Of a stretch of 64,000 bases of DNA, positions 1-64,000 are shown in pieces. The notes below the pieces were generated by a model. The model was not told the DNA's origin. It saw only the letters and a list, made by a program, of their open reading frames with translations, and did no database searches. The stretch spans positions 68,848 through 132,847 of IMG/VR virus record IMGVR_UViG_3300045451_000008; one strand, given 5' to 3'. The stretch is from a virus. Both the position numbers and the translations under genes were made by a program. The stretch's first letter is position 1; every line of letters starts with the position of its first letter.

Positions 1-1098
1 TACCAGGGCTCCACCATCCAGAAGCTCACGGCTGAGGGCCAGCGCGACGTGGACGCCTACGGTGACACCTCGCGCCACTTCGTCTCCGGTCCCTTCGCCA
101 CGTGGGAGGTCAACCCCCTCCGCAAGAAGGAGGACTTCGACACCGAGTTCCGTGAGGACCCGGTCATGTCCAAGGCCATGTACATGTGCCAGCCCTCCCG
201 GGCCACGGACGCCTACTTCCGCAACATGCCCGCCATCCGTTCGTGCGTCATCGAGGGGGAGCAGCCCATCACGGTGGAGTACAAGCTCCGCACCCTGCGC
301 AGCGACCTGACCGGGAATCTTGTTCAGACCTGGCAGGCCGAGTTCACCATCGCTCCGTGGTTCAAGCCCATCGCAGGGGCTCAGTACGCCATGCACGGTG
401 ACCTCGCGCTTCGCGGTGACCGTGCAGGCATCTCCATGTCTCACATCAAGCGCTGGGAGGATCGTCCGGAGACAGTCACTCTCGATGACGGCTCGGAGAT
501 CCAGGAGTACAACTCGGTCCCCATCGTGGAGAACGACTTCGTTCTCGCGCTGGAGTCCAAGCTCAACGAGACCCCTTCTCGCGAGATTCAGATTCGATGG
601 GCGCGAGAGCTGGCTTACGAGCTGTACAAGCTCGGATTCCACATCGCCATGTTCTCCTTCGACGGCTTCCAGTCCGCTGACTCGATGCAGATTCTGAATC
701 AGCGTGGCATCGAGACCAAGAAGATTTCCGCCGACGTCAACGACGACGTCTGGAAGGCACTGCGGGATGTCGGCTACGACGACCGCCTCGTGCTCAAGTT
801 CAATCAGCTCCTCTTCGATGAGCTGGAAGCCCTCTCCAAGATTCCCGGTGGCAAGGTTGACCACCCGCCTTCGGGATCCAAGGACCTGGCGGATGCACTC
901 GCGTGCTCTATCCTGGGGGCTATCGAGGTTGGTGGACAGGAAGACCCGACAGGGGAAGCCTTCTCCAGCGGCGAGAAGATCTTTGAAGTCGGAGACGCGC
1001 TCTCCATGCCTGATGGCTTCGATGATTGGTCCATGGCTTCGAGTGACCATCTCGGACTTCCAGTAGGCATGAAGGGATCTGGTTTCGGTGGCTACTGA
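1..1098 (+). CDS. Terminase large subunit (5'-truncated, C-terminal nuclease region)
   Basis: Frame is open from base 1. RNaseH-like motifs HGDLA...D and FDGFQS, and the C-terminal VDHPPSGSKDLADALA typical of terminases; lies directly upstream of the portal. Confidence 0.9.
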   Translation, partial: YQGSTIQKLTAEGQRDVDAYGDTSRHFVSGPFATWEVNPLRKKEDFDTEFREDPVMSKAMYMCQPSRATDAYFRNMPAIRSCVIEGEQPITVEYKLRTLRSDLTGNLVQTWQAEFTIAPWFKPIAGAQYAMHGDLALRGDRAGISMSHIKRWEDRPETVTLDDGSEIQEYNSVPIVENDFVLALESKLNETPSREIQIRWARELAYELYKLGFHIAMFSFDGFQSADSMQILNQRGIETKKISADVNDDVWKALRDVGYDDRLVLKFNQLLFDELEALSKIPGGKVDHPPSGSKDLADALACSILGAIEVGGQEDPTGEAFSSGEKIFEVGDALSMPDGFDDWSMASSDHLGLPVGMKGSGFGGY

Positions 1099-2947
1099 CG
1101 ACGTCAAGAAGAAGAATGAGCTGGCAGTCGTAGACCAGGAGGAAGCGACTGAGTCTCCCGAGGTGGCCGAGCGTCCCCTGCCCGTAGAGCTGGGTATCGA
1201 GATCGGTGTCGAGAGCAATCTCCCCTTCTCGACCCACTACACCCCTCCGATGGGCTCGCGCCGCAACATCCGGGACGACCTCTACGAGACCATCCGGGAG
1301 ACCTACGGCCAGGACTTCGGCCCGACTCCTCGTGACCTCGTCTCCATGCGGCGCCAGGACGGCCAGGCACGTGCCCTGTACCGCCTCCTGACGCTGCCTG
1401 TGAAGGCCGCGCTGGCGTCCTCGACCTTCCTCCCCGCCGAGGGTGGAGAGGCCGAGCAGGAGTACATCGAGCAGGTCTTCAACCTCCCGCCCGAGCACGG
1501 CGGCATGAGTGTCACCTTCTCGCACTTCATGAGCCAGCTCCTCATGGGTCTCTTCGACGGCTTTGCAGCCTTCGAGCAGGTCTACTGGATGCCGACCTTC
1601 GGCCCGCTGTCCGGCAAGTACACCCTCAAGAAGCTCGCGTACCGGCCCTCCGAGACCATCACCTTCGTTACGGACCAGGGCGGCTCCTTCGCAGGCTTCC
1701 GCCAGCGTGCTTTCCAGCACGGCAAGCAGATCGACGCGTTCATCCCGGTCGAGAACTGCTTCTACTACGCGGCGCAGGAGGAGGAGCGCAAGTTCTATGG
1801 TGTGAGCTTCTTCCAGTCGGCGTACTACCACTACGACAAGAAGATGAAGATCTACTTCACCGCGCACCTCGCAGCCCAGCGCGCCGCGGTCGGTACTCGC
1901 ATCGGCACCTATCCGGCTGCCGCAGGACCCACGTCCAAGGCCGTCTTCAAGCAGGCCCTCTCCGAGGTCGCCTTCGCGCAGTTCATGATGATGCCCGAGG
2001 GCTACAAGGTCGAGTCGCTCAAGGAGAGCGGGTCTTTCGACTTCCTGAACTACATCAACCACCACAACTCGCAGATGTCCAAGTCGGTGCTCGCGAACTT
2101 CTTCGACTCGGACACGGGTGGTGGCTCTGCCGACGCTTCTCTCGTCAACTTCGGTCAGCCCGGTGACGAGATGTTCACCCTGATGCTTCGTGGCGTCATG
2201 GACGACATCGCGAACTCCATCAACCACTACATCATCCCGCGGCTCATCGACTGGAACTTCGAGGGCGGCAAGTACCCGACCTTCACGTGGGCCAGCTTCA
2301 CCGACGAGCAGCGCTCGATCATCGCGGATACCTTCAAGACGCTCTCCACGGCAGGCCAGTCCATGACGGTCACGCCGGAGTTCATGCGTGCTCTGGAGAT
2401 CCACATGGCCGACGAGATGGGCCTGGAGGTGGACTACGAGGCCGTCGAGGAGCGCGAGGCCGAGGAGAAGGCTCAGCAGGAAGAGATGATGGCGCAGCAG
2501 CAGGCTGCCATGGACGCGCAGAACCAGCCCGTGGACGAGGAAGAGCCGGTGGACCCCGCCGACCAGTTCGAGACCTCCGCAGGCTTCTCGAACACCGAGT
2601 CCTCCGACGAGATGGTCAAGCTCGCTCGCGGCATGCTGGACGAGGCCGAGCTGGAGCTGTCGCGCCGGGTGGCCACCAAGGAGGGCTCCGATAAGTTCGG
2701 TGCTCCCATCGGCACGCTCATCACCGAGGACAACATCGCGAAGGCGGAGAAGAACACCAAGCGCAAGGTCACCCTCGTGCGCCTCATCTCCCTCCAGGCT
2801 CAGATCGACGCGGCCAACGAACTCGGCAACGAGCTTGCGGCCAAGGCGGCGCAGGACTCCTTCAACGAGGCCATGACGGAGTACACGGGTGGTCGCAACG
2901 TCGAGTACGTCAAGGAGCAGCTTCGCGCTCTGACCGGCAAGAAGTAG
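1088..2947 (+). CDS. Portal protein (Mu gp29/DUF935-like) with C-terminal extension
   Basis: 619 aa after terminase; FDGFAAFEQVYW, FYGVSFFQSAY and LIDWNF motifs; acidic C-terminal extension. Confidence 0.85.
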   Translation: MATDDVKKKNELAVVDQEEATESPEVAERPLPVELGIEIGVESNLPFSTHYTPPMGSRRNIRDDLYETIRETYGQDFGPTPRDLVSMRRQDGQARALYRLLTLPVKAALASSTFLPAEGGEAEQEYIEQVFNLPPEHGGMSVTFSHFMSQLLMGLFDGFAAFEQVYWMPTFGPLSGKYTLKKLAYRPSETITFVTDQGGSFAGFRQRAFQHGKQIDAFIPVENCFYYAAQEEERKFYGVSFFQSAYYHYDKKMKIYFTAHLAAQRAAVGTRIGTYPAAAGPTSKAVFKQALSEVAFAQFMMMPEGYKVESLKESGSFDFLNYINHHNSQMSKSVLANFFDSDTGGGSADASLVNFGQPGDEMFTLMLRGVMDDIANSINHYIIPRLIDWNFEGGKYPTFTWASFTDEQRSIIADTFKTLSTAGQSMTVTPEFMRALEIHMADEMGLEVDYEAVEEREAEEKAQQEEMMAQQQAAMDAQNQPVDEEEPVDPADQFETSAGFSNTESSDEMVKLARGMLDEAELELSRRVATKEGSDKFGAPIGTLITEDNIAKAEKNTKRKVTLVRLISLQAQIDAANELGNELAAKAAQDSFNEAMTEYTGGRNVEYVKEQLRALTGKK

Positions 2948-2950
2948 ATC

Positions 2951-3751
2951 GTGGTGTCCTTCAGTCAGCAGATGGAGGACTCCAGGACGGCACACCTCGC
3001 GGTGACCGCTCTGGACGAGGCCGCGCGCCTTCAGATTGCCGCCGCCTACCTGGCGTGGGATGCCGGGGAGCTGAACGCTCAGACGGTCCGTCACCGGCTT
3101 GAGGCCATCGTCCGCATGTCGTACCGCGCAGCCTCTCAAGTGGGCGCAGAGGCGGCACAGAGGGCCGCAGGAGACATCCCAGGCTGGAAGCCCAAGGCCG
3201 TCTTCAACAACGACTACCTCCAGGACCTCCTCAAGGACGTCCGGCGCAACCTCCGGGAGTACAAGGCCTCCAAGCGCACGGACGCGGACCGGCGCCGAGC
3301 AGTGCTCTACACGCAGCACAGCGCCGGGGTGGCGGCACAGCGAGCGTTCACGGACTCCACCATCGAGAGCTACGCCAACGTCGAGGCCCTGGGCTACGAG
3401 GTCATCAAGATCTGGCTGGCCAACTTCGTGGACAACACTCCCTGCCAGCACTGCCGTGACCTGCATGGCACTCGTGTGGGTCTCCGTGAGCCCTTCAAGG
3501 TGCCGACCAAGACCCTCAAGATCTACCGGGACCTCCAGGGTCCGCCCCGTCACCCTCGCTGCCACTGCTATCTCTGCGTCCTCGTGGTCAACCTGGAGAA
3601 CGCGTTCGAGGAGATCGAGCCGCTCAAGCCGCCGACTACAGCTCCCGTGACGATGACTACTCAAGAGGTCAAGAAGATTCCTGCCAAGGTCTTCTCGTCC
3701 ATCGTCGGAGTGCTCAAGAAGATTCAGAAGACTCTCAAGGGAGCACCGTGA
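2951..3751 (+). CDS. MuF-like (SPP1 gp7) minor head protein
   Basis: PCQHCRDLHG...GPPRHPRCHC motif typical of MuF; follows the portal. Confidence 0.8.
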   Translation: MVSFSQQMEDSRTAHLAVTALDEAARLQIAAAYLAWDAGELNAQTVRHRLEAIVRMSYRAASQVGAEAAQRAAGDIPGWKPKAVFNNDYLQDLLKDVRRNLREYKASKRTDADRRRAVLYTQHSAGVAAQRAFTDSTIESYANVEALGYEVIKIWLANFVDNTPCQHCRDLHGTRVGLREPFKVPTKTLKIYRDLQGPPRHPRCHCYLCVLVVNLENAFEEIEPLKPPTTAPVTMTTQEVKKIPAKVFSSIVGVLKKIQKTLKGAP

Positions 3752-3972
3752 TCCAGACGTACTCGCTTCGATTCTTCTTCGACAGTGTTCAGTCAGCAGC
3801 TCAGGCCTTGGAGATAGTTCTTCTTGATGCCCGCTCCACGCCTAGGAACTACCGGATCACAGGCCTGTCCGCACAGCAGATTCTTCAGTCAGGAATTCTT
3901 CTTGCTGGGGAACTGGATGAGGTAGCCGCTAAGCTGAAGACCGTGCCAGGAGCCGTCTGGTACAACGAGTAG
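3748..3972 (+). CDS. Hypothetical protein (74 aa)
   Basis: GTGA overlap with the upstream gene and fills the gap, but codon usage is atypical. Confidence 0.5.
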   Translation: MIQTYSLRFFFDSVQSAAQALEIVLLDARSTPRNYRITGLSAQQILQSGILLAGELDEVAAKLKTVPGAVWYNE

Positions 3973-3980
3973 GGACCATC

Positions 3981-6900
3981 GTGAATCTTTCTCCGGTTGA
4001 GCTGGCTCAGCTCCAGGACCTGGACATCATCGAGCTGGCGAACAAGATTCGCAAGGTTCGTACTCCGGAGGGCGCCAAGAAGTACGGCGTCCCCATCGGC
4101 ACCGTCATCACCAAGGACATGGAGGACAAGCTCCAGGGCAAGTCCGGGTCGGGCGCCCCGGCTTCCACCATCCAGTCTGGCGCCAACAACTTCGGCTCCA
4201 ACTCGGGCTCGTCGGCCACCCCCAAGGGTGCTGCCCCTGCTCCGGCCAACTCCCTCAACGCGCAGGGCCAGACCAAGAACAGCCGACCCAAGGTCGAGAA
4301 GGAGCAGCAGCAGCTCAAGGGCCAGGGCGGACAGCCCGCAGGCTCCAGCGCTGCCCAGCAGACCGCCGTGGCTGACGCCGTGCAGGCCAACCTGACGGTG
4401 ACCGACTCCACCATCTCCGGCCCGCTCAAGTTCTCGGTCGGTTCGGCCCAGTACTCCGCGCCCTCGGGCTCTGTGCTCATCAAGTCGAAGAAGGGCACGG
4501 GCGGTGGCGCCTACGTCCGCACTCCGGACGGCACCATCCACGCCTTCAACCAGGAGGGTGAGATCACTCTCCCCGACAACCTGGGCGACATCCTCTCGCT
4601 GAAGTTCACCAAGAACTTCAAGAGCGACGCCAAGTACGCCAAGGCGGAGTTCGACAACGACGACACCGAGACCTTCCCGGAGCTGGCCGCAGGCGCGGTG
4701 CTCCAGTCGGACGGCCAGGACATGTTCACCAAGGGTGAGGATGGCTTCTGGACCCACAAGGACATCGACATCAGCCTCACTGACGAGGACCTGGCGCCGA
4801 TGTTCGAGAGCGGTGAGCTGACGCTCAAGGAGACGCCGGTCGGCTTCAACGAGGCAGGCAAGGCCGACTTCAAGAACATGTCCAAGGACGAGTTCAAGGA
4901 CTACCTCTACTCGAAGAAGGAGGGCGACAAGCTCTACCTCAACGGGACCGAGGTCGTCTTCAACGGAGAGAGCTGGCTGAGCGAGAACGGTGCGGACTTC
5001 TCCGAGGATGAGATGGTCGTCTTCCGCAGCAAGGTCACTGAGGAGCCCAACACCGAGGAAGCTGGTGCTCCGAGTGCCACTCCTGAGGCCAACAAGAACA
5101 CGCTCAAGGTGGGCGACCTCGTCAGCACGCCCGAGGAAGAGAAGAATCTTCCGGTCGGCGCTGTCATGGACGTCCGCCTCGGTGGCGGGAAGAAGAAGAC
5201 TCCGCACACCAAGACCTCCGAGGGAAAGTGGACGGAGCCTGGAGGCAGTGCTGTAGAGACCCTGGGGTACAACCTCTCCATGGGGCACGTCACGGTCAAG
5301 AGCCTTCCGGAGGACTCGAACAGCTCTGCTCCCGACCCCACTACTGCCGTGGACCTTCCGGCGCCGGGCTCTCCTCTGGCTGAGGAGACGAAGGTCAAGT
5401 CGCTGGACAACATCGCTGGCTACCCCGTGGGCACCAAGCTCCAGTTCACGCTGCCTTCGGTCGGTGGTTCGGAAGGCTTCTCCGACACTTACACCAAGAT
5501 CGGGGACAACCAGTGGGCCAGTGCTGACCCCACGTTCAAGGACACTCCGGTCTCCGATTCTTCTTTCAAGAGCGCGATTGACCAGGGTCTCCTGACTGAG
5601 GTCTCTGTCCCAGAAGCCCCTGACCCGGACTACACCCTCACTCCTCAGGACCTGATGGAGATGAAGGACGGCGACGGCATCGACGTCGGCGGAGAGTTCT
5701 ACGTCAAGAGCAACGGTGTGTGGCTCGACTCGTCTGGCTCGGACAACGACGACGAGGCGTTCGCTGAAGACCTCGAAGAGGGCAACGTCGAGAAGATCAA
5801 CGACGTGCTCGCGGCGGAGGCGCTGGAGATCGCTCTGGAGGCCAAGGCTCAGTTCGAGGAGAACGAGCGTCAGATCAAGAAGCAGCAGCAGGCCGAGAAG
5901 AAGGCCGCTGAGGAGGAGTACCAGACCCAGGCACAGCTCCAGGCGAACATCGAGAAGCAGCAGGCTGAGGCCGCCGCCAAGAAGAAGGCTGACCAGGAGA
6001 AGGCTGCCGCCGACGCCGCCAAGGCCGCAGCAGAAGCCGAGGTCGCGGCTCAGGCTGCCAAGACGGCCAAGTACCAGCAGGACCTCGCCAAGGCCAATGC
6101 CGAGCAGCCCAAGGTGGGCAAGATTCTCGTCACCGTGGAGGAGATGGACTCGCTCTCCACGGGCACCAAGGTCAAGTACACCTCTATCGCAGGCGCTTCC
6201 ACGGAGTACGTGCACCAGTCGGATGGTTCCTGGCTCTCTGACTCCGGCACCGTCGCCTACACCAATTCCTTCTACGCCGCGGTCAACACCGATCTGGTCT
6301 CCATCTCGGCACTGCCGGACACGAGCCCGGCGCCGGAGCCGCAGAAGAGCGGCGACGACGGAACCTTCCTGATTGGTGGCAAGCCGTACTCCGCCAAGGA
6401 GGTCAAGCGGCTTCACGCAGTGCTGTCGATGCACCACGGTCCCGTTTCGCTCGGAATGAAGATCCTTCCGGACAGTCCGTTCGCTGACAAGAACGCGATG
6501 GACGAGCTGAAGGCACTGGCTCTCGCGGACTTCCCCAAGCTGGGGATCAAGCCCGGTATCGTCGCGTACCTCAAGAACATCATGGACAACCAGAAGTCCG
6601 AGAAGTCGGTGCCGACTCCCTCTTCGGATGGCGACTTCCAGGTCAACGGGAAGGTTTTCAGCTCGGACGACTTCCAGGAGGCTCTGACCTCTCTGGAAGA
6701 CCACCCCGGCTTCCAGATCTCCTACGGTCTCAAGGCCGTGCCCAACAACCCTTTCGTGGACAAGGACAACCAGGGTGCGCTGAAGCAGCTCGCTCAGGAT
6801 GCGTTCCCCAACCTCAAGCCCAAGCCCGCGGTCGTGGCCTACCTCAAGAAGCAGCTCGGCTACCAGGACGAGGAGGAGAGCGCCCAGGAGAGCGAGGGTG

Positions 6901-9900
6901 CCTCGACGGGTACTTCCATCTACTTCGGCTCCCGCACGCCCAAGAGCGGCGTCCAGGGAGTGGACGGTGGAGAGTTCGACCAGGCCGACGTGGAGTCCGC
7001 CATCGCCATCCTCCAGAACTACCCGGGCAAGCTCTACAAGAACGAGCTGAACAAGCAGGGCAACCCGCTGGGTGCTCTCGACCCCAACGCCATCGTCGGC
7101 TTCCACAAGGACAAGCTGGAGGGCAAGGCCGCGTACATCAAGCTCCTCCAGACCAAGCTCGACAAGTCCAAGACCAAGACGCCGATGGTCGCGCCCGAGG
7201 TCCCGGACGTCAACGCTGACTGGGTGGACCCGAACGCACCGGAGGAGAACAAGAATCTTGTTCCTCCGGGAGGCTTCAAGGACCTCGCCGTGGGATCCGA
7301 GGTCTCGCTCAACTTCCCGGCCAGTCCCGAGATGGATCCGCAGCCCTACCTCAAGGTCTCGGACAACGAGTGGAAGAACACTCTCTACAACACCGTCCAC
7401 TCTGAGGACGACCTCGTGGTCGCTCAGGAGTACGCCAACGGCTCTGAGTTCTCCATCACCAAGGTCGGTGCGCCCGCGGCGCCCGAGAAGATCGGTACCG
7501 TGGACGACCCGATGTCGGTCGAGGACGTCAAGAACCAGGGCATCGGTGCTCAGGTCCAGACCGTGAGCAAGAGCGGAAAGACCATCACCTTCACCAAGGT
7601 CAGTGAAGTTTCCTGGGACGGTGACAACCCCGATTACCTGGACATGGATTCGGCGGCTATCGAGATTCTCGCCAAGAAGAATCAGGTCCAGCTCATCAAG
7701 CCCGCGGAAGAGTCTTCGGGTGAGAAGTCCGACGAGGAGAAGGCCACTGACCTCAAGGCTGAGCTTTTCGCCTACCCCGCGGGCACCAAGGCCAAGCTCA
7801 ATCTCCTCAGCGAGACGGTCACCAAGCAGGAGGACGGCTCCTGGAAGTCCGACAAGGGCACCACGTACCCCGAGGGTGCCCTTGAGAACGGCTGGGATGG
7901 TCTGGGCGGGGAGTTCATCAGCTCGCCCACTCCCGAGCCTTCTCAGGCTTCCAAGGACACCGGCAAGGCTCTGGAGCTGGATGGCTACCCGGTCGGGCAC
8001 AAGGTCTTTTCTCAATTCGGAGATATCACCCTCACCAAGGAGTCGGATGATTCCTGGAAGCACAGCGATGGCACGATGCTTACCTCGTTCCAGCTCGCTG
8101 GTCTCTGGGATGCTTACCAGTTCGAGCACATCGGTTCCGACACGGCTTCCCCGAACGAGAAGCCTCTCGCGGAGGACATCAACTTCTGGACCTCCAGCAT
8201 CGACTACTCCAGTGACTGGATGGAGCTTGAGGGGACCATTGACGAGCTGCCGGTGGGCACCATTCTCAAGAACGAACTGGGGTCTTCGATGCAGAAGAAG
8301 TCTGAGTTCGAGTGGGTGTTCGAGGGAGGCACTCCGACCAACATCGCGCACAACTCGACCACCATCGCGCAGGACTGGGAAGTGGACCCCTGGACTGTCG
8401 AGAAGGTCGGAGACGGTCTCTACGTCGAGCCGCTGCCGAAGAACAACGTCACGGACTTCTTCGCGAGCCTTCAGGGCCTCAACACCCCTAACGCGGCTAC
8501 GGCTACTCCCGAGACTCCTGCCGCCAAGAAGCCGACCGAGTTCGGTGAGCCCATGACGGCGGACGACTTCCTCACGCAGCCGGTGGGCTCGGTCATGCAG
8601 CTCGCTGACGACAGTGGCTTCTACACCAAGGCGATCAACGGCACGTGGGAGGACCTGGACGACGGACACGTCCTCACGACGGCCAACGTCGCCACGCTCG
8701 TCTCCAACGAGGGTGCTCTCCTCTTCGAGGTGGGCAAGCCGGACGTGCCGGACTACGCCGCAGCTCCCGGTGCTGTCCAGAGCAAGCAGACCGGTGACCC
8801 TGACACCAGCCCCAACATCAACGAGTCCGGTCTCACGCCGGGCAAGTACTCGACGGAGAACGGCAAGGCCTACATGGTCGTCTCCGCCAACGGCTCCGGT
8901 GTCTACGTGACCTCCAAGGGTGAAGTCACTGCCATCAACGCGGCCAAGGTCAAGGCGAACCACAAGGCGGGAATGACCACCTACGGTGGCGTCGTGGAGA
9001 ACCCCCCGGTGCCTTCTTCGGAGAGCACTGTCGAGGCGACCAAGAAGAAGGTCGTCAACGACGTCATCCCGAGCGGTACCTACTACAACGGTCCGTCGAA
9101 CGACCCCAAGTCCACGGTCTACATCGTGGATGGGGACGCGGTGAAGATCTACAAGAACGGCGCCGAGCCCAAGGTCGGCAAGCAGTCTTCGATCCAGTCG
9201 GTCTTCAAGAAGGGCCAGCTCCTCGACCAGCAGGGCAACTCCATCTTCCCGAAGGATTACACCGGCTCTGTCTCGCTCCTGGGACAGGAGACCACGATTC
9301 CGGCCCTCATCCTCGCGCAGAAGGCCATCGACAACCACACGGGCTCCGCATTCGATTCCAAGCTCCAGTACAGCATCAAGCAAGCCGGTGTCTTCTACGA
9401 GGGCCAGGTCGATCTGGAGACCTTCAAGGCCAACATCGACTCCATGCTCAAGGACGTGGACAAGAGCGACCCGGACACGGGCGCTGCCAACCTCTTCGAG
9501 TGGGATGGTCTCGGCAACGCGACCTTCCCTGAGTCCATGGTCGGAGTCAACAAGGGCTACAAGATCTCTGAGTACAACGCCTTCATCAAGCAGGCGTCGC
9601 TCTCCATCGGCGGTGGCAACATCATCGGTCAGCACACGAACGCGATGTCCAAGACCCAGAAGGGTCAGTGGATCAACGCGTTCAACAACGGTGATTTCAA
9701 GGCCATGTATCAGATCGAGGTCGCCGCGGCTGCCTCGAAGAATCTTCCTCACGCTGCCGGTTACCTTCACCCGGGCTATGAGGGAAGTCCCTCGACCAAC
9801 AAGGTGCAGTGGGGCGCCGCTGTTCCCGGTGAGATTCCTGCCGGTGTCAAGGTGGACAAGTTCAAGCTGCCGGAGACCCTGAGCTGGTCGAACCCCAATG

Positions 9901-12900
9901 AAATTCCCAAGGAGGTAGTCGATAACTACCTCGTCGCGGCTCAGATGCAGAACCCCGAGTACCTGACTCTCGCTGAGCGTCGTCAGTGGGCAACTAGCCA
10001 CTACAACGCCTCGATTGCCTACAACCCGGCTTCTCCCACGAACACCGTGAACAAGCTCTCGCTCCAGGCTCAGTCGCTGAAGGCATCCGGCGCCGCTCCT
10101 CTCACCGACTCTCCCAAGTGGACTGAGATCGAGACGATGGAGAAGCCCAAGCTCTACGTGAACCTCTTCGAGCAGAGCAAGTTCCCCACCGAAGGCTGGA
10201 CGGCTACTGCCGCGGAGCAGTGGTACGAGGACAACAAGGCGGAGCTGGACGACTACGTCACGAACAACTCGACGGCCAAGGAACAGGGCATCACCACCAA
10301 GTCGCTCAGCCTCAACAAGTACGTGACGCAGCAGTACGTCAAGATGTACTTCGAGGACAAGGAGAGCGCTGCCGCCGCTGAGGCGCTCATCCCCGTCTAC
10401 ACCAAGGACCCCACCCAGACGGTCAAGGGTTCGACCAACCCGGTGCACCAGTACACCGACCAGTTCGGTAACAAGTACTTCTTCAAGCCGCGCGCCGACA
10501 CCAAGCTGGACAAGTACCGCTCCGAGGTCGAGCACATGGGCAACGAGATGTCCCGTGCTCTGGGCTTCAACGCATCCAAGTCCAGCCTCCAGACCCTCAA
10601 CGGTCAGTACGGCCAGCTCCAGTCCGACGCTGGTGGCGTCGGTGACCTTATGAACGCCGACTACTCCAAGCAGTCGCTGACGACCCTGAAGGACGTCGCC
10701 GCGGAGCACATCCTGGACTGGTTCCTGGACAACGACGACACCAAGGGCGACAACGTCCGGGTCATGGCCAACGGTCATGTCGTCGGTATCGACAAGGGTC
10801 GCGCCTTCAAGAGCTACGGCGCATGGAAGGGTCTCTCCGGAGACGCTGCCATGAACTCGAACGCCAACACCGTCTACAGCCAGATGTACGCAGCGATCAA
10901 GTCCGGGAAGATTTCCAAGGCGGACGCCGACGAGATCTACAAGGCGACGCACGCTCGCGCCCTGAAGATGCAGAAGTTCAGCGACGCCCGCCTCGATGCA
11001 CTTCTCGACCAGGGCATGGCCAACCGCACGAGCTACGACGTGCCCTACAAGCTCTCGGACGGCACCTACGCTTCGGACTCGCTGGATGGCCTGAAGATGG
11101 CTGTCAAGGACCGCAGGGACCGTCTGGCGGAGGACTTCGACTCCATGTGGTCGAAGATCTACCAGCAGGCCGGGTACGGAGATCTTCCGGAGCCCGAGGT
11201 GTCCCCGCTGGGAGACGTCATCTCCGGACTCGGTCACGAGAAGCTCCACACGGAGGTCTTCGAGGCGAACACCCACGGCAAGTCCACGCTCATCAACAGC
11301 TCCAGCGTCGTCGGCGGCACCGTGCACCTCTGGGTGGAGAAGAACAAGAAGGCCGACAAGCTCCAGGTCAAGGGAGAGATGTACGTCGGTGACCTGAAGC
11401 AGCAGGAGCTTCTGGGATTCTTCTCCAAGCACACCGAAGGTCTTTCCGACGAGAAGATGCAGAGCGGATTCAACTCCGACGAGTTCGGTGAAGGAATCGT
11501 CAACGCGGCCAAGACGATCAATCACCACGCGCTCGATCAGAAGTACAACATGTCCACGGTCAACAACTTCTTCGGCATCGAGAAGAACATCGACAAGGAC
11601 CTGGATGCCTGGACTCCGAACCTGGAGGCCAACTCCACGTTCATGAACGAGCCCGCCTACAAGTTCCCCTCGGGCACCCTTGTGCCCATGGTTCACGTGG
11701 ACCAGTACAAGCTCATGCTGGACTACTACAAGCCGAAGGCTGCCTCTGTCTCGGCTGCCTACGACAGCCAGGGCAAGGTTGCGATCATCGAGCCTTACTC
11801 TCCGCTGAGCCTTCCCGTGAAGGACATGGAGGAGCAGTACGGCAAGACCGATGGTTCTTCTCTCGTCAAGCTCTCGAACAACTCGTTCCTCTACAAGGAC
11901 TCCGCCAACAGCTCCGTCTCCACGGTCTCGGAGAAGGAAGCCATGGCCCTCATGGACAACGGGGCCGACCCGGGATGGTCTTCCGTCTCGGCTCCCAAGG
12001 TGGTCACTCCCAACCTGCCGTACACCGTCAAGCTCAACGAGAAGACTCACGAGAAGGTTGCTGCCTACGACAGCCGACTCAACCTGAAGGTCGAGATGGA
12101 AGCGAGCGTCGGACAGAACGGCGCCCGTGGCAAGGAGTTCGAGATCACTCTCGACACGGGTGAGAAGATCTACTGGCGCAACGCGGGCCAGACCGGTACG
12201 GCGATGGGCCAGCACGGCAAGCTCACGTTCGTCATGCCGGATGCCGGGGACTCCCAGTCGTCGCAGGCCTCGATGGCGCGTATCCAGAACGTGCTCAGCG
12301 ACCTGGGCATCGACAACGAGCCCGCCGACGACACCACCGCTCGCAACATCTACTGGCGCGAGATGTACGGCGTCATGATGAACCGCAAGCACAAGCCGAA
12401 CTCCCCCAACGAGCGGGCTCAGAAGGCCATCCAGGCGAAGATCGCTGAGATCAAGAGCACCGAGAGGAAGTTCATCGAGGAGTTCGGTCGTCTCGTCTCT
12501 CCTGAGGAGGAGAACGAGTTCTGGACCAAGGTCTACTCGGATGAGTGGCCTAAGGAGGTTGCCAACCTCTTGCAGACCGAGGGCTACCTTCCCAAGTACG
12601 ACCACCTCAACATTCAGAACTCTGAGCTGGAGTCGGGTAAGCCGTACTGGGATCGCTTCGACGTCTCGGATGACGAGTACGAGGACGCGGTGCTCTACCA
12701 CGAGAGTTCCAGCACCACTGAGACCATCATCGAAAGCGGTGGGCTCTTCTCGGGTGAGGAGCGCGTGCGTCAGCTCGGCTTCATCGCGACGCCTAGTGGG
12801 CTGTACGGTTCGACTTCCCCTCTCCAGGACCAGAGCAACGGTTCGTCTCATGTCATCTACACCCGGGTCCGCAAGGTGGGCACCGCTGTTCCGTCCAACG

Positions 12901-13253
12901 TGCCCTACGTCGTGGACCCCAAGCTCATGAAGCGCACGCGCATGTATGCGCTTCCCACTGACCTGTACGGCATCCTCTCGGCTCGAAAGGGCAAGTCGCT
13001 CTCCGGCGTCAAGGATGTGGTGGAGGAGTTCAATGGCAACTCCAAGAACGAGGTCATGCCTCCCAACGCTGTGTCGGTCCTCGACGGGATGATGGTGATT
13101 CTCTTCGACAACGCCGCGGAACGGAACGCCATGATTCAGCGCCTGAAGGAGCTGAGCATCGAGCAGATTCGCGGAGTGCCTGTCGAAGATAGACTCGTCA
13201 TGCGGGTGGATGCCCAGAAGGCAATCAAGAAGATCAAGGAGTCGGGCAACTGA
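3981..13253 (+). CDS. Giant (3090 aa) polyvalent putative virion protein: repeats, HipA/PI3K-like kinase domain and ART-like C-terminus
   Basis: Strong phage codon bias; sits in the head module; kinase motifs KYFFKP, E, DDTKGDN, IDKG; C-terminal LYH...SGGLFS...YT...NEV. Confidence 0.75.
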   Translation: MNLSPVELAQLQDLDIIELANKIRKVRTPEGAKKYGVPIGTVITKDMEDKLQGKSGSGAPASTIQSGANNFGSNSGSSATPKGAAPAPANSLNAQGQTKNSRPKVEKEQQQLKGQGGQPAGSSAAQQTAVADAVQANLTVTDSTISGPLKFSVGSAQYSAPSGSVLIKSKKGTGGGAYVRTPDGTIHAFNQEGEITLPDNLGDILSLKFTKNFKSDAKYAKAEFDNDDTETFPELAAGAVLQSDGQDMFTKGEDGFWTHKDIDISLTDEDLAPMFESGELTLKETPVGFNEAGKADFKNMSKDEFKDYLYSKKEGDKLYLNGTEVVFNGESWLSENGADFSEDEMVVFRSKVTEEPNTEEAGAPSATPEANKNTLKVGDLVSTPEEEKNLPVGAVMDVRLGGGKKKTPHTKTSEGKWTEPGGSAVETLGYNLSMGHVTVKSLPEDSNSSAPDPTTAVDLPAPGSPLAEETKVKSLDNIAGYPVGTKLQFTLPSVGGSEGFSDTYTKIGDNQWASADPTFKDTPVSDSSFKSAIDQGLLTEVSVPEAPDPDYTLTPQDLMEMKDGDGIDVGGEFYVKSNGVWLDSSGSDNDDEAFAEDLEEGNVEKINDVLAAEALEIALEAKAQFEENERQIKKQQQAEKKAAEEEYQTQAQLQANIEKQQAEAAAKKKADQEKAAADAAKAAAEAEVAAQAAKTAKYQQDLAKANAEQPKVGKILVTVEEMDSLSTGTKVKYTSIAGASTEYVHQSDGSWLSDSGTVAYTNSFYAAVNTDLVSISALPDTSPAPEPQKSGDDGTFLIGGKPYSAKEVKRLHAVLSMHHGPVSLGMKILPDSPFADKNAMDELKALALADFPKLGIKPGIVAYLKNIMDNQKSEKSVPTPSSDGDFQVNGKVFSSDDFQEALTSLEDHPGFQISYGLKAVPNNPFVDKDNQGALKQLAQDAFPNLKPKPAVVAYLKKQLGYQDEEESAQESEGASTGTSIYFGSRTPKSGVQGVDGGEFDQADVESAIAILQNYPGKLYKNELNKQGNPLGALDPNAIVGFHKDKLEGKAAYIKLLQTKLDKSKTKTPMVAPEVPDVNADWVDPNAPEENKNLVPPGGFKDLAVGSEVSLNFPASPEMDPQPYLKVSDNEWKNTLYNTVHSEDDLVVAQEYANGSEFSITKVGAPAAPEKIGTVDDPMSVEDVKNQGIGAQVQTVSKSGKTITFTKVSEVSWDGDNPDYLDMDSAAIEILAKKNQVQLIKPAEESSGEKSDEEKATDLKAELFAYPAGTKAKLNLLSETVTKQEDGSWKSDKGTTYPEGALENGWDGLGGEFISSPTPEPSQASKDTGKALELDGYPVGHKVFSQFGDITLTKESDDSWKHSDGTMLTSFQLAGLWDAYQFEHIGSDTASPNEKPLAEDINFWTSSIDYSSDWMELEGTIDELPVGTILKNELGSSMQKKSEFEWVFEGGTPTNIAHNSTTIAQDWEVDPWTVEKVGDGLYVEPLPKNNVTDFFASLQGLNTPNAATATPETPAAKKPTEFGEPMTADDFLTQPVGSVMQLADDSGFYTKAINGTWEDLDDGHVLTTANVATLVSNEGALLFEVGKPDVPDYAAAPGAVQSKQTGDPDTSPNINESGLTPGKYSTENGKAYMVVSANGSGVYVTSKGEVTAINAAKVKANHKAGMTTYGGVVENPPVPSSESTVEATKKKVVNDVIPSGTYYNGPSNDPKSTVYIVDGDAVKIYKNGAEPKVGKQSSIQSVFKKGQLLDQQGNSIFPKDYTGSVSLLGQETTIPALILAQKAIDNHTGSAFDSKLQYSIKQAGVFYEGQVDLETFKANIDSMLKDVDKSDPDTGAANLFEWDGLGNATFPESMVGVNKGYKISEYNAFIKQASLSIGGGNIIGQHTNAMSKTQKGQWINAFNNGDFKAMYQIEVAAAASKNLPHAAGYLHPGYEGSPSTNKVQWGAAVPGEIPAGVKVDKFKLPETLSWSNPNEIPKEVVDNYLVAAQMQNPEYLTLAERRQWATSHYNASIAYNPASPTNTVNKLSLQAQSLKASGAAPLTDSPKWTEIETMEKPKLYVNLFEQSKFPTEGWTATAAEQWYEDNKAELDDYVTNNSTAKEQGITTKSLSLNKYVTQQYVKMYFEDKESAAAAEALIPVYTKDPTQTVKGSTNPVHQYTDQFGNKYFFKPRADTKLDKYRSEVEHMGNEMSRALGFNASKSSLQTLNGQYGQLQSDAGGVGDLMNADYSKQSLTTLKDVAAEHILDWFLDNDDTKGDNVRVMANGHVVGIDKGRAFKSYGAWKGLSGDAAMNSNANTVYSQMYAAIKSGKISKADADEIYKATHARALKMQKFSDARLDALLDQGMANRTSYDVPYKLSDGTYASDSLDGLKMAVKDRRDRLAEDFDSMWSKIYQQAGYGDLPEPEVSPLGDVISGLGHEKLHTEVFEANTHGKSTLINSSSVVGGTVHLWVEKNKKADKLQVKGEMYVGDLKQQELLGFFSKHTEGLSDEKMQSGFNSDEFGEGIVNAAKTINHHALDQKYNMSTVNNFFGIEKNIDKDLDAWTPNLEANSTFMNEPAYKFPSGTLVPMVHVDQYKLMLDYYKPKAASVSAAYDSQGKVAIIEPYSPLSLPVKDMEEQYGKTDGSSLVKLSNNSFLYKDSANSSVSTVSEKEAMALMDNGADPGWSSVSAPKVVTPNLPYTVKLNEKTHEKVAAYDSRLNLKVEMEASVGQNGARGKEFEITLDTGEKIYWRNAGQTGTAMGQHGKLTFVMPDAGDSQSSQASMARIQNVLSDLGIDNEPADDTTARNIYWREMYGVMMNRKHKPNSPNERAQKAIQAKIAEIKSTERKFIEEFGRLVSPEEENEFWTKVYSDEWPKEVANLLQTEGYLPKYDHLNIQNSELESGKPYWDRFDVSDDEYEDAVLYHESSSTTETIIESGGLFSGEERVRQLGFIATPSGLYGSTSPLQDQSNGSSHVIYTRVRKVGTAVPSNVPYVVDPKLMKRTRMYALPTDLYGILSARKGKSLSGVKDVVEEFNGNSKNEVMPPNAVSVLDGMMVILFDNAAERNAMIQRLKELSIEQIRGVPVEDRLVMRVDAQKAIKKIKESGN

Positions 13254-13552
13254 TGAACGTCACTGAAAAGAAGATTTCAGACTTCTTCGGACCGGCTCTT
13301 CGAGTCCTCTCCGACCGGAGCAACCTGGACGCCATCGTCGTCTGGAAGCTCCGTGAGGATGAGGGGGAGGTCTTCCTGGACCTCTGGCCTCACCCCTCTC
13401 AGGTCATCTCGCTGGTCCTTCCCGACGACATCGAGGAGACCGAGGGTCGCTGGACCTTCTCGGCTGAGGGCACTCGCTGGCAGTTCCGGGCCTTCCCTGG
13501 CGCCAAGGAGTTCGCGCACGCGTTCAAGAAGGCGCAGCGCAACCGTGGCTAA
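13253..13552 (+). CDS. Hypothetical protein (99 aa)
   Basis: TGATG coupling to the giant gene. Confidence 0.7.
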   Translation: MNVTEKKISDFFGPALRVLSDRSNLDAIVVWKLREDEGEVFLDLWPHPSQVISLVLPDDIEETEGRWTFSAEGTRWQFRAFPGAKEFAHAFKKAQRNRG

Positions 13553-13844
13553 GTACCTTCTGCACCAGGCCCGCAGTGGCGAAGTCCTCGGTGTGTGGTT
13601 CGAGAACGATTCGGCCTACGTGCCCACCCTCCAGGGAGACCGTGCTCAGACCTACGGTCAGGCAGTCATGGACTCGCGGGGTCCGGCCACGGAGTGGGAC
13701 GACTACGCCGAGCAGCTCGCCAACAAGTCCCCGGCGCCGAACTACATGTGGGACCAGTTCAGCCACTACTCCACAGTCCTCTCAGAAGTTCTCGCTGGCG
13801 CACGACAGGCCACCGAGAAGCCTGAAACGGGAGAAGACGAATAG
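13545..13844 (+). CDS. Hypothetical protein (99 aa)
   Basis: GTG start overlapping the upstream gene; good codon bias; followed by a hairpin. Confidence 0.7.
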   Translation: MAKYLLHQARSGEVLGVWFENDSAYVPTLQGDRAQTYGQAVMDSRGPATEWDDYAEQLANKSPAPNYMWDQFSHYSTVLSEVLAGARQATEKPETGEDE

Positions 13845-13861
13845 CCGCCTATCGTCACCAT

Positions 13862-13898
13862 GAAGCCCGCCCCTCTATCCACTAGAGAGGCGGGCTTC
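13862..13898 (+). terminator. Stem-loop, probable terminator
   Basis: GAAGCCCGCC...GGCGGGCTTC inverted repeat just after the 13844 stop. Confidence 0.6.
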
Positions 13899-13915
13899 GC
13901 TCGTTAGAAAGTTGG

Positions 13916-13925
13916 TTGCTAGTAG
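13916..13925 (+). promoter_or_regulatory. Putative late promoter element TTGCTAGTA (copy 1)
   Basis: Same 9-mer at 21193 and 34679, each upstream of a structural or lysis gene. Confidence 0.5.
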
Positions 13926-13930
13926 TGAGT

Positions 13931-15001
13931 ATGAACGGCCTTGCGATTCTCCCGACTTCAGGGGAGAGCTTTGTGAAGCTGTCGCGCTCCAAGTCGGGCA
14001 CGACCTTCAAGAAGCACATCCTGACGAAGGGCGACCTCCTCTACCCCGACGTGGTCGGTGGCAAGGTCGTGATTGACGACGCGTTCTTCGCGCAGCTCAC
14101 GGCGAACTTCAACTCCAAGGTCTGCTCTCACGTGCAGATCCCGGTGGCTGGCGCGAACAATGAGCACACGGAAGACCCTGACCGGAATGTCGGTGAGGTC
14201 ATCGGGCTCTCTGTCGATGGCGACAAGATGTACGCCATTCTCGACGTCCGCGACGAGAAGGCTGCACCCAAGTTCGGCAAGACGTACCTCGGTGCTTCGG
14301 CCATGCTGCACCTCAACTACACCGATACTCGCGACGGGAAGAAGAAGGGTCCGACCCTCCTCCACGTCGCCGTAACCAACCGGCCCCACATCGTGGACCT
14401 GGAGGATTACGAACTGCTCGCGGCATCCGCTGGGGGCAAGGAACAGGCCGTTTTTCTGACTGCCGCTCGAAAGGAAACTTCCATGGACCTGGATGCCCTC
14501 ATCGCCGCCCTCAAGGACGAGCACGGGATCGACGTTCCCGCCCTCCAGCTCTCCGCCGCTGAGGCCGAGGGTGCCGTGAAGCTCTCCAACGGCCTCCGCG
14601 ACGCGCTGGTCAACAACGGCTTCGTCAAGCTCTCCGCCGACCAGGAGGTGGGCGCCGACGAGATCCTCGGTGCCGTCGCGGACCTCGCCACCAGCAAGGT
14701 CGAGCTGTCCAACCGTCTCGACGTGCTGGAGCGCACCTCGAAGGAGGACGCCGCCAAGGCGCACGTCGAGGACCTCGTCTCCAAGGGCTTCATCGCCCCG
14801 GTCCAGCGGGACGCCATGGTCGAGCTTCGCCTCTCCAACACGGACCTCTTCGACAAGCTCATCCCGGAGAAGCCCCTCGTCAAGCTCTCGGGCGGGGAGT
14901 CGGGCTTCAACTTCCCGGGTGAGACCCGCGACGAGGCGAACGACGCGGAGATCGCGCGGCTCTCGAACATGGCCAAGGACCTCGGCATCGTCATCGCCTG
15001 A
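13931..15001 (+). CDS. Capsid maturation protease / scaffolding protein (Mu gpI-like)
   Basis: Upstream of decoration and capsid genes; N-terminal H...YLGAS...LLHVAVTNRPHI motif; helical C-terminal half. Confidence 0.8.
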   Translation: MNGLAILPTSGESFVKLSRSKSGTTFKKHILTKGDLLYPDVVGGKVVIDDAFFAQLTANFNSKVCSHVQIPVAGANNEHTEDPDRNVGEVIGLSVDGDKMYAILDVRDEKAAPKFGKTYLGASAMLHLNYTDTRDGKKKGPTLLHVAVTNRPHIVDLEDYELLAASAGGKEQAVFLTAARKETSMDLDALIAALKDEHGIDVPALQLSAAEAEGAVKLSNGLRDALVNNGFVKLSADQEVGADEILGAVADLATSKVELSNRLDVLERTSKEDAAKAHVEDLVSKGFIAPVQRDAMVELRLSNTDLFDKLIPEKPLVKLSGGESGFNFPGETRDEANDAEIARLSNMAKDLGIVIA

Positions 15002-15049
15002 GCCTCGGCTTCCCAAGACAACATCAGCTAGGTAGAAGGAGACAGAGAA

Positions 15050-15466
15050 ATGGCCATCGAGTACCCCGGGAACGCGATTCCCAACGCAGGCTTCCGCACC
15101 GGCAACCGGGTGGTGGACGACGAGCTTCTCGTCTCGACCAACGGCGGCTTCACCCAGAAGGGTGTGACGCTCAAGGCCGGTCAGGGCATCCTGCCGCTGG
15201 GCACGATCCTGGCGCGCGAGACCGCCTCGAAGAAGTACGTCAAGTACGCCGCGACCGGTGGCGCCGCGGGTGCCAACGTCGCTCGTGGCATCCTCCGCTC
15301 CACGGTGGACACCGGCTCCGACGCCGCTGGCCAGGAGTACCTCAACAACATCGTCATCCGCGGCATCCTGAACCTCACCAAGGTCAAGACCGCGAACTCG
15401 GGCGTGGACCTCGCGACCATCCTCGGTGCTCGCACCGACGACGTGTGGAACACCTTCACGTTCTAG
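15050..15466 (+). CDS. Head decoration protein (lambda gpD-like)
   Basis: GVTLKAGQGILPLGTILA...ARGIL motif; just before the capsid gene; strong RBS. Confidence 0.8.
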   Translation: MAIEYPGNAIPNAGFRTGNRVVDDELLVSTNGGFTQKGVTLKAGQGILPLGTILARETASKKYVKYAATGGAAGANVARGILRSTVDTGSDAAGQEYLNNIVIRGILNLTKVKTANSGVDLATILGARTDDVWNTFTF

Positions 15467-15645
15467 TACGTCCCTCTACCTTGGGATGCTGAGGGTGCGG
15501 TTCTCGCTTAGAAGCAGTGAGAACCAATCCCTGGGTCGCTCAAGGCTCTTAGGTCAGCCAAGTGAATCCTCTCGAAGGATTGGTGCAGACCGGGCTCACA
15601 AGAGTCGCTGATTCCTAGCAGTAGGCAACGATAAGGAGAACTCCG

Positions 15646-16701
15646 GTGCCTGACATTCCCCTCCTCCAGCCCCTGGCATTCCGCTCGGTGGTCGAGAAGT
15701 TCACCGCCCCGGAGAGCCTGGAGATGCTGTCCCGCATCCCCAAGACTCCGTGGCCCTTCCCCACCATCCAGTGGGAGATCATCCGCGGTTCGCGTGCCAT
15801 CGCGCGCCCGAACGTGCCCAACAGCGAGGCGCACATCGTCCCGCGCCTCGGTCGCGAGACCGTGTCGGGTAGCTTCCTCTACCTGCGCGAGAAGAAGGTC
15901 TTCCAGCCGACGACCCTCTACTGGATCCGCCAGGCTGCCAGCAACGTGGGCGACCTGACCATCCAGAACCGCGCCGAGCAGATGATCCTGCGCGAGGTCA
16001 ACGACCTCAACGTCCGGTTCGACAACTTCGCGGAGTACTCCATCTGGCAGGCCCTCCAGGGGCGCCTCGTCGTGGACTCCGCGGACGTGCAGGTCGATGT
16101 GGACTACAAGTTCCTCAACTCGCACAAGCCGGTCACGGGTACCCCGTGGGCTCAGGCCACGCCGGAGCAGATCATCGGTGACGTGATCTCCTTCAAGCGC
16201 CTCATCCAGAAGGATGGCCGCGTCGCCGCGGTGGATGCCTACACCTCGGAGAAGGCCATCCAGGACATCTTCAACTCGTTCGCGTTCCGCTCGTCGGGCA
16301 CCGCGGGCTCCCTCCCCGCCGCGGGTCTCCTGTCGGACCGTGCCAAGGACGAGTACTACCGCTCCGGTACGCTCCCCGGCTTCATGGGCCTCAACTGGAA
16401 GCCGCAGGAGGCCGTCTACGACGCCACCGGCGCGGCCTACACGGCGAACCCGACCGACCCCAACCAGGAGGCCAAGTTCCTCCCGGAGAACAAGCTCATC
16501 CTCGCGAACCTGACGGACAACCGTCCGTTCGAGATGTTCGTCGGCCCGACCGCCGACACCGAGAACACCCAGGGCTCGACGGGCAAGTTCGCCAAGAACT
16601 GGGAGGAGAAGGACCCGTCCGGCCGGGTTTATCTCCTTGAGTGGAACTTCATCCCTGCCATCACGGCACCCGAGCAGATCGTCTCCGCGACCATCGGCTA
16701 G
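15646..16701 (+). CDS. Major capsid protein (lambda gpE-like)
   Basis: 351 aa; EYSIWQALQG, VDY, FLPENKLIL and KDPSGR motifs; RBS AAGGAG. Confidence 0.85.
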   Translation: MPDIPLLQPLAFRSVVEKFTAPESLEMLSRIPKTPWPFPTIQWEIIRGSRAIARPNVPNSEAHIVPRLGRETVSGSFLYLREKKVFQPTTLYWIRQAASNVGDLTIQNRAEQMILREVNDLNVRFDNFAEYSIWQALQGRLVVDSADVQVDVDYKFLNSHKPVTGTPWAQATPEQIIGDVISFKRLIQKDGRVAAVDAYTSEKAIQDIFNSFAFRSSGTAGSLPAAGLLSDRAKDEYYRSGTLPGFMGLNWKPQEAVYDATGAAYTANPTDPNQEAKFLPENKLILANLTDNRPFEMFVGPTADTENTQGSTGKFAKNWEEKDPSGRVYLLEWNFIPAITAPEQIVSATIG

Positions 16702-16717
16702 GTTCCACACCTCCACT

Positions 16718-16755
16718 GAAGAGGCCACGATTCGCAGTTGGATCGTGGCCTCTTC
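16718..16755 (+). terminator. Stem-loop after capsid gene, overlapping a downstream promoter
   Basis: GAAGAGGCCACGAT / ATCGTGGCCTCTTC 14-bp inverted repeat. Confidence 0.65.
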
Positions 16756-16767
16756 GGCGTAGTACAG
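16737..16767 (+). promoter_or_regulatory. Putative phage-sigma promoter GTTGG-N16-CGTAGTACAG
   Basis: Matches a motif repeated at 38773, 51335, 55164 and 60569; ATG lies 2 nt downstream. Confidence 0.6.
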
Positions 16768-16769
16768 GT

Positions 16770-17198
16770 ATGAAAACCTGCACCAAGTGTTTGATTCCCA
16801 AGGAACCCACCGAGTTCTACCCCACTACTGGCGGGCGCAGCAGAACGCTAAGGCTGATGGCCCAGTGCAAGGAATGCACCAAGGCTCTGACGTCAGCTAG
16901 GCAGAAGACCGAGCAAGGCAAGGTCAACGCTCGCCGCGCCAAGCTCCGCCACCTCTACAACATCTCTTTGGAGCAGTACGACGAGATGTTGGAAGCGCAG
17001 GGAGGGTGCTGCAAGCTCTGTGGAATCGACACTCCTGCCCCTCGACAGAACTTCTCGGTGGACCATGACCACACGTGCTGCCCGGGTGGAACTAGGAGCT
17101 GTGGCAAGTGCGTGCGAGGACTTCTCTGCCTTCGGTGCAACAACGCCCTGGGTTGGTTCGAGACGCACAAGAAGGCGGTCACGGAGTACACGCTGTAA
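16770..17198 (+). CDS. Endonuclease VII-type HNH endonuclease
   Basis: KTCTKC...CKEC N-terminus; VDHDH..C..G..CVRGLLC..CN..LG. Confidence 0.9.
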   Translation: MKTCTKCLIPKEPTEFYPTTGGRSRTLRLMAQCKECTKALTSARQKTEQGKVNARRAKLRHLYNISLEQYDEMLEAQGGCCKLCGIDTPAPRQNFSVDHDHTCCPGGTRSCGKCVRGLLCLRCNNALGWFETHKKAVTEYTL

Positions 17199-17251
17199 CC
17201 TAGACCTTGGCTTCATCTCTGGGTCACACAGGTACAAGATTGGAATGCACC

Positions 17252-17953
17252 ATGGCTGACGACTTCACTCAGGATCTCGATTCCCTCCTGGACAACTCCC
17301 CCGCTCCTGCCGCGCCGGTCAAGCGTGGCCCGGGGCGTCCGCCCAAGTCACGCGAGACCAACCCCACCGAGCCGGTTCCGGTCCCGACCATCGAGGCGGC
17401 TCAGGCGGAGGCGGACAAGCGCTACACGTCTCCCCCCACCACGCCGGACGGTCAGGTCGTGGAGGTCGAGGACCCGGAGGACGCTCGTCTGCGCCAGCTC
17501 CAGGAGGCTCTCTCGCTCGCTCCGGTGACCTCCCCCGCCGTCCGCCCCGTGCCGGTGGAGCAGCTCACCCCCAAGCAGCGTCAGATCCGGGAGATGGAGG
17601 ACCAGCTCGCCGCTCGGACCTCCAACGCTCTCGCCAGCGCCGAGCCGGTCTACGACACCGCGGACGGTGAGAACAAGATTCTCATCCACTTCCTCGCGGA
17701 CGGCTTCACCGCTCAGGGTCAGACCTGGCTCACCGGCCAGGAGATCGAGTTCGTCGTGGGCTCGGTGGCCTACGAGCAGACCAAGGACCGCTTCGGCAAC
17801 TCCTGGCTCGACGCCGCCGACGACGAGGGTGAGCAGTACCGCAAGTACGGCAAGGTCATGTTCCGCCGCGGCCCGTGGCGTGGCGCCCGCTACGACGACA
17901 TCATCGCGACCGAGGACCAGCGCCGCGGGCGCGCGGCTCCGGTCCTGCGCTAA
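17252..17953 (+). CDS. Hypothetical protein with AT-hook-like motif
   Basis: KRGPGRPPK; good codon bias; within the head-neck block. Confidence 0.7.
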   Translation: MADDFTQDLDSLLDNSPAPAAPVKRGPGRPPKSRETNPTEPVPVPTIEAAQAEADKRYTSPPTTPDGQVVEVEDPEDARLRQLQEALSLAPVTSPAVRPVPVEQLTPKQRQIREMEDQLAARTSNALASAEPVYDTADGENKILIHFLADGFTAQGQTWLTGQEIEFVVGSVAYEQTKDRFGNSWLDAADDEGEQYRKYGKVMFRRGPWRGARYDDIIATEDQRRGRAAPVLR

Positions 17954-17974
17954 CACCCAGAGGAGAGTGGCCTG

Positions 17975-18502
17975 ATGGCCGATTACCCCACCCTTGCCGC
18001 CAAGGATGTCGCTGACTACTCAGGCCGTGAAGCAGACACGTACCTGGACTTCATCGAGCAGGCGGTCAAGCAGGCCACTCTCCTCTTCAAGATCGGCACG
18101 TGCCTGAAGTCCTTCCCGGACGACCCCGGCCATGCCGAGCTGGCGACCTACGGCATCCTCGCCATGGCCGACGCCATCTACCTCGCACAGCCCTACCAGG
18201 CCGTGCTCTCGAACCCGTTCAACAACGAGACCATCGGCTCGTACTCCTACAGCAAGCTCACGTCGGCCATCTCGAACAGCCTCCCCACGGGGATCACGTT
18301 CTTCGACATGGCCCTCCAGCTCCTGGGTCAGTGCGACATCGAGGTCTCGGAGATCGAGTCGGGCGGCATCTACATCTTCAACGCGGGCAACGCCGTGCTC
18401 GGGACCAACCGGGTCGGCTACTCCGAGTACCTGACTCCGGTCGAGATCCAGAATCTTGTTTCGTGGTCCGGTCAGGATCCGGTGGAGGGCTACCGCGCAT
18501 GA
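17975..18502 (+). CDS. Head-to-tail adaptor
   Basis: Position; ETIGSYSYS motif. Confidence 0.7.
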   Translation: MADYPTLAAKDVADYSGREADTYLDFIEQAVKQATLLFKIGTCLKSFPDDPGHAELATYGILAMADAIYLAQPYQAVLSNPFNNETIGSYSYSKLTSAISNSLPTGITFFDMALQLLGQCDIEVSEIESGGIYIFNAGNAVLGTNRVGYSEYLTPVEIQNLVSWSGQDPVEGYRA

Positions 18503-18957
18503 TGCACCTCTTCGCCTCGAAGGTCCGTGCCGAGGAACTCGTCATTACTCCTCAGGAGGGCCGGGCGGAGTACTCCTGGAAGAAGGTCGGTCCGTCCTTC
18601 ATGTGCCGCATCGACCCCAACTTCATCCGCCCTGGCAAGGACGTGCAGGCCGTTGTGGAGGCAGGACGGGCGCCGGACCGGGTAGCGCTCATGTTCTGTG
18701 CTCAGACGGCTCCTGTGGGCGCTGGGCGCCGCATCGTGACCGAAGGCGGACCCATCCAGGGCGTCTTCGAGATCCGAGCCATCCCGGACATCGCTGTCGG
18801 CTACTCCACGGGCCACCACATCGAGGTCCAGCTCATCGAGACCAACCAGGAGCTGGACGGCTTCTTCCCCGCCGCTGACGGTCAGCCCTCTGCCGCGGTG
18901 CCCCAGAACGCTGACGACGACGGCGTGAGCCCCGAGGACCTCTACGGAGACGTCTAG
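18499..18957 (+). CDS. Head-to-tail stopper/closure protein
   Basis: ATGA overlap; C-terminal HHIEVQL motif; synteny. Confidence 0.65.
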   Translation: MMHLFASKVRAEELVITPQEGRAEYSWKKVGPSFMCRIDPNFIRPGKDVQAVVEAGRAPDRVALMFCAQTAPVGAGRRIVTEGGPIQGVFEIRAIPDIAVGYSTGHHIEVQLIETNQELDGFFPAADGQPSAAVPQNADDDGVSPEDLYGDV

Positions 18958-19319
18958 TGATCCGGGTCGAGTCCGACTGGTCAGAGGTGGACCGGGAGCT
19001 GGACCGAGTCGAGATGCTGCCAGGGCCTGGAGGCACCGCCAAGCTCGACGGTGTGCTCAAGATGCACGAGACTCTCGTCAAGCTCAGCGTGCACGTGGAC
19101 ACCGGCTCGCTCAAGGCCTCCGTCAAGAGCAAGTCCGAGACCTTCATCGACAAGTGGATCGGTGAGGTCGAGGCTGGTGGAGTTTCCACAGGTGTGAACA
19201 ACCCTGTGGACTACGCCATCTACGAGAAGCGCCGCGGAGGCGGTCACGACTTCTTCGGGAACCTTCACATGATGCAGAGCGTCATGGTCGATGCAATCAA
19301 GGAGATCCTGCACCCATGA
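18957..19319 (+). CDS. HK97 gp10-like neck/minor tail protein
   Basis: VDTGSLKAS and VDYAIYE motifs. Confidence 0.7.
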   Translation: MIRVESDWSEVDRELDRVEMLPGPGGTAKLDGVLKMHETLVKLSVHVDTGSLKASVKSKSETFIDKWIGEVEAGGVSTGVNNPVDYAIYEKRRGGGHDFFGNLHMMQSVMVDAIKEILHP

Positions 19320-19861
19320 CCGACATCCTCACGGCATGCCGCCGCATGATGCTCAGTGACCAGCCGCTCATGACTCTTCTGGGCACTGGTGCTCAGTCCG
19401 CTCAGAACACCACCTCGTGGGACCACTGGCTCTTCAACGACACCCCCAAGATCCGCATCGAGAACACCGAGCAGTCGATGATCGTCCTCACCAATGCGGG
19501 TGGCTGGGCTTCTCCCAATCAGCACAACACCATGCGATTCCCTCGCCTGTGCGTCGATGCCTGGTCGGACCCCACTCGCGCCATTGACGGCTCTCCCAAG
19601 CTCGATGACGCCAAGGACAAGATCGAGGCCATCTTCAACGAGGTCAATCGACTTCTGCATCGGACCAAGAATTCGATTCCCGATCCGGCCAATCCCGGTC
19701 AGTCCATGCCGCTGATGTGGGGAACTCCCGCAGAGCTTCTCGCACACACCGGACTTCGGCTCAGCGGGTCACAGGCTCTCGACTCGGAACCGGCACTCAG
19801 TCCTGTCTCGGGCGGCAATGGTGCTTGGATGGGTCGCAAGTACTTCGGCATCACGCTCTAA
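19316..19861 (+). CDS. Tail terminator-like protein
   Basis: Synteny; ATGA overlap. Confidence 0.55.
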   Translation: MTDILTACRRMMLSDQPLMTLLGTGAQSAQNTTSWDHWLFNDTPKIRIENTEQSMIVLTNAGGWASPNQHNTMRFPRLCVDAWSDPTRAIDGSPKLDDAKDKIEAIFNEVNRLLHRTKNSIPDPANPGQSMPLMWGTPAELLAHTGLRLSGSQALDSEPALSPVSGGNGAWMGRKYFGITL

Positions 19862-19894
19862 CTCAAGAACAAGAATTAGGAGGGCTCTGACCCC

Positions 19895-20950
19895 ATGCGC
19901 ATTCTTCTCCGCTCCCCCTTCAGCCCGTACTCCGGCTACGGCAACGACGGCATCGGGATGGCTCAGGCTCTCATCCGGGCTGGCCATGACGTCTTCGTGC
20001 AGGGCACCAGTGTCCAGGCGCCGCTGCCCAAGGACGTGGCTGACCTCTTCACCAAGCCGCTGGAGCCTCCGTTCGATCTCGCCATCATCCACGAGAACCC
20101 CAAGGGCCTCTCGATCCCTCCTGAGGTGCGAGCGAACACCACGACCGTCATCGGTTGGACCATGTGGGAGTACTCCAACATGCGCAACGCGGAGGGTCGC
20201 TCCACCTTCCGGGAGAAGTTCAAGGACTTCGACATCCTCTTCGGCTACGACCAGCCCTCCGTGGACGGCCTGGCAGAGTTCGCAGGAGACGTCCCCACCC
20301 GGGTGCTCCAGGGTGGCTTCATGGCGGAGCAGTGGGAGCCCATCGAGCGGGACTGGCACGAGGGGCGCTTCGGCTTCTGCATGAACGGGATGCTGGCCGA
20401 CCGCAAGAATCCCTTCGTCGCCATCCAGGCCTTCGGGGAGCTGAAGGACGAGCACCCGGACTTCGAGCTGGCAGAGCTGCACCTGAAGACTCAGACCAAC
20501 TTCCTGCACCCGCTCCTGGAGGAGCGCTACGACCGACTGCGCATCCACCTCGCCACGTGGCCCCAGGACGTCCTGAAGGGCTTCTACGGCAAGCAGCACG
20601 TCCTCCTCGCCCCGTCGCGCGGAGAGGGTCTCAACGTGCCCGCTCTGGAGTTCCAGGCCACAGGTGGCGTCGTCATCGGTACGAACTGGGGAGGGCAGTC
20701 GCAGTGGCTCCACCCGAGCTACTCCTACCCGCTGAACTACCAGCTCATCGCACAGGACCCCAAGTTCCCCACGTCCCTCAACGCCGAAGCCGACATCTCG
20801 CACTTGAAGCAGCTCATGCTCCACGCGTTCCGCAACCGCTTCGAGGTCGAGAACAAGGGCGCCGTCGCCTCGCAGATCATCCCGAGTTCGCTCTCCTGGG
20901 ACGCCGTCATGCGTCGCTTCTTCGACAAGATGAAGGACACCCTCAAGTGA
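19895..20950 (+). CDS. Glycosyltransferase (GT-B, GT4-like)
   Basis: SGYG N-terminus, WTMWE, RKNP, and PSRGEGLNVPALE (EX7E) motif. Confidence 0.85.
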   Translation: MRILLRSPFSPYSGYGNDGIGMAQALIRAGHDVFVQGTSVQAPLPKDVADLFTKPLEPPFDLAIIHENPKGLSIPPEVRANTTTVIGWTMWEYSNMRNAEGRSTFREKFKDFDILFGYDQPSVDGLAEFAGDVPTRVLQGGFMAEQWEPIERDWHEGRFGFCMNGMLADRKNPFVAIQAFGELKDEHPDFELAELHLKTQTNFLHPLLEERYDRLRIHLATWPQDVLKGFYGKQHVLLAPSRGEGLNVPALEFQATGGVVIGTNWGGQSQWLHPSYSYPLNYQLIAQDPKFPTSLNAEADISHLKQLMLHAFRNRFEVENKGAVASQIIPSSLSWDAVMRRFFDKMKDTLK

Positions 20951-21180
20951 ACTCCGTAGACGTGCGCTGTCCGTACAACCACGCGAGGCTCTTCGGAAAG
21001 CTCATGCTCTCCGATAATCGGCCTCGTATCGACTCCGAGAGCAATCTCATGGAGTACGCCTGTGCGGATTGCAAGAAGCACTACGTCCGCAATGGAAGGA
21101 CTATTCGGCTTGTCCTCCACCGCTACAACTTCCTCGGTGAGTTGATCGAAACGGTCGATGAAGAGGGCAACCTTCTCTGA
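20947..21180 (+). CDS. Small zinc-ribbon protein
   Basis: GTGA overlap; VRCPYNH...CADC. Confidence 0.6.
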   Translation: MNSVDVRCPYNHARLFGKLMLSDNRPRIDSESNLMEYACADCKKHYVRNGRTIRLVLHRYNFLGELIETVDEEGNLL

Positions 21181-21192
21181 GACCCCTACTGC

Positions 21193-21201
21193 TTGCTAGT
21201 A
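21193..21201 (+). promoter_or_regulatory. Putative late promoter element TTGCTAGTA (copy 2)
   Basis: Upstream of the major tail gene. Confidence 0.5.
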
Positions 21202-21268
21202 AGGGGGACAGAAGGTTGCTGCCTAGGCGGCTACGAGTCACCACGGACTTACAGAAGGAGTAGCTGCC

Positions 21269-21847
21269 ATGGCAAGCACGATCACCGAGGGATTCAGCCT
21301 CTCTCACGCCGCGATCCTGAACGGCACCACGGGTGCGGAGGAGGCTGTCGGCGACATCTACGGCATCCGCTCCGGCTCGATGGAGCTGGACACGGACTCG
21401 TACGACAACACGGGTGACGACAGCATCCTGTCCACGTGGTACTGGTTCAACCGGGCCACCCTGACCATCCAGTCGGGCTACGTGCCGTTCGAGACCATCG
21501 CGCTCCTCTCGGGCTCGAAGGTGACCAGCTCGGGGGCCGCCCCGAACGACGTCATCTCGATGCCGCTGTGGGAGACCCGTCAGAACAACACGACCCCGCG
21601 CCCGGTGCTCGTGCGCGTCCCGGCCAAGGACCACAACGGCGTCCTGCGCACGCTGGACTTCGTCCTCTTCAAGGTCCAGTTCCAGCCGTTCTCGTTCGAC
21701 GGCCCTTCCTACAAGGAAGGCCTCCTCCTGAACTACACGGGCACCGCGCTCAGCTCGGCCACGGACGAGAAGGGCCAGCCGGTCCTCGACTCCCAGACGG
21801 GCCAGCCGACCAAGGCCATCGGTCGCATGCTCTCGCGACCGGCCTGA
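21269..21847 (+). CDS. Major tail protein
   Basis: Precedes the tail chaperones and tape measure; RBS AAGGAG; beta-rich. Confidence 0.8.
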   Translation: MASTITEGFSLSHAAILNGTTGAEEAVGDIYGIRSGSMELDTDSYDNTGDDSILSTWYWFNRATLTIQSGYVPFETIALLSGSKVTSSGAAPNDVISMPLWETRQNNTTPRPVLVRVPAKDHNGVLRTLDFVLFKVQFQPFSFDGPSYKEGLLLNYTGTALSSATDEKGQPVLDSQTGQPTKAIGRMLSRPA

Positions 21848-21908
21848 GCCGAGCAGGTAAGCTGAGCAATCAGCAAGCCCCTGTCATCTAGTCAAGGAGA
21901 CGAGTCGC

Positions 21909-22445
21909 GTGACGACCAAGAGCACCAAGCAGACCCAGACCGACATCGAGGCTCTCGTCCCGGAGCCGGAAGTGTTCACCCTCACTTCCGGCTCCGTGGT
22001 GCGTATCAAGCCCCTTCGCACTCTGGAGCTGCTCAAGCTCCTCAAGGTGCTCACCCGCGGCATCGGTCCGAACCTCGACCTCGTCAACTTCGATGAGGAC
22101 TCGGATTCGGCTGCCTTCGCTCAGCAGCTCATCCTCGTCATCACCTCCGCCATCCCCGAGGCGCCTGAGGAGATGTTCGACTTCATCCGCTCCATGGTTC
22201 GCCCGGAGACGGACTGGATCGAGCGCCCTCTCACCAAGGAGCAGCGTGCTTCCAACGCGCAGCTCCAGGAGGATCTCGACTTCGAGCTTCAGAACCCGGA
22301 GATCGAGGACACCATCGACATCGTGTCCAAGATCATCGAGAACGAGGCGGAGGACTTGCAGGGCCTGGGAAAAAAGGTAGTCGCCGTCTACAAGACGACG
22401 GCGGGCCGTCTCGGAGCGAAGAACTCCTCCTCCAAGACCTCGTAG
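21909..22445 (+). CDS. Tail assembly chaperone (gpG-like)
   Basis: Position; slippery site near the 3' end. Confidence 0.85.
   Translation: MTTKSTKQTQTDIEALVPEPEVFTLTSGSVVRIKPLRTLELLKLLKVLTRGIGPNLDLVNFDEDSDSAAFAQQLILVITSAIPEAPEEMFDFIRSMVRPETDWIERPLTKEQRASNAQLQEDLDFELQNPEIEDTIDIVSKIIENEAEDLQGLGKKVVAVYKTTAGRLGAKNSSSKTS
22367..22376 (+). other. -1 programmed frameshift site GGGAAAA
   Basis: G GGA AAA AAG in frame 0; the -1 frame is open from here through ORF 22484-22858. Confidence 0.85.
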
Positions 22446-22858
22446 CTCTCGACCCCGGGAATCTTCTTGGTTCCTACAGCGAGATGTTCGACCTCATCTC
22501 CAGCGAGTACGGCTGGTCAGATAAGAAGATTCTGAAGCTCCGCATCCGCAGGCTTCGCCAGATCATCGCAGCCATCTCCCGTAGACGGTACTTCGAGGAT
22601 CGCAAGGTCAAGTCCCTCGCCTCATGGCAGACCCGCATGACTGCGCAGTACATCGCAGCGGGCTACATGATCGCAGAGGGCAAGGAGAACGAGGGCCTGG
22701 CTATGGCTCAGGTCCTCGCCTTCGATGAGATCGAGAAGCAACAACTGGAAGAACTGTCCCGAGCAGCTAAGGACATTCCTCTGGAAGACTCTGTCAAGGC
22801 CGGGTCGTTCGAGCGAATGATGGGCCTCATGTCTACCCGAGGCGGATTCCAGAAGTAG
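22367..22858 (+). CDS. Tail assembly chaperone gpT part (frameshift fusion spans 21909-22858)
   Basis: Open -1 frame; FDLISSEYGWS motif. Confidence 0.8.
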   Translation, partial: GKKGSRRLQDDGGPSRSEELLLQDLVALDPGNLLGSYSEMFDLISSEYGWSDKKILKLRIRRLRQIIAAISRRRYFEDRKVKSLASWQTRMTAQYIAAGYMIAEGKENEGLAMAQVLAFDEIEKQQLEELSRAAKDIPLEDSVKAGSFERMMGLMSTRGGFQK

Positions 22859-22870
22859 GAGAAGTCAGCA

Positions 22871-25800
22871 ATGGCCGACAACGAGACGCGAGTGCTCTAT
22901 AAGGCCATTGCTGACTTCTCTGCGCTGAAGCGCGCTGCCGCCGCGGCGAAGGCTGACCTTGCTGCCCTCAGGGCCGAGGAAGCCGCCACCAACACCGCGT
23001 CCGTCGATGGCGCGAAGAAGGCCGACTCCGCGCGCTCCAACTCCGCCAAGCGGATCAAGGAGGTCACGCAGGCCAACAAGGAGAGCAAGGAGGTCGCTGA
23101 AGAAGCGGCCGAGGCTTTCGACCACCAGACCGACGCGGTCATGGACGTGGCCAAGTCCATCCTCAAGGCGGTAGACGCCAAGCGGAAGGACGGCCAGGCC
23201 ACCGCCACGGCCACCCGTGCAGCTCGTGACTTCACCAAGGCCTCCGAGAAGGCGGCGCAGGCCTCTTCCAAGTACGCGACCTCTCAGAACAAGAGTTCGG
23301 GTGGGCTCAAGAAGTTCATCGCGGACACCATCAAGGCCCGAACATCCATGGGCCAGGCAAGCGCGTCCTCCAGCGCGCTCCTGAAGAACCTGAACAAGTT
23401 CGCGAACTGGCGCCCCAAGCTGGTGCCGCCCTTCGTGGCGCTCGTGCCGATCATTGGTGCGGTCCTCGCTGCCGTGAACCCCCTCATCGGCCTTCTGGGG
23501 GCCGCAGGCGCCGCAGCCATCGGTTTCGCATCTTCCCTGGGCTCCCTTGCTGGAGCCGCTCTGGCGGTCCCTGGTGCCCTCGCAGCGGTGGCTACGGGTA
23601 TCTCGTCGGTGATCGGAGCCTTCGGAGGCGTCGGCACGGTCTTCAAGGCCTTCGGTGCCATGAAGAAGGCTGGTGGCGGAGGCGGTGGTGGCGGCGGAGG
23701 CGGCGCTCCCAAGGACGACCGTGACCCCATCGAGGAAGCTCGCAAGCGCAAGCGTGCAGCCGAAGACATCATCAACGCTCAGATCGATCTGGGTCGCGCC
23801 TACGAGGACGCCGCCGAGGAGATCTCGGACGCACAGACCCGAGTGGACAAGGCCAACCGGGACGCCACCAAGGCACAGAAGGCCATCAACGACGCGCGCA
23901 AGGCCGCGCTCAAGAATCTTGTTGACCTCCGCGAAGAGGTCTCCCGCAACGCGCTCAACGAGGAGCGTGCTCTGGCGAACCTCCAGCAGGCTCGCGAGGA
24001 GTACAACAACGTCATGGCGGACCCCGCGTCCACCCGTGGCGACAAGATGGACGCCGCCGTCCGTGTCAAGGAAGCAGAAGCCGACCTCGCGGACACCCGC
24101 AAGGAGGGCATCGAGAACGTCGAAGCTCTGGCTGAGGCTGAGAAGAAGGGCGTGGACGGCGCCGACGATGTCGTAGACGCTCAGGAGTCCCTCACCGATG
24201 CTCTCGAAGAGCAGTCGGATGCCTACCGCGACCTCAAGCGTGCGCAGGAGGACCAGTCCCGCACTATCCAGTCGGCTCAGCGCAACCTGGAGGACGCCGA
24301 GCAGGCTCTCAAGGACCTGAACAAGGCCGCACAGGACGTCGGCGGCGGCGGAGGCGGAGGCGGCGCAGGAGCCATCGACGCGTTCAACGAGGCTCTCAAC
24401 AAGCTCTCGCCGTCCGCGCGCAAGGTCGTGCTCGCGCTTCTGGCCATGGCACCCGCGTGGGAGGCCATGCGCAAGGGCGTCCAGGAGGCATTCTTCTCCG
24501 AGCTGGTGGACAGCATGGACGAGGTCGCGAGCCTCATTCCTGTGCTGGGCAACCTCTGGGGCAAGGCCGCAGGCGCCATGGGCCGCTTCATGGCCAAGGG
24601 CATCGAGATGATCGCCTCCGGTCCGTGGACCGATGACTTCGCCACCATTGCAGACCGCAACGTCGGGGTCATCGAGGGCCTGGGCGACATGGTGCTCTAT
24701 CTCCTCGACGCCATGCGCAACGTCGTCATCGCGGCTGGTCCGTTCCTCCAGTGGATGGTGGACGGCCTCGCTGAGGGCGCCAAGAACTTCCGAGACCTGA
24801 CCCAGGCGGGTCGAGACTCGGGCTCCATGGCGGACTACCTGGAGCGCGTCGCTGACCGTCTCTCGCAGTGGTGGCGCATCCTCAAGAACATCGTCATGAC
24901 GGTGGTGAACTTCGGCTCCGCAGCGAGCGAGTTCGCAAGCTGGATGACTGACGGCTTCGAGAAGATGACCGCGGGCTGGCGTGAAGCCTCCGAGGCTGCC
25001 AAGGAGGAGGGCTCGCCCTTCAAGCAGTGGCTGGAGGATACCAAGCCGGTCATCACGGCGCTGAAGGAGATGTTCGGCACCTTCTTCGGTTGGTTCGCCC
25101 GGGAGGCCTCTGACAAGGGCAACCTGAAGCAGATCGAAGACATCATCACCAAGGTCACCACGGAGCTGGGACCTGCCGTTGGTGAGCTTCTAGACACCCT
25201 CTCCAAGACTGGTGTCGCTCCGGCTCTCGTGGATGCCATCACGGCCATCATCGAGTCGCTGAACAGCATCATGGGCAACGGTGGCGCCGAGGGCCTGAAG
25301 AACTTCTTCAAGGTCGTCGTCGGCTTCTTCGAGGCGCTCGCCAAGATCTCTGCGGCGCCCGGCGTCGGTGAGTTCATGGGCTTCCTCGTGGCCATGCTCG
25401 GACCCATCGCGGCTCTCTCCTTCATCGGCAAGTTCACGGGCCTCTTCAACCTCTTCGGCTGGCTCCTGCGCATGGGCGGCAGTGCTGGCGTGCTCAAGTT
25501 CCTGGGTGCTCTTGGAGGGCTCGCGGGCGGCGGCATCAAGTCGCTGGGCAACATGGTCTTCGGCGGCGGGGGCGGCGGTGGGAAGCCGGGAGCTGGAGCT
25601 GGTGGCAAGCCGGGTGGCGGTGCGGGCTTCGGCTCTGACTCGTACCTCTCGGGCGGCTACGACGGCAAGGGTGGCGACACCAAGAGCAGCCCCAAGTGGG
25701 TCCAGAACCTCAAGACGAACCTCAACAAGTCCCCCTCCTGGGTGGGCAAGCTGGGCGACAACATCAAGACCACGCCCAAGTGGGTCTCGGGTCTTGGTAG

Positions 25801-27952
25801 CGGGCTCAAGACCGTAGGAGGCGGTCTCCTCAAGGGTGGTGGCGTCGGTGCCATCGCCTCCATCGGTGGCGCCATCGCCGGAGACGCCATCAAGGGTGAC
25901 GGTCAGGACGCCTCTCGCAACATCATGGGAGACCTCCTCGCGAACGTCGCCGCGGGTGCCGGAGCTGGAGCCTTCGTGGGCTCGGTCGTCCCGGGTGCCG
26001 GAACGGTGGCCGGTGGTGTCGTCGGTGGTGCTGCCGCGGGTGTCGCCACCGTGCTGGGTGCTGACCAGGATGACGTTGCCGAGGTCAACAAGAACCTGAA
26101 CAACTTCCTGGAGGACGCGCAGTCCAACACCGGAAGCATGCAGTGGCTGGGCGACTTCAACGACAGCACTAACGGCATGATGGCCGACTTCTGGGACAAC
26201 ACCACTGGAATGATGGGGGACTTCCAGACCAATACCGATGGCATGTTCGATGACTTCGAGTCGAACACCACCGGCATGATGGACGACTTCTGGTCCAACA
26301 CGGGAGGCATGCTCGATGACTTCGGTAGCAATACCGGAGGCATGATTGACGACTTCAATTCCAATACCGCTGGAATGATGGACGACTTCTGGTCGAACAC
26401 CGGTGGCATGATGGACGACTTCAACTCGAACACCGCTGGGATGTTCGATGACTTCTTCGGCACCAACCTTCCCAACTTCCTGGACGATGCCGGAGCGAAC
26501 TTCGAGAAGGCCGGAACCTGGATTCAGGACCGATTCTCTGATGTCGGCAGCTTTGCCAACGACCGTTTCACCGACGTCAAGAATGGCTTCGAGAACGCGA
26601 AGGACTGGGCGAAGGACAAGTTCACTGACGTCAAGGCTGGTTGGGACACCGCGAAGGACTGGGCGAAGGAGCGCTTCACTGACGTCAAGGCGGGCTGGGA
26701 CAACGCGAAGGACTGGGCGAAGGAGCGCTTCACCGACGTCAAGGCTGGATTCGAGGACGCCAAGGAGTTTGCTAAGGAGCGCTTCACTGACGTCAAGGCG
26801 GGCTTCGAGAACGCGAAGGAGTGGGCTAAGGAGAAGTTCAGCGACGTCAAGGCTGGCTGGGATAACGCCAAGGACTTTGCCAAGGACCGCTTCACCGACG
26901 TCAAGAACGGGTGGGATAACGCTAAGAACTGGGCTCGGGACAAGTTCTCCGAGGTCAAGGCTGGCTGGGATAACGCCAAGGAGTTTGCTAAGGAGCGCTT
27001 CACCGATGTCAAGAATCAGTTCAACGACGCAAAGCAGTGGGCCAAGGACCGCTTCCAGGACGTCAAGAACGGCTTCGATGACGCCAAGCAGTACGCGAAG
27101 GATCGCTTCCAGGATGTGAAGGCTGGCTTCGATGACGCGAAGACCTACGCCAAGGATCGCTTCGGGGACATCGCGAACTTCTTCTCTCCGGTCGCTGACT
27201 TCGCCAACACGGTCTTCGGCAACATCGGGCAGGCTCTGGGCATCGCAGCGGGCAACGTCAACAACGCCGCCGCCAAGGCTGGTCAGGCCGCTACGAACGC
27301 CAACAACGCAGCCAACAACGCCGCAGCCGCAGCGTCCGCCGCGAATGCCCCGAAGGGCATGGGTCGTCCCGGAGTCAAGAACGCTCAGTCGGGTGGCTTC
27401 ATCAGTGGCCAGTACCTGGCGTCTGGTGGCAAGGTGCTCCAGCAGCAGTTCAACAACCGCTTCGGCAAGATGCGCACTCGTGGCACGGACACCGTCCCCG
27501 CCATGCTGACCCCGGGTGAGTTCGTCGTGCGCCGGGACATCGTCAAGCGCATCGGTGCCGAGAATCTGGCTCGCCTGAACTCGGGTATCGGTTCCTACTC
27601 GGACCTCATGGCTGGCTACTTCAAGCAGCAGAGCGTGAGTGACAAGCAGAAGTCGGGAGCCTCGTCAGTCACGGTGGCCAAGCGCGCCAACGGCGACCAG
27701 AAGAACGTGGACGTCTTCTACCTCTCTGGAGGTGGGCTTCTCCCGGGCAACCGCGGCAGTGCCCCTGTCACGGGCTCCCTGTCGGCTCAGCGCCTCGCAG
27801 AGGCCGCTGCCAGCTCGTCGGCTGTCTACAACACGAACACCTCTGACAGCGGCCTGACCATCGAGCGCGTCGTCATCAACAACCCGCTGCCGGAGACCGC
27901 TTCTGAGTCCACCGCTTCCTCGATTCGGAAGCTCACCTACCTTCACGACTAG
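22871..27952 (+). CDS. Tape measure protein
   Basis: 1693 aa, Ala/Gly-rich with aromatic periodic repeats; GTDTVPAMLTPGEFVV motif. Confidence 0.95.
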   Translation: MADNETRVLYKAIADFSALKRAAAAAKADLAALRAEEAATNTASVDGAKKADSARSNSAKRIKEVTQANKESKEVAEEAAEAFDHQTDAVMDVAKSILKAVDAKRKDGQATATATRAARDFTKASEKAAQASSKYATSQNKSSGGLKKFIADTIKARTSMGQASASSSALLKNLNKFANWRPKLVPPFVALVPIIGAVLAAVNPLIGLLGAAGAAAIGFASSLGSLAGAALAVPGALAAVATGISSVIGAFGGVGTVFKAFGAMKKAGGGGGGGGGGGAPKDDRDPIEEARKRKRAAEDIINAQIDLGRAYEDAAEEISDAQTRVDKANRDATKAQKAINDARKAALKNLVDLREEVSRNALNEERALANLQQAREEYNNVMADPASTRGDKMDAAVRVKEAEADLADTRKEGIENVEALAEAEKKGVDGADDVVDAQESLTDALEEQSDAYRDLKRAQEDQSRTIQSAQRNLEDAEQALKDLNKAAQDVGGGGGGGGAGAIDAFNEALNKLSPSARKVVLALLAMAPAWEAMRKGVQEAFFSELVDSMDEVASLIPVLGNLWGKAAGAMGRFMAKGIEMIASGPWTDDFATIADRNVGVIEGLGDMVLYLLDAMRNVVIAAGPFLQWMVDGLAEGAKNFRDLTQAGRDSGSMADYLERVADRLSQWWRILKNIVMTVVNFGSAASEFASWMTDGFEKMTAGWREASEAAKEEGSPFKQWLEDTKPVITALKEMFGTFFGWFAREASDKGNLKQIEDIITKVTTELGPAVGELLDTLSKTGVAPALVDAITAIIESLNSIMGNGGAEGLKNFFKVVVGFFEALAKISAAPGVGEFMGFLVAMLGPIAALSFIGKFTGLFNLFGWLLRMGGSAGVLKFLGALGGLAGGGIKSLGNMVFGGGGGGGKPGAGAGGKPGGGAGFGSDSYLSGGYDGKGGDTKSSPKWVQNLKTNLNKSPSWVGKLGDNIKTTPKWVSGLGSGLKTVGGGLLKGGGVGAIASIGGAIAGDAIKGDGQDASRNIMGDLLANVAAGAGAGAFVGSVVPGAGTVAGGVVGGAAAGVATVLGADQDDVAEVNKNLNNFLEDAQSNTGSMQWLGDFNDSTNGMMADFWDNTTGMMGDFQTNTDGMFDDFESNTTGMMDDFWSNTGGMLDDFGSNTGGMIDDFNSNTAGMMDDFWSNTGGMMDDFNSNTAGMFDDFFGTNLPNFLDDAGANFEKAGTWIQDRFSDVGSFANDRFTDVKNGFENAKDWAKDKFTDVKAGWDTAKDWAKERFTDVKAGWDNAKDWAKERFTDVKAGFEDAKEFAKERFTDVKAGFENAKEWAKEKFSDVKAGWDNAKDFAKDRFTDVKNGWDNAKNWARDKFSEVKAGWDNAKEFAKERFTDVKNQFNDAKQWAKDRFQDVKNGFDDAKQYAKDRFQDVKAGFDDAKTYAKDRFGDIANFFSPVADFANTVFGNIGQALGIAAGNVNNAAAKAGQAATNANNAANNAAAAASAANAPKGMGRPGVKNAQSGGFISGQYLASGGKVLQQQFNNRFGKMRTRGTDTVPAMLTPGEFVVRRDIVKRIGAENLARLNSGIGSYSDLMAGYFKQQSVSDKQKSGASSVTVAKRANGDQKNVDVFYLSGGGLLPGNRGSAPVTGSLSAQRLAEAAASSSAVYNTNTSDSGLTIERVVINNPLPETASESTASSIRKLTYLHD
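26150..27175 (+). repeat. In-frame tandem repeats in tape measure (33-nt then 54-nt units)
   Basis: 11-aa DFWSNTGGMMD-type units followed by about 11 18-aa ERFTDVKAGWDNAKDWAK-type units. Confidence 0.85.
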
Positions 27953-27986
27953 ACTGATCTGACGCGCTTACAGGAGGGCATGACCC

Positions 27987-28871
27987 GTGGCGAACACCAC
28001 CAACGAGTACTGGTCTTACGCCGGTGTCTCTCTTCAGACCTTCGCGTACAACATCCAGACCATCGGTGGCGACCGTATCGGTGTCCCGACCATCCGAGGC
28101 ACTGACATCACGATCCCGTTCCGGGACGGCGACACCTTCATGCCCAAGGCCGCAGGGCCTCGCGTCATCTCGCTGGGCATGTGGGTCCAGGGCTCGGACA
28201 CTGACGGCAACACGACAGCTCGCGGCACAGAAGAAGAATTTGACCGCAACTGGGCACGTCTCCGGAAGCTTTTCTGGGGCAGTCCGCGCAAGCAGTTCCC
28301 CCTCTCCAAGACGGTCTCCTACTGGAAGGCAGACGGCACCCGGGTCCCGGTGCGCGTCACAGCTCAGGCGTCCTTCTCCGGAGGGCTCTCCCCCACGATG
28401 ACCGGGCGCAATCGTGGCCGGTTCACGGTGGACCTGCTTCTGACTGACCCCTGGTTCTACCCGGACGTCCCGCTCACCAAGAGCGTCCCCGTGGGATCCT
28501 CCTGGACCATTCCTGCCGAGCAGATGGGTGACGACCCGACCGACAACATCCGGATCTTCTTCCGAGGTACTTCGGTCAGCAGTCCCAATGTGCAGCTCGT
28601 GGCCAACTCTGAGTTCCCGCAGTCTCTCACCATGAGTCTTCTTGCCAATCTCGGCGGTGTCTCGATGGGCACTCAGGCCGAGGTCTATGTGAAGAGCGGC
28701 TACGTCTACGACCGCACCAACACTCGGTATCTCCCTTCCATCGTGTACCACACGGGAGCCAAGGCCTGGATGATGCTGGGGACCATGGACGACCAAGTGC
28801 TGAGGGTCTCATCTTCCGGATCCGGCAACAACTATGTCGCTGACTTCACGGTTTGGCCGAGGTACTTCTGA
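27987..28871 (+). CDS. Minor tail protein (Dit-like)
   Basis: Directly after tape measure; LTDPWFY motif. Confidence 0.8.
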   Translation: MANTTNEYWSYAGVSLQTFAYNIQTIGGDRIGVPTIRGTDITIPFRDGDTFMPKAAGPRVISLGMWVQGSDTDGNTTARGTEEEFDRNWARLRKLFWGSPRKQFPLSKTVSYWKADGTRVPVRVTAQASFSGGLSPTMTGRNRGRFTVDLLLTDPWFYPDVPLTKSVPVGSSWTIPAEQMGDDPTDNIRIFFRGTSVSSPNVQLVANSEFPQSLTMSLLANLGGVSMGTQAEVYVKSGYVYDRTNTRYLPSIVYHTGAKAWMMLGTMDDQVLRVSSSGSGNNYVADFTVWPRYF

Positions 28872-31800
28872 TGGCTGGCGAAACTCGCGGTACTGGCATT
28901 GAGGTCAGCATCTTCAATGGGAATGACCCCTATGGGCTTCCCATTGTCACGCTGCCCAACGTCTCCGAGGTCAAGGGCCTCGATGAGATCAAGGGTCCGG
29001 GCGGTGGCTCCTTCCAGGTGCATCTCGATGACCCCGTTCTGGCGCGCTACCCCAACTGCCTGGACTACTACAACATCGTCCGTGTCTACAACGACGGCCT
29101 CTGCCTGGCCGCGTACGAGATCTCGGACATCAACAACATCCAGGTGGACAAGTCCGAGAACGCTTCGCGCTACCGGGAGGTCTCTGGGCAGGGTCTCCGA
29201 GGCTGGTTCCGCAACGCCACGGTGCAGCCCTACAAGGGACTCCGCCAGGACTCCTACACGACCCGAAACTTCAACTTCGCGTCCGAGGTCAACACTTGGT
29301 ACAACCCCGCTGAGTGGACCAACCCCTGGGGTGGTACCAAGCAGAGCGACCCGCCTGAGATCAACAACTGGCCCTATGGTCCGGAGGACTGGCCGGACGC
29401 TCCGGACGCACGCTGGATCTGGGACCGCCCTTTCAGCGCGACGCAGCCTCAGGGTGATGTCTACTTCCGGTACACCCTCAGCGTCCCGTCCGAGGCAAAG
29501 TACTCGTTCTTCGTCGCAGCCGACGACACCTTCGACCTCTACGTGGACGCTCAGCTCCTGGCGGATCACCACGACAACAAGGTCTCCTGGTCTACGACGA
29601 CTCAGGTGGACATCACGCTGGGTCCCGGCGATCACGTCGTGGGCTTCAAGGTCACCAACGACGCTCGTGGAGGCCGTGCGGGTCTCCTCTGTGCCATCTT
29701 CCGCTACGGCAACCCTGCCGAGCCCACAGCAGCGCAGCTCGTCGCTCAGACGGCTGGAGGCGACGGCTGGCGCTGCCTGGGCTACCCGGCCATCCCCCCG
29801 GCGTGGACTCCCGGTGAGGTCATGCTCACCCTCCTGGAGGAGGCTCGTGCCCGCGGCGTCGCCTTCGTGGACTGGATCACTCCCGACTTCACGCGCACTC
29901 ACGACTCCAACGGAGAACTGTGGGATCGCAACGTCGAGTGGTCCTTCAAAGTGGGCACCGAGTACTACGACGTCATCACCAAGCTCGAAGAGCTGTCGTG
30001 CGACGTCTTCATCGACCCCGAACTCGGCACCTTGCAGATGTGGAAGGAGCGCTCCAAGAAGGAGGCTCCGGGGGACTACCCGCAGCAGCCCCAGTTCGAG
30101 CTGGGCAAGAACATCGGCAAGGCGACCGAGTCGGGTAAGGCCGACATCAAGACTCGATTCAACATCCTGACCGATGACGGTTGGGTGACGGAGATCGACT
30201 ACATCGCGGAGAACAAGTACGGCATCCGTGAGGGAACCCTGGAGACCAACAACTCCAAGGCCTTCGCTAAGACCGTCGCCAAGGCGGCTTTCACCAAGCA
30301 GGGTGCTCCGGAAGACAGTGCTGCCCTCACCATCTTCCCCACGCCTGGCATGGTCCCCTTCAAGGACTACAAGGTTGGCGACTGGGTCATCGCTCCCGCC
30401 GCCAACGGCACAGGGACTCCTACCAAGCGCCGCATTGTCTCGCTGGCTTTCGTGGAAGACACCGCTGGCAACATCACGTACTCCGCTGAGTTCGACACCA
30501 TCACGGAGAACCGACTTCAGAAGCTGGAGCGCTGGCTGGCCAACGCCACGGCTTCCGCCTCTTCTTCGTCTGGTGGCGGATCGTACGGCTCCGGTGGAGG
30601 AAGTAGCGCGGGCGCTCCGTCAGGAGGAGCAGTCAGCTCTCCTGCCAGCAACCGACGACCGAGCTTCCCCGTCAACTTCTCCGCACAGGGTGAGGCTGTC
30701 TGGGTCGAGAACCAGGCCGTGGGCTACGCCAACCTCCGCTGGGATCCGGTCTCCCTGGGTGTCGATGAGCAGCCCATTTCGGTCAGCGGCTACGAGGTTT
30801 GGGGACAGCGCGCGTTCGGCGCCGCGGACGCTTGGATGCGCCTGACCACGGTCACGACTACTTCGGCCATCATCAACAACCTGGCCCCGGGCGACCGGTG
30901 GTTCTTCCGCGTGCGCGCGATCTCCGCCCTCAAGTCGGGCATCTACTCCATCTACTCCACCGAGCGCATCGTCAACATCCCGCAGCCGGTGACGCGTCTC
31001 GACCGACCCACCAACGCCAACCTCACCTCCAAGTACGGTGTGCTCAACGTGCGCTGGGACGGTGCTCTGGTCAGCCTCGACGGACTGATCTGGCCTCCTC
31101 CTCAGTTCGACTACGTCTACGCCGCCTACTCGACTGAACTCAATGGCGCCTACACCCGTGCAGGTAGCTCGCTCACCGGCCAGGGAACTACTTCTCTGAC
31201 GGACCTGGACGTCGGGACGGTCTACTACGTCAAGCTCTACGCGGTGGACCGTGCTGGCTTCGTCTCGCAGCCCTCCATCGCGCAGTCGCTCCAGGTCGTG
31301 GGCGTGGACCTGGGCAACCTCGACGGTGAGGTCGCTACCGCGATCAAGGCCGCAGAGGACGCCGCCAAGGCTGCCGCAGCGCTGGCCAGTGGCGCTCAGA
31401 CGACCGCAGATGGCAAGGGGAAGATTTGGTACCTCCCCAGTGCCCCGGCGTCTCCTACGCCCTCCTACAACTTCTCCAACGACCTCTGGTTCGACACTTC
31501 CCACGGCAACCTCCCCATGCGCTGGGACGGCGTCAACGGCTGGGTGTCGGCTCAGGACCTCGCTGTCCGTGACGCTCTCGCTGCCGGGCAGACCGCGCTG
31601 ACGACTGCCAACGGCAAGAACACCACGTGGTACCAGGACGAGGAGCCCGCGCGTCCTCAGGGCGGCTTCACCGTTGGTGACCTCTGGTTCGACACCAACG
31701 ACGGCAACACGCCCTACGTCTTCGATGGAAACGACTGGGCTTCTGCCGCTGACGAACGTGCCCGTATCGCAGCCGAGGCCGCGAACTCCTCTGCCTCTGA

Positions 31801-34678
31801 CGCCATCGAAGCAGCAGCCGCAGCCGTCGAGGCTGCCTCGCAGGCGCAGTCCACCGCGGACGGCAAGGGCGAGATCATCTACTCGGCCACGGCTCCTCCC
31901 GGGAACTTCTCGAATCTGTGGTTCGACCAGGCCAACGGCGCCAACACCCCCAAGCGCTGGGACGGCAACGGCTGGGTGGCCATCACAGACGCCGTGGCCT
32001 CCAACGCTCAGCTCGCGGCAGACGCTGCCGAGCTTGCTGCCAACAACGCCTCCAAGGCCGCCTCAGGCGCTCTCCTGGCTGCCAATGGGAAGAACACCGT
32101 CTACCGGTTCCCGCAGCGTCCTGCCACCCCTCAGGGCGGCTTCCGCATCAACGACACGTGGTTCGACACCGCCAACGGCAACGCCATCTACCTCTGGGAT
32201 GGCGCGGACTGGACCTCAGCCGAGCTGGGCACGAGTGCCATCGCTGACCTGGCGATCACGAACGCCAAGATCGGCAACCTGGACGCCGCCAAGATCACCA
32301 CCGGCATCCTCAACGCGGACCACATCGCGGCCAACAGCATCACGGTGGACAAGCTCACCATCGGCTCGTTCGACAACCTCATGCTCGACCCCGCCTTCGA
32401 CCAGGGTGGCAAGAGCTGGACGCTGCCCCTGGGCGCGCTCATCACGCCGAACGTGGGCCGTCGCGCAGGCACCCCTGCGCTCGTCGTCTCGCACGGTTCT
32501 GCAACTCAGGTCATCCAGCAGAGCCCTTCCTTCAAGACCATCTCCGGTGGCGCCTCCTACCTCTTCACCGTCTGGATGAAGACCACCGTCAGCACGCCTG
32601 TCACGCTCGGTGTGACGTGGCGCCGGGCTACCGGCTCGAACATCTACGGCACCATCACGCCGGAGACTCTCATCGCGGGTCAGTGGACCAAGATCTCGCG
32701 GGTCGTGGACGCTCCTGAAGACGCCGTCGAGGCGAACTTCTACATCGAGATCGGCGCCAACCGCCCCTTCGGCACGTACACCATCGACTTCGTGGCGGTC
32801 ACGCGCGCAGCCAACGGTGAGCTGATCGTTGACGGCTCCATCACCACGGGCAAGATCGTCTCGGGCGCCATCACCACGCGTGAGCTGAACGCTGACGCGG
32901 TCACCGCAGAGAAGATTCAGGCCGGTGCCATCGTCGCGGGCAAGATCGACGTCGGAGCCGTCACCGCTGACACCATCCAGGCTGGGGCGATCACCGCAGG
33001 GAAGATTCAGGCGGGCGCTGTCACCGCGGGCACCCTCGCAGCAGGAGCTGTCACCGCGGGCACCATCGCCGCGGGCGCCATCACGACGGAGAAGATTCAG
33101 GCCGGAGCCATCACGGCTCAGTCCGGCATCATCGGCTCGCTCGACGCAGGAGTCATCACCTCCGGCACGCTGAACGCTGGGCGCATCGCCGCCAACGCGA
33201 TCACCTCCGACAAGATCGCGGCGGGTGCCATCACCGCGGGCAAGCTCGACGCCAACGCTGTCACGGCAGGCACCATCCAGGCCGGTGCGATCACGGCAGA
33301 CAAGATCGGTGCTGCGCAGGTCACCGCGGGCAAGCTCAGCGCGGACTCGGTCGCAGCCGTCAACATCCAGGCCCTCGCGATCACCGCCGAGAAGATCGGT
33401 GCGGATGCCATCACGGCAAACAAGATTGCAGCGGGAGCTATCGAGACCGACAAGATCGCAGCAGGCGCCATCCAGGCTCAGCACCTGGATATCTCGGTAG
33501 GAGGCCGTGGAACCCAGATTAATCGGCTTGCCGCGCCTATCACAGACCGCAACTTCTGGACCCGAGTAAAGAACGGCACCATCAAGTTCAACAATGACAT
33601 CTTCGGACTGAGTCGTAACTGGCAGTTCGCAAATGTCACCGCGGAAGGCATCATTCCGGGAACTACGACTGGTTCAGGGGGTCCTGGACTTGACACTATC
33701 GTTACGGACAGCCATCCCGTTCCTATTTCTCGTCAGCTTCGAGTAACGATCAATGGAGCATCGCTTACTGGTTCCGTTCTCAAGATCGCGTACTGGAAGG
33801 ATGCGGAATTCACGATTATCGACACTGCCTTCCGTACTACCGTTTCAGAAGACCGCACTGTCTACTTCCCTTCCGACGCCAAGGGATGGTTCGCCTACCT
33901 CGATTCTCTGACGACGACTGCCACGCGCATCACTGCGCTGGAGATCTACGAGGTTGCCGGAGGACCTCCTGGTCAGGGCCGGATCAACATCGACCCCGCT
34001 GGTGTCACTGTCTACCGTGCGGACGACAGCAAGGCTGTCTTCATGGATCAGCTGGGCATTCACGGACGCACCAGCGCCGGAGACAGTACTTTCGACATTA
34101 CGTCGCAGGGTATTTCGGTGTACCAGCAGGGCAACATCGAAGCGGCTCGAATGGGCTACGGGTCTCCGACCGGCTTCTCGATTCGTAACCCTACGACCAA
34201 CTCTCTCCAGCCTCTCGCTTCTCACGTGTTCGGCACTGTAGCTACTCAGGCTTCTGGAATGGGTAGCTTCATCAGCAACCAGAACCACGCTAAGCGCTTT
34301 CTTCCGCTCAATATCGCCAGTGCTACTGCCACTTCCGTGTCTGGCCGTTTTCTGGTCACATGCAGCTTCCTGTATCAGATTCGACCGGGTACTCGTCTCT
34401 TTGTAGAGCTGTGCGCGTACTCTACTACTAACCCTCAGACCAATAATGCTGACAGAATTCTCATTGAATACGGTCTTGTTTCTGGCCCGTATGCCCAGGA
34501 TGAGACTAAGGTCATGTACATGGGAGAAGGCGTGCAGACTATTCAGGGAATTCTTTATCTTCCCGTTGGACAGTCACGAGTTCTGGGATTTGACATGACT
34601 CTTCAGGCTGGTCAGTACGCAAACGACCCGAAGGACTCTTACCTCACCCTTCAGTCCATCTCCGCGGTCCCCGTGTAG
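28871..34678 (+). CDS. Large minor tail / baseplate hub-fibre protein
   Basis: FN3-like segments, repeated DLWFDT modules, CBM-like domain and 10-aa AGAITAxKI repeats. Confidence 0.85.
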   Translation: MAGETRGTGIEVSIFNGNDPYGLPIVTLPNVSEVKGLDEIKGPGGGSFQVHLDDPVLARYPNCLDYYNIVRVYNDGLCLAAYEISDINNIQVDKSENASRYREVSGQGLRGWFRNATVQPYKGLRQDSYTTRNFNFASEVNTWYNPAEWTNPWGGTKQSDPPEINNWPYGPEDWPDAPDARWIWDRPFSATQPQGDVYFRYTLSVPSEAKYSFFVAADDTFDLYVDAQLLADHHDNKVSWSTTTQVDITLGPGDHVVGFKVTNDARGGRAGLLCAIFRYGNPAEPTAAQLVAQTAGGDGWRCLGYPAIPPAWTPGEVMLTLLEEARARGVAFVDWITPDFTRTHDSNGELWDRNVEWSFKVGTEYYDVITKLEELSCDVFIDPELGTLQMWKERSKKEAPGDYPQQPQFELGKNIGKATESGKADIKTRFNILTDDGWVTEIDYIAENKYGIREGTLETNNSKAFAKTVAKAAFTKQGAPEDSAALTIFPTPGMVPFKDYKVGDWVIAPAANGTGTPTKRRIVSLAFVEDTAGNITYSAEFDTITENRLQKLERWLANATASASSSSGGGSYGSGGGSSAGAPSGGAVSSPASNRRPSFPVNFSAQGEAVWVENQAVGYANLRWDPVSLGVDEQPISVSGYEVWGQRAFGAADAWMRLTTVTTTSAIINNLAPGDRWFFRVRAISALKSGIYSIYSTERIVNIPQPVTRLDRPTNANLTSKYGVLNVRWDGALVSLDGLIWPPPQFDYVYAAYSTELNGAYTRAGSSLTGQGTTSLTDLDVGTVYYVKLYAVDRAGFVSQPSIAQSLQVVGVDLGNLDGEVATAIKAAEDAAKAAAALASGAQTTADGKGKIWYLPSAPASPTPSYNFSNDLWFDTSHGNLPMRWDGVNGWVSAQDLAVRDALAAGQTALTTANGKNTTWYQDEEPARPQGGFTVGDLWFDTNDGNTPYVFDGNDWASAADERARIAAEAANSSASDAIEAAAAAVEAASQAQSTADGKGEIIYSATAPPGNFSNLWFDQANGANTPKRWDGNGWVAITDAVASNAQLAADAAELAANNASKAASGALLAANGKNTVYRFPQRPATPQGGFRINDTWFDTANGNAIYLWDGADWTSAELGTSAIADLAITNAKIGNLDAAKITTGILNADHIAANSITVDKLTIGSFDNLMLDPAFDQGGKSWTLPLGALITPNVGRRAGTPALVVSHGSATQVIQQSPSFKTISGGASYLFTVWMKTTVSTPVTLGVTWRRATGSNIYGTITPETLIAGQWTKISRVVDAPEDAVEANFYIEIGANRPFGTYTIDFVAVTRAANGELIVDGSITTGKIVSGAITTRELNADAVTAEKIQAGAIVAGKIDVGAVTADTIQAGAITAGKIQAGAVTAGTLAAGAVTAGTIAAGAITTEKIQAGAITAQSGIIGSLDAGVITSGTLNAGRIAANAITSDKIAAGAITAGKLDANAVTAGTIQAGAITADKIGAAQVTAGKLSADSVAAVNIQALAITAEKIGADAITANKIAAGAIETDKIAAGAIQAQHLDISVGGRGTQINRLAAPITDRNFWTRVKNGTIKFNNDIFGLSRNWQFANVTAEGIIPGTTTGSGGPGLDTIVTDSHPVPISRQLRVTINGASLTGSVLKIAYWKDAEFTIIDTAFRTTVSEDRTVYFPSDAKGWFAYLDSLTTTATRITALEIYEVAGGPPGQGRINIDPAGVTVYRADDSKAVFMDQLGIHGRTSAGDSTFDITSQGISVYQQGNIEAARMGYGSPTGFSIRNPTTNSLQPLASHVFGTVATQASGMGSFISNQNHAKRFLPLNIASATATSVSGRFLVTCSFLYQIRPGTRLFVELCAYSTTNPQTNNADRILIEYGLVSGPYAQDETKVMYMGEGVQTIQGILYLPVGQSRVLGFDMTLQAGQYANDPKDSYLTLQSISAVPV

Positions 34679-34688
34679 TTGCTAGTAG
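34679..34688 (+). promoter_or_regulatory. Putative late promoter element TTGCTAGTA (copy 3)
   Basis: Upstream of the membrane/holin cluster. Confidence 0.5.
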
Positions 34689-34728
34689 GGGAGAGGAGAA
34701 GTTTCCTCCGCGATCCTGAGGAGCCTCG

Positions 34729-35211
34729 ATGCCTGAGATTGACAAGAAGCGAGGTCCGATCCGGACCTTCTTCGGTCATCTGAACCTTCAGCACTGGGCC
34801 TGGATCAACTTCAAGCTCTCGCTTGGTGTTGCCTGGGCCTGGGCCATGCTGTCTTCCACCCCGGACACCATCGTCAGTGCTCTGTCTCCCGCGGTCATCC
34901 CGTACTGGACCATTCCGACCATGATCGGTGCGCTCATCTCGGTGGTCGGAATGCTGATGTACGCGCAGCCTCCGGGTCGCGTCAAGACCATCGGTGTGTC
35001 CATCGAGTTCGCGGGTCTATGCTTCTTCGCTATCGGTCCGCTGGTCTACTTCTTCACTCGAATCGCTCTCGCAAGCTCTACTCCGGGCAATCAGGGCGTA
35101 CCGCTCATGATCTTCGCGTACTCCATGCTCTCGGTCATCGTCTTCCGGTTCATCGTCGTGATTCCTCGGGTCTGGTTCGAGGCGCATGATCCCCGGAAGG
35201 TGGACATCTGA
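34729..35211 (+). CDS. Membrane protein (about 4 TM segments)
   Basis: Hydrophobic segments; post-tail position. Confidence 0.7.
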   Translation: MPEIDKKRGPIRTFFGHLNLQHWAWINFKLSLGVAWAWAMLSSTPDTIVSALSPAVIPYWTIPTMIGALISVVGMLMYAQPPGRVKTIGVSIEFAGLCFFAIGPLVYFFTRIALASSTPGNQGVPLMIFAYSMLSVIVFRFIVVIPRVWFEAHDPRKVDI

Positions 35212-35624
35212 TGGAGCTTCTCCAGAGCCTGGCCACAGGCGCCATCGGAGCAGGCATCGTAGGTGGCTTCTTCGCCATCTTCCAGCTCATCCTCAACAAG
35301 AAGCTCCGGTCTCCCGCAGACCGGCAGACAGAGATCAAGACGGTCTTCGAGTTCCTCAACGGAACGATCATGGAGAACCGAGCTGATCGGGTGGCGAACG
35401 AAACCACCATCAAGACTCTCCGTGAGTACGCGGAGAAGCTCGAAAACGATGCACGGGCTGACCAGGAGCTGATCCGGGAGCTTCACGCTCAGATCTACGT
35501 CCTGGAGGAGCGCAACGCTCAGAAGGACCGCCGCATCCGGGAGCTGGAGTACGAGCTTCGCCGCTACGCCTCCATCATCATCCTGCCGAACACCCCCAAC
35601 GAACCGCACATCCAGCAGCCGTAA
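35211..35624 (+). CDS. Membrane-anchored coiled-coil protein (lysis-associated)
   Basis: N-terminal TM segment followed by heptads. Confidence 0.7.
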   Translation: MELLQSLATGAIGAGIVGGFFAIFQLILNKKLRSPADRQTEIKTVFEFLNGTIMENRADRVANETTIKTLREYAEKLENDARADQELIRELHAQIYVLEERNAQKDRRIRELEYELRRYASIIILPNTPNEPHIQQP

Positions 35625-35636
35625 GGAACAAGAATC

Positions 35637-36068
35637 ATGATCCAGAAGTACGCCGCAGCCTTCCTGACCCTCGCGGTCACGGTGCTGACTGCCATCTCGG
35701 TCCTCCCGGACCCGACCATCACGCTGGACGTCGCGCTCCAGCTCGGCCTCCTCACGGTGGGCACCATCGGCACGCTCTTCCTCCCGCTCCTCAACGGGAG
35801 CTGGGCCGGTGGCCTCAAGACGGGCGTCAACATCTTCACCGCCCTCCTGTCCGCTCTCGTGCCGCTGACTGGCTACATCAACGAGGGCAAGTTCGAGACC
35901 GCGCAGCTCATCCTCGTGCTGATCGCCGTTCTGAACGCCGTGCTGTCCGAGCTGGGCGTCTACACCCGTCTCGACAAGGCCTCCGACTACGTGGCCAAGC
36001 ACGAGGCAGGCGTCATCCAGGTCCCGTCCGTGGACCCGCTCGCCGTCAAGGCCGTCACCACGGTCTAG
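35637..36068 (+). CDS. Holin-like membrane protein
   Basis: Four hydrophobic segments. Confidence 0.65.
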   Translation: MIQKYAAAFLTLAVTVLTAISVLPDPTITLDVALQLGLLTVGTIGTLFLPLLNGSWAGGLKTGVNIFTALLSALVPLTGYINEGKFETAQLILVLIAVLNAVLSELGVYTRLDKASDYVAKHEAGVIQVPSVDPLAVKAVTTV

Positions 36069-36095
36069 TGCAACCGGATTTGTTACACTCCCCGT

Positions 36096-36254
36096 GTGAC
36101 AACTCCTGACTCCAAGTACCAGCCCTTGCTTGCCGAGGCGCGGTCCGCGTTCCTAGAGGATGCGAGCTACGTCATCGCCATCGCAAGGGCTGGTTCTTCG
36201 TTGGTCAAGAACGAGCCAACCTCTGTCGGCTCAGCACCGGACTCCCGCGTATAA
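36096..36254 (+). CDS. Possible 52-aa ORF
   Basis: GTG...TAA fills the gap; weak codon bias. Confidence 0.3.
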   Translation: MTTPDSKYQPLLAEARSAFLEDASYVIAIARAGSSLVKNEPTSVGSAPDSRV

Positions 36255-36259
36255 CAGTG

Positions 36260-37960
36260 GTGCAGAACTTCGACGTCCGAAACTACTCCGACCAGTCCAG
36301 GCGTCGAGTGGCCAACGCCCTCCGCCTGAAAGAAGATTTCAAGCTCCCTCACCTCGACGCATGGAACTACGCGCTCTGCCGCCAGCACGCTCAAGGCTGG
36401 CCGGAGGAGTTCTACGACGAGGCGACTCAGGAGGACGGCGTCCGCCTCGTGCGAGACCGTCCCAAGCCCGGCTGCCGCAAGTGCGGGATTCACTTCCGTG
36501 CTCACCAGCGGACCGGCATCGCCTGGCTCTACTTCGCCAAGCGCGCTCTCCTGGCTGACCCCATGGGCACCGGCAAGACCACCCACGCTGGCGGTCTACT
36601 CGCCATGCTCCAGCAGACCGGTGAGCTGGGCTACCGGTGGGAGAAGGACGAGCAGTTCGGCTCCCGAGGCCGGGCCATCATCATCCCTCGCGCCCCCGCT
36701 CTGATGCAGTGGTACACCGAGCTTCACCGCATGATGCCGGGCCTGGAAGTCATCATGGCGTCGGGTACCAAGTACTCGCGTCAGCAGGCCTACCTCTCGG
36801 GCTGGAAGGTGCTCCTCATCAGCCCACAGACGTTCCAGCGGGACGTGGACGACCTGATGAACTTCGACTACTCCGTGCTCATCACGGACGACATCGACGC
36901 CATTCGCAACCCGGAGACGCAGACGGCCTACAACCTGAAGCGCTTGGGCCGCAAGGCCGACCGCATGGTGGAGATGACGGGTACCCCGTTCCAGAAGAAC
37001 ATCAAGGAACTCTGGTCCACGCTCGACGCCATCGGTGGGCTGGAGGTTTTCGGGCCTCAGGAGACCTTCGAGAAGCGCTACACCAAGCGCGAGAACATCG
37101 CTGAGTACAGCCGCGACGGCAAGCTCCTGGGTCACCGCACCGTGACCACGTACAAGAACCTCGCGCAGGTCAAGGAGCTGATGGCGCCGATGGTTCTCCG
37201 GCGCAACGTCGAGGACCTCACGGACGTCAACCTGCCTCAGATCAACCCGAGCGACATCATGCTCGACCTCTACCCTCGCCAGCGCGCCAAGTACGAGGAG
37301 CTTCGCCGCGGAGTGCTCACGATCATGAAGGAGCAAGGCGCCGAGATCAAGCACGTCACGGCGCTGACGCAGCTCCACTACGGCGCTCAGATCTGTGGTG
37401 GACTCGCCACGCTCGGTGAGGATGACGGCCCCAACAGTTCGGTCAAGATGGACTGGCTCATGGCTCAGCTCATGCCGGGCGGTGAGCTGGAGGACGAGAA
37501 GGTCGTCGTCTTCGCCAACTACAAGAACACGGTCCGGGCTCTGCACAACCGCTTCAACGCCGCAGGCATCGGCTTCGAGACCGTGTGGGGTGAGGTCCGG
37601 GACAAGAACGCCCGTGCGCAGTCGCAGGAGCGCTTCTGGGAGGACAAGAAGTGCCGGGTGCTCATCGGTACTCAGGCCATCGAGCAGTCCCTGAATCTCC
37701 AGGTGGCTCGCCACCTCGTGAACGTGGACATGATTATGAACCCCGCTCGAATGGCGCAGCTCGCGGGTAGAATCCGTCGAGACGGGTCTGCTTACAAGCA
37801 CGTCTTCGTCCACAACCTGTTGACCGTGAACACGCAGGAGGAACGGTACCTGCCTCTGTTGGAGCGCGAAGCCGCGCTCGCAAGCTACATGTGGGATGAG
37901 AACGACCAGCTCTTCCAGTCCCTTCGCCCTACCGACATGCTGAGGCTGATTACCGGATGA
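36260..37960 (+). CDS. SNF2-family helicase
   Basis: LLADPMGTGKT, MTGTP, SLNLQ and QLAGRIRRDG motifs. Confidence 0.9.
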   Translation: MQNFDVRNYSDQSRRRVANALRLKEDFKLPHLDAWNYALCRQHAQGWPEEFYDEATQEDGVRLVRDRPKPGCRKCGIHFRAHQRTGIAWLYFAKRALLADPMGTGKTTHAGGLLAMLQQTGELGYRWEKDEQFGSRGRAIIIPRAPALMQWYTELHRMMPGLEVIMASGTKYSRQQAYLSGWKVLLISPQTFQRDVDDLMNFDYSVLITDDIDAIRNPETQTAYNLKRLGRKADRMVEMTGTPFQKNIKELWSTLDAIGGLEVFGPQETFEKRYTKRENIAEYSRDGKLLGHRTVTTYKNLAQVKELMAPMVLRRNVEDLTDVNLPQINPSDIMLDLYPRQRAKYEELRRGVLTIMKEQGAEIKHVTALTQLHYGAQICGGLATLGEDDGPNSSVKMDWLMAQLMPGGELEDEKVVVFANYKNTVRALHNRFNAAGIGFETVWGEVRDKNARAQSQERFWEDKKCRVLIGTQAIEQSLNLQVARHLVNVDMIMNPARMAQLAGRIRRDGSAYKHVFVHNLLTVNTQEERYLPLLEREAALASYMWDENDQLFQSLRPTDMLRLITG

Positions 37961-38772
37961 GTACAGAAGAAGATTTTGAGGATGACGAGAGCACCGTCAC
38001 ACCTCTGACCGAGGAGCAGAAGGCCCTCGTCACGAACAACATCAAGCTGGCCTACTTCCTGGGCCACATGCAGTTCGAGAAGATGCTCTCGGGCCACCAG
38101 ACTCGCCACCGCAACGCCCTCACTCGCGACGAGGTGCTCCAGTTCGCACAGCACGGGCTCATCGCAGCAGCCCGCCGCTATCGGGACTACAGCGAGAAGA
38201 AGGGCTACACGGAGGACTCCATCAGAGCCGGGGACCGCTTCTCCGTCTTCGCCCGCCACAGCATCATCGGAGCCATCCTCAACGCGCAGAGTCGCGAGGA
38301 CCACGTGCATCCTCTCGTGCGGGCTCGCTACAAGAAGCTACTCGCCGCGGGCTACAAGCAGAACGACGACCTGGGCGGTCCTCGCATCACCATGACCGAG
38401 CTGGCTCTTGCCACAGGCATGACCGAGGACCGCGTCATCGCCACCATCCAGCGGGTCGAGATCACGTTCATCTCTCAAGACGAGGTCGATGAGTTCGACG
38501 TCTCCACCAGTCAGCAGCTTGTGTCTCAGCAGGACGTGGAATCTTCTGTCGTCGTCTCGTCCATCCAGACCTCGCTCGTGCAGACGCTGGATGACCTCCC
38601 CACGGTGGAGCAGGTCATCGTGGCCATGCGGTACTACTACAACATGAAGTTCGGGGACATCGCGACGGAGCTGGGACTCCCTTCGTCCGAGGTCAGCTCT
38701 CTGCACAAGGCCGCGGTCACAGCCATCCACGGCTCCATCAAGGCTCAGGCCTCGCAGCAGATCGCATCCTAG
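37957..38772 (+). CDS. RNA polymerase sigma factor (sigma70 family)
   Basis: LVTNNIKLA, GLIAAARRY and FSVFARHSIIGAI (region 2); region 4 HTH DIATELGL. Confidence 0.85.
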   Translation: MSTEEDFEDDESTVTPLTEEQKALVTNNIKLAYFLGHMQFEKMLSGHQTRHRNALTRDEVLQFAQHGLIAAARRYRDYSEKKGYTEDSIRAGDRFSVFARHSIIGAILNAQSREDHVHPLVRARYKKLLAAGYKQNDDLGGPRITMTELALATGMTEDRVIATIQRVEITFISQDEVDEFDVSTSQQLVSQQDVESSVVVSSIQTSLVQTLDDLPTVEQVIVAMRYYYNMKFGDIATELGLPSSEVSSLHKAAVTAIHGSIKAQASQQIAS

Positions 38773-38804
38773 GTTGGCTCCCGCCTCTGGTGCTCGTAGT
38801 ACAG
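38773..38804 (+). promoter_or_regulatory. Putative phage-sigma promoter GTTGG-N17-CGTAGTACAG
   Basis: Repeated motif; ATG 2 nt downstream. Confidence 0.65.
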
Positions 38805-38806
38805 GC

Positions 38807-39331
38807 ATGACTGACGACATCGACCTCTTCGATCCGAACCTCGACCTCGCCACGGTTGACCTCGCTGCCGAGCTGAAGAAGCTCGACCTCACCGTTCTGG
38901 ACAAGCTCCAGCGCATCGCCTACCTCAACTCCGTCAAGCACGGCTTCTGGGACGGCATCGCCCCGTACGACCCCGAGAGCGCCGACAAGATGCAGGAGCG
39001 CTTCATCTCCGAGAAGATGTTCCTCGTCGTCTCGGAGGGCACGGAGGCCTTCGATGAGCACCGCTCCGGTCACGCGCTCGACCACACGTACTACTCGTAC
39101 CCCCCGGTGCCTCCGAGCCTCGCCGTGGACTTCCCCAGCGGCGGCGACGCGCGTGAGTACTGGGAGTCCAAGAACGAGGGCAAGCCCGAGGGTGTCCCCT
39201 CCGAGCTGGCGGACGGTGTGATCCGGAGCTGGGACCTCTCCGAGTGGGGCGGACAGAAGCTCTCCGCCGCCATCCTGGAGAAGATGCTCTACAACATCGG
39301 TCGTCCCTACAAGCACGGGAAGAACTTCTGA
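38807..39331 (+). CDS. MazG-like nucleotide pyrophosphohydrolase
   Basis: SEGTEAFDE...GKPEGVPSELADGVIR...RPYKHG. Confidence 0.85.
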   Translation: MTDDIDLFDPNLDLATVDLAAELKKLDLTVLDKLQRIAYLNSVKHGFWDGIAPYDPESADKMQERFISEKMFLVVSEGTEAFDEHRSGHALDHTYYSYPPVPPSLAVDFPSGGDAREYWESKNEGKPEGVPSELADGVIRSWDLSEWGGQKLSAAILEKMLYNIGRPYKHGKNF

Positions 39332-47761: not shown

Positions 47762-48746
47762 CTTTTCTCAGTGGCGCACCTCGTACCTCAAGAACCCGAC
47801 ACCCAAGCAGGTCTACTGGCTCTGTGGGTCCGAGCGAATTCTTGTTGAGGACATCATCGGCACCCTCCGCGCGCGCATCAACCCGGCGCCGTGGAACGTG
47901 CTGACCCTCACCGCAGGCTCCGACTCCGAGCGAGGGATCTGGGCGGAGGCTCACCAGCACCCGCTCGACAACCAGCCCCGGCTCCTCGTCGTGCGCAGTG
48001 CCGAGCGCCTCAAGAACAAGAACAAGATCATCGACTGGGTCTCCCAGCGCACCAGCAACCCCAAGACCACGGTCATCTTCGTCTCGAACGAGGAACGGAT
48101 CCCCAAGGAGCAGACCGAGGAGCAGAAGAAGAATCACGAGAAGGGGGAGAGCCCGGCCTACATCAAGGCCTTCTCTGGCAAGGGCGCCGTCGTGGAGTGC
48201 CGAGCCTTCACGCAGGAGACCGCCAAGCACGCCGTGGCCTGGGTCCAGGAGCGCGCCCGCATCAGCTCTTCCATCGCCAGCTACCTCCTGGACCGAGCAG
48301 ACGGAGACCTCCGAGTCGTGCGGGACCTCTGTGGCAAGCTCGCGGTCTTCCCCGACACCATCTCTCCGGCGACCGTGAACGCCATGCTGGAGCAGAAGCC
48401 GAGGGACAGCTTCGCTGATGCCCTCCTGGCGCTCGACAAGAAGGAGGCGCTCCTGGCGCTGGAGGACGTCCCCACGGCTGAGTACGCCCGCCTCCTGGGC
48501 TTCCTGGACTACCGTCTGGAGCTGGCGGGTCTCGTGCACGACATGACCAGCCGCCAGGCCTCGCCGGGAGAGATCATGCGAGCCGCGGGGAGCGCCGCCT
48601 ACCTCGTCAAGGACCTCACGCCCATCGCCAAGCACTACGACATCCGGCGCCGGTTGCAGATTCGCCAGGTGCTGGCGCTCGCAGACGATGCCCTCCAATC
48701 CGGACAGACAGAAGGGGTACTCGAAGTCGTCTGCCATTTTTGGTAG
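47754..48746 (+). CDS. DNA Pol III delta (HolA)-like subunit
   Basis: VYWLCGSE, RLLVVRSAE and YLLDRADGDL...KL motifs. Confidence 0.75.
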   Translation: MSSFSQWRTSYLKNPTPKQVYWLCGSERILVEDIIGTLRARINPAPWNVLTLTAGSDSERGIWAEAHQHPLDNQPRLLVVRSAERLKNKNKIIDWVSQRTSNPKTTVIFVSNEERIPKEQTEEQKKNHEKGESPAYIKAFSGKGAVVECRAFTQETAKHAVAWVQERARISSSIASYLLDRADGDLRVVRDLCGKLAVFPDTISPATVNAMLEQKPRDSFADALLALDKKEALLALEDVPTAEYARLLGFLDYRLELAGLVHDMTSRQASPGEIMRAAGSAAYLVKDLTPIAKHYDIRRRLQIRQVLALADDALQSGQTEGVLEVVCHFW

Positions 48747-48764
48747 ATGCTTCGTAGAACAGAC

Positions 48765-51353
48765 ATGACCCAGAACTACGGCTACATCAACGATGCGGAC
48801 AAGCTGGAACTCTTCTTCGAGAAGATCGTGGCTCAGGGCAAGCCCATCGGCTTCGACATCGAGACCGGGTACGACGGACCCAACAGAGAAGGCATCGCTC
48901 TGAAGCCCTACCATCCGGACTTCAAGGTCGTCGGGCTGAGCTTCACCAACGCCACCACCTGGGCTCGCTACGTGCCCATCGCGCACGACATCGAGGAGGG
49001 TGAGGAGGACTTCAACATCGAGCGCGTGCGCGGCGCCAGGATCATCTGGAGGATGCTCCAGCACGGCCTGGGTGTCGCTCACAACCTCCCCTTCGAGCAA
49101 AACGGGCTCGCGCGCATGTTCCGCGACGTCCTCTGGGACGACCCCGAGGTGGGTGAGGAGGTACGCCGGACCAACGGCTTCTACCCCTACCTCTCGGACT
49201 CTCTGATCGAGGCCGCTATGTCGCAGCTCTACGCCGACAAGAAGCAGGGCGGTCCGGGTCTGGGTCTGAAGGCGCTCACCAAGGCCGTCTTCGGTCACGA
49301 CCAGGCGGAGATCAAGACGCTCTTCCCCGAGCTGAACACTCCGGCCAAGCTCAAGACCCTGCGCTTCAACTCCCGCAAGCTCACCGACGAGGTCGTGGCC
49401 TACGCGTGTGAGGACGCCGTGTGGTGTCTCGGATTGCACCAGATCCACTGGCCGATGGTCGAGAACAACTTCATGTTCAAGGTCGAGATGCAGCTTCTCT
49501 CGGTGCTCATGGACATGGAGCTGGAGGCTCTGGAGCTGGACTGGGACAAGTACGAGCGGGAGTACTCCATCGTGCAGCGCTTCGGTGTCGCCATGAACGA
49601 GGAGATCCAGGGCGAACTCTCCGAGATGGTCGGGGAAGTGGTCAACGTCAACTTCAACAGTCCCAAGCAGGTCGCGGACATCCTCTTCAACAAGCTCGCC
49701 CTGCCCGTCAAGGAGCGTTCCGCCAAGACCAACGCCCCCAGCACCTCAGAGAAGGCGCTCCGGGCCATCGCCTCCAAGAGCGAGGCAGTGCGCTCCCTCC
49801 TGGAGTGGCGTGAGGTCAAGGCGCTGGAGTCGCGCTACCTCAAGAAGTACCTCAGCGAGGACATCCGCTATGCCTACGACGGTCGCGCCCACCCCAGCCA
49901 CAATCAGGTCGGTGCCGCCACGGGCCGCTTCTCGGTGGACGGTGTGTCCTATCAGCAGTGGCCGAAGCCGTACCACTACGAGTTGAAGGACGGCACGGTC
50001 TACGACCTGAACTACCGTGACTTCTTCATGGCCCCTCAGGACTACCGGATCATGGGCTTCGACTTCTCGCAGGTCGAGCTTCGAGTTCTCGCGGGAATGG
50101 CCAATGAGACTGGTCTTCTCGAAGCATTCGCCAACGGCACGGACATTCACTCGGCTACCGCTTCGATCATGATGGGCATTCCGCTCGACAAGATCACCAA
50201 GAAGGACCGCGCCAAGGGAAAGACCCTGAACTTCGCAGTGGTCTACGGCTCCGGCGCCAGCAACATCGCTGACCTCCTGGGTATCTCCAAGGACGAGGCT
50301 CAGGGACTTCTCGACCAGTACTTCCGCACCTTCTCCAAGCTCAAGGCCTGGATGGACGAGCGGGTCATGGAAGGCCGTGCACAGGGCTACGTCGAGACCA
50401 AGTTCGGGCGCAAGTTCAAGGTGTGGGAGTTCCTCTCCGGCAACGCCTACATCCGCTCCAAGGGTGAGCGCATGTGCGTCAACGCACCTGTCCAGGGCGG
50501 CGCCGCGGACTACATCAAGATCGGCATGGTCCGGGTCAGCAAGGCCATCAAGAAGGCCGAGGAGGACGGGCTCATCCCCAAGGGCGGCATCCGTCTCGTC
50601 ATGACCATCCATGACGCGCTGGAGTTCTACGTCCACGAGTCCATCAGCTCGCAGACCGTCATCGACCTCCTGCACCCGTGCGTCTCCTTCCCGGTCGCAG
50701 GTCTCCCCGAGATTCTCGCGGAGTGGCACGAGGGCTACCGGTGGGGGACGGTGTTCGAGATCAACATGGATTCCCAGCACGAGATCCAGAGCTGGGAGTA
50801 CAAGGTCGAGACTCCGTACAAGGAAGAATTCGTCTTCAAGGCGGAGTCCTTCCCCGAGGCGCTGGCCGACTACGAGACCTGGGAGAAGGCGTACACGCCG
50901 CCCGTCAAGGTCAAGCAGACGTTGCAGCTCACCGAGTCCGACATCAAGCGCATGAACGCGCTGGAGGCCCTGGGTGAGGACGAGATTCCCCAGGACATCC
51001 TGGACGACCTCTCCGGCGACCTCGTCAACGTGGCGGGCAACTCGGACGCTCTGGAGGACATGACGGACGTCAAGGAGGCCGTGGACGAGGAGGAGCCGCC
51101 GTGGCTCCACAGCCCGCGCTCCGTCTACCGGATCCGCATCGAGGCCATGCCGAGCAAGGAAGCCTGGACCAGCTTCAAGCAGTTCCTCGCGGATCGCCCG
51201 GGCGACGGTCGGGTGGACATCATCACGCCGCAGGGTGAGGTCTCGCTGGTCGAGTCGGCTCTGATTCTTCTTGGGGATCACCCCATCATCTCCACCATCC
51301 TGGGTGGGGCTCAGGTGGTCGAGACTCATGAAGAGTTGGCCACGAGCAGTTAG
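48765..51353 (+). CDS. DNA polymerase family A
   Basis: FDIETG exonuclease motif; DFSQVELRVLA, R...K..NFAVVYG and IHDALEF. Confidence 0.95.
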   Translation: MTQNYGYINDADKLELFFEKIVAQGKPIGFDIETGYDGPNREGIALKPYHPDFKVVGLSFTNATTWARYVPIAHDIEEGEEDFNIERVRGARIIWRMLQHGLGVAHNLPFEQNGLARMFRDVLWDDPEVGEEVRRTNGFYPYLSDSLIEAAMSQLYADKKQGGPGLGLKALTKAVFGHDQAEIKTLFPELNTPAKLKTLRFNSRKLTDEVVAYACEDAVWCLGLHQIHWPMVENNFMFKVEMQLLSVLMDMELEALELDWDKYEREYSIVQRFGVAMNEEIQGELSEMVGEVVNVNFNSPKQVADILFNKLALPVKERSAKTNAPSTSEKALRAIASKSEAVRSLLEWREVKALESRYLKKYLSEDIRYAYDGRAHPSHNQVGAATGRFSVDGVSYQQWPKPYHYELKDGTVYDLNYRDFFMAPQDYRIMGFDFSQVELRVLAGMANETGLLEAFANGTDIHSATASIMMGIPLDKITKKDRAKGKTLNFAVVYGSGASNIADLLGISKDEAQGLLDQYFRTFSKLKAWMDERVMEGRAQGYVETKFGRKFKVWEFLSGNAYIRSKGERMCVNAPVQGGAADYIKIGMVRVSKAIKKAEEDGLIPKGGIRLVMTIHDALEFYVHESISSQTVIDLLHPCVSFPVAGLPEILAEWHEGYRWGTVFEINMDSQHEIQSWEYKVETPYKEEFVFKAESFPEALADYETWEKAYTPPVKVKQTLQLTESDIKRMNALEALGEDEIPQDILDDLSGDLVNVAGNSDALEDMTDVKEAVDEEEPPWLHSPRSVYRIRIEAMPSKEAWTSFKQFLADRPGDGRVDIITPQGEVSLVESALILLGDHPIISTILGGAQVVETHEELATSS

Positions 51354-51366
51354 GGCCGTAGAACAG
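51335..51366 (+). promoter_or_regulatory. Putative phage-sigma promoter GTTGG-N17-CGTAGAACAG
   Basis: Repeated motif; ATG 2 nt downstream. Confidence 0.65.
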
Positions 51367-51368
51367 TC

Positions 51369-51908
51369 ATGGCCACGGGACTAGCAGCGTACGACCTTCC
51401 CTTCGACTCCACGGAGTCCCGCATCCTTGACCTCGTCAAGGAGGCTCTGGAGCTTCGCCACGGTGCAGCGCTGGACCCTGAGGGGAAGATCGTCGTCCCG
51501 CCCTACGAGGCAGGCAACCCCGCAGCACGCACGGTTCTCATCCGGGTCCGCCAGCGCCTGGACCGGCTGGAGGAACTCAGCTCGACGGCTCGACAGCTTC
51601 ATGGTCGGGTCTCTCGTGCACGAGCCGCAGCAGCCTTCGAGGCGGACACGGCATGGAACCGTGCAGCTCGCGAGAACGCATCGACCGCACGCCAGTACTC
51701 ATCGGCGGCGGAACGAGCAGCAGAATCTTCTCTCGACTCGTTCGAGGAGAAGCGCCGAGCCCATCAGGCAGAGCGTCTTGTCTCGACTACGCAGGAATCA
51801 CTGGACGTCATCAAGGACTGCCTGTGGGGAATGCGGAACATTCGAGAAGAACTTCTCACGGCCATTCGGTCGGAGAACTGGATCGAGTCCACCATCGAGC
51901 GGGGATAG
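51369..51908 (+). CDS. Hypothetical helical protein
   Basis: 179-aa ORF after the promoter motif. Confidence 0.7.
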   Translation: MATGLAAYDLPFDSTESRILDLVKEALELRHGAALDPEGKIVVPPYEAGNPAARTVLIRVRQRLDRLEELSSTARQLHGRVSRARAAAAFEADTAWNRAARENASTARQYSSAAERAAESSLDSFEEKRRAHQAERLVSTTQESLDVIKDCLWGMRNIREELLTAIRSENWIESTIERG

Positions 51909-52011
51909 GCTCCCGCTGGTAGACTTGTAGAGAAGAAACCCGTTCAAGAGACAGCTCTTGACCAGCCTCAAATAACACACCTCATCAGCATATTTACGAA
52001 ACGAGATCCTC

Positions 52012-53073
52012 ATGGGCCGCGTAGCATTCACCGAAGAGAACGTCGTCAAGAAGGGCGACTACGACTTCCCCCGCCTCCGGGGTCTGAAGAAGGGTGAGAA
52101 GGCCCGCATCGTCCTTCTCGAAGAGCCCTGGGCGGAGTACGTCCACAACCTCCGCAAGCCCGCCGTCTCGGACGGTGAGCCGGTCATGACCACTCGAACG
52201 CTCGCCAAGGGCGGCACCGTCACCGAGAACAAGATGGACTTCGTCTCGCGTCCCATCTGCCTGGGTGACCCGGGCATCGTCGCGGACAAGGGCTCGGACC
52301 CGGCCAACTGCCCCATGTGCAAGGAGGCCAAGGACTCCGACCGCGTCCAGGCTCCGCAGCGCCGCTTCGCCATGCACATCCTGAAGTACGCCACCAAGCC
52401 GGGCACGCACGAGGTGCAGACGCCCTTCTCCGCTCAGACCATGATCTGGGCCTTCACCGACAAGGTCTTCGGTCGCATCTTCGAGTTCAAGAAGGAGTGG
52501 GAGGACCTCACCAAGCACGACATCCTCCTCGTGTGCGAGAACGAGCTGTTCCAGGGCTACGAGCTGTCCGTCTCGCAGAAGGCGGCGTACCGTGCGGACC
52601 GCCCCACGGCGGAGCACGCGCTGGAGATCTTCCGCAACAACCAGACGCCGGACCCGGCCATCTTCTGCGGCACGCCGAAGGAGAAGCGCTACGTCGAGAT
52701 GGACCTGGAGACCATCCGTGAGGCGTGGGCTCTGGTCAAGGAGTACGAGGCCCGCAACGGCGATGGTGTGACGAGCACCGCTCCGACCTCCTCGCAGTCG
52801 CTGGACACCGGCCTGGACGACCTCCTGAACTCGGACAAGAAGGCGGCGCCGAAGGCCGAGGAGCACAAGACGCAGGAGGATTGGGCCGTCTCCAGCACGG
52901 ACCTGGAGGACCTCATCGGCTCCGACCCGGCCAAGGACGAGAAGAAGGCCGACGCCCCCGAGGGTGACGACTTCGACTCCCTCCTGGAGAAGGAGAAGCC
53001 CGCCGCCAAGGCGACCAAGTCGGCTCCGGCTGACGAGGACCTGGACGACCTCCTGAACGGCATCACCGGCTAG
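52012..53073 (+). CDS. Single-stranded DNA-binding protein (putative)
   Basis: H/C..CPMC zinc site, long acidic tail, replication context. Confidence 0.65.
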   Translation: MGRVAFTEENVVKKGDYDFPRLRGLKKGEKARIVLLEEPWAEYVHNLRKPAVSDGEPVMTTRTLAKGGTVTENKMDFVSRPICLGDPGIVADKGSDPANCPMCKEAKDSDRVQAPQRRFAMHILKYATKPGTHEVQTPFSAQTMIWAFTDKVFGRIFEFKKEWEDLTKHDILLVCENELFQGYELSVSQKAAYRADRPTAEHALEIFRNNQTPDPAIFCGTPKEKRYVEMDLETIREAWALVKEYEARNGDGVTSTAPTSSQSLDTGLDDLLNSDKKAAPKAEEHKTQEDWAVSSTDLEDLIGSDPAKDEKKADAPEGDDFDSLLEKEKPAAKATKSAPADEDLDDLLNGITG

Positions 53074-53651
53074 TGACCCGCATCGTCACTGTGGACCTGG
53101 CCTCCCGTTTCTCAGCAGGAATGCTGATGGAGCGCGGGGGCCAGGTCCCTCTGTCCCAGTTCGATTCCTGGGGCAAGTCTTCGTTCGCCACGGCGGACGA
53201 CATCGGGCGGCTCGGTTCCGACCCTGAGGTGGACCTCATCCTCTTGGAGGACCTCCCCCACGGGCTCCAGGGCATGATGCAGATCAAGCCCCCGTCCACC
53301 TTCCAGGGCATCGTCATCCGCACGCTCGGAGACCTGGGCATCCTCGACAAGGTGCTCTGGGTGAACCCGGCGACGTGGCAGCGCCCCATGGGTGTCTTCG
53401 GCAAGAACACGCCCTCCGCCATCGAGGTGGCCAAGGAGCAGTTCGACTACGAGGTGCCAGACCTCGTCGCCATCCATGACGCTGATCTGGAAGCCGCGCC
53501 CAAGGGGCCGGAGCGAAACAAGATTCGCGCCAAGCTCCGCAAGAACATGACCGACTACGCAGACGCCTTCCTCATGGCTAAGTGGGTCGATTCGATCAAC
53601 CTCAAGGCCGAGCCCCCGTATCGCACGGGCGTGCAGGTCACGATCATCTAG
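53073..53651 (+). CDS. RuvC-like Holliday junction resolvase
   Basis: VTVDLA, LLED, VNPATW and DYADAF motifs. Confidence 0.75.
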   Translation: MTRIVTVDLASRFSAGMLMERGGQVPLSQFDSWGKSSFATADDIGRLGSDPEVDLILLEDLPHGLQGMMQIKPPSTFQGIVIRTLGDLGILDKVLWVNPATWQRPMGVFGKNTPSAIEVAKEQFDYEVPDLVAIHDADLEAAPKGPERNKIRAKLRKNMTDYADAFLMAKWVDSINLKAEPPYRTGVQVTII

Positions 53652-53660
53652 GAGCAGACC

Positions 53661-53942
53661 ATGACTCTCCCTCCCACCCCTGAGCCCGTCACCAACAAGG
53701 TGATCGGGTACGTCCTCCCCAACGGGAAGATCGTCACCTACGAGTTCGACGCAGACCGAGTCGTCCCCGGTGGAGACATCGACTGGACCACGCCCGAGGG
53801 CCGCGCCGAGGAGCAGAAGCAGTACGACGCGAGGGTCAAGCACTACGGCATCCAGCCGGGTGAGGCCACCAAGCTCACGTGGTTCATCCGCACGAGCCTG
53901 ACGACCTACAGCGACTACCAGCCCATCGGGGAGGACAGCTAG
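53661..53942 (+). CDS. Hypothetical protein
   Basis: RBS AGGAG; codon bias. Confidence 0.7.
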   Translation: MTLPPTPEPVTNKVIGYVLPNGKIVTYEFDADRVVPGGDIDWTTPEGRAEEQKQYDARVKHYGIQPGEATKLTWFIRTSLTTYSDYQPIGEDS

Positions 53943-55147
53943 TGCCCGCAGCCAAGAAGGCGGCGCCGTCCGCGCTCGATGCACTCCTCGCCACTGCCGA
54001 GAAGAAGTTCGACCTCGCAGTGGGTCCCATGTCGTCCATCATGACCGACACCAAGTTCATCTCCACGGGCAACCTGGCGCTGGACCACATCATCGGCGGT
54101 GGCATCCCGGTGGGGCGCTCCGTCGAGTTGTACGGCAAGCCCTCCTCCGGCAAGACCACCACGGCCCTCCAGGCCATGGTGAACCTCCAGCGGATCATCA
54201 TGGCTGGCGGCTCCGAGGAGCTGGGCGTCAAGGCCACGGACCGCATCTGCTTCCTGGACTACGAGCAGGCCATGGACCCCGAGTACGCCAAGTCCCTGGG
54301 CCTGGACGTGGACCACCGTTCGTTCCTGTTCACGCAGCCGGACACGATGGAGGAGGGCCTGGACTTCGTCATCGCCATGGTCGAGACCGGAGAGCTTCGT
54401 CTGTCTGTCCTGGACTCCGTCGCCGCCATGGTGCCGAACATGGTCGCGGACTCGTCGGTCGGGAAGTCGCTCCCGGCCATCGCCGCCAAGACCATGACCA
54501 TCTTCGGCCAGAAGATGAATCCGATCCTGAAGAAGCACAACTCCACGCTCATCCTCCTGAACCACGCCAAGGAGGCCATGGACATGAATCGTCCGTCGCA
54601 CCTGGGTCCGCGGATCACGACGCCGGGCGGGGTCGCGCTGAAGTTCTTCGCTTCCGTGCGGCTGGAGTACGCGCAGATCGGACAGGTCAAGGAGCCCCGT
54701 CTCAACCAGCTCACGCAGGAGATGGAGGACACTCCGGTGGGCACCAACGTCAAGGTCAAGGTGACCAAGAACAAGGTGGCTCCGCCGTTCCGTGCAACCA
54801 TCGTGCAGGTCCGGTTTGGCAAGGGCTTCGACAACTTCTTCTCGGCCCTCCAGGTGCTCCTCGCGCACAAGTACATCTCGTACCAGGCAGGTCGCTACTA
54901 CTTCCACAAGGTCGAGGACAAGGGCCTGGCACCGGAGTGGATGGCTCGCGAGACGCAGGGCACCAAGCGACCGAACATCCATGGCAAGGTCGCTCTCTAC
55001 CGCGCCGCGGACGAACACCCGGAGTGGCGTCAGGGTCTCGTGGACCTGGCCACGGAAGTCATCTCGCACCAGCTCGACCCGGACCCCGAGACCGGTGAGG
55101 TCGAGGACGACGACGAGTTCATCGAAGCTCCCGCGGACGAGGCCTAG
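53942..55147 (+). CDS. recA: RecA-like recombinase
   Basis: GGIPVGR.VELYGKPSSGKTT, LDSVAAM, TPGG.ALKFFASVR and KNKVAPPF. Confidence 0.95.
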   Translation: MPAAKKAAPSALDALLATAEKKFDLAVGPMSSIMTDTKFISTGNLALDHIIGGGIPVGRSVELYGKPSSGKTTTALQAMVNLQRIIMAGGSEELGVKATDRICFLDYEQAMDPEYAKSLGLDVDHRSFLFTQPDTMEEGLDFVIAMVETGELRLSVLDSVAAMVPNMVADSSVGKSLPAIAAKTMTIFGQKMNPILKKHNSTLILLNHAKEAMDMNRPSHLGPRITTPGGVALKFFASVRLEYAQIGQVKEPRLNQLTQEMEDTPVGTNVKVKVTKNKVAPPFRATIVQVRFGKGFDNFFSALQVLLAHKYISYQAGRYYFHKVEDKGLAPEWMARETQGTKRPNIHGKVALYRAADEHPEWRQGLVDLATEVISHQLDPDPETGEVEDDDEFIEAPADEA

Positions 55148-55163
55148 AAATTCTTCTTCCTGG

Positions 55164-55193
55164 GTTGGTGGGACCACTTGCGCCCCGTAGAAC
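55164..55193 (+). promoter_or_regulatory. Putative phage-sigma promoter GTTGG-N17-CGTAGAAC
   Basis: Repeated motif in an intergenic gap. Confidence 0.65.
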
Positions 55194-55225
55194 GAGAAAC
55201 GACCAACCCAGGAAGAAGGTCTCTC

Positions 55226-56368
55226 ATGGCTACTGTCTCTCCCGATGAGATGCGCTCGCAGCTCATCCCGCTCGAACAGGTCCAGAACACGCTGGCCACC
55301 ACCGAGCCGCTCAACACCCTCTTCATCTCCCAGGTGGACAAGATCCGCTTCGAGGCCGACCCGGAGTGGGGCGTCACGCTGGGCAACGTGCACGACGACG
55401 CAGTGGTCGGCATGCGCGCCATCATCAACGGTGAGACGCACGCGCTCACCAAGACCGCAGCTCTCGCCATGGGCGCCAACTTCGGCCTCCCCGGCACCTA
55501 CGCTCGCAAGCTCCCGAGCCCGCTCCTGGAGAGCCAGCTCAACTACTGGTACTCCGCAGGCCTGGGCGACCGCACGTTCAACTTCCTCACCAGCGGCGAC
55601 GACCAGAACATCGCGGCGGTCACCAAGTCCACGCTGAAGCCCTTCTCCAACCTCGCCCTCCTGGAGCGGGTCCTGGAGGGCATCAGCGACGTCTACGGCG
55701 GCGACAACGTCGTGGCGGACTACAAGATGTCGCACTCGCTCCTCCAGACCGACGTGCGCCTCATCCTCCCCGACTACACGCGGACCATCACGGACTCCGG
55801 CACCAACGACGACATCTGGTCGGCTGGCGTGCACCTGAGCAACTCGCTCGTCGGCAAGAAGATGACGACCGTCGAGGGCTACCTGTTCCGCTGGTTCTGC
55901 ACCAACGGCGCCACCACGCGCCTGGAGGACGTGGGCACCTGGAGCCGCCGCACGGACGGCCAGAACGACGACGTCTACACCTGGGCTCGCGAGTCCGTGG
56001 ACGCCATCTTCGAGGGCATCGAGGGCAAGTTCGATGAGGTGCAGGCGCTCACCGCTCTCCCTCTCAACGGCAACACGGGAGAGGTGCTCCGCAGCATCTT
56101 CGAGCAGCACTCCGTGCCGGTCTCGCAGCGCCAGGGCATCATCGACAACATGCTGGAGTCGGAGAACCCGACCATGTACGGCGTCATGCAGTCCATCACT
56201 CAGCTCGCCAACGATCCGGACCTCAGCCCCGACCGCGCGGACAAGCTCATGCGCATCGGCGGAGACGTGCCCACCGACCTCTTCGACACCGTCAAGGCGA
56301 AGGTGTGGCGCGAGGGCCACCAGGCGAAGCCTGGCATGGTCAACCCCTACGAGATCACCACTCACTAG
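55226..56368 (+). CDS. DUF932-like protein
   Basis: GVHLSNSLVG...LFRWFCTNG motif. Confidence 0.65.
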   Translation: MATVSPDEMRSQLIPLEQVQNTLATTEPLNTLFISQVDKIRFEADPEWGVTLGNVHDDAVVGMRAIINGETHALTKTAALAMGANFGLPGTYARKLPSPLLESQLNYWYSAGLGDRTFNFLTSGDDQNIAAVTKSTLKPFSNLALLERVLEGISDVYGGDNVVADYKMSHSLLQTDVRLILPDYTRTITDSGTNDDIWSAGVHLSNSLVGKKMTTVEGYLFRWFCTNGATTRLEDVGTWSRRTDGQNDDVYTWARESVDAIFEGIEGKFDEVQALTALPLNGNTGEVLRSIFEQHSVPVSQRQGIIDNMLESENPTMYGVMQSITQLANDPDLSPDRADKLMRIGGDVPTDLFDTVKAKVWREGHQAKPGMVNPYEITTH

Positions 56369-56378
56369 GGTCAACACC

Positions 56379-56420
56379 GAGGGGGCGTCCTCTGACCGCA
56401 TGACGGCTGGACGCCCCCTC
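56379..56420 (+). terminator. Stem-loop
   Basis: GAGGGGGCGTCC / GGACGCCCCCTC 12-bp inverted repeat. Confidence 0.55.
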
Positions 56421-56458
56421 ACTCATAGGGTCACAACAAGAATCTCAAGGAGAACGAC

Positions 56459-57076
56459 ATGCCCAAGACTCCCCACGCCTTCCTCTGGCTCGACCTGGAG
56501 ACCACCGGTCTCGACATGGAGCAGGACCAGATCCTGGAGGTCGGCGTCATCCTGACCGACTTCGACCTCAACAAGATCGACGGGTACCAGGAGGTCATCA
56601 AGCTCACCAAGCAGGGCGCCGAGCGCCTCCGTGCCAACGACGTCGTCAAGAAGATGCACCAGGAGAACGGGCTCATCAAGGAGTCCGCCGCCGCGACGCT
56701 GACCCTCCCCCAGGTCGAGGAAGCGATCATCAAGTGGCTGAAGGAGGACACCACCTTCGACAAGGGTGAGTTCATGCTCGCGGGCTCCGGCAACGCCGCC
56801 TTCGACTTCGCCTGGATCAAGAAGCACATGCCCCAGCTCGCGTCCTGGGTGGCGTACTACCCCGCGGACGTCGGCATCTTCCGCCGCATGGTGCGCATCT
56901 TCAACGGTGGGCGGGACGTCATCGGCTCCCCCGCCGTGTCCAACGATGGTCACCGCAGCATGTCCGACCTGGAGTACTACATCGAGGAGGCCAAGCTCTA
57001 CCGCGACTGGGTGGGCAACGCCGAGAGCGCTCTGGCCGACAAGGCAGCCGCATGGGCGGGCCAGGCCGAGCAGTGA
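56459..57076 (+). CDS. Oligoribonuclease-like DEDDh exonuclease
   Basis: WLDLETTGL, MHQENGL, FD..WI and HRSMSD motifs. Confidence 0.85.
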   Translation: MPKTPHAFLWLDLETTGLDMEQDQILEVGVILTDFDLNKIDGYQEVIKLTKQGAERLRANDVVKKMHQENGLIKESAAATLTLPQVEEAIIKWLKEDTTFDKGEFMLAGSGNAAFDFAWIKKHMPQLASWVAYYPADVGIFRRMVRIFNGGRDVIGSPAVSNDGHRSMSDLEYYIEEAKLYRDWVGNAESALADKAAAWAGQAEQ

Positions 57077-57210
57077 GCCTCGAACAGAGCAAGTGGATCG
57101 AGGTCAAGTGCAGCGGGTGCGGGGAGGTGCTCGGAGCATCGTCCAACATGTGGGACGGGGGCGCCCTGGCCCTCTTCGAGACTCATGAAGCACTCTGGCA
57201 CAGCAGGTAG
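57073..57210 (+). CDS. Small zinc-finger-like protein (45 aa)
   Basis: GTGA overlap; CSGC...HEALWH; not in the ORF track. Confidence 0.55.
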   Translation: MSLEQSKWIEVKCSGCGEVLGASSNMWDGGALALFETHEALWHSR

Positions 57211-57239
57211 TTGACATCTGACAACTCCTAGGGCACACT
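57209..57239 (+). promoter_or_regulatory. SigA-type promoter with overlapping palindromic operator
   Basis: Identical 18-mer; CACACT 17 nt after TTGACA. Confidence 0.7.
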
Positions 57240-57292
57240 GGTCCTACAGCAGGGGTCAACCTGCAAGACATCACGACATCCAGGAGCACATC

Positions 57293-58057
57293 ATGTGGAT
57301 CTTCCTCCCCACCGGCCTTCTCATGCCCGCCATCGTCCCCATGGACAAGGCCGACGCCGCCTTCACCGAGGGCAAGTACAACCTCCAGGTCCGCGGTCGT
57401 CTGGTCTCCCACCTGGAGGACTTCATCAAGACGTACATGGAGCCGGGGACGTACCACGAGGAGATCCAGCTCAACCCGGACATGGACTACAACTGCCGGT
57501 TCTACACGACCCACGAGGCCTTCACCAAGGCCCTCGCGCTGGCCGTGGCCGACATCGACTACGAGAAGTTCAAGCCGACCGCCGAGCACCTCAACAAGGA
57601 CGGCTCCAAGCGCAAGGACGGCGCCAAGTACCACTCGGTGCTGAACTCCCTCTGGACCACGATCACCCGCCTGGCTCCGGCTGGCGGCTCCTGGGCCTAC
57701 TCGTCGGTCGGCAGCAAGTACGGCCAGCGTCAGGTCGGTGCCATCAACGAGGGCAGCGAGCGCTACAGCTCGCGCTACCTGGACGAGATCCAGAACTCGT
57801 ACGACCCGGCAGAGAACCCCTCGTGGTGGACCGACCAGCGCGACTCCGGCATGGACGACTGGGACCCGAACAAGCTCACCGAGGAGGACGTCATCAAGTC
57901 GCTGGAGGGCATCCCGCTCGCGCAGTGGGACGAGCACTGTGACGAGCAGGAGTGGGCGCTGGTCCGGGACACCTGGGTGATCGCCATGGCGGAGGCCGCT
58001 CGTCCGAGCCGTCGTGAGCGCCGTGAGGCGCGTCGTCTCCTGGGTCGCTCCAAGTGA
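57293..58057 (+). CDS. Hypothetical protein
   Basis: RBS AGGAG; codon bias. Confidence 0.75.
   Translation: MWIFLPTGLLMPAIVPMDKADAAFTEGKYNLQVRGRLVSHLEDFIKTYMEPGTYHEEIQLNPDMDYNCRFYTTHEAFTKALALAVADIDYEKFKPTAEHLNKDGSKRKDGAKYHSVLNSLWTTITRLAPAGGSWAYSSVGSKYGQRQVGAINEGSERYSSRYLDEIQNSYDPAENPSWWTDQRDSGMDDWDPNKLTEEDVIKSLEGIPLAQWDEHCDEQEWALVRDTWVIAMAEAARPSRRERREARRLLGRSK

Positions 58058-64000: not shown

Follow-up and report, generated by a model that had tools for sequence, protein, structure and literature searches.

Known and predicted packaged effectors of phages and related elements

Host-modifying enzymes that are packaged in the phage particle decide the first minutes of an infection, and few of them have been studied, the classic case being T4 Alt. 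The N4 virion RNA polymerase provides the precedent of a giant protein that is carried in the capsid and injected. Packaged ADP-ribosyltransferases (ARTs) and effectors fused to MuF have been described in several studies (PMC5512222, PMC9503650, PMC5576092), the first of which presents T4 Alt as a packaged ART injected from the capsid. Polyvalent proteins, reported from phages and conjugative elements by Iyer, Burroughs, Anand, de Souza and Aravind in 2017 (PMC5512222), are large single polypeptides encoded among virion genes, with a link to MuF and with several host-directed enzyme domains, in which ART and kinase domains recur; their packaging and injection have been predicted. According to the main text of that paper, the kinases belong to a truncated Ser/Thr/Tyr-kinase clade or are zeta-toxin-like, and the ART domains represent the Tox-ART-HYD2 type.

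MuF polymorphic toxins (Jamet et al. 2017, PMC5576092) are likewise encoded in the head module, carry MuF and a C-terminal toxin-like enzyme in the same polypeptide, commonly an ART, and are hypothesised to be delivered with the DNA; a small ORF directly follows their genes and, in the accessible text of that study, they are known from temperate phages only. A further point of comparison is given by proteins of Mycobacterium abscessus prophages that are recorded as 'minor capsid and ADP-ribosyltransferase fusion' (BK061311 gp53 and two others). With regard to these systems, we describe here a phage gene for a much longer protein, which shares with the polyvalent proteins the single large polypeptide, the multiple host-directed enzyme-like domains, the virion-gene setting and the MuF link, and with the MuF toxins the head-module position and the toxin-like C-terminus, and which is about ten times longer than the latter.

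The giant gene and its head-module neighbours

The window is a stretch of 64,000 nucleotides (positions 68,848 to 132,847) from the IMG/VR virus record IMGVR_UViG_3300045451_000008, which has a total length of 132,847 bp. At 3981-13253 on the (+) strand it carries an ORF of 3090 aa with a GTG start, preceded about 5 nt upstream by AGGGA, and a TGA stop. This ORF is a genuine gene, with 24 full-length homologues of 2522-3476 aa. The first-pass annotation had placed it in a head module, and this setting is borne out by the following neighbours.

1088..2947, + strand: Mu-type portal gene (Pfam Portal_Mu, E 1e-34; PHROG 113)
2951..3751, + strand: MuF-like minor head gene, immediately upstream of the giant ORF (Pfam Phage_Mu_F; PHROG head-morphogenesis families)
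13253..13552, + strand: small gene s1, 99 aa, whose ATG overlaps the TGA of the giant gene by one base (TGATG)
13545..13844, + strand: small gene s2, about 99 aa, beginning with GTG and overlapping the end of s1 by 8 bases
13916..15001, + strand: prohead protease/scaffold gene, Mu I-like (Pfam, PHROGs)
15050-15466: decoration gene (Pfam, PHROGs)
15646-16701: major capsid gene (Pfam, PHROGs)

The MuF-like gene matches Pfam Phage_Mu_F with E 2.5e-6 and 28.7 bits, slightly below the cut-off of 29.6. In contrast to the MuF toxins (PMC5576092), MuF is encoded here by a separate upstream gene and the giant protein itself has no MuF match in Pfam, fusions being found only in relatives. In one of these (L015) the giant ORF itself contains the MuF match in frame, and its translation weakly hits Phage_Mu_F (E 0.0027). 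In another, the 1701-aa protein P0027, Pfam MuF is found at 164-276 with 49.1 bits, above the cut-off, while the kinase core occupies 852-1044 and the ART-like domain 1499-1678. A MuF-like match is present at 11 of 23 related loci, many of which end early on the upstream side, and at 18 of 19 the giant gene has a protease homologue on its downstream side.

The small gene s1 has AAGGAG 12 nt upstream of its start and directly follows the giant gene, as small ORFs do in the case of MuF toxins (PMC5576092), where they are candidate immunity genes. Its homologues occupy the same position at 4 of 19 related loci, and those of s2 were found at 13 of 19; neither product matches a Pfam or PHROG family. 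A complex prediction for s1 with the C-terminal domain of the giant protein yielded a score of 0.00 (mark 0.32), which speaks neither for nor against binding.

Layout of the protein

Searches with the entire 3090-aa protein were largely silent. Pfam at E<=1 returned a single chance-level match (FtsH_ext), PHROGs returned no family, and PDB sequences, compared with the protein alone or with a 25-sequence profile, gave low-complexity chance matches only. None of 50,697 phage records was matched by megablast, and no homology to T4 Alt or to the N4 virion RNA polymerase was detected. A fold could be assigned in about one third of the protein, with aa 1-2100 and 2420-2700 lying outside that part. 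The following regions were delineated.

4050..4118, + strand: N-terminal conserved peptide, aa 24-46, resembling the C-terminal extension of the portal (portal aa 526-548)
4668..8810, + strand: variable middle with many repeats, aa ~230-1610 (poorly conserved and sparsely occupied in the family alignment)
8838..10280, + strand: aa 1620-2100, where the conserved C-terminal core begins (family alignment)
10344..11183, + strand: atypical protein-kinase-like domain, aa ~2122-2401 (predicted fold, invariant catalytic residues)
11184..12632, + strand: conserved linker between both enzyme-like domains, aa 2402-2884 (family alignment)
12633..13250, + strand: ART-fold-like domain, aa 2885-3090 (weak DarT-like structural match, conserved residues)

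The N-terminal peptide is identical to the portal segment at 14 of 23 positions (BLASTP, pairwise E 1e-7), and five of its residues (R24, V26, G31, P38 and I43) are invariant in all 25 sequences of the family alignment; it may thus serve as a docking or packaging tag. In the middle region, a motif scan delineated about 10-11 small modules, each closing with a TK..DG.W-like motif. These repeats are degenerate, since self-BLASTP detected no internal repeat at E<=1e-3. The same region includes a stretch rich in Ala, Glu, Lys and Gln (aa ~624-757), which is a probable coiled coil. Further downstream, aa ~1830-2100 form a strongly conserved block with H1930-P1931-G1932 among its invariant residues. 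The segment 1620-2100 matches no Pfam family, PHROG or PDB sequence, and the best ESM Atlas score for aa 1825-2110 (0.80) is low and uninformative. The last part of the linker (aa 2700-2870) was modelled as a small beta domain and a helical bundle, with weak and unspecific fold matches.

The size of 3090 aa, the long variable region with repeats and coiled coil, the head-module position and the N-terminal peptide in common with the portal would all suit a mainly structural role, as an ejection or inner-core protein with a part like that of the T7 internal core proteins or of the N4 virion polymerase as cargo; the repeats would then bridge the envelope or occupy the capsid interior, with the enzyme-like domains being secondary or acting on the cell envelope. 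We consider such a role unlikely, as the highest conservation in the family alignment is found in the enzyme core and not in the repeats, the catalytic residues are invariant, the short family members of 1050-1350 aa retain the kinase and the ART-like domain only, and neither Pfam nor PHROGs detects a transmembrane or lytic domain.

The kinase-like domain

The stretch at nt 10430-10810 (aa 2150-2277), in which the first-pass annotation had recognised a HipA/PI3-4-kinase pattern, is present as described, and both its fold and its conservation uphold that proposal. The predicted structure of the domain (pLDDT 89.6) displays a bilobal kinase fold, and the catalytic set K2169, E2184, D2253, N2258 and D2271, corresponding to the K, E, DxxxxN and IDxG-type residues, is invariant in 25 of the 25 aligned sequences. 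According to the secondary structure of the model, K2169, within KYFFKP, lies on strand 3 as the ATP-binding Lys, and E2184, within EVE, lies on helix C as its pairing Glu; D2253 to N2258 (DxxxxN) form the catalytic loop, and D2271 is the metal-binding Asp equivalent to that of DFG. Further invariant residues in this alignment are R2180, D2246, N2251-D2252-D2253, I2270-D2271-K2272 and R2274.

Structural neighbours comprise PI4KIIalpha, CtkA, MavQ, Vps34, actin-fragmin kinase and HipA, all with 9-15% identity, a likeness at the level of the fold, and among them PI4KII, CtkA and MavQ are the closer ones. At the sequence level, the giant protein matches neither Pfam PI3_PI4_kinase nor HipA_C at E<=1. 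Relatives match the former with E 1.3e-4 and 3.6e-4 (22.4 and 21.0 bits, below the cut-off of 27.1), and one matches the latter with E 3.1e-6 (27.4 bits, below 30.5). From its modelled fold, the domain is confidently predicted to be an atypical kinase that groups structurally with PI3/PI4-kinase, CtkA and HipA, a fold compatible with a protein, a lipid or a small molecule as substrate. This sets it apart from the kinases of the polyvalent proteins; the words HipA, PI3 and phosphatidylinositol are absent from the main text of PMC5512222, the supplementary files of which may list the family, and the word 'kinase' does not occur in the accessible text of PMC5576092.

The M. abscessus prophage proteins, which have 1180 aa, harbour a homologue of the kinase-like domain, with 24% identity across 250 aa (pairwise E 2e-11), which is left unannotated in their records. 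The IDKG and D..N motifs align between the two, with a Gln at the catalytic-loop Asn position in the M. abscessus protein. Both also share an architecture made of a head domain (VG15/MuF in M. abscessus), a kinase and a C-terminal ART or ART-like domain, but in M. abscessus the ART belongs to the canonical ADPrib_exo_Tox family (Pfam E 6.8e-16) and does not have the DarT-like fold.

Family size and pairing of the two domains

The family comprises at least 1921 clusters at 50% identity. Among 172 family proteins, the kinase core and the ART-like domain occur together in 144, as counted with a kinase profile confined to the catalytic-core columns. Of the 28 proteins without both, 26 are too short to reach the kinase, having at most 830 aa, and the long proteins P0133 and P0119 failed the catalytic-core filter. 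The two domains thus travel together as an obligate pair. As in the polyvalent type, a kinase and an ART-like domain are joined in one phage polypeptide in a head-module context. Some relatives have acquired additional domains: P0098 has a NUDIX domain (E 1.1e-14) placed between the kinase and the ART-like domain, and P0172 bears ADPrib_exo_Tox (E 2.5e-13). A word-based search for longer proteins with the kinase domain gave 4 matches only.

With regard to distribution, all members are metagenomic, and the family occurs on contigs of about 125-133 kb, which differs from the temperate phages of the MuF toxins (PMC5576092). Only 2 family matches were obtained in 185,579 species genomes, both on MAG contigs, and a prophage origin was dropped because of this scarcity.

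Gene order suggests co-transcription with the assembly genes, and one could accordingly imagine a protein that is not injected at all and acts late, in the producing cell, on its own particles, for instance as a CotH/Fam20-like kinase phosphorylating head or scaffold proteins during assembly. This is, in our estimation, very improbable: PI4KII, CtkA and MavQ are closer neighbours of the kinase domain, the MuF fusions of relatives suggest capsid cargo, and effectors directed at the host typically accrue domains like the NUDIX and ART ones seen in relatives, in the account of PMC5512222.

The C-terminal ART-like domain

The first-pass annotation had also proposed, from the motifs VLYH, IIESGGLFS, VIYT and NEV (aa 2904-3026), an ADP-ribosyltransferase of the H-Y-E type. 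The motifs are present but conserved only in part among the 172 family proteins, and the His fails: position 2907 is His in 25 of 164 rows, Ser being the most frequent residue (50 of 164). The H-Y-E (PARP/diphtheria-type) class was consequently rejected, because the motif-1 His is not conserved. The residues that are conserved in the 172 proteins are R2928, R2930, F/Y2960, R2962, D2994, G2997 and E3024; R2892, like R2928 and R2930, is a conserved Arg near the motif-1 region. Position 2960 is aromatic (F or Y) in 172 of 172 proteins, and E3024 is kept in 170 and replaced by Gln in the other two. Both are on predicted strands, and would correspond to the aromatic residue of ART motif 2 and to the Glu of motif 3, respectively.

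The ART-like nature of the domain finds an echo in structure, where the matches are consistently ARTs, and none in sequence or profile methods. In a fold search, the best 5 of 48,161 chains were DarT or SopF, as were the best 7 of 995 with Foldseek, Tpt1 and CteC being ranked further down; every ART match was below the chance mark of the search tool itself. DarT1/DarT2 chains (PDB 8baq, 7omv, 7omu and 7yk3; PF14487), the best structural matches, align almost end to end with the domain (residues 4-208 of 210) and have a conserved Glu on what would be the same late strand as that of E3024. Foldseek searches with the C-terminal model against PDB and BFVD stayed empty at E<=1e-3; the weak rows from BFVD include proteins of giant viruses and a baculovirus ORF32.

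At the sequence level, the Pfam DarT model (PF14487) had no match in a six-frame search of the genome even at E<=10, none of 20 C-terminal domain sequences matched an ART family in Pfam or PADLOC, and hhalign of these 20 against 19 DarT sequences gave a non-significant probability of 0.24% (E 0.25), the sole segment of this non-significant alignment pairing E3024 with the invariant Glu of DarT. Membership in the DarT family was rejected because no sequence-level link exists. Besides, DarT is a stand-alone toxin of a toxin–antitoxin pair and has DarG as its partner, whereas the domain here ends a giant phage protein, lacks a conserved motif-1 His, and belongs to a 132,847-bp phage genome in which no DarG was found and no Macro or NADAR gene at E<=0.1. 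A DarT-like fold would also distinguish the domain from the ARTs of the polyvalent proteins, DarT being unmentioned in the main text of PMC5512222.

Several of these observations, namely, the ART matches below the chance mark, the missing sequence or profile link to ARTs, the unconserved His and the apparent lack of an ADP-ribose-processing gene, would be expected if the kinase were the sole enzyme and the C-terminal domain shared only a common alpha/beta arrangement with ARTs, serving instead in docking to the portal or capsid, in nucleic-acid binding or in some other catalysis by the conserved Arg/Asp/Glu set. We regard this as a possible reading, with the odds against it. Two differently built searches gave ART-fold proteins exclusively as best matches, and the alignments span nearly the entire DarT chain; the near-invariant Glu at a strand start would suit ART motif 3 and the invariant aromatic residue motif 2; relatives add NUDIX and a canonical ART, in keeping with an NAD/ADP-ribose theme; and in the M. 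abscessus analogue the corresponding C-terminal place is taken by a true ART. The domain is thus described here as ART-like and closest to DarT, a weakly supported prediction from its model, and it may have ART activity.

A probable head protein with a proposed enzymatic payload

Taken together, the best explanation, to which we attribute a probability of roughly 0.6, is that the gene codes for a 'polyvalent effector' associated with MuF, a head protein of several domains that is packed in the capsid and modifies the host. The conserved N-terminal peptide and the N-terminal domain would tether the protein to the portal/MuF vertex during prohead assembly, and the long variable repeat-rich region would act as a spacer. 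The constant C-terminal ~1000 residues, with the kinase, a ~480-residue linker and the terminal ART-like domain, would constitute the payload. Packed in the capsid, the protein would enter the host alongside the DNA and, early in infection, modify host targets through its kinase and probably also through an NAD-dependent transferase. We infer packaging and injection from the gene order and the MuF fusions in relatives; the conservation of this gene order, together with the fusions, strengthens the case, and the giant protein is probably enzyme cargo, whose ejection and action on host targets are likewise predicted.

A bolder proposal, which we put forward as speculative and hold to be improbable, is that the virion delivers two enzymes as one obligate unit, the kinase and the DarT-like domain, in which the terminal domain would ADP-ribosylate host nucleic acid rather than protein, as DarT modifies DNA, the phage thereby reusing the chemistry of an anti-phage toxin as a weapon of its own for injection. 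The kinase would then act on the same target or pathway, and the translationally coupled s1 and s2 would protect the producing cell.

Packaged, MuF-linked 'polyvalent' effectors are already known as an idea, and what has not been described is the large family combining a kinase with a DarT-like domain. In the literature searched, this kinase and ART-like family is undescribed, although the supplements of PMC5512222, PMC9503650 and PMC5576092 may list it. If its domains are active, the family would represent a widespread mode of host takeover or counter-defence, and would bring one new family each of kinases and of ARTs to characterise. The comparison also identifies as kinase-like the middle domain that the records of the MuF-ART proteins of M. 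abscessus prophages leave unannotated.

The Giant Gene and Its Head-Module Setting

The window covers the right-hand half of an IMG/VR virus record of 132,847 bp that is graded complete. It holds an open reading frame (3981-13253, + strand) with a GTG start, 3090 open codons and an AGGGA five bases before the start. The product, P0001, whose residue numbering is followed here, has no match in Pfam, PHROG or PDB sequences, and no near-identical DNA was found among 50,697 phage records. The first-pass annotation had assigned the gene to a head module, and this setting is borne out by the neighbours identified with Pfam and PHROGs.

Genes of the head module, in gene order
1088-2947: Mu-type portal
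2951-3751: MuF-like gene (Pfam 28.7 bits, slightly below the cut-off; several PHROG head-morphogenesis families)
3981-13253 (+): giant gene
13253-13552 (+): small gene s1
13545-13844 (+): small gene s2
13916-15001: Mu-I-like protease/scaffold
after the protease/scaffold: lambda-D-like decoration protein
after the decoration gene: E-type major capsid protein

Translational coupling joins the giant gene, s1 and s2: TGATG at 13251-13255 forms the first junction, and the GTG start of s2 overlaps the end of s1 by 8 bases (13545-13552); neither small protein belongs to a known family in Pfam or PHROGs. The 229-base gap between the MuF-like and giant genes (3752-3980) is unusually long for so tightly packed an operon. 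An endonuclease VII gene (16641-17198, Pfam E 6.8e-18) lies within the structural module, directly 3' of the major capsid gene, which it overlaps by mechanical ORF call.

Ties to Capsid Genes in Relatives

In 18 of 19 related loci, the giant gene is followed by a protease/scaffold homologue; s2 homologues follow it in 13 of the 19 and s1 homologues in 4 (L014, identical to L017, and the partial loci L022, L024 and L025 were left out). Of 23 loci, many of them ending short on the upstream side, 11 show a MuF-like match, which precedes the giant ORF in every case but L015, where it is found inside that ORF, in frame. In addition, the family protein P0027 (1701 aa) unites the kinase core and the ADP-ribosyltransferase (ART)-like domain with a MuF domain that is significant in Pfam.

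Residues 24-46 of the giant protein (4050-4118) resemble residues 526-548 of the portal C-terminal extension (2663-2731), with 14 of 23 positions identical (pairwise E 1e-7); few parts of the giant family are conserved as strongly. This common peptide may represent a docking or packaging tag.

The only matches in the phage collection were three M. abscessus prophage proteins annotated as "minor capsid and ADP-ribosyltransferase fusion". These harbour an N-terminal VG15/MuF-type head domain, a kinase-like middle and, at the C-terminus, a canonical ADPrib_exo_Tox ART; the unannotated middle (aa 489-729) aligns with the P0001 kinase-like domain (pairwise E 2e-11). One of the three is BK061311 gp53 (locus L001, 2537-6079), with its homologous kinase-like middle at aa ~489-729.

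Family Size and Conservation

A word-indexed search with aa 1750-3090 retrieved 27 proteins at E<=0.001, 24 of which span 99-100% of the query (2522-3476 aa, 28-65% identity) and are mostly encoded on ~110-133-kb contigs. With a profile of the C-terminal domain, 1921 cluster representatives were obtained at E<=0.001, and 1108 at <=1e-10, from 1.84 billion proteins.

A short N-terminal peptide is kept across the family (R24, V26, G31, P38 and I43 invariant), and aa 150-330 and 900-1080 are conserved. The sequence lying between is indel-rich and poorly conserved; it contains some 10-11 small modules, all degenerate, as well as a segment rich in Ala, Glu, Lys and Gln. From aa ~1620, the conserved core runs unbroken to the C-terminus. 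Within it, a strongly conserved block without assigned family or fold (aa 1830-2100, 9468-10280), with invariant W1897, H1930-P1931-G1932, W1944, G1950-E1951, N1982-Y1983, R2001, W2003 and H2007, might be a third enzyme or binding domain.

The Kinase-Like Domain

The kinase-like motif (domain aa ~2122-2401) reported from the sequence is real, its catalytic residues K2169, E2184, D2253...N2258 and I-D2271-K being invariant in 25/25 sequences. AlphaFold2 modelling of aa 2100-2420 with the family alignment as input gave a pLDDT of 89.6 and a pTM of 0.82.

Structural comparison scores of the kinase model
PI4KIIalpha 4pla (rmsd 3.6, 221 aligned): 15.3
CtkA: 14.4
MavQ: 12.8
Vps34: 12.5
ATM: 12.4
Actin-fragmin kinase: 12.1
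CotH: 11.8
Fam20: 11.4
HipA: 11.2

Because of these fold matches, the invariant residues and the matches of distant relatives to the Pfam PI3_PI4_kinase, HipA_C and Fam20C models, all below cut-offs, we regard the predicted kinase fold as established and the domain as probably competent for catalysis.

The ART-Like Domain

With the AlphaFold2 model of aa 2700-3090 (pLDDT 83.1), Foldseek gave no match at E<=1e-3; Thermus DarT entries (ranks 4, 6, 7 and 44, E 0.14-1.1) and SopF (rank 38) appear among the weaker rows. Sequence-based methods lend the ART assignment no support. The Pfam DarT model has no match in the phage genome at E<=10, and none of 20 domain sequences matches any ART family of Pfam or PADLOC. 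Aligned by hhalign with 19 DarT sequences (drawn from the 24 genomes that were positive in a sample of 400), the domain (aa 2885-3090) gave a probability of 0.24%, the sole segment pairing E3024 with the invariant Glu of DarT. A search of the phage genome for Macro and NADAR genes found neither.

Residue conservation in the ART-like domain, counted over 172 family proteins
H2907: 25/164
R2928: 158/173 (Lys in 14)
R2930: 165/173
F/Y2960: 172/172
R2962: 167/172
D2994: 172/172
G2997: 172/172
E3024: 170/172

H2907 had been read as the His of an H-Y-E-type ART; since so few sequences keep it, that label fails on its first residue and the assignment was rejected, whereas the aromatic residue at 2960 and E3024 are indeed conserved. 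An ART-like fold that includes this aromatic and Glu is plausible, with odds somewhat better than even.

Pairing of the Two Domains and Added Modules

The kinase catalytic core accompanies the C-terminal ART-like domain in 144 of 172 family proteins; among the remaining 28, 26 are <=830 aa, leaving too little upstream sequence, and two long ones failed the filter. The two domains form one unit, and members of 1050-1350 aa comprise little beyond kinase, linker and ART-like domain. In P0098, a NUDIX domain (E 1.1e-14) sits between the two domains, and a canonical ADPrib_exo_Tox domain (E 2.5e-13) lies towards the N-terminus of P0172. Sixteen of the 172 proteins, among them those of the related loci L016, L018 and L020 as well as P0172, P0068 and P0118, extend 73-524 residues past the ART-like domain; the tails of L018 and L020 match no Pfam family.

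Relation to Polyvalent Proteins and Phage Lifestyle

With regard to the proposal of an injected head-module protein combining a kinase and an H-Y-E ART, the observation was confirmed in part (the kinase motif, not the His) and the interpretation is partly supported. "Polyvalent" multi-enzyme proteins are described in PMC5512222 and PMC9503650, and the giant protein also appears akin to the MuF toxins that PMC5576092 describes. As far as their available text goes, these three papers describe kinase and ART clades other than those of the giant protein: the main text of PMC5512222 contains no mention of HipA, PI3 or DarT-type domains, and "kinase" is absent from the available text of PMC5576092. 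Only two matches were found among 185,579 species (one genome each), both on MAG contigs, one of 126 kb, so the phages with this family appear to be free and probably lytic. Taken as a whole, the giant protein would best be read as belonging to the polyvalent kind, as a multi-enzyme protein linked to MuF and carried in the capsid.
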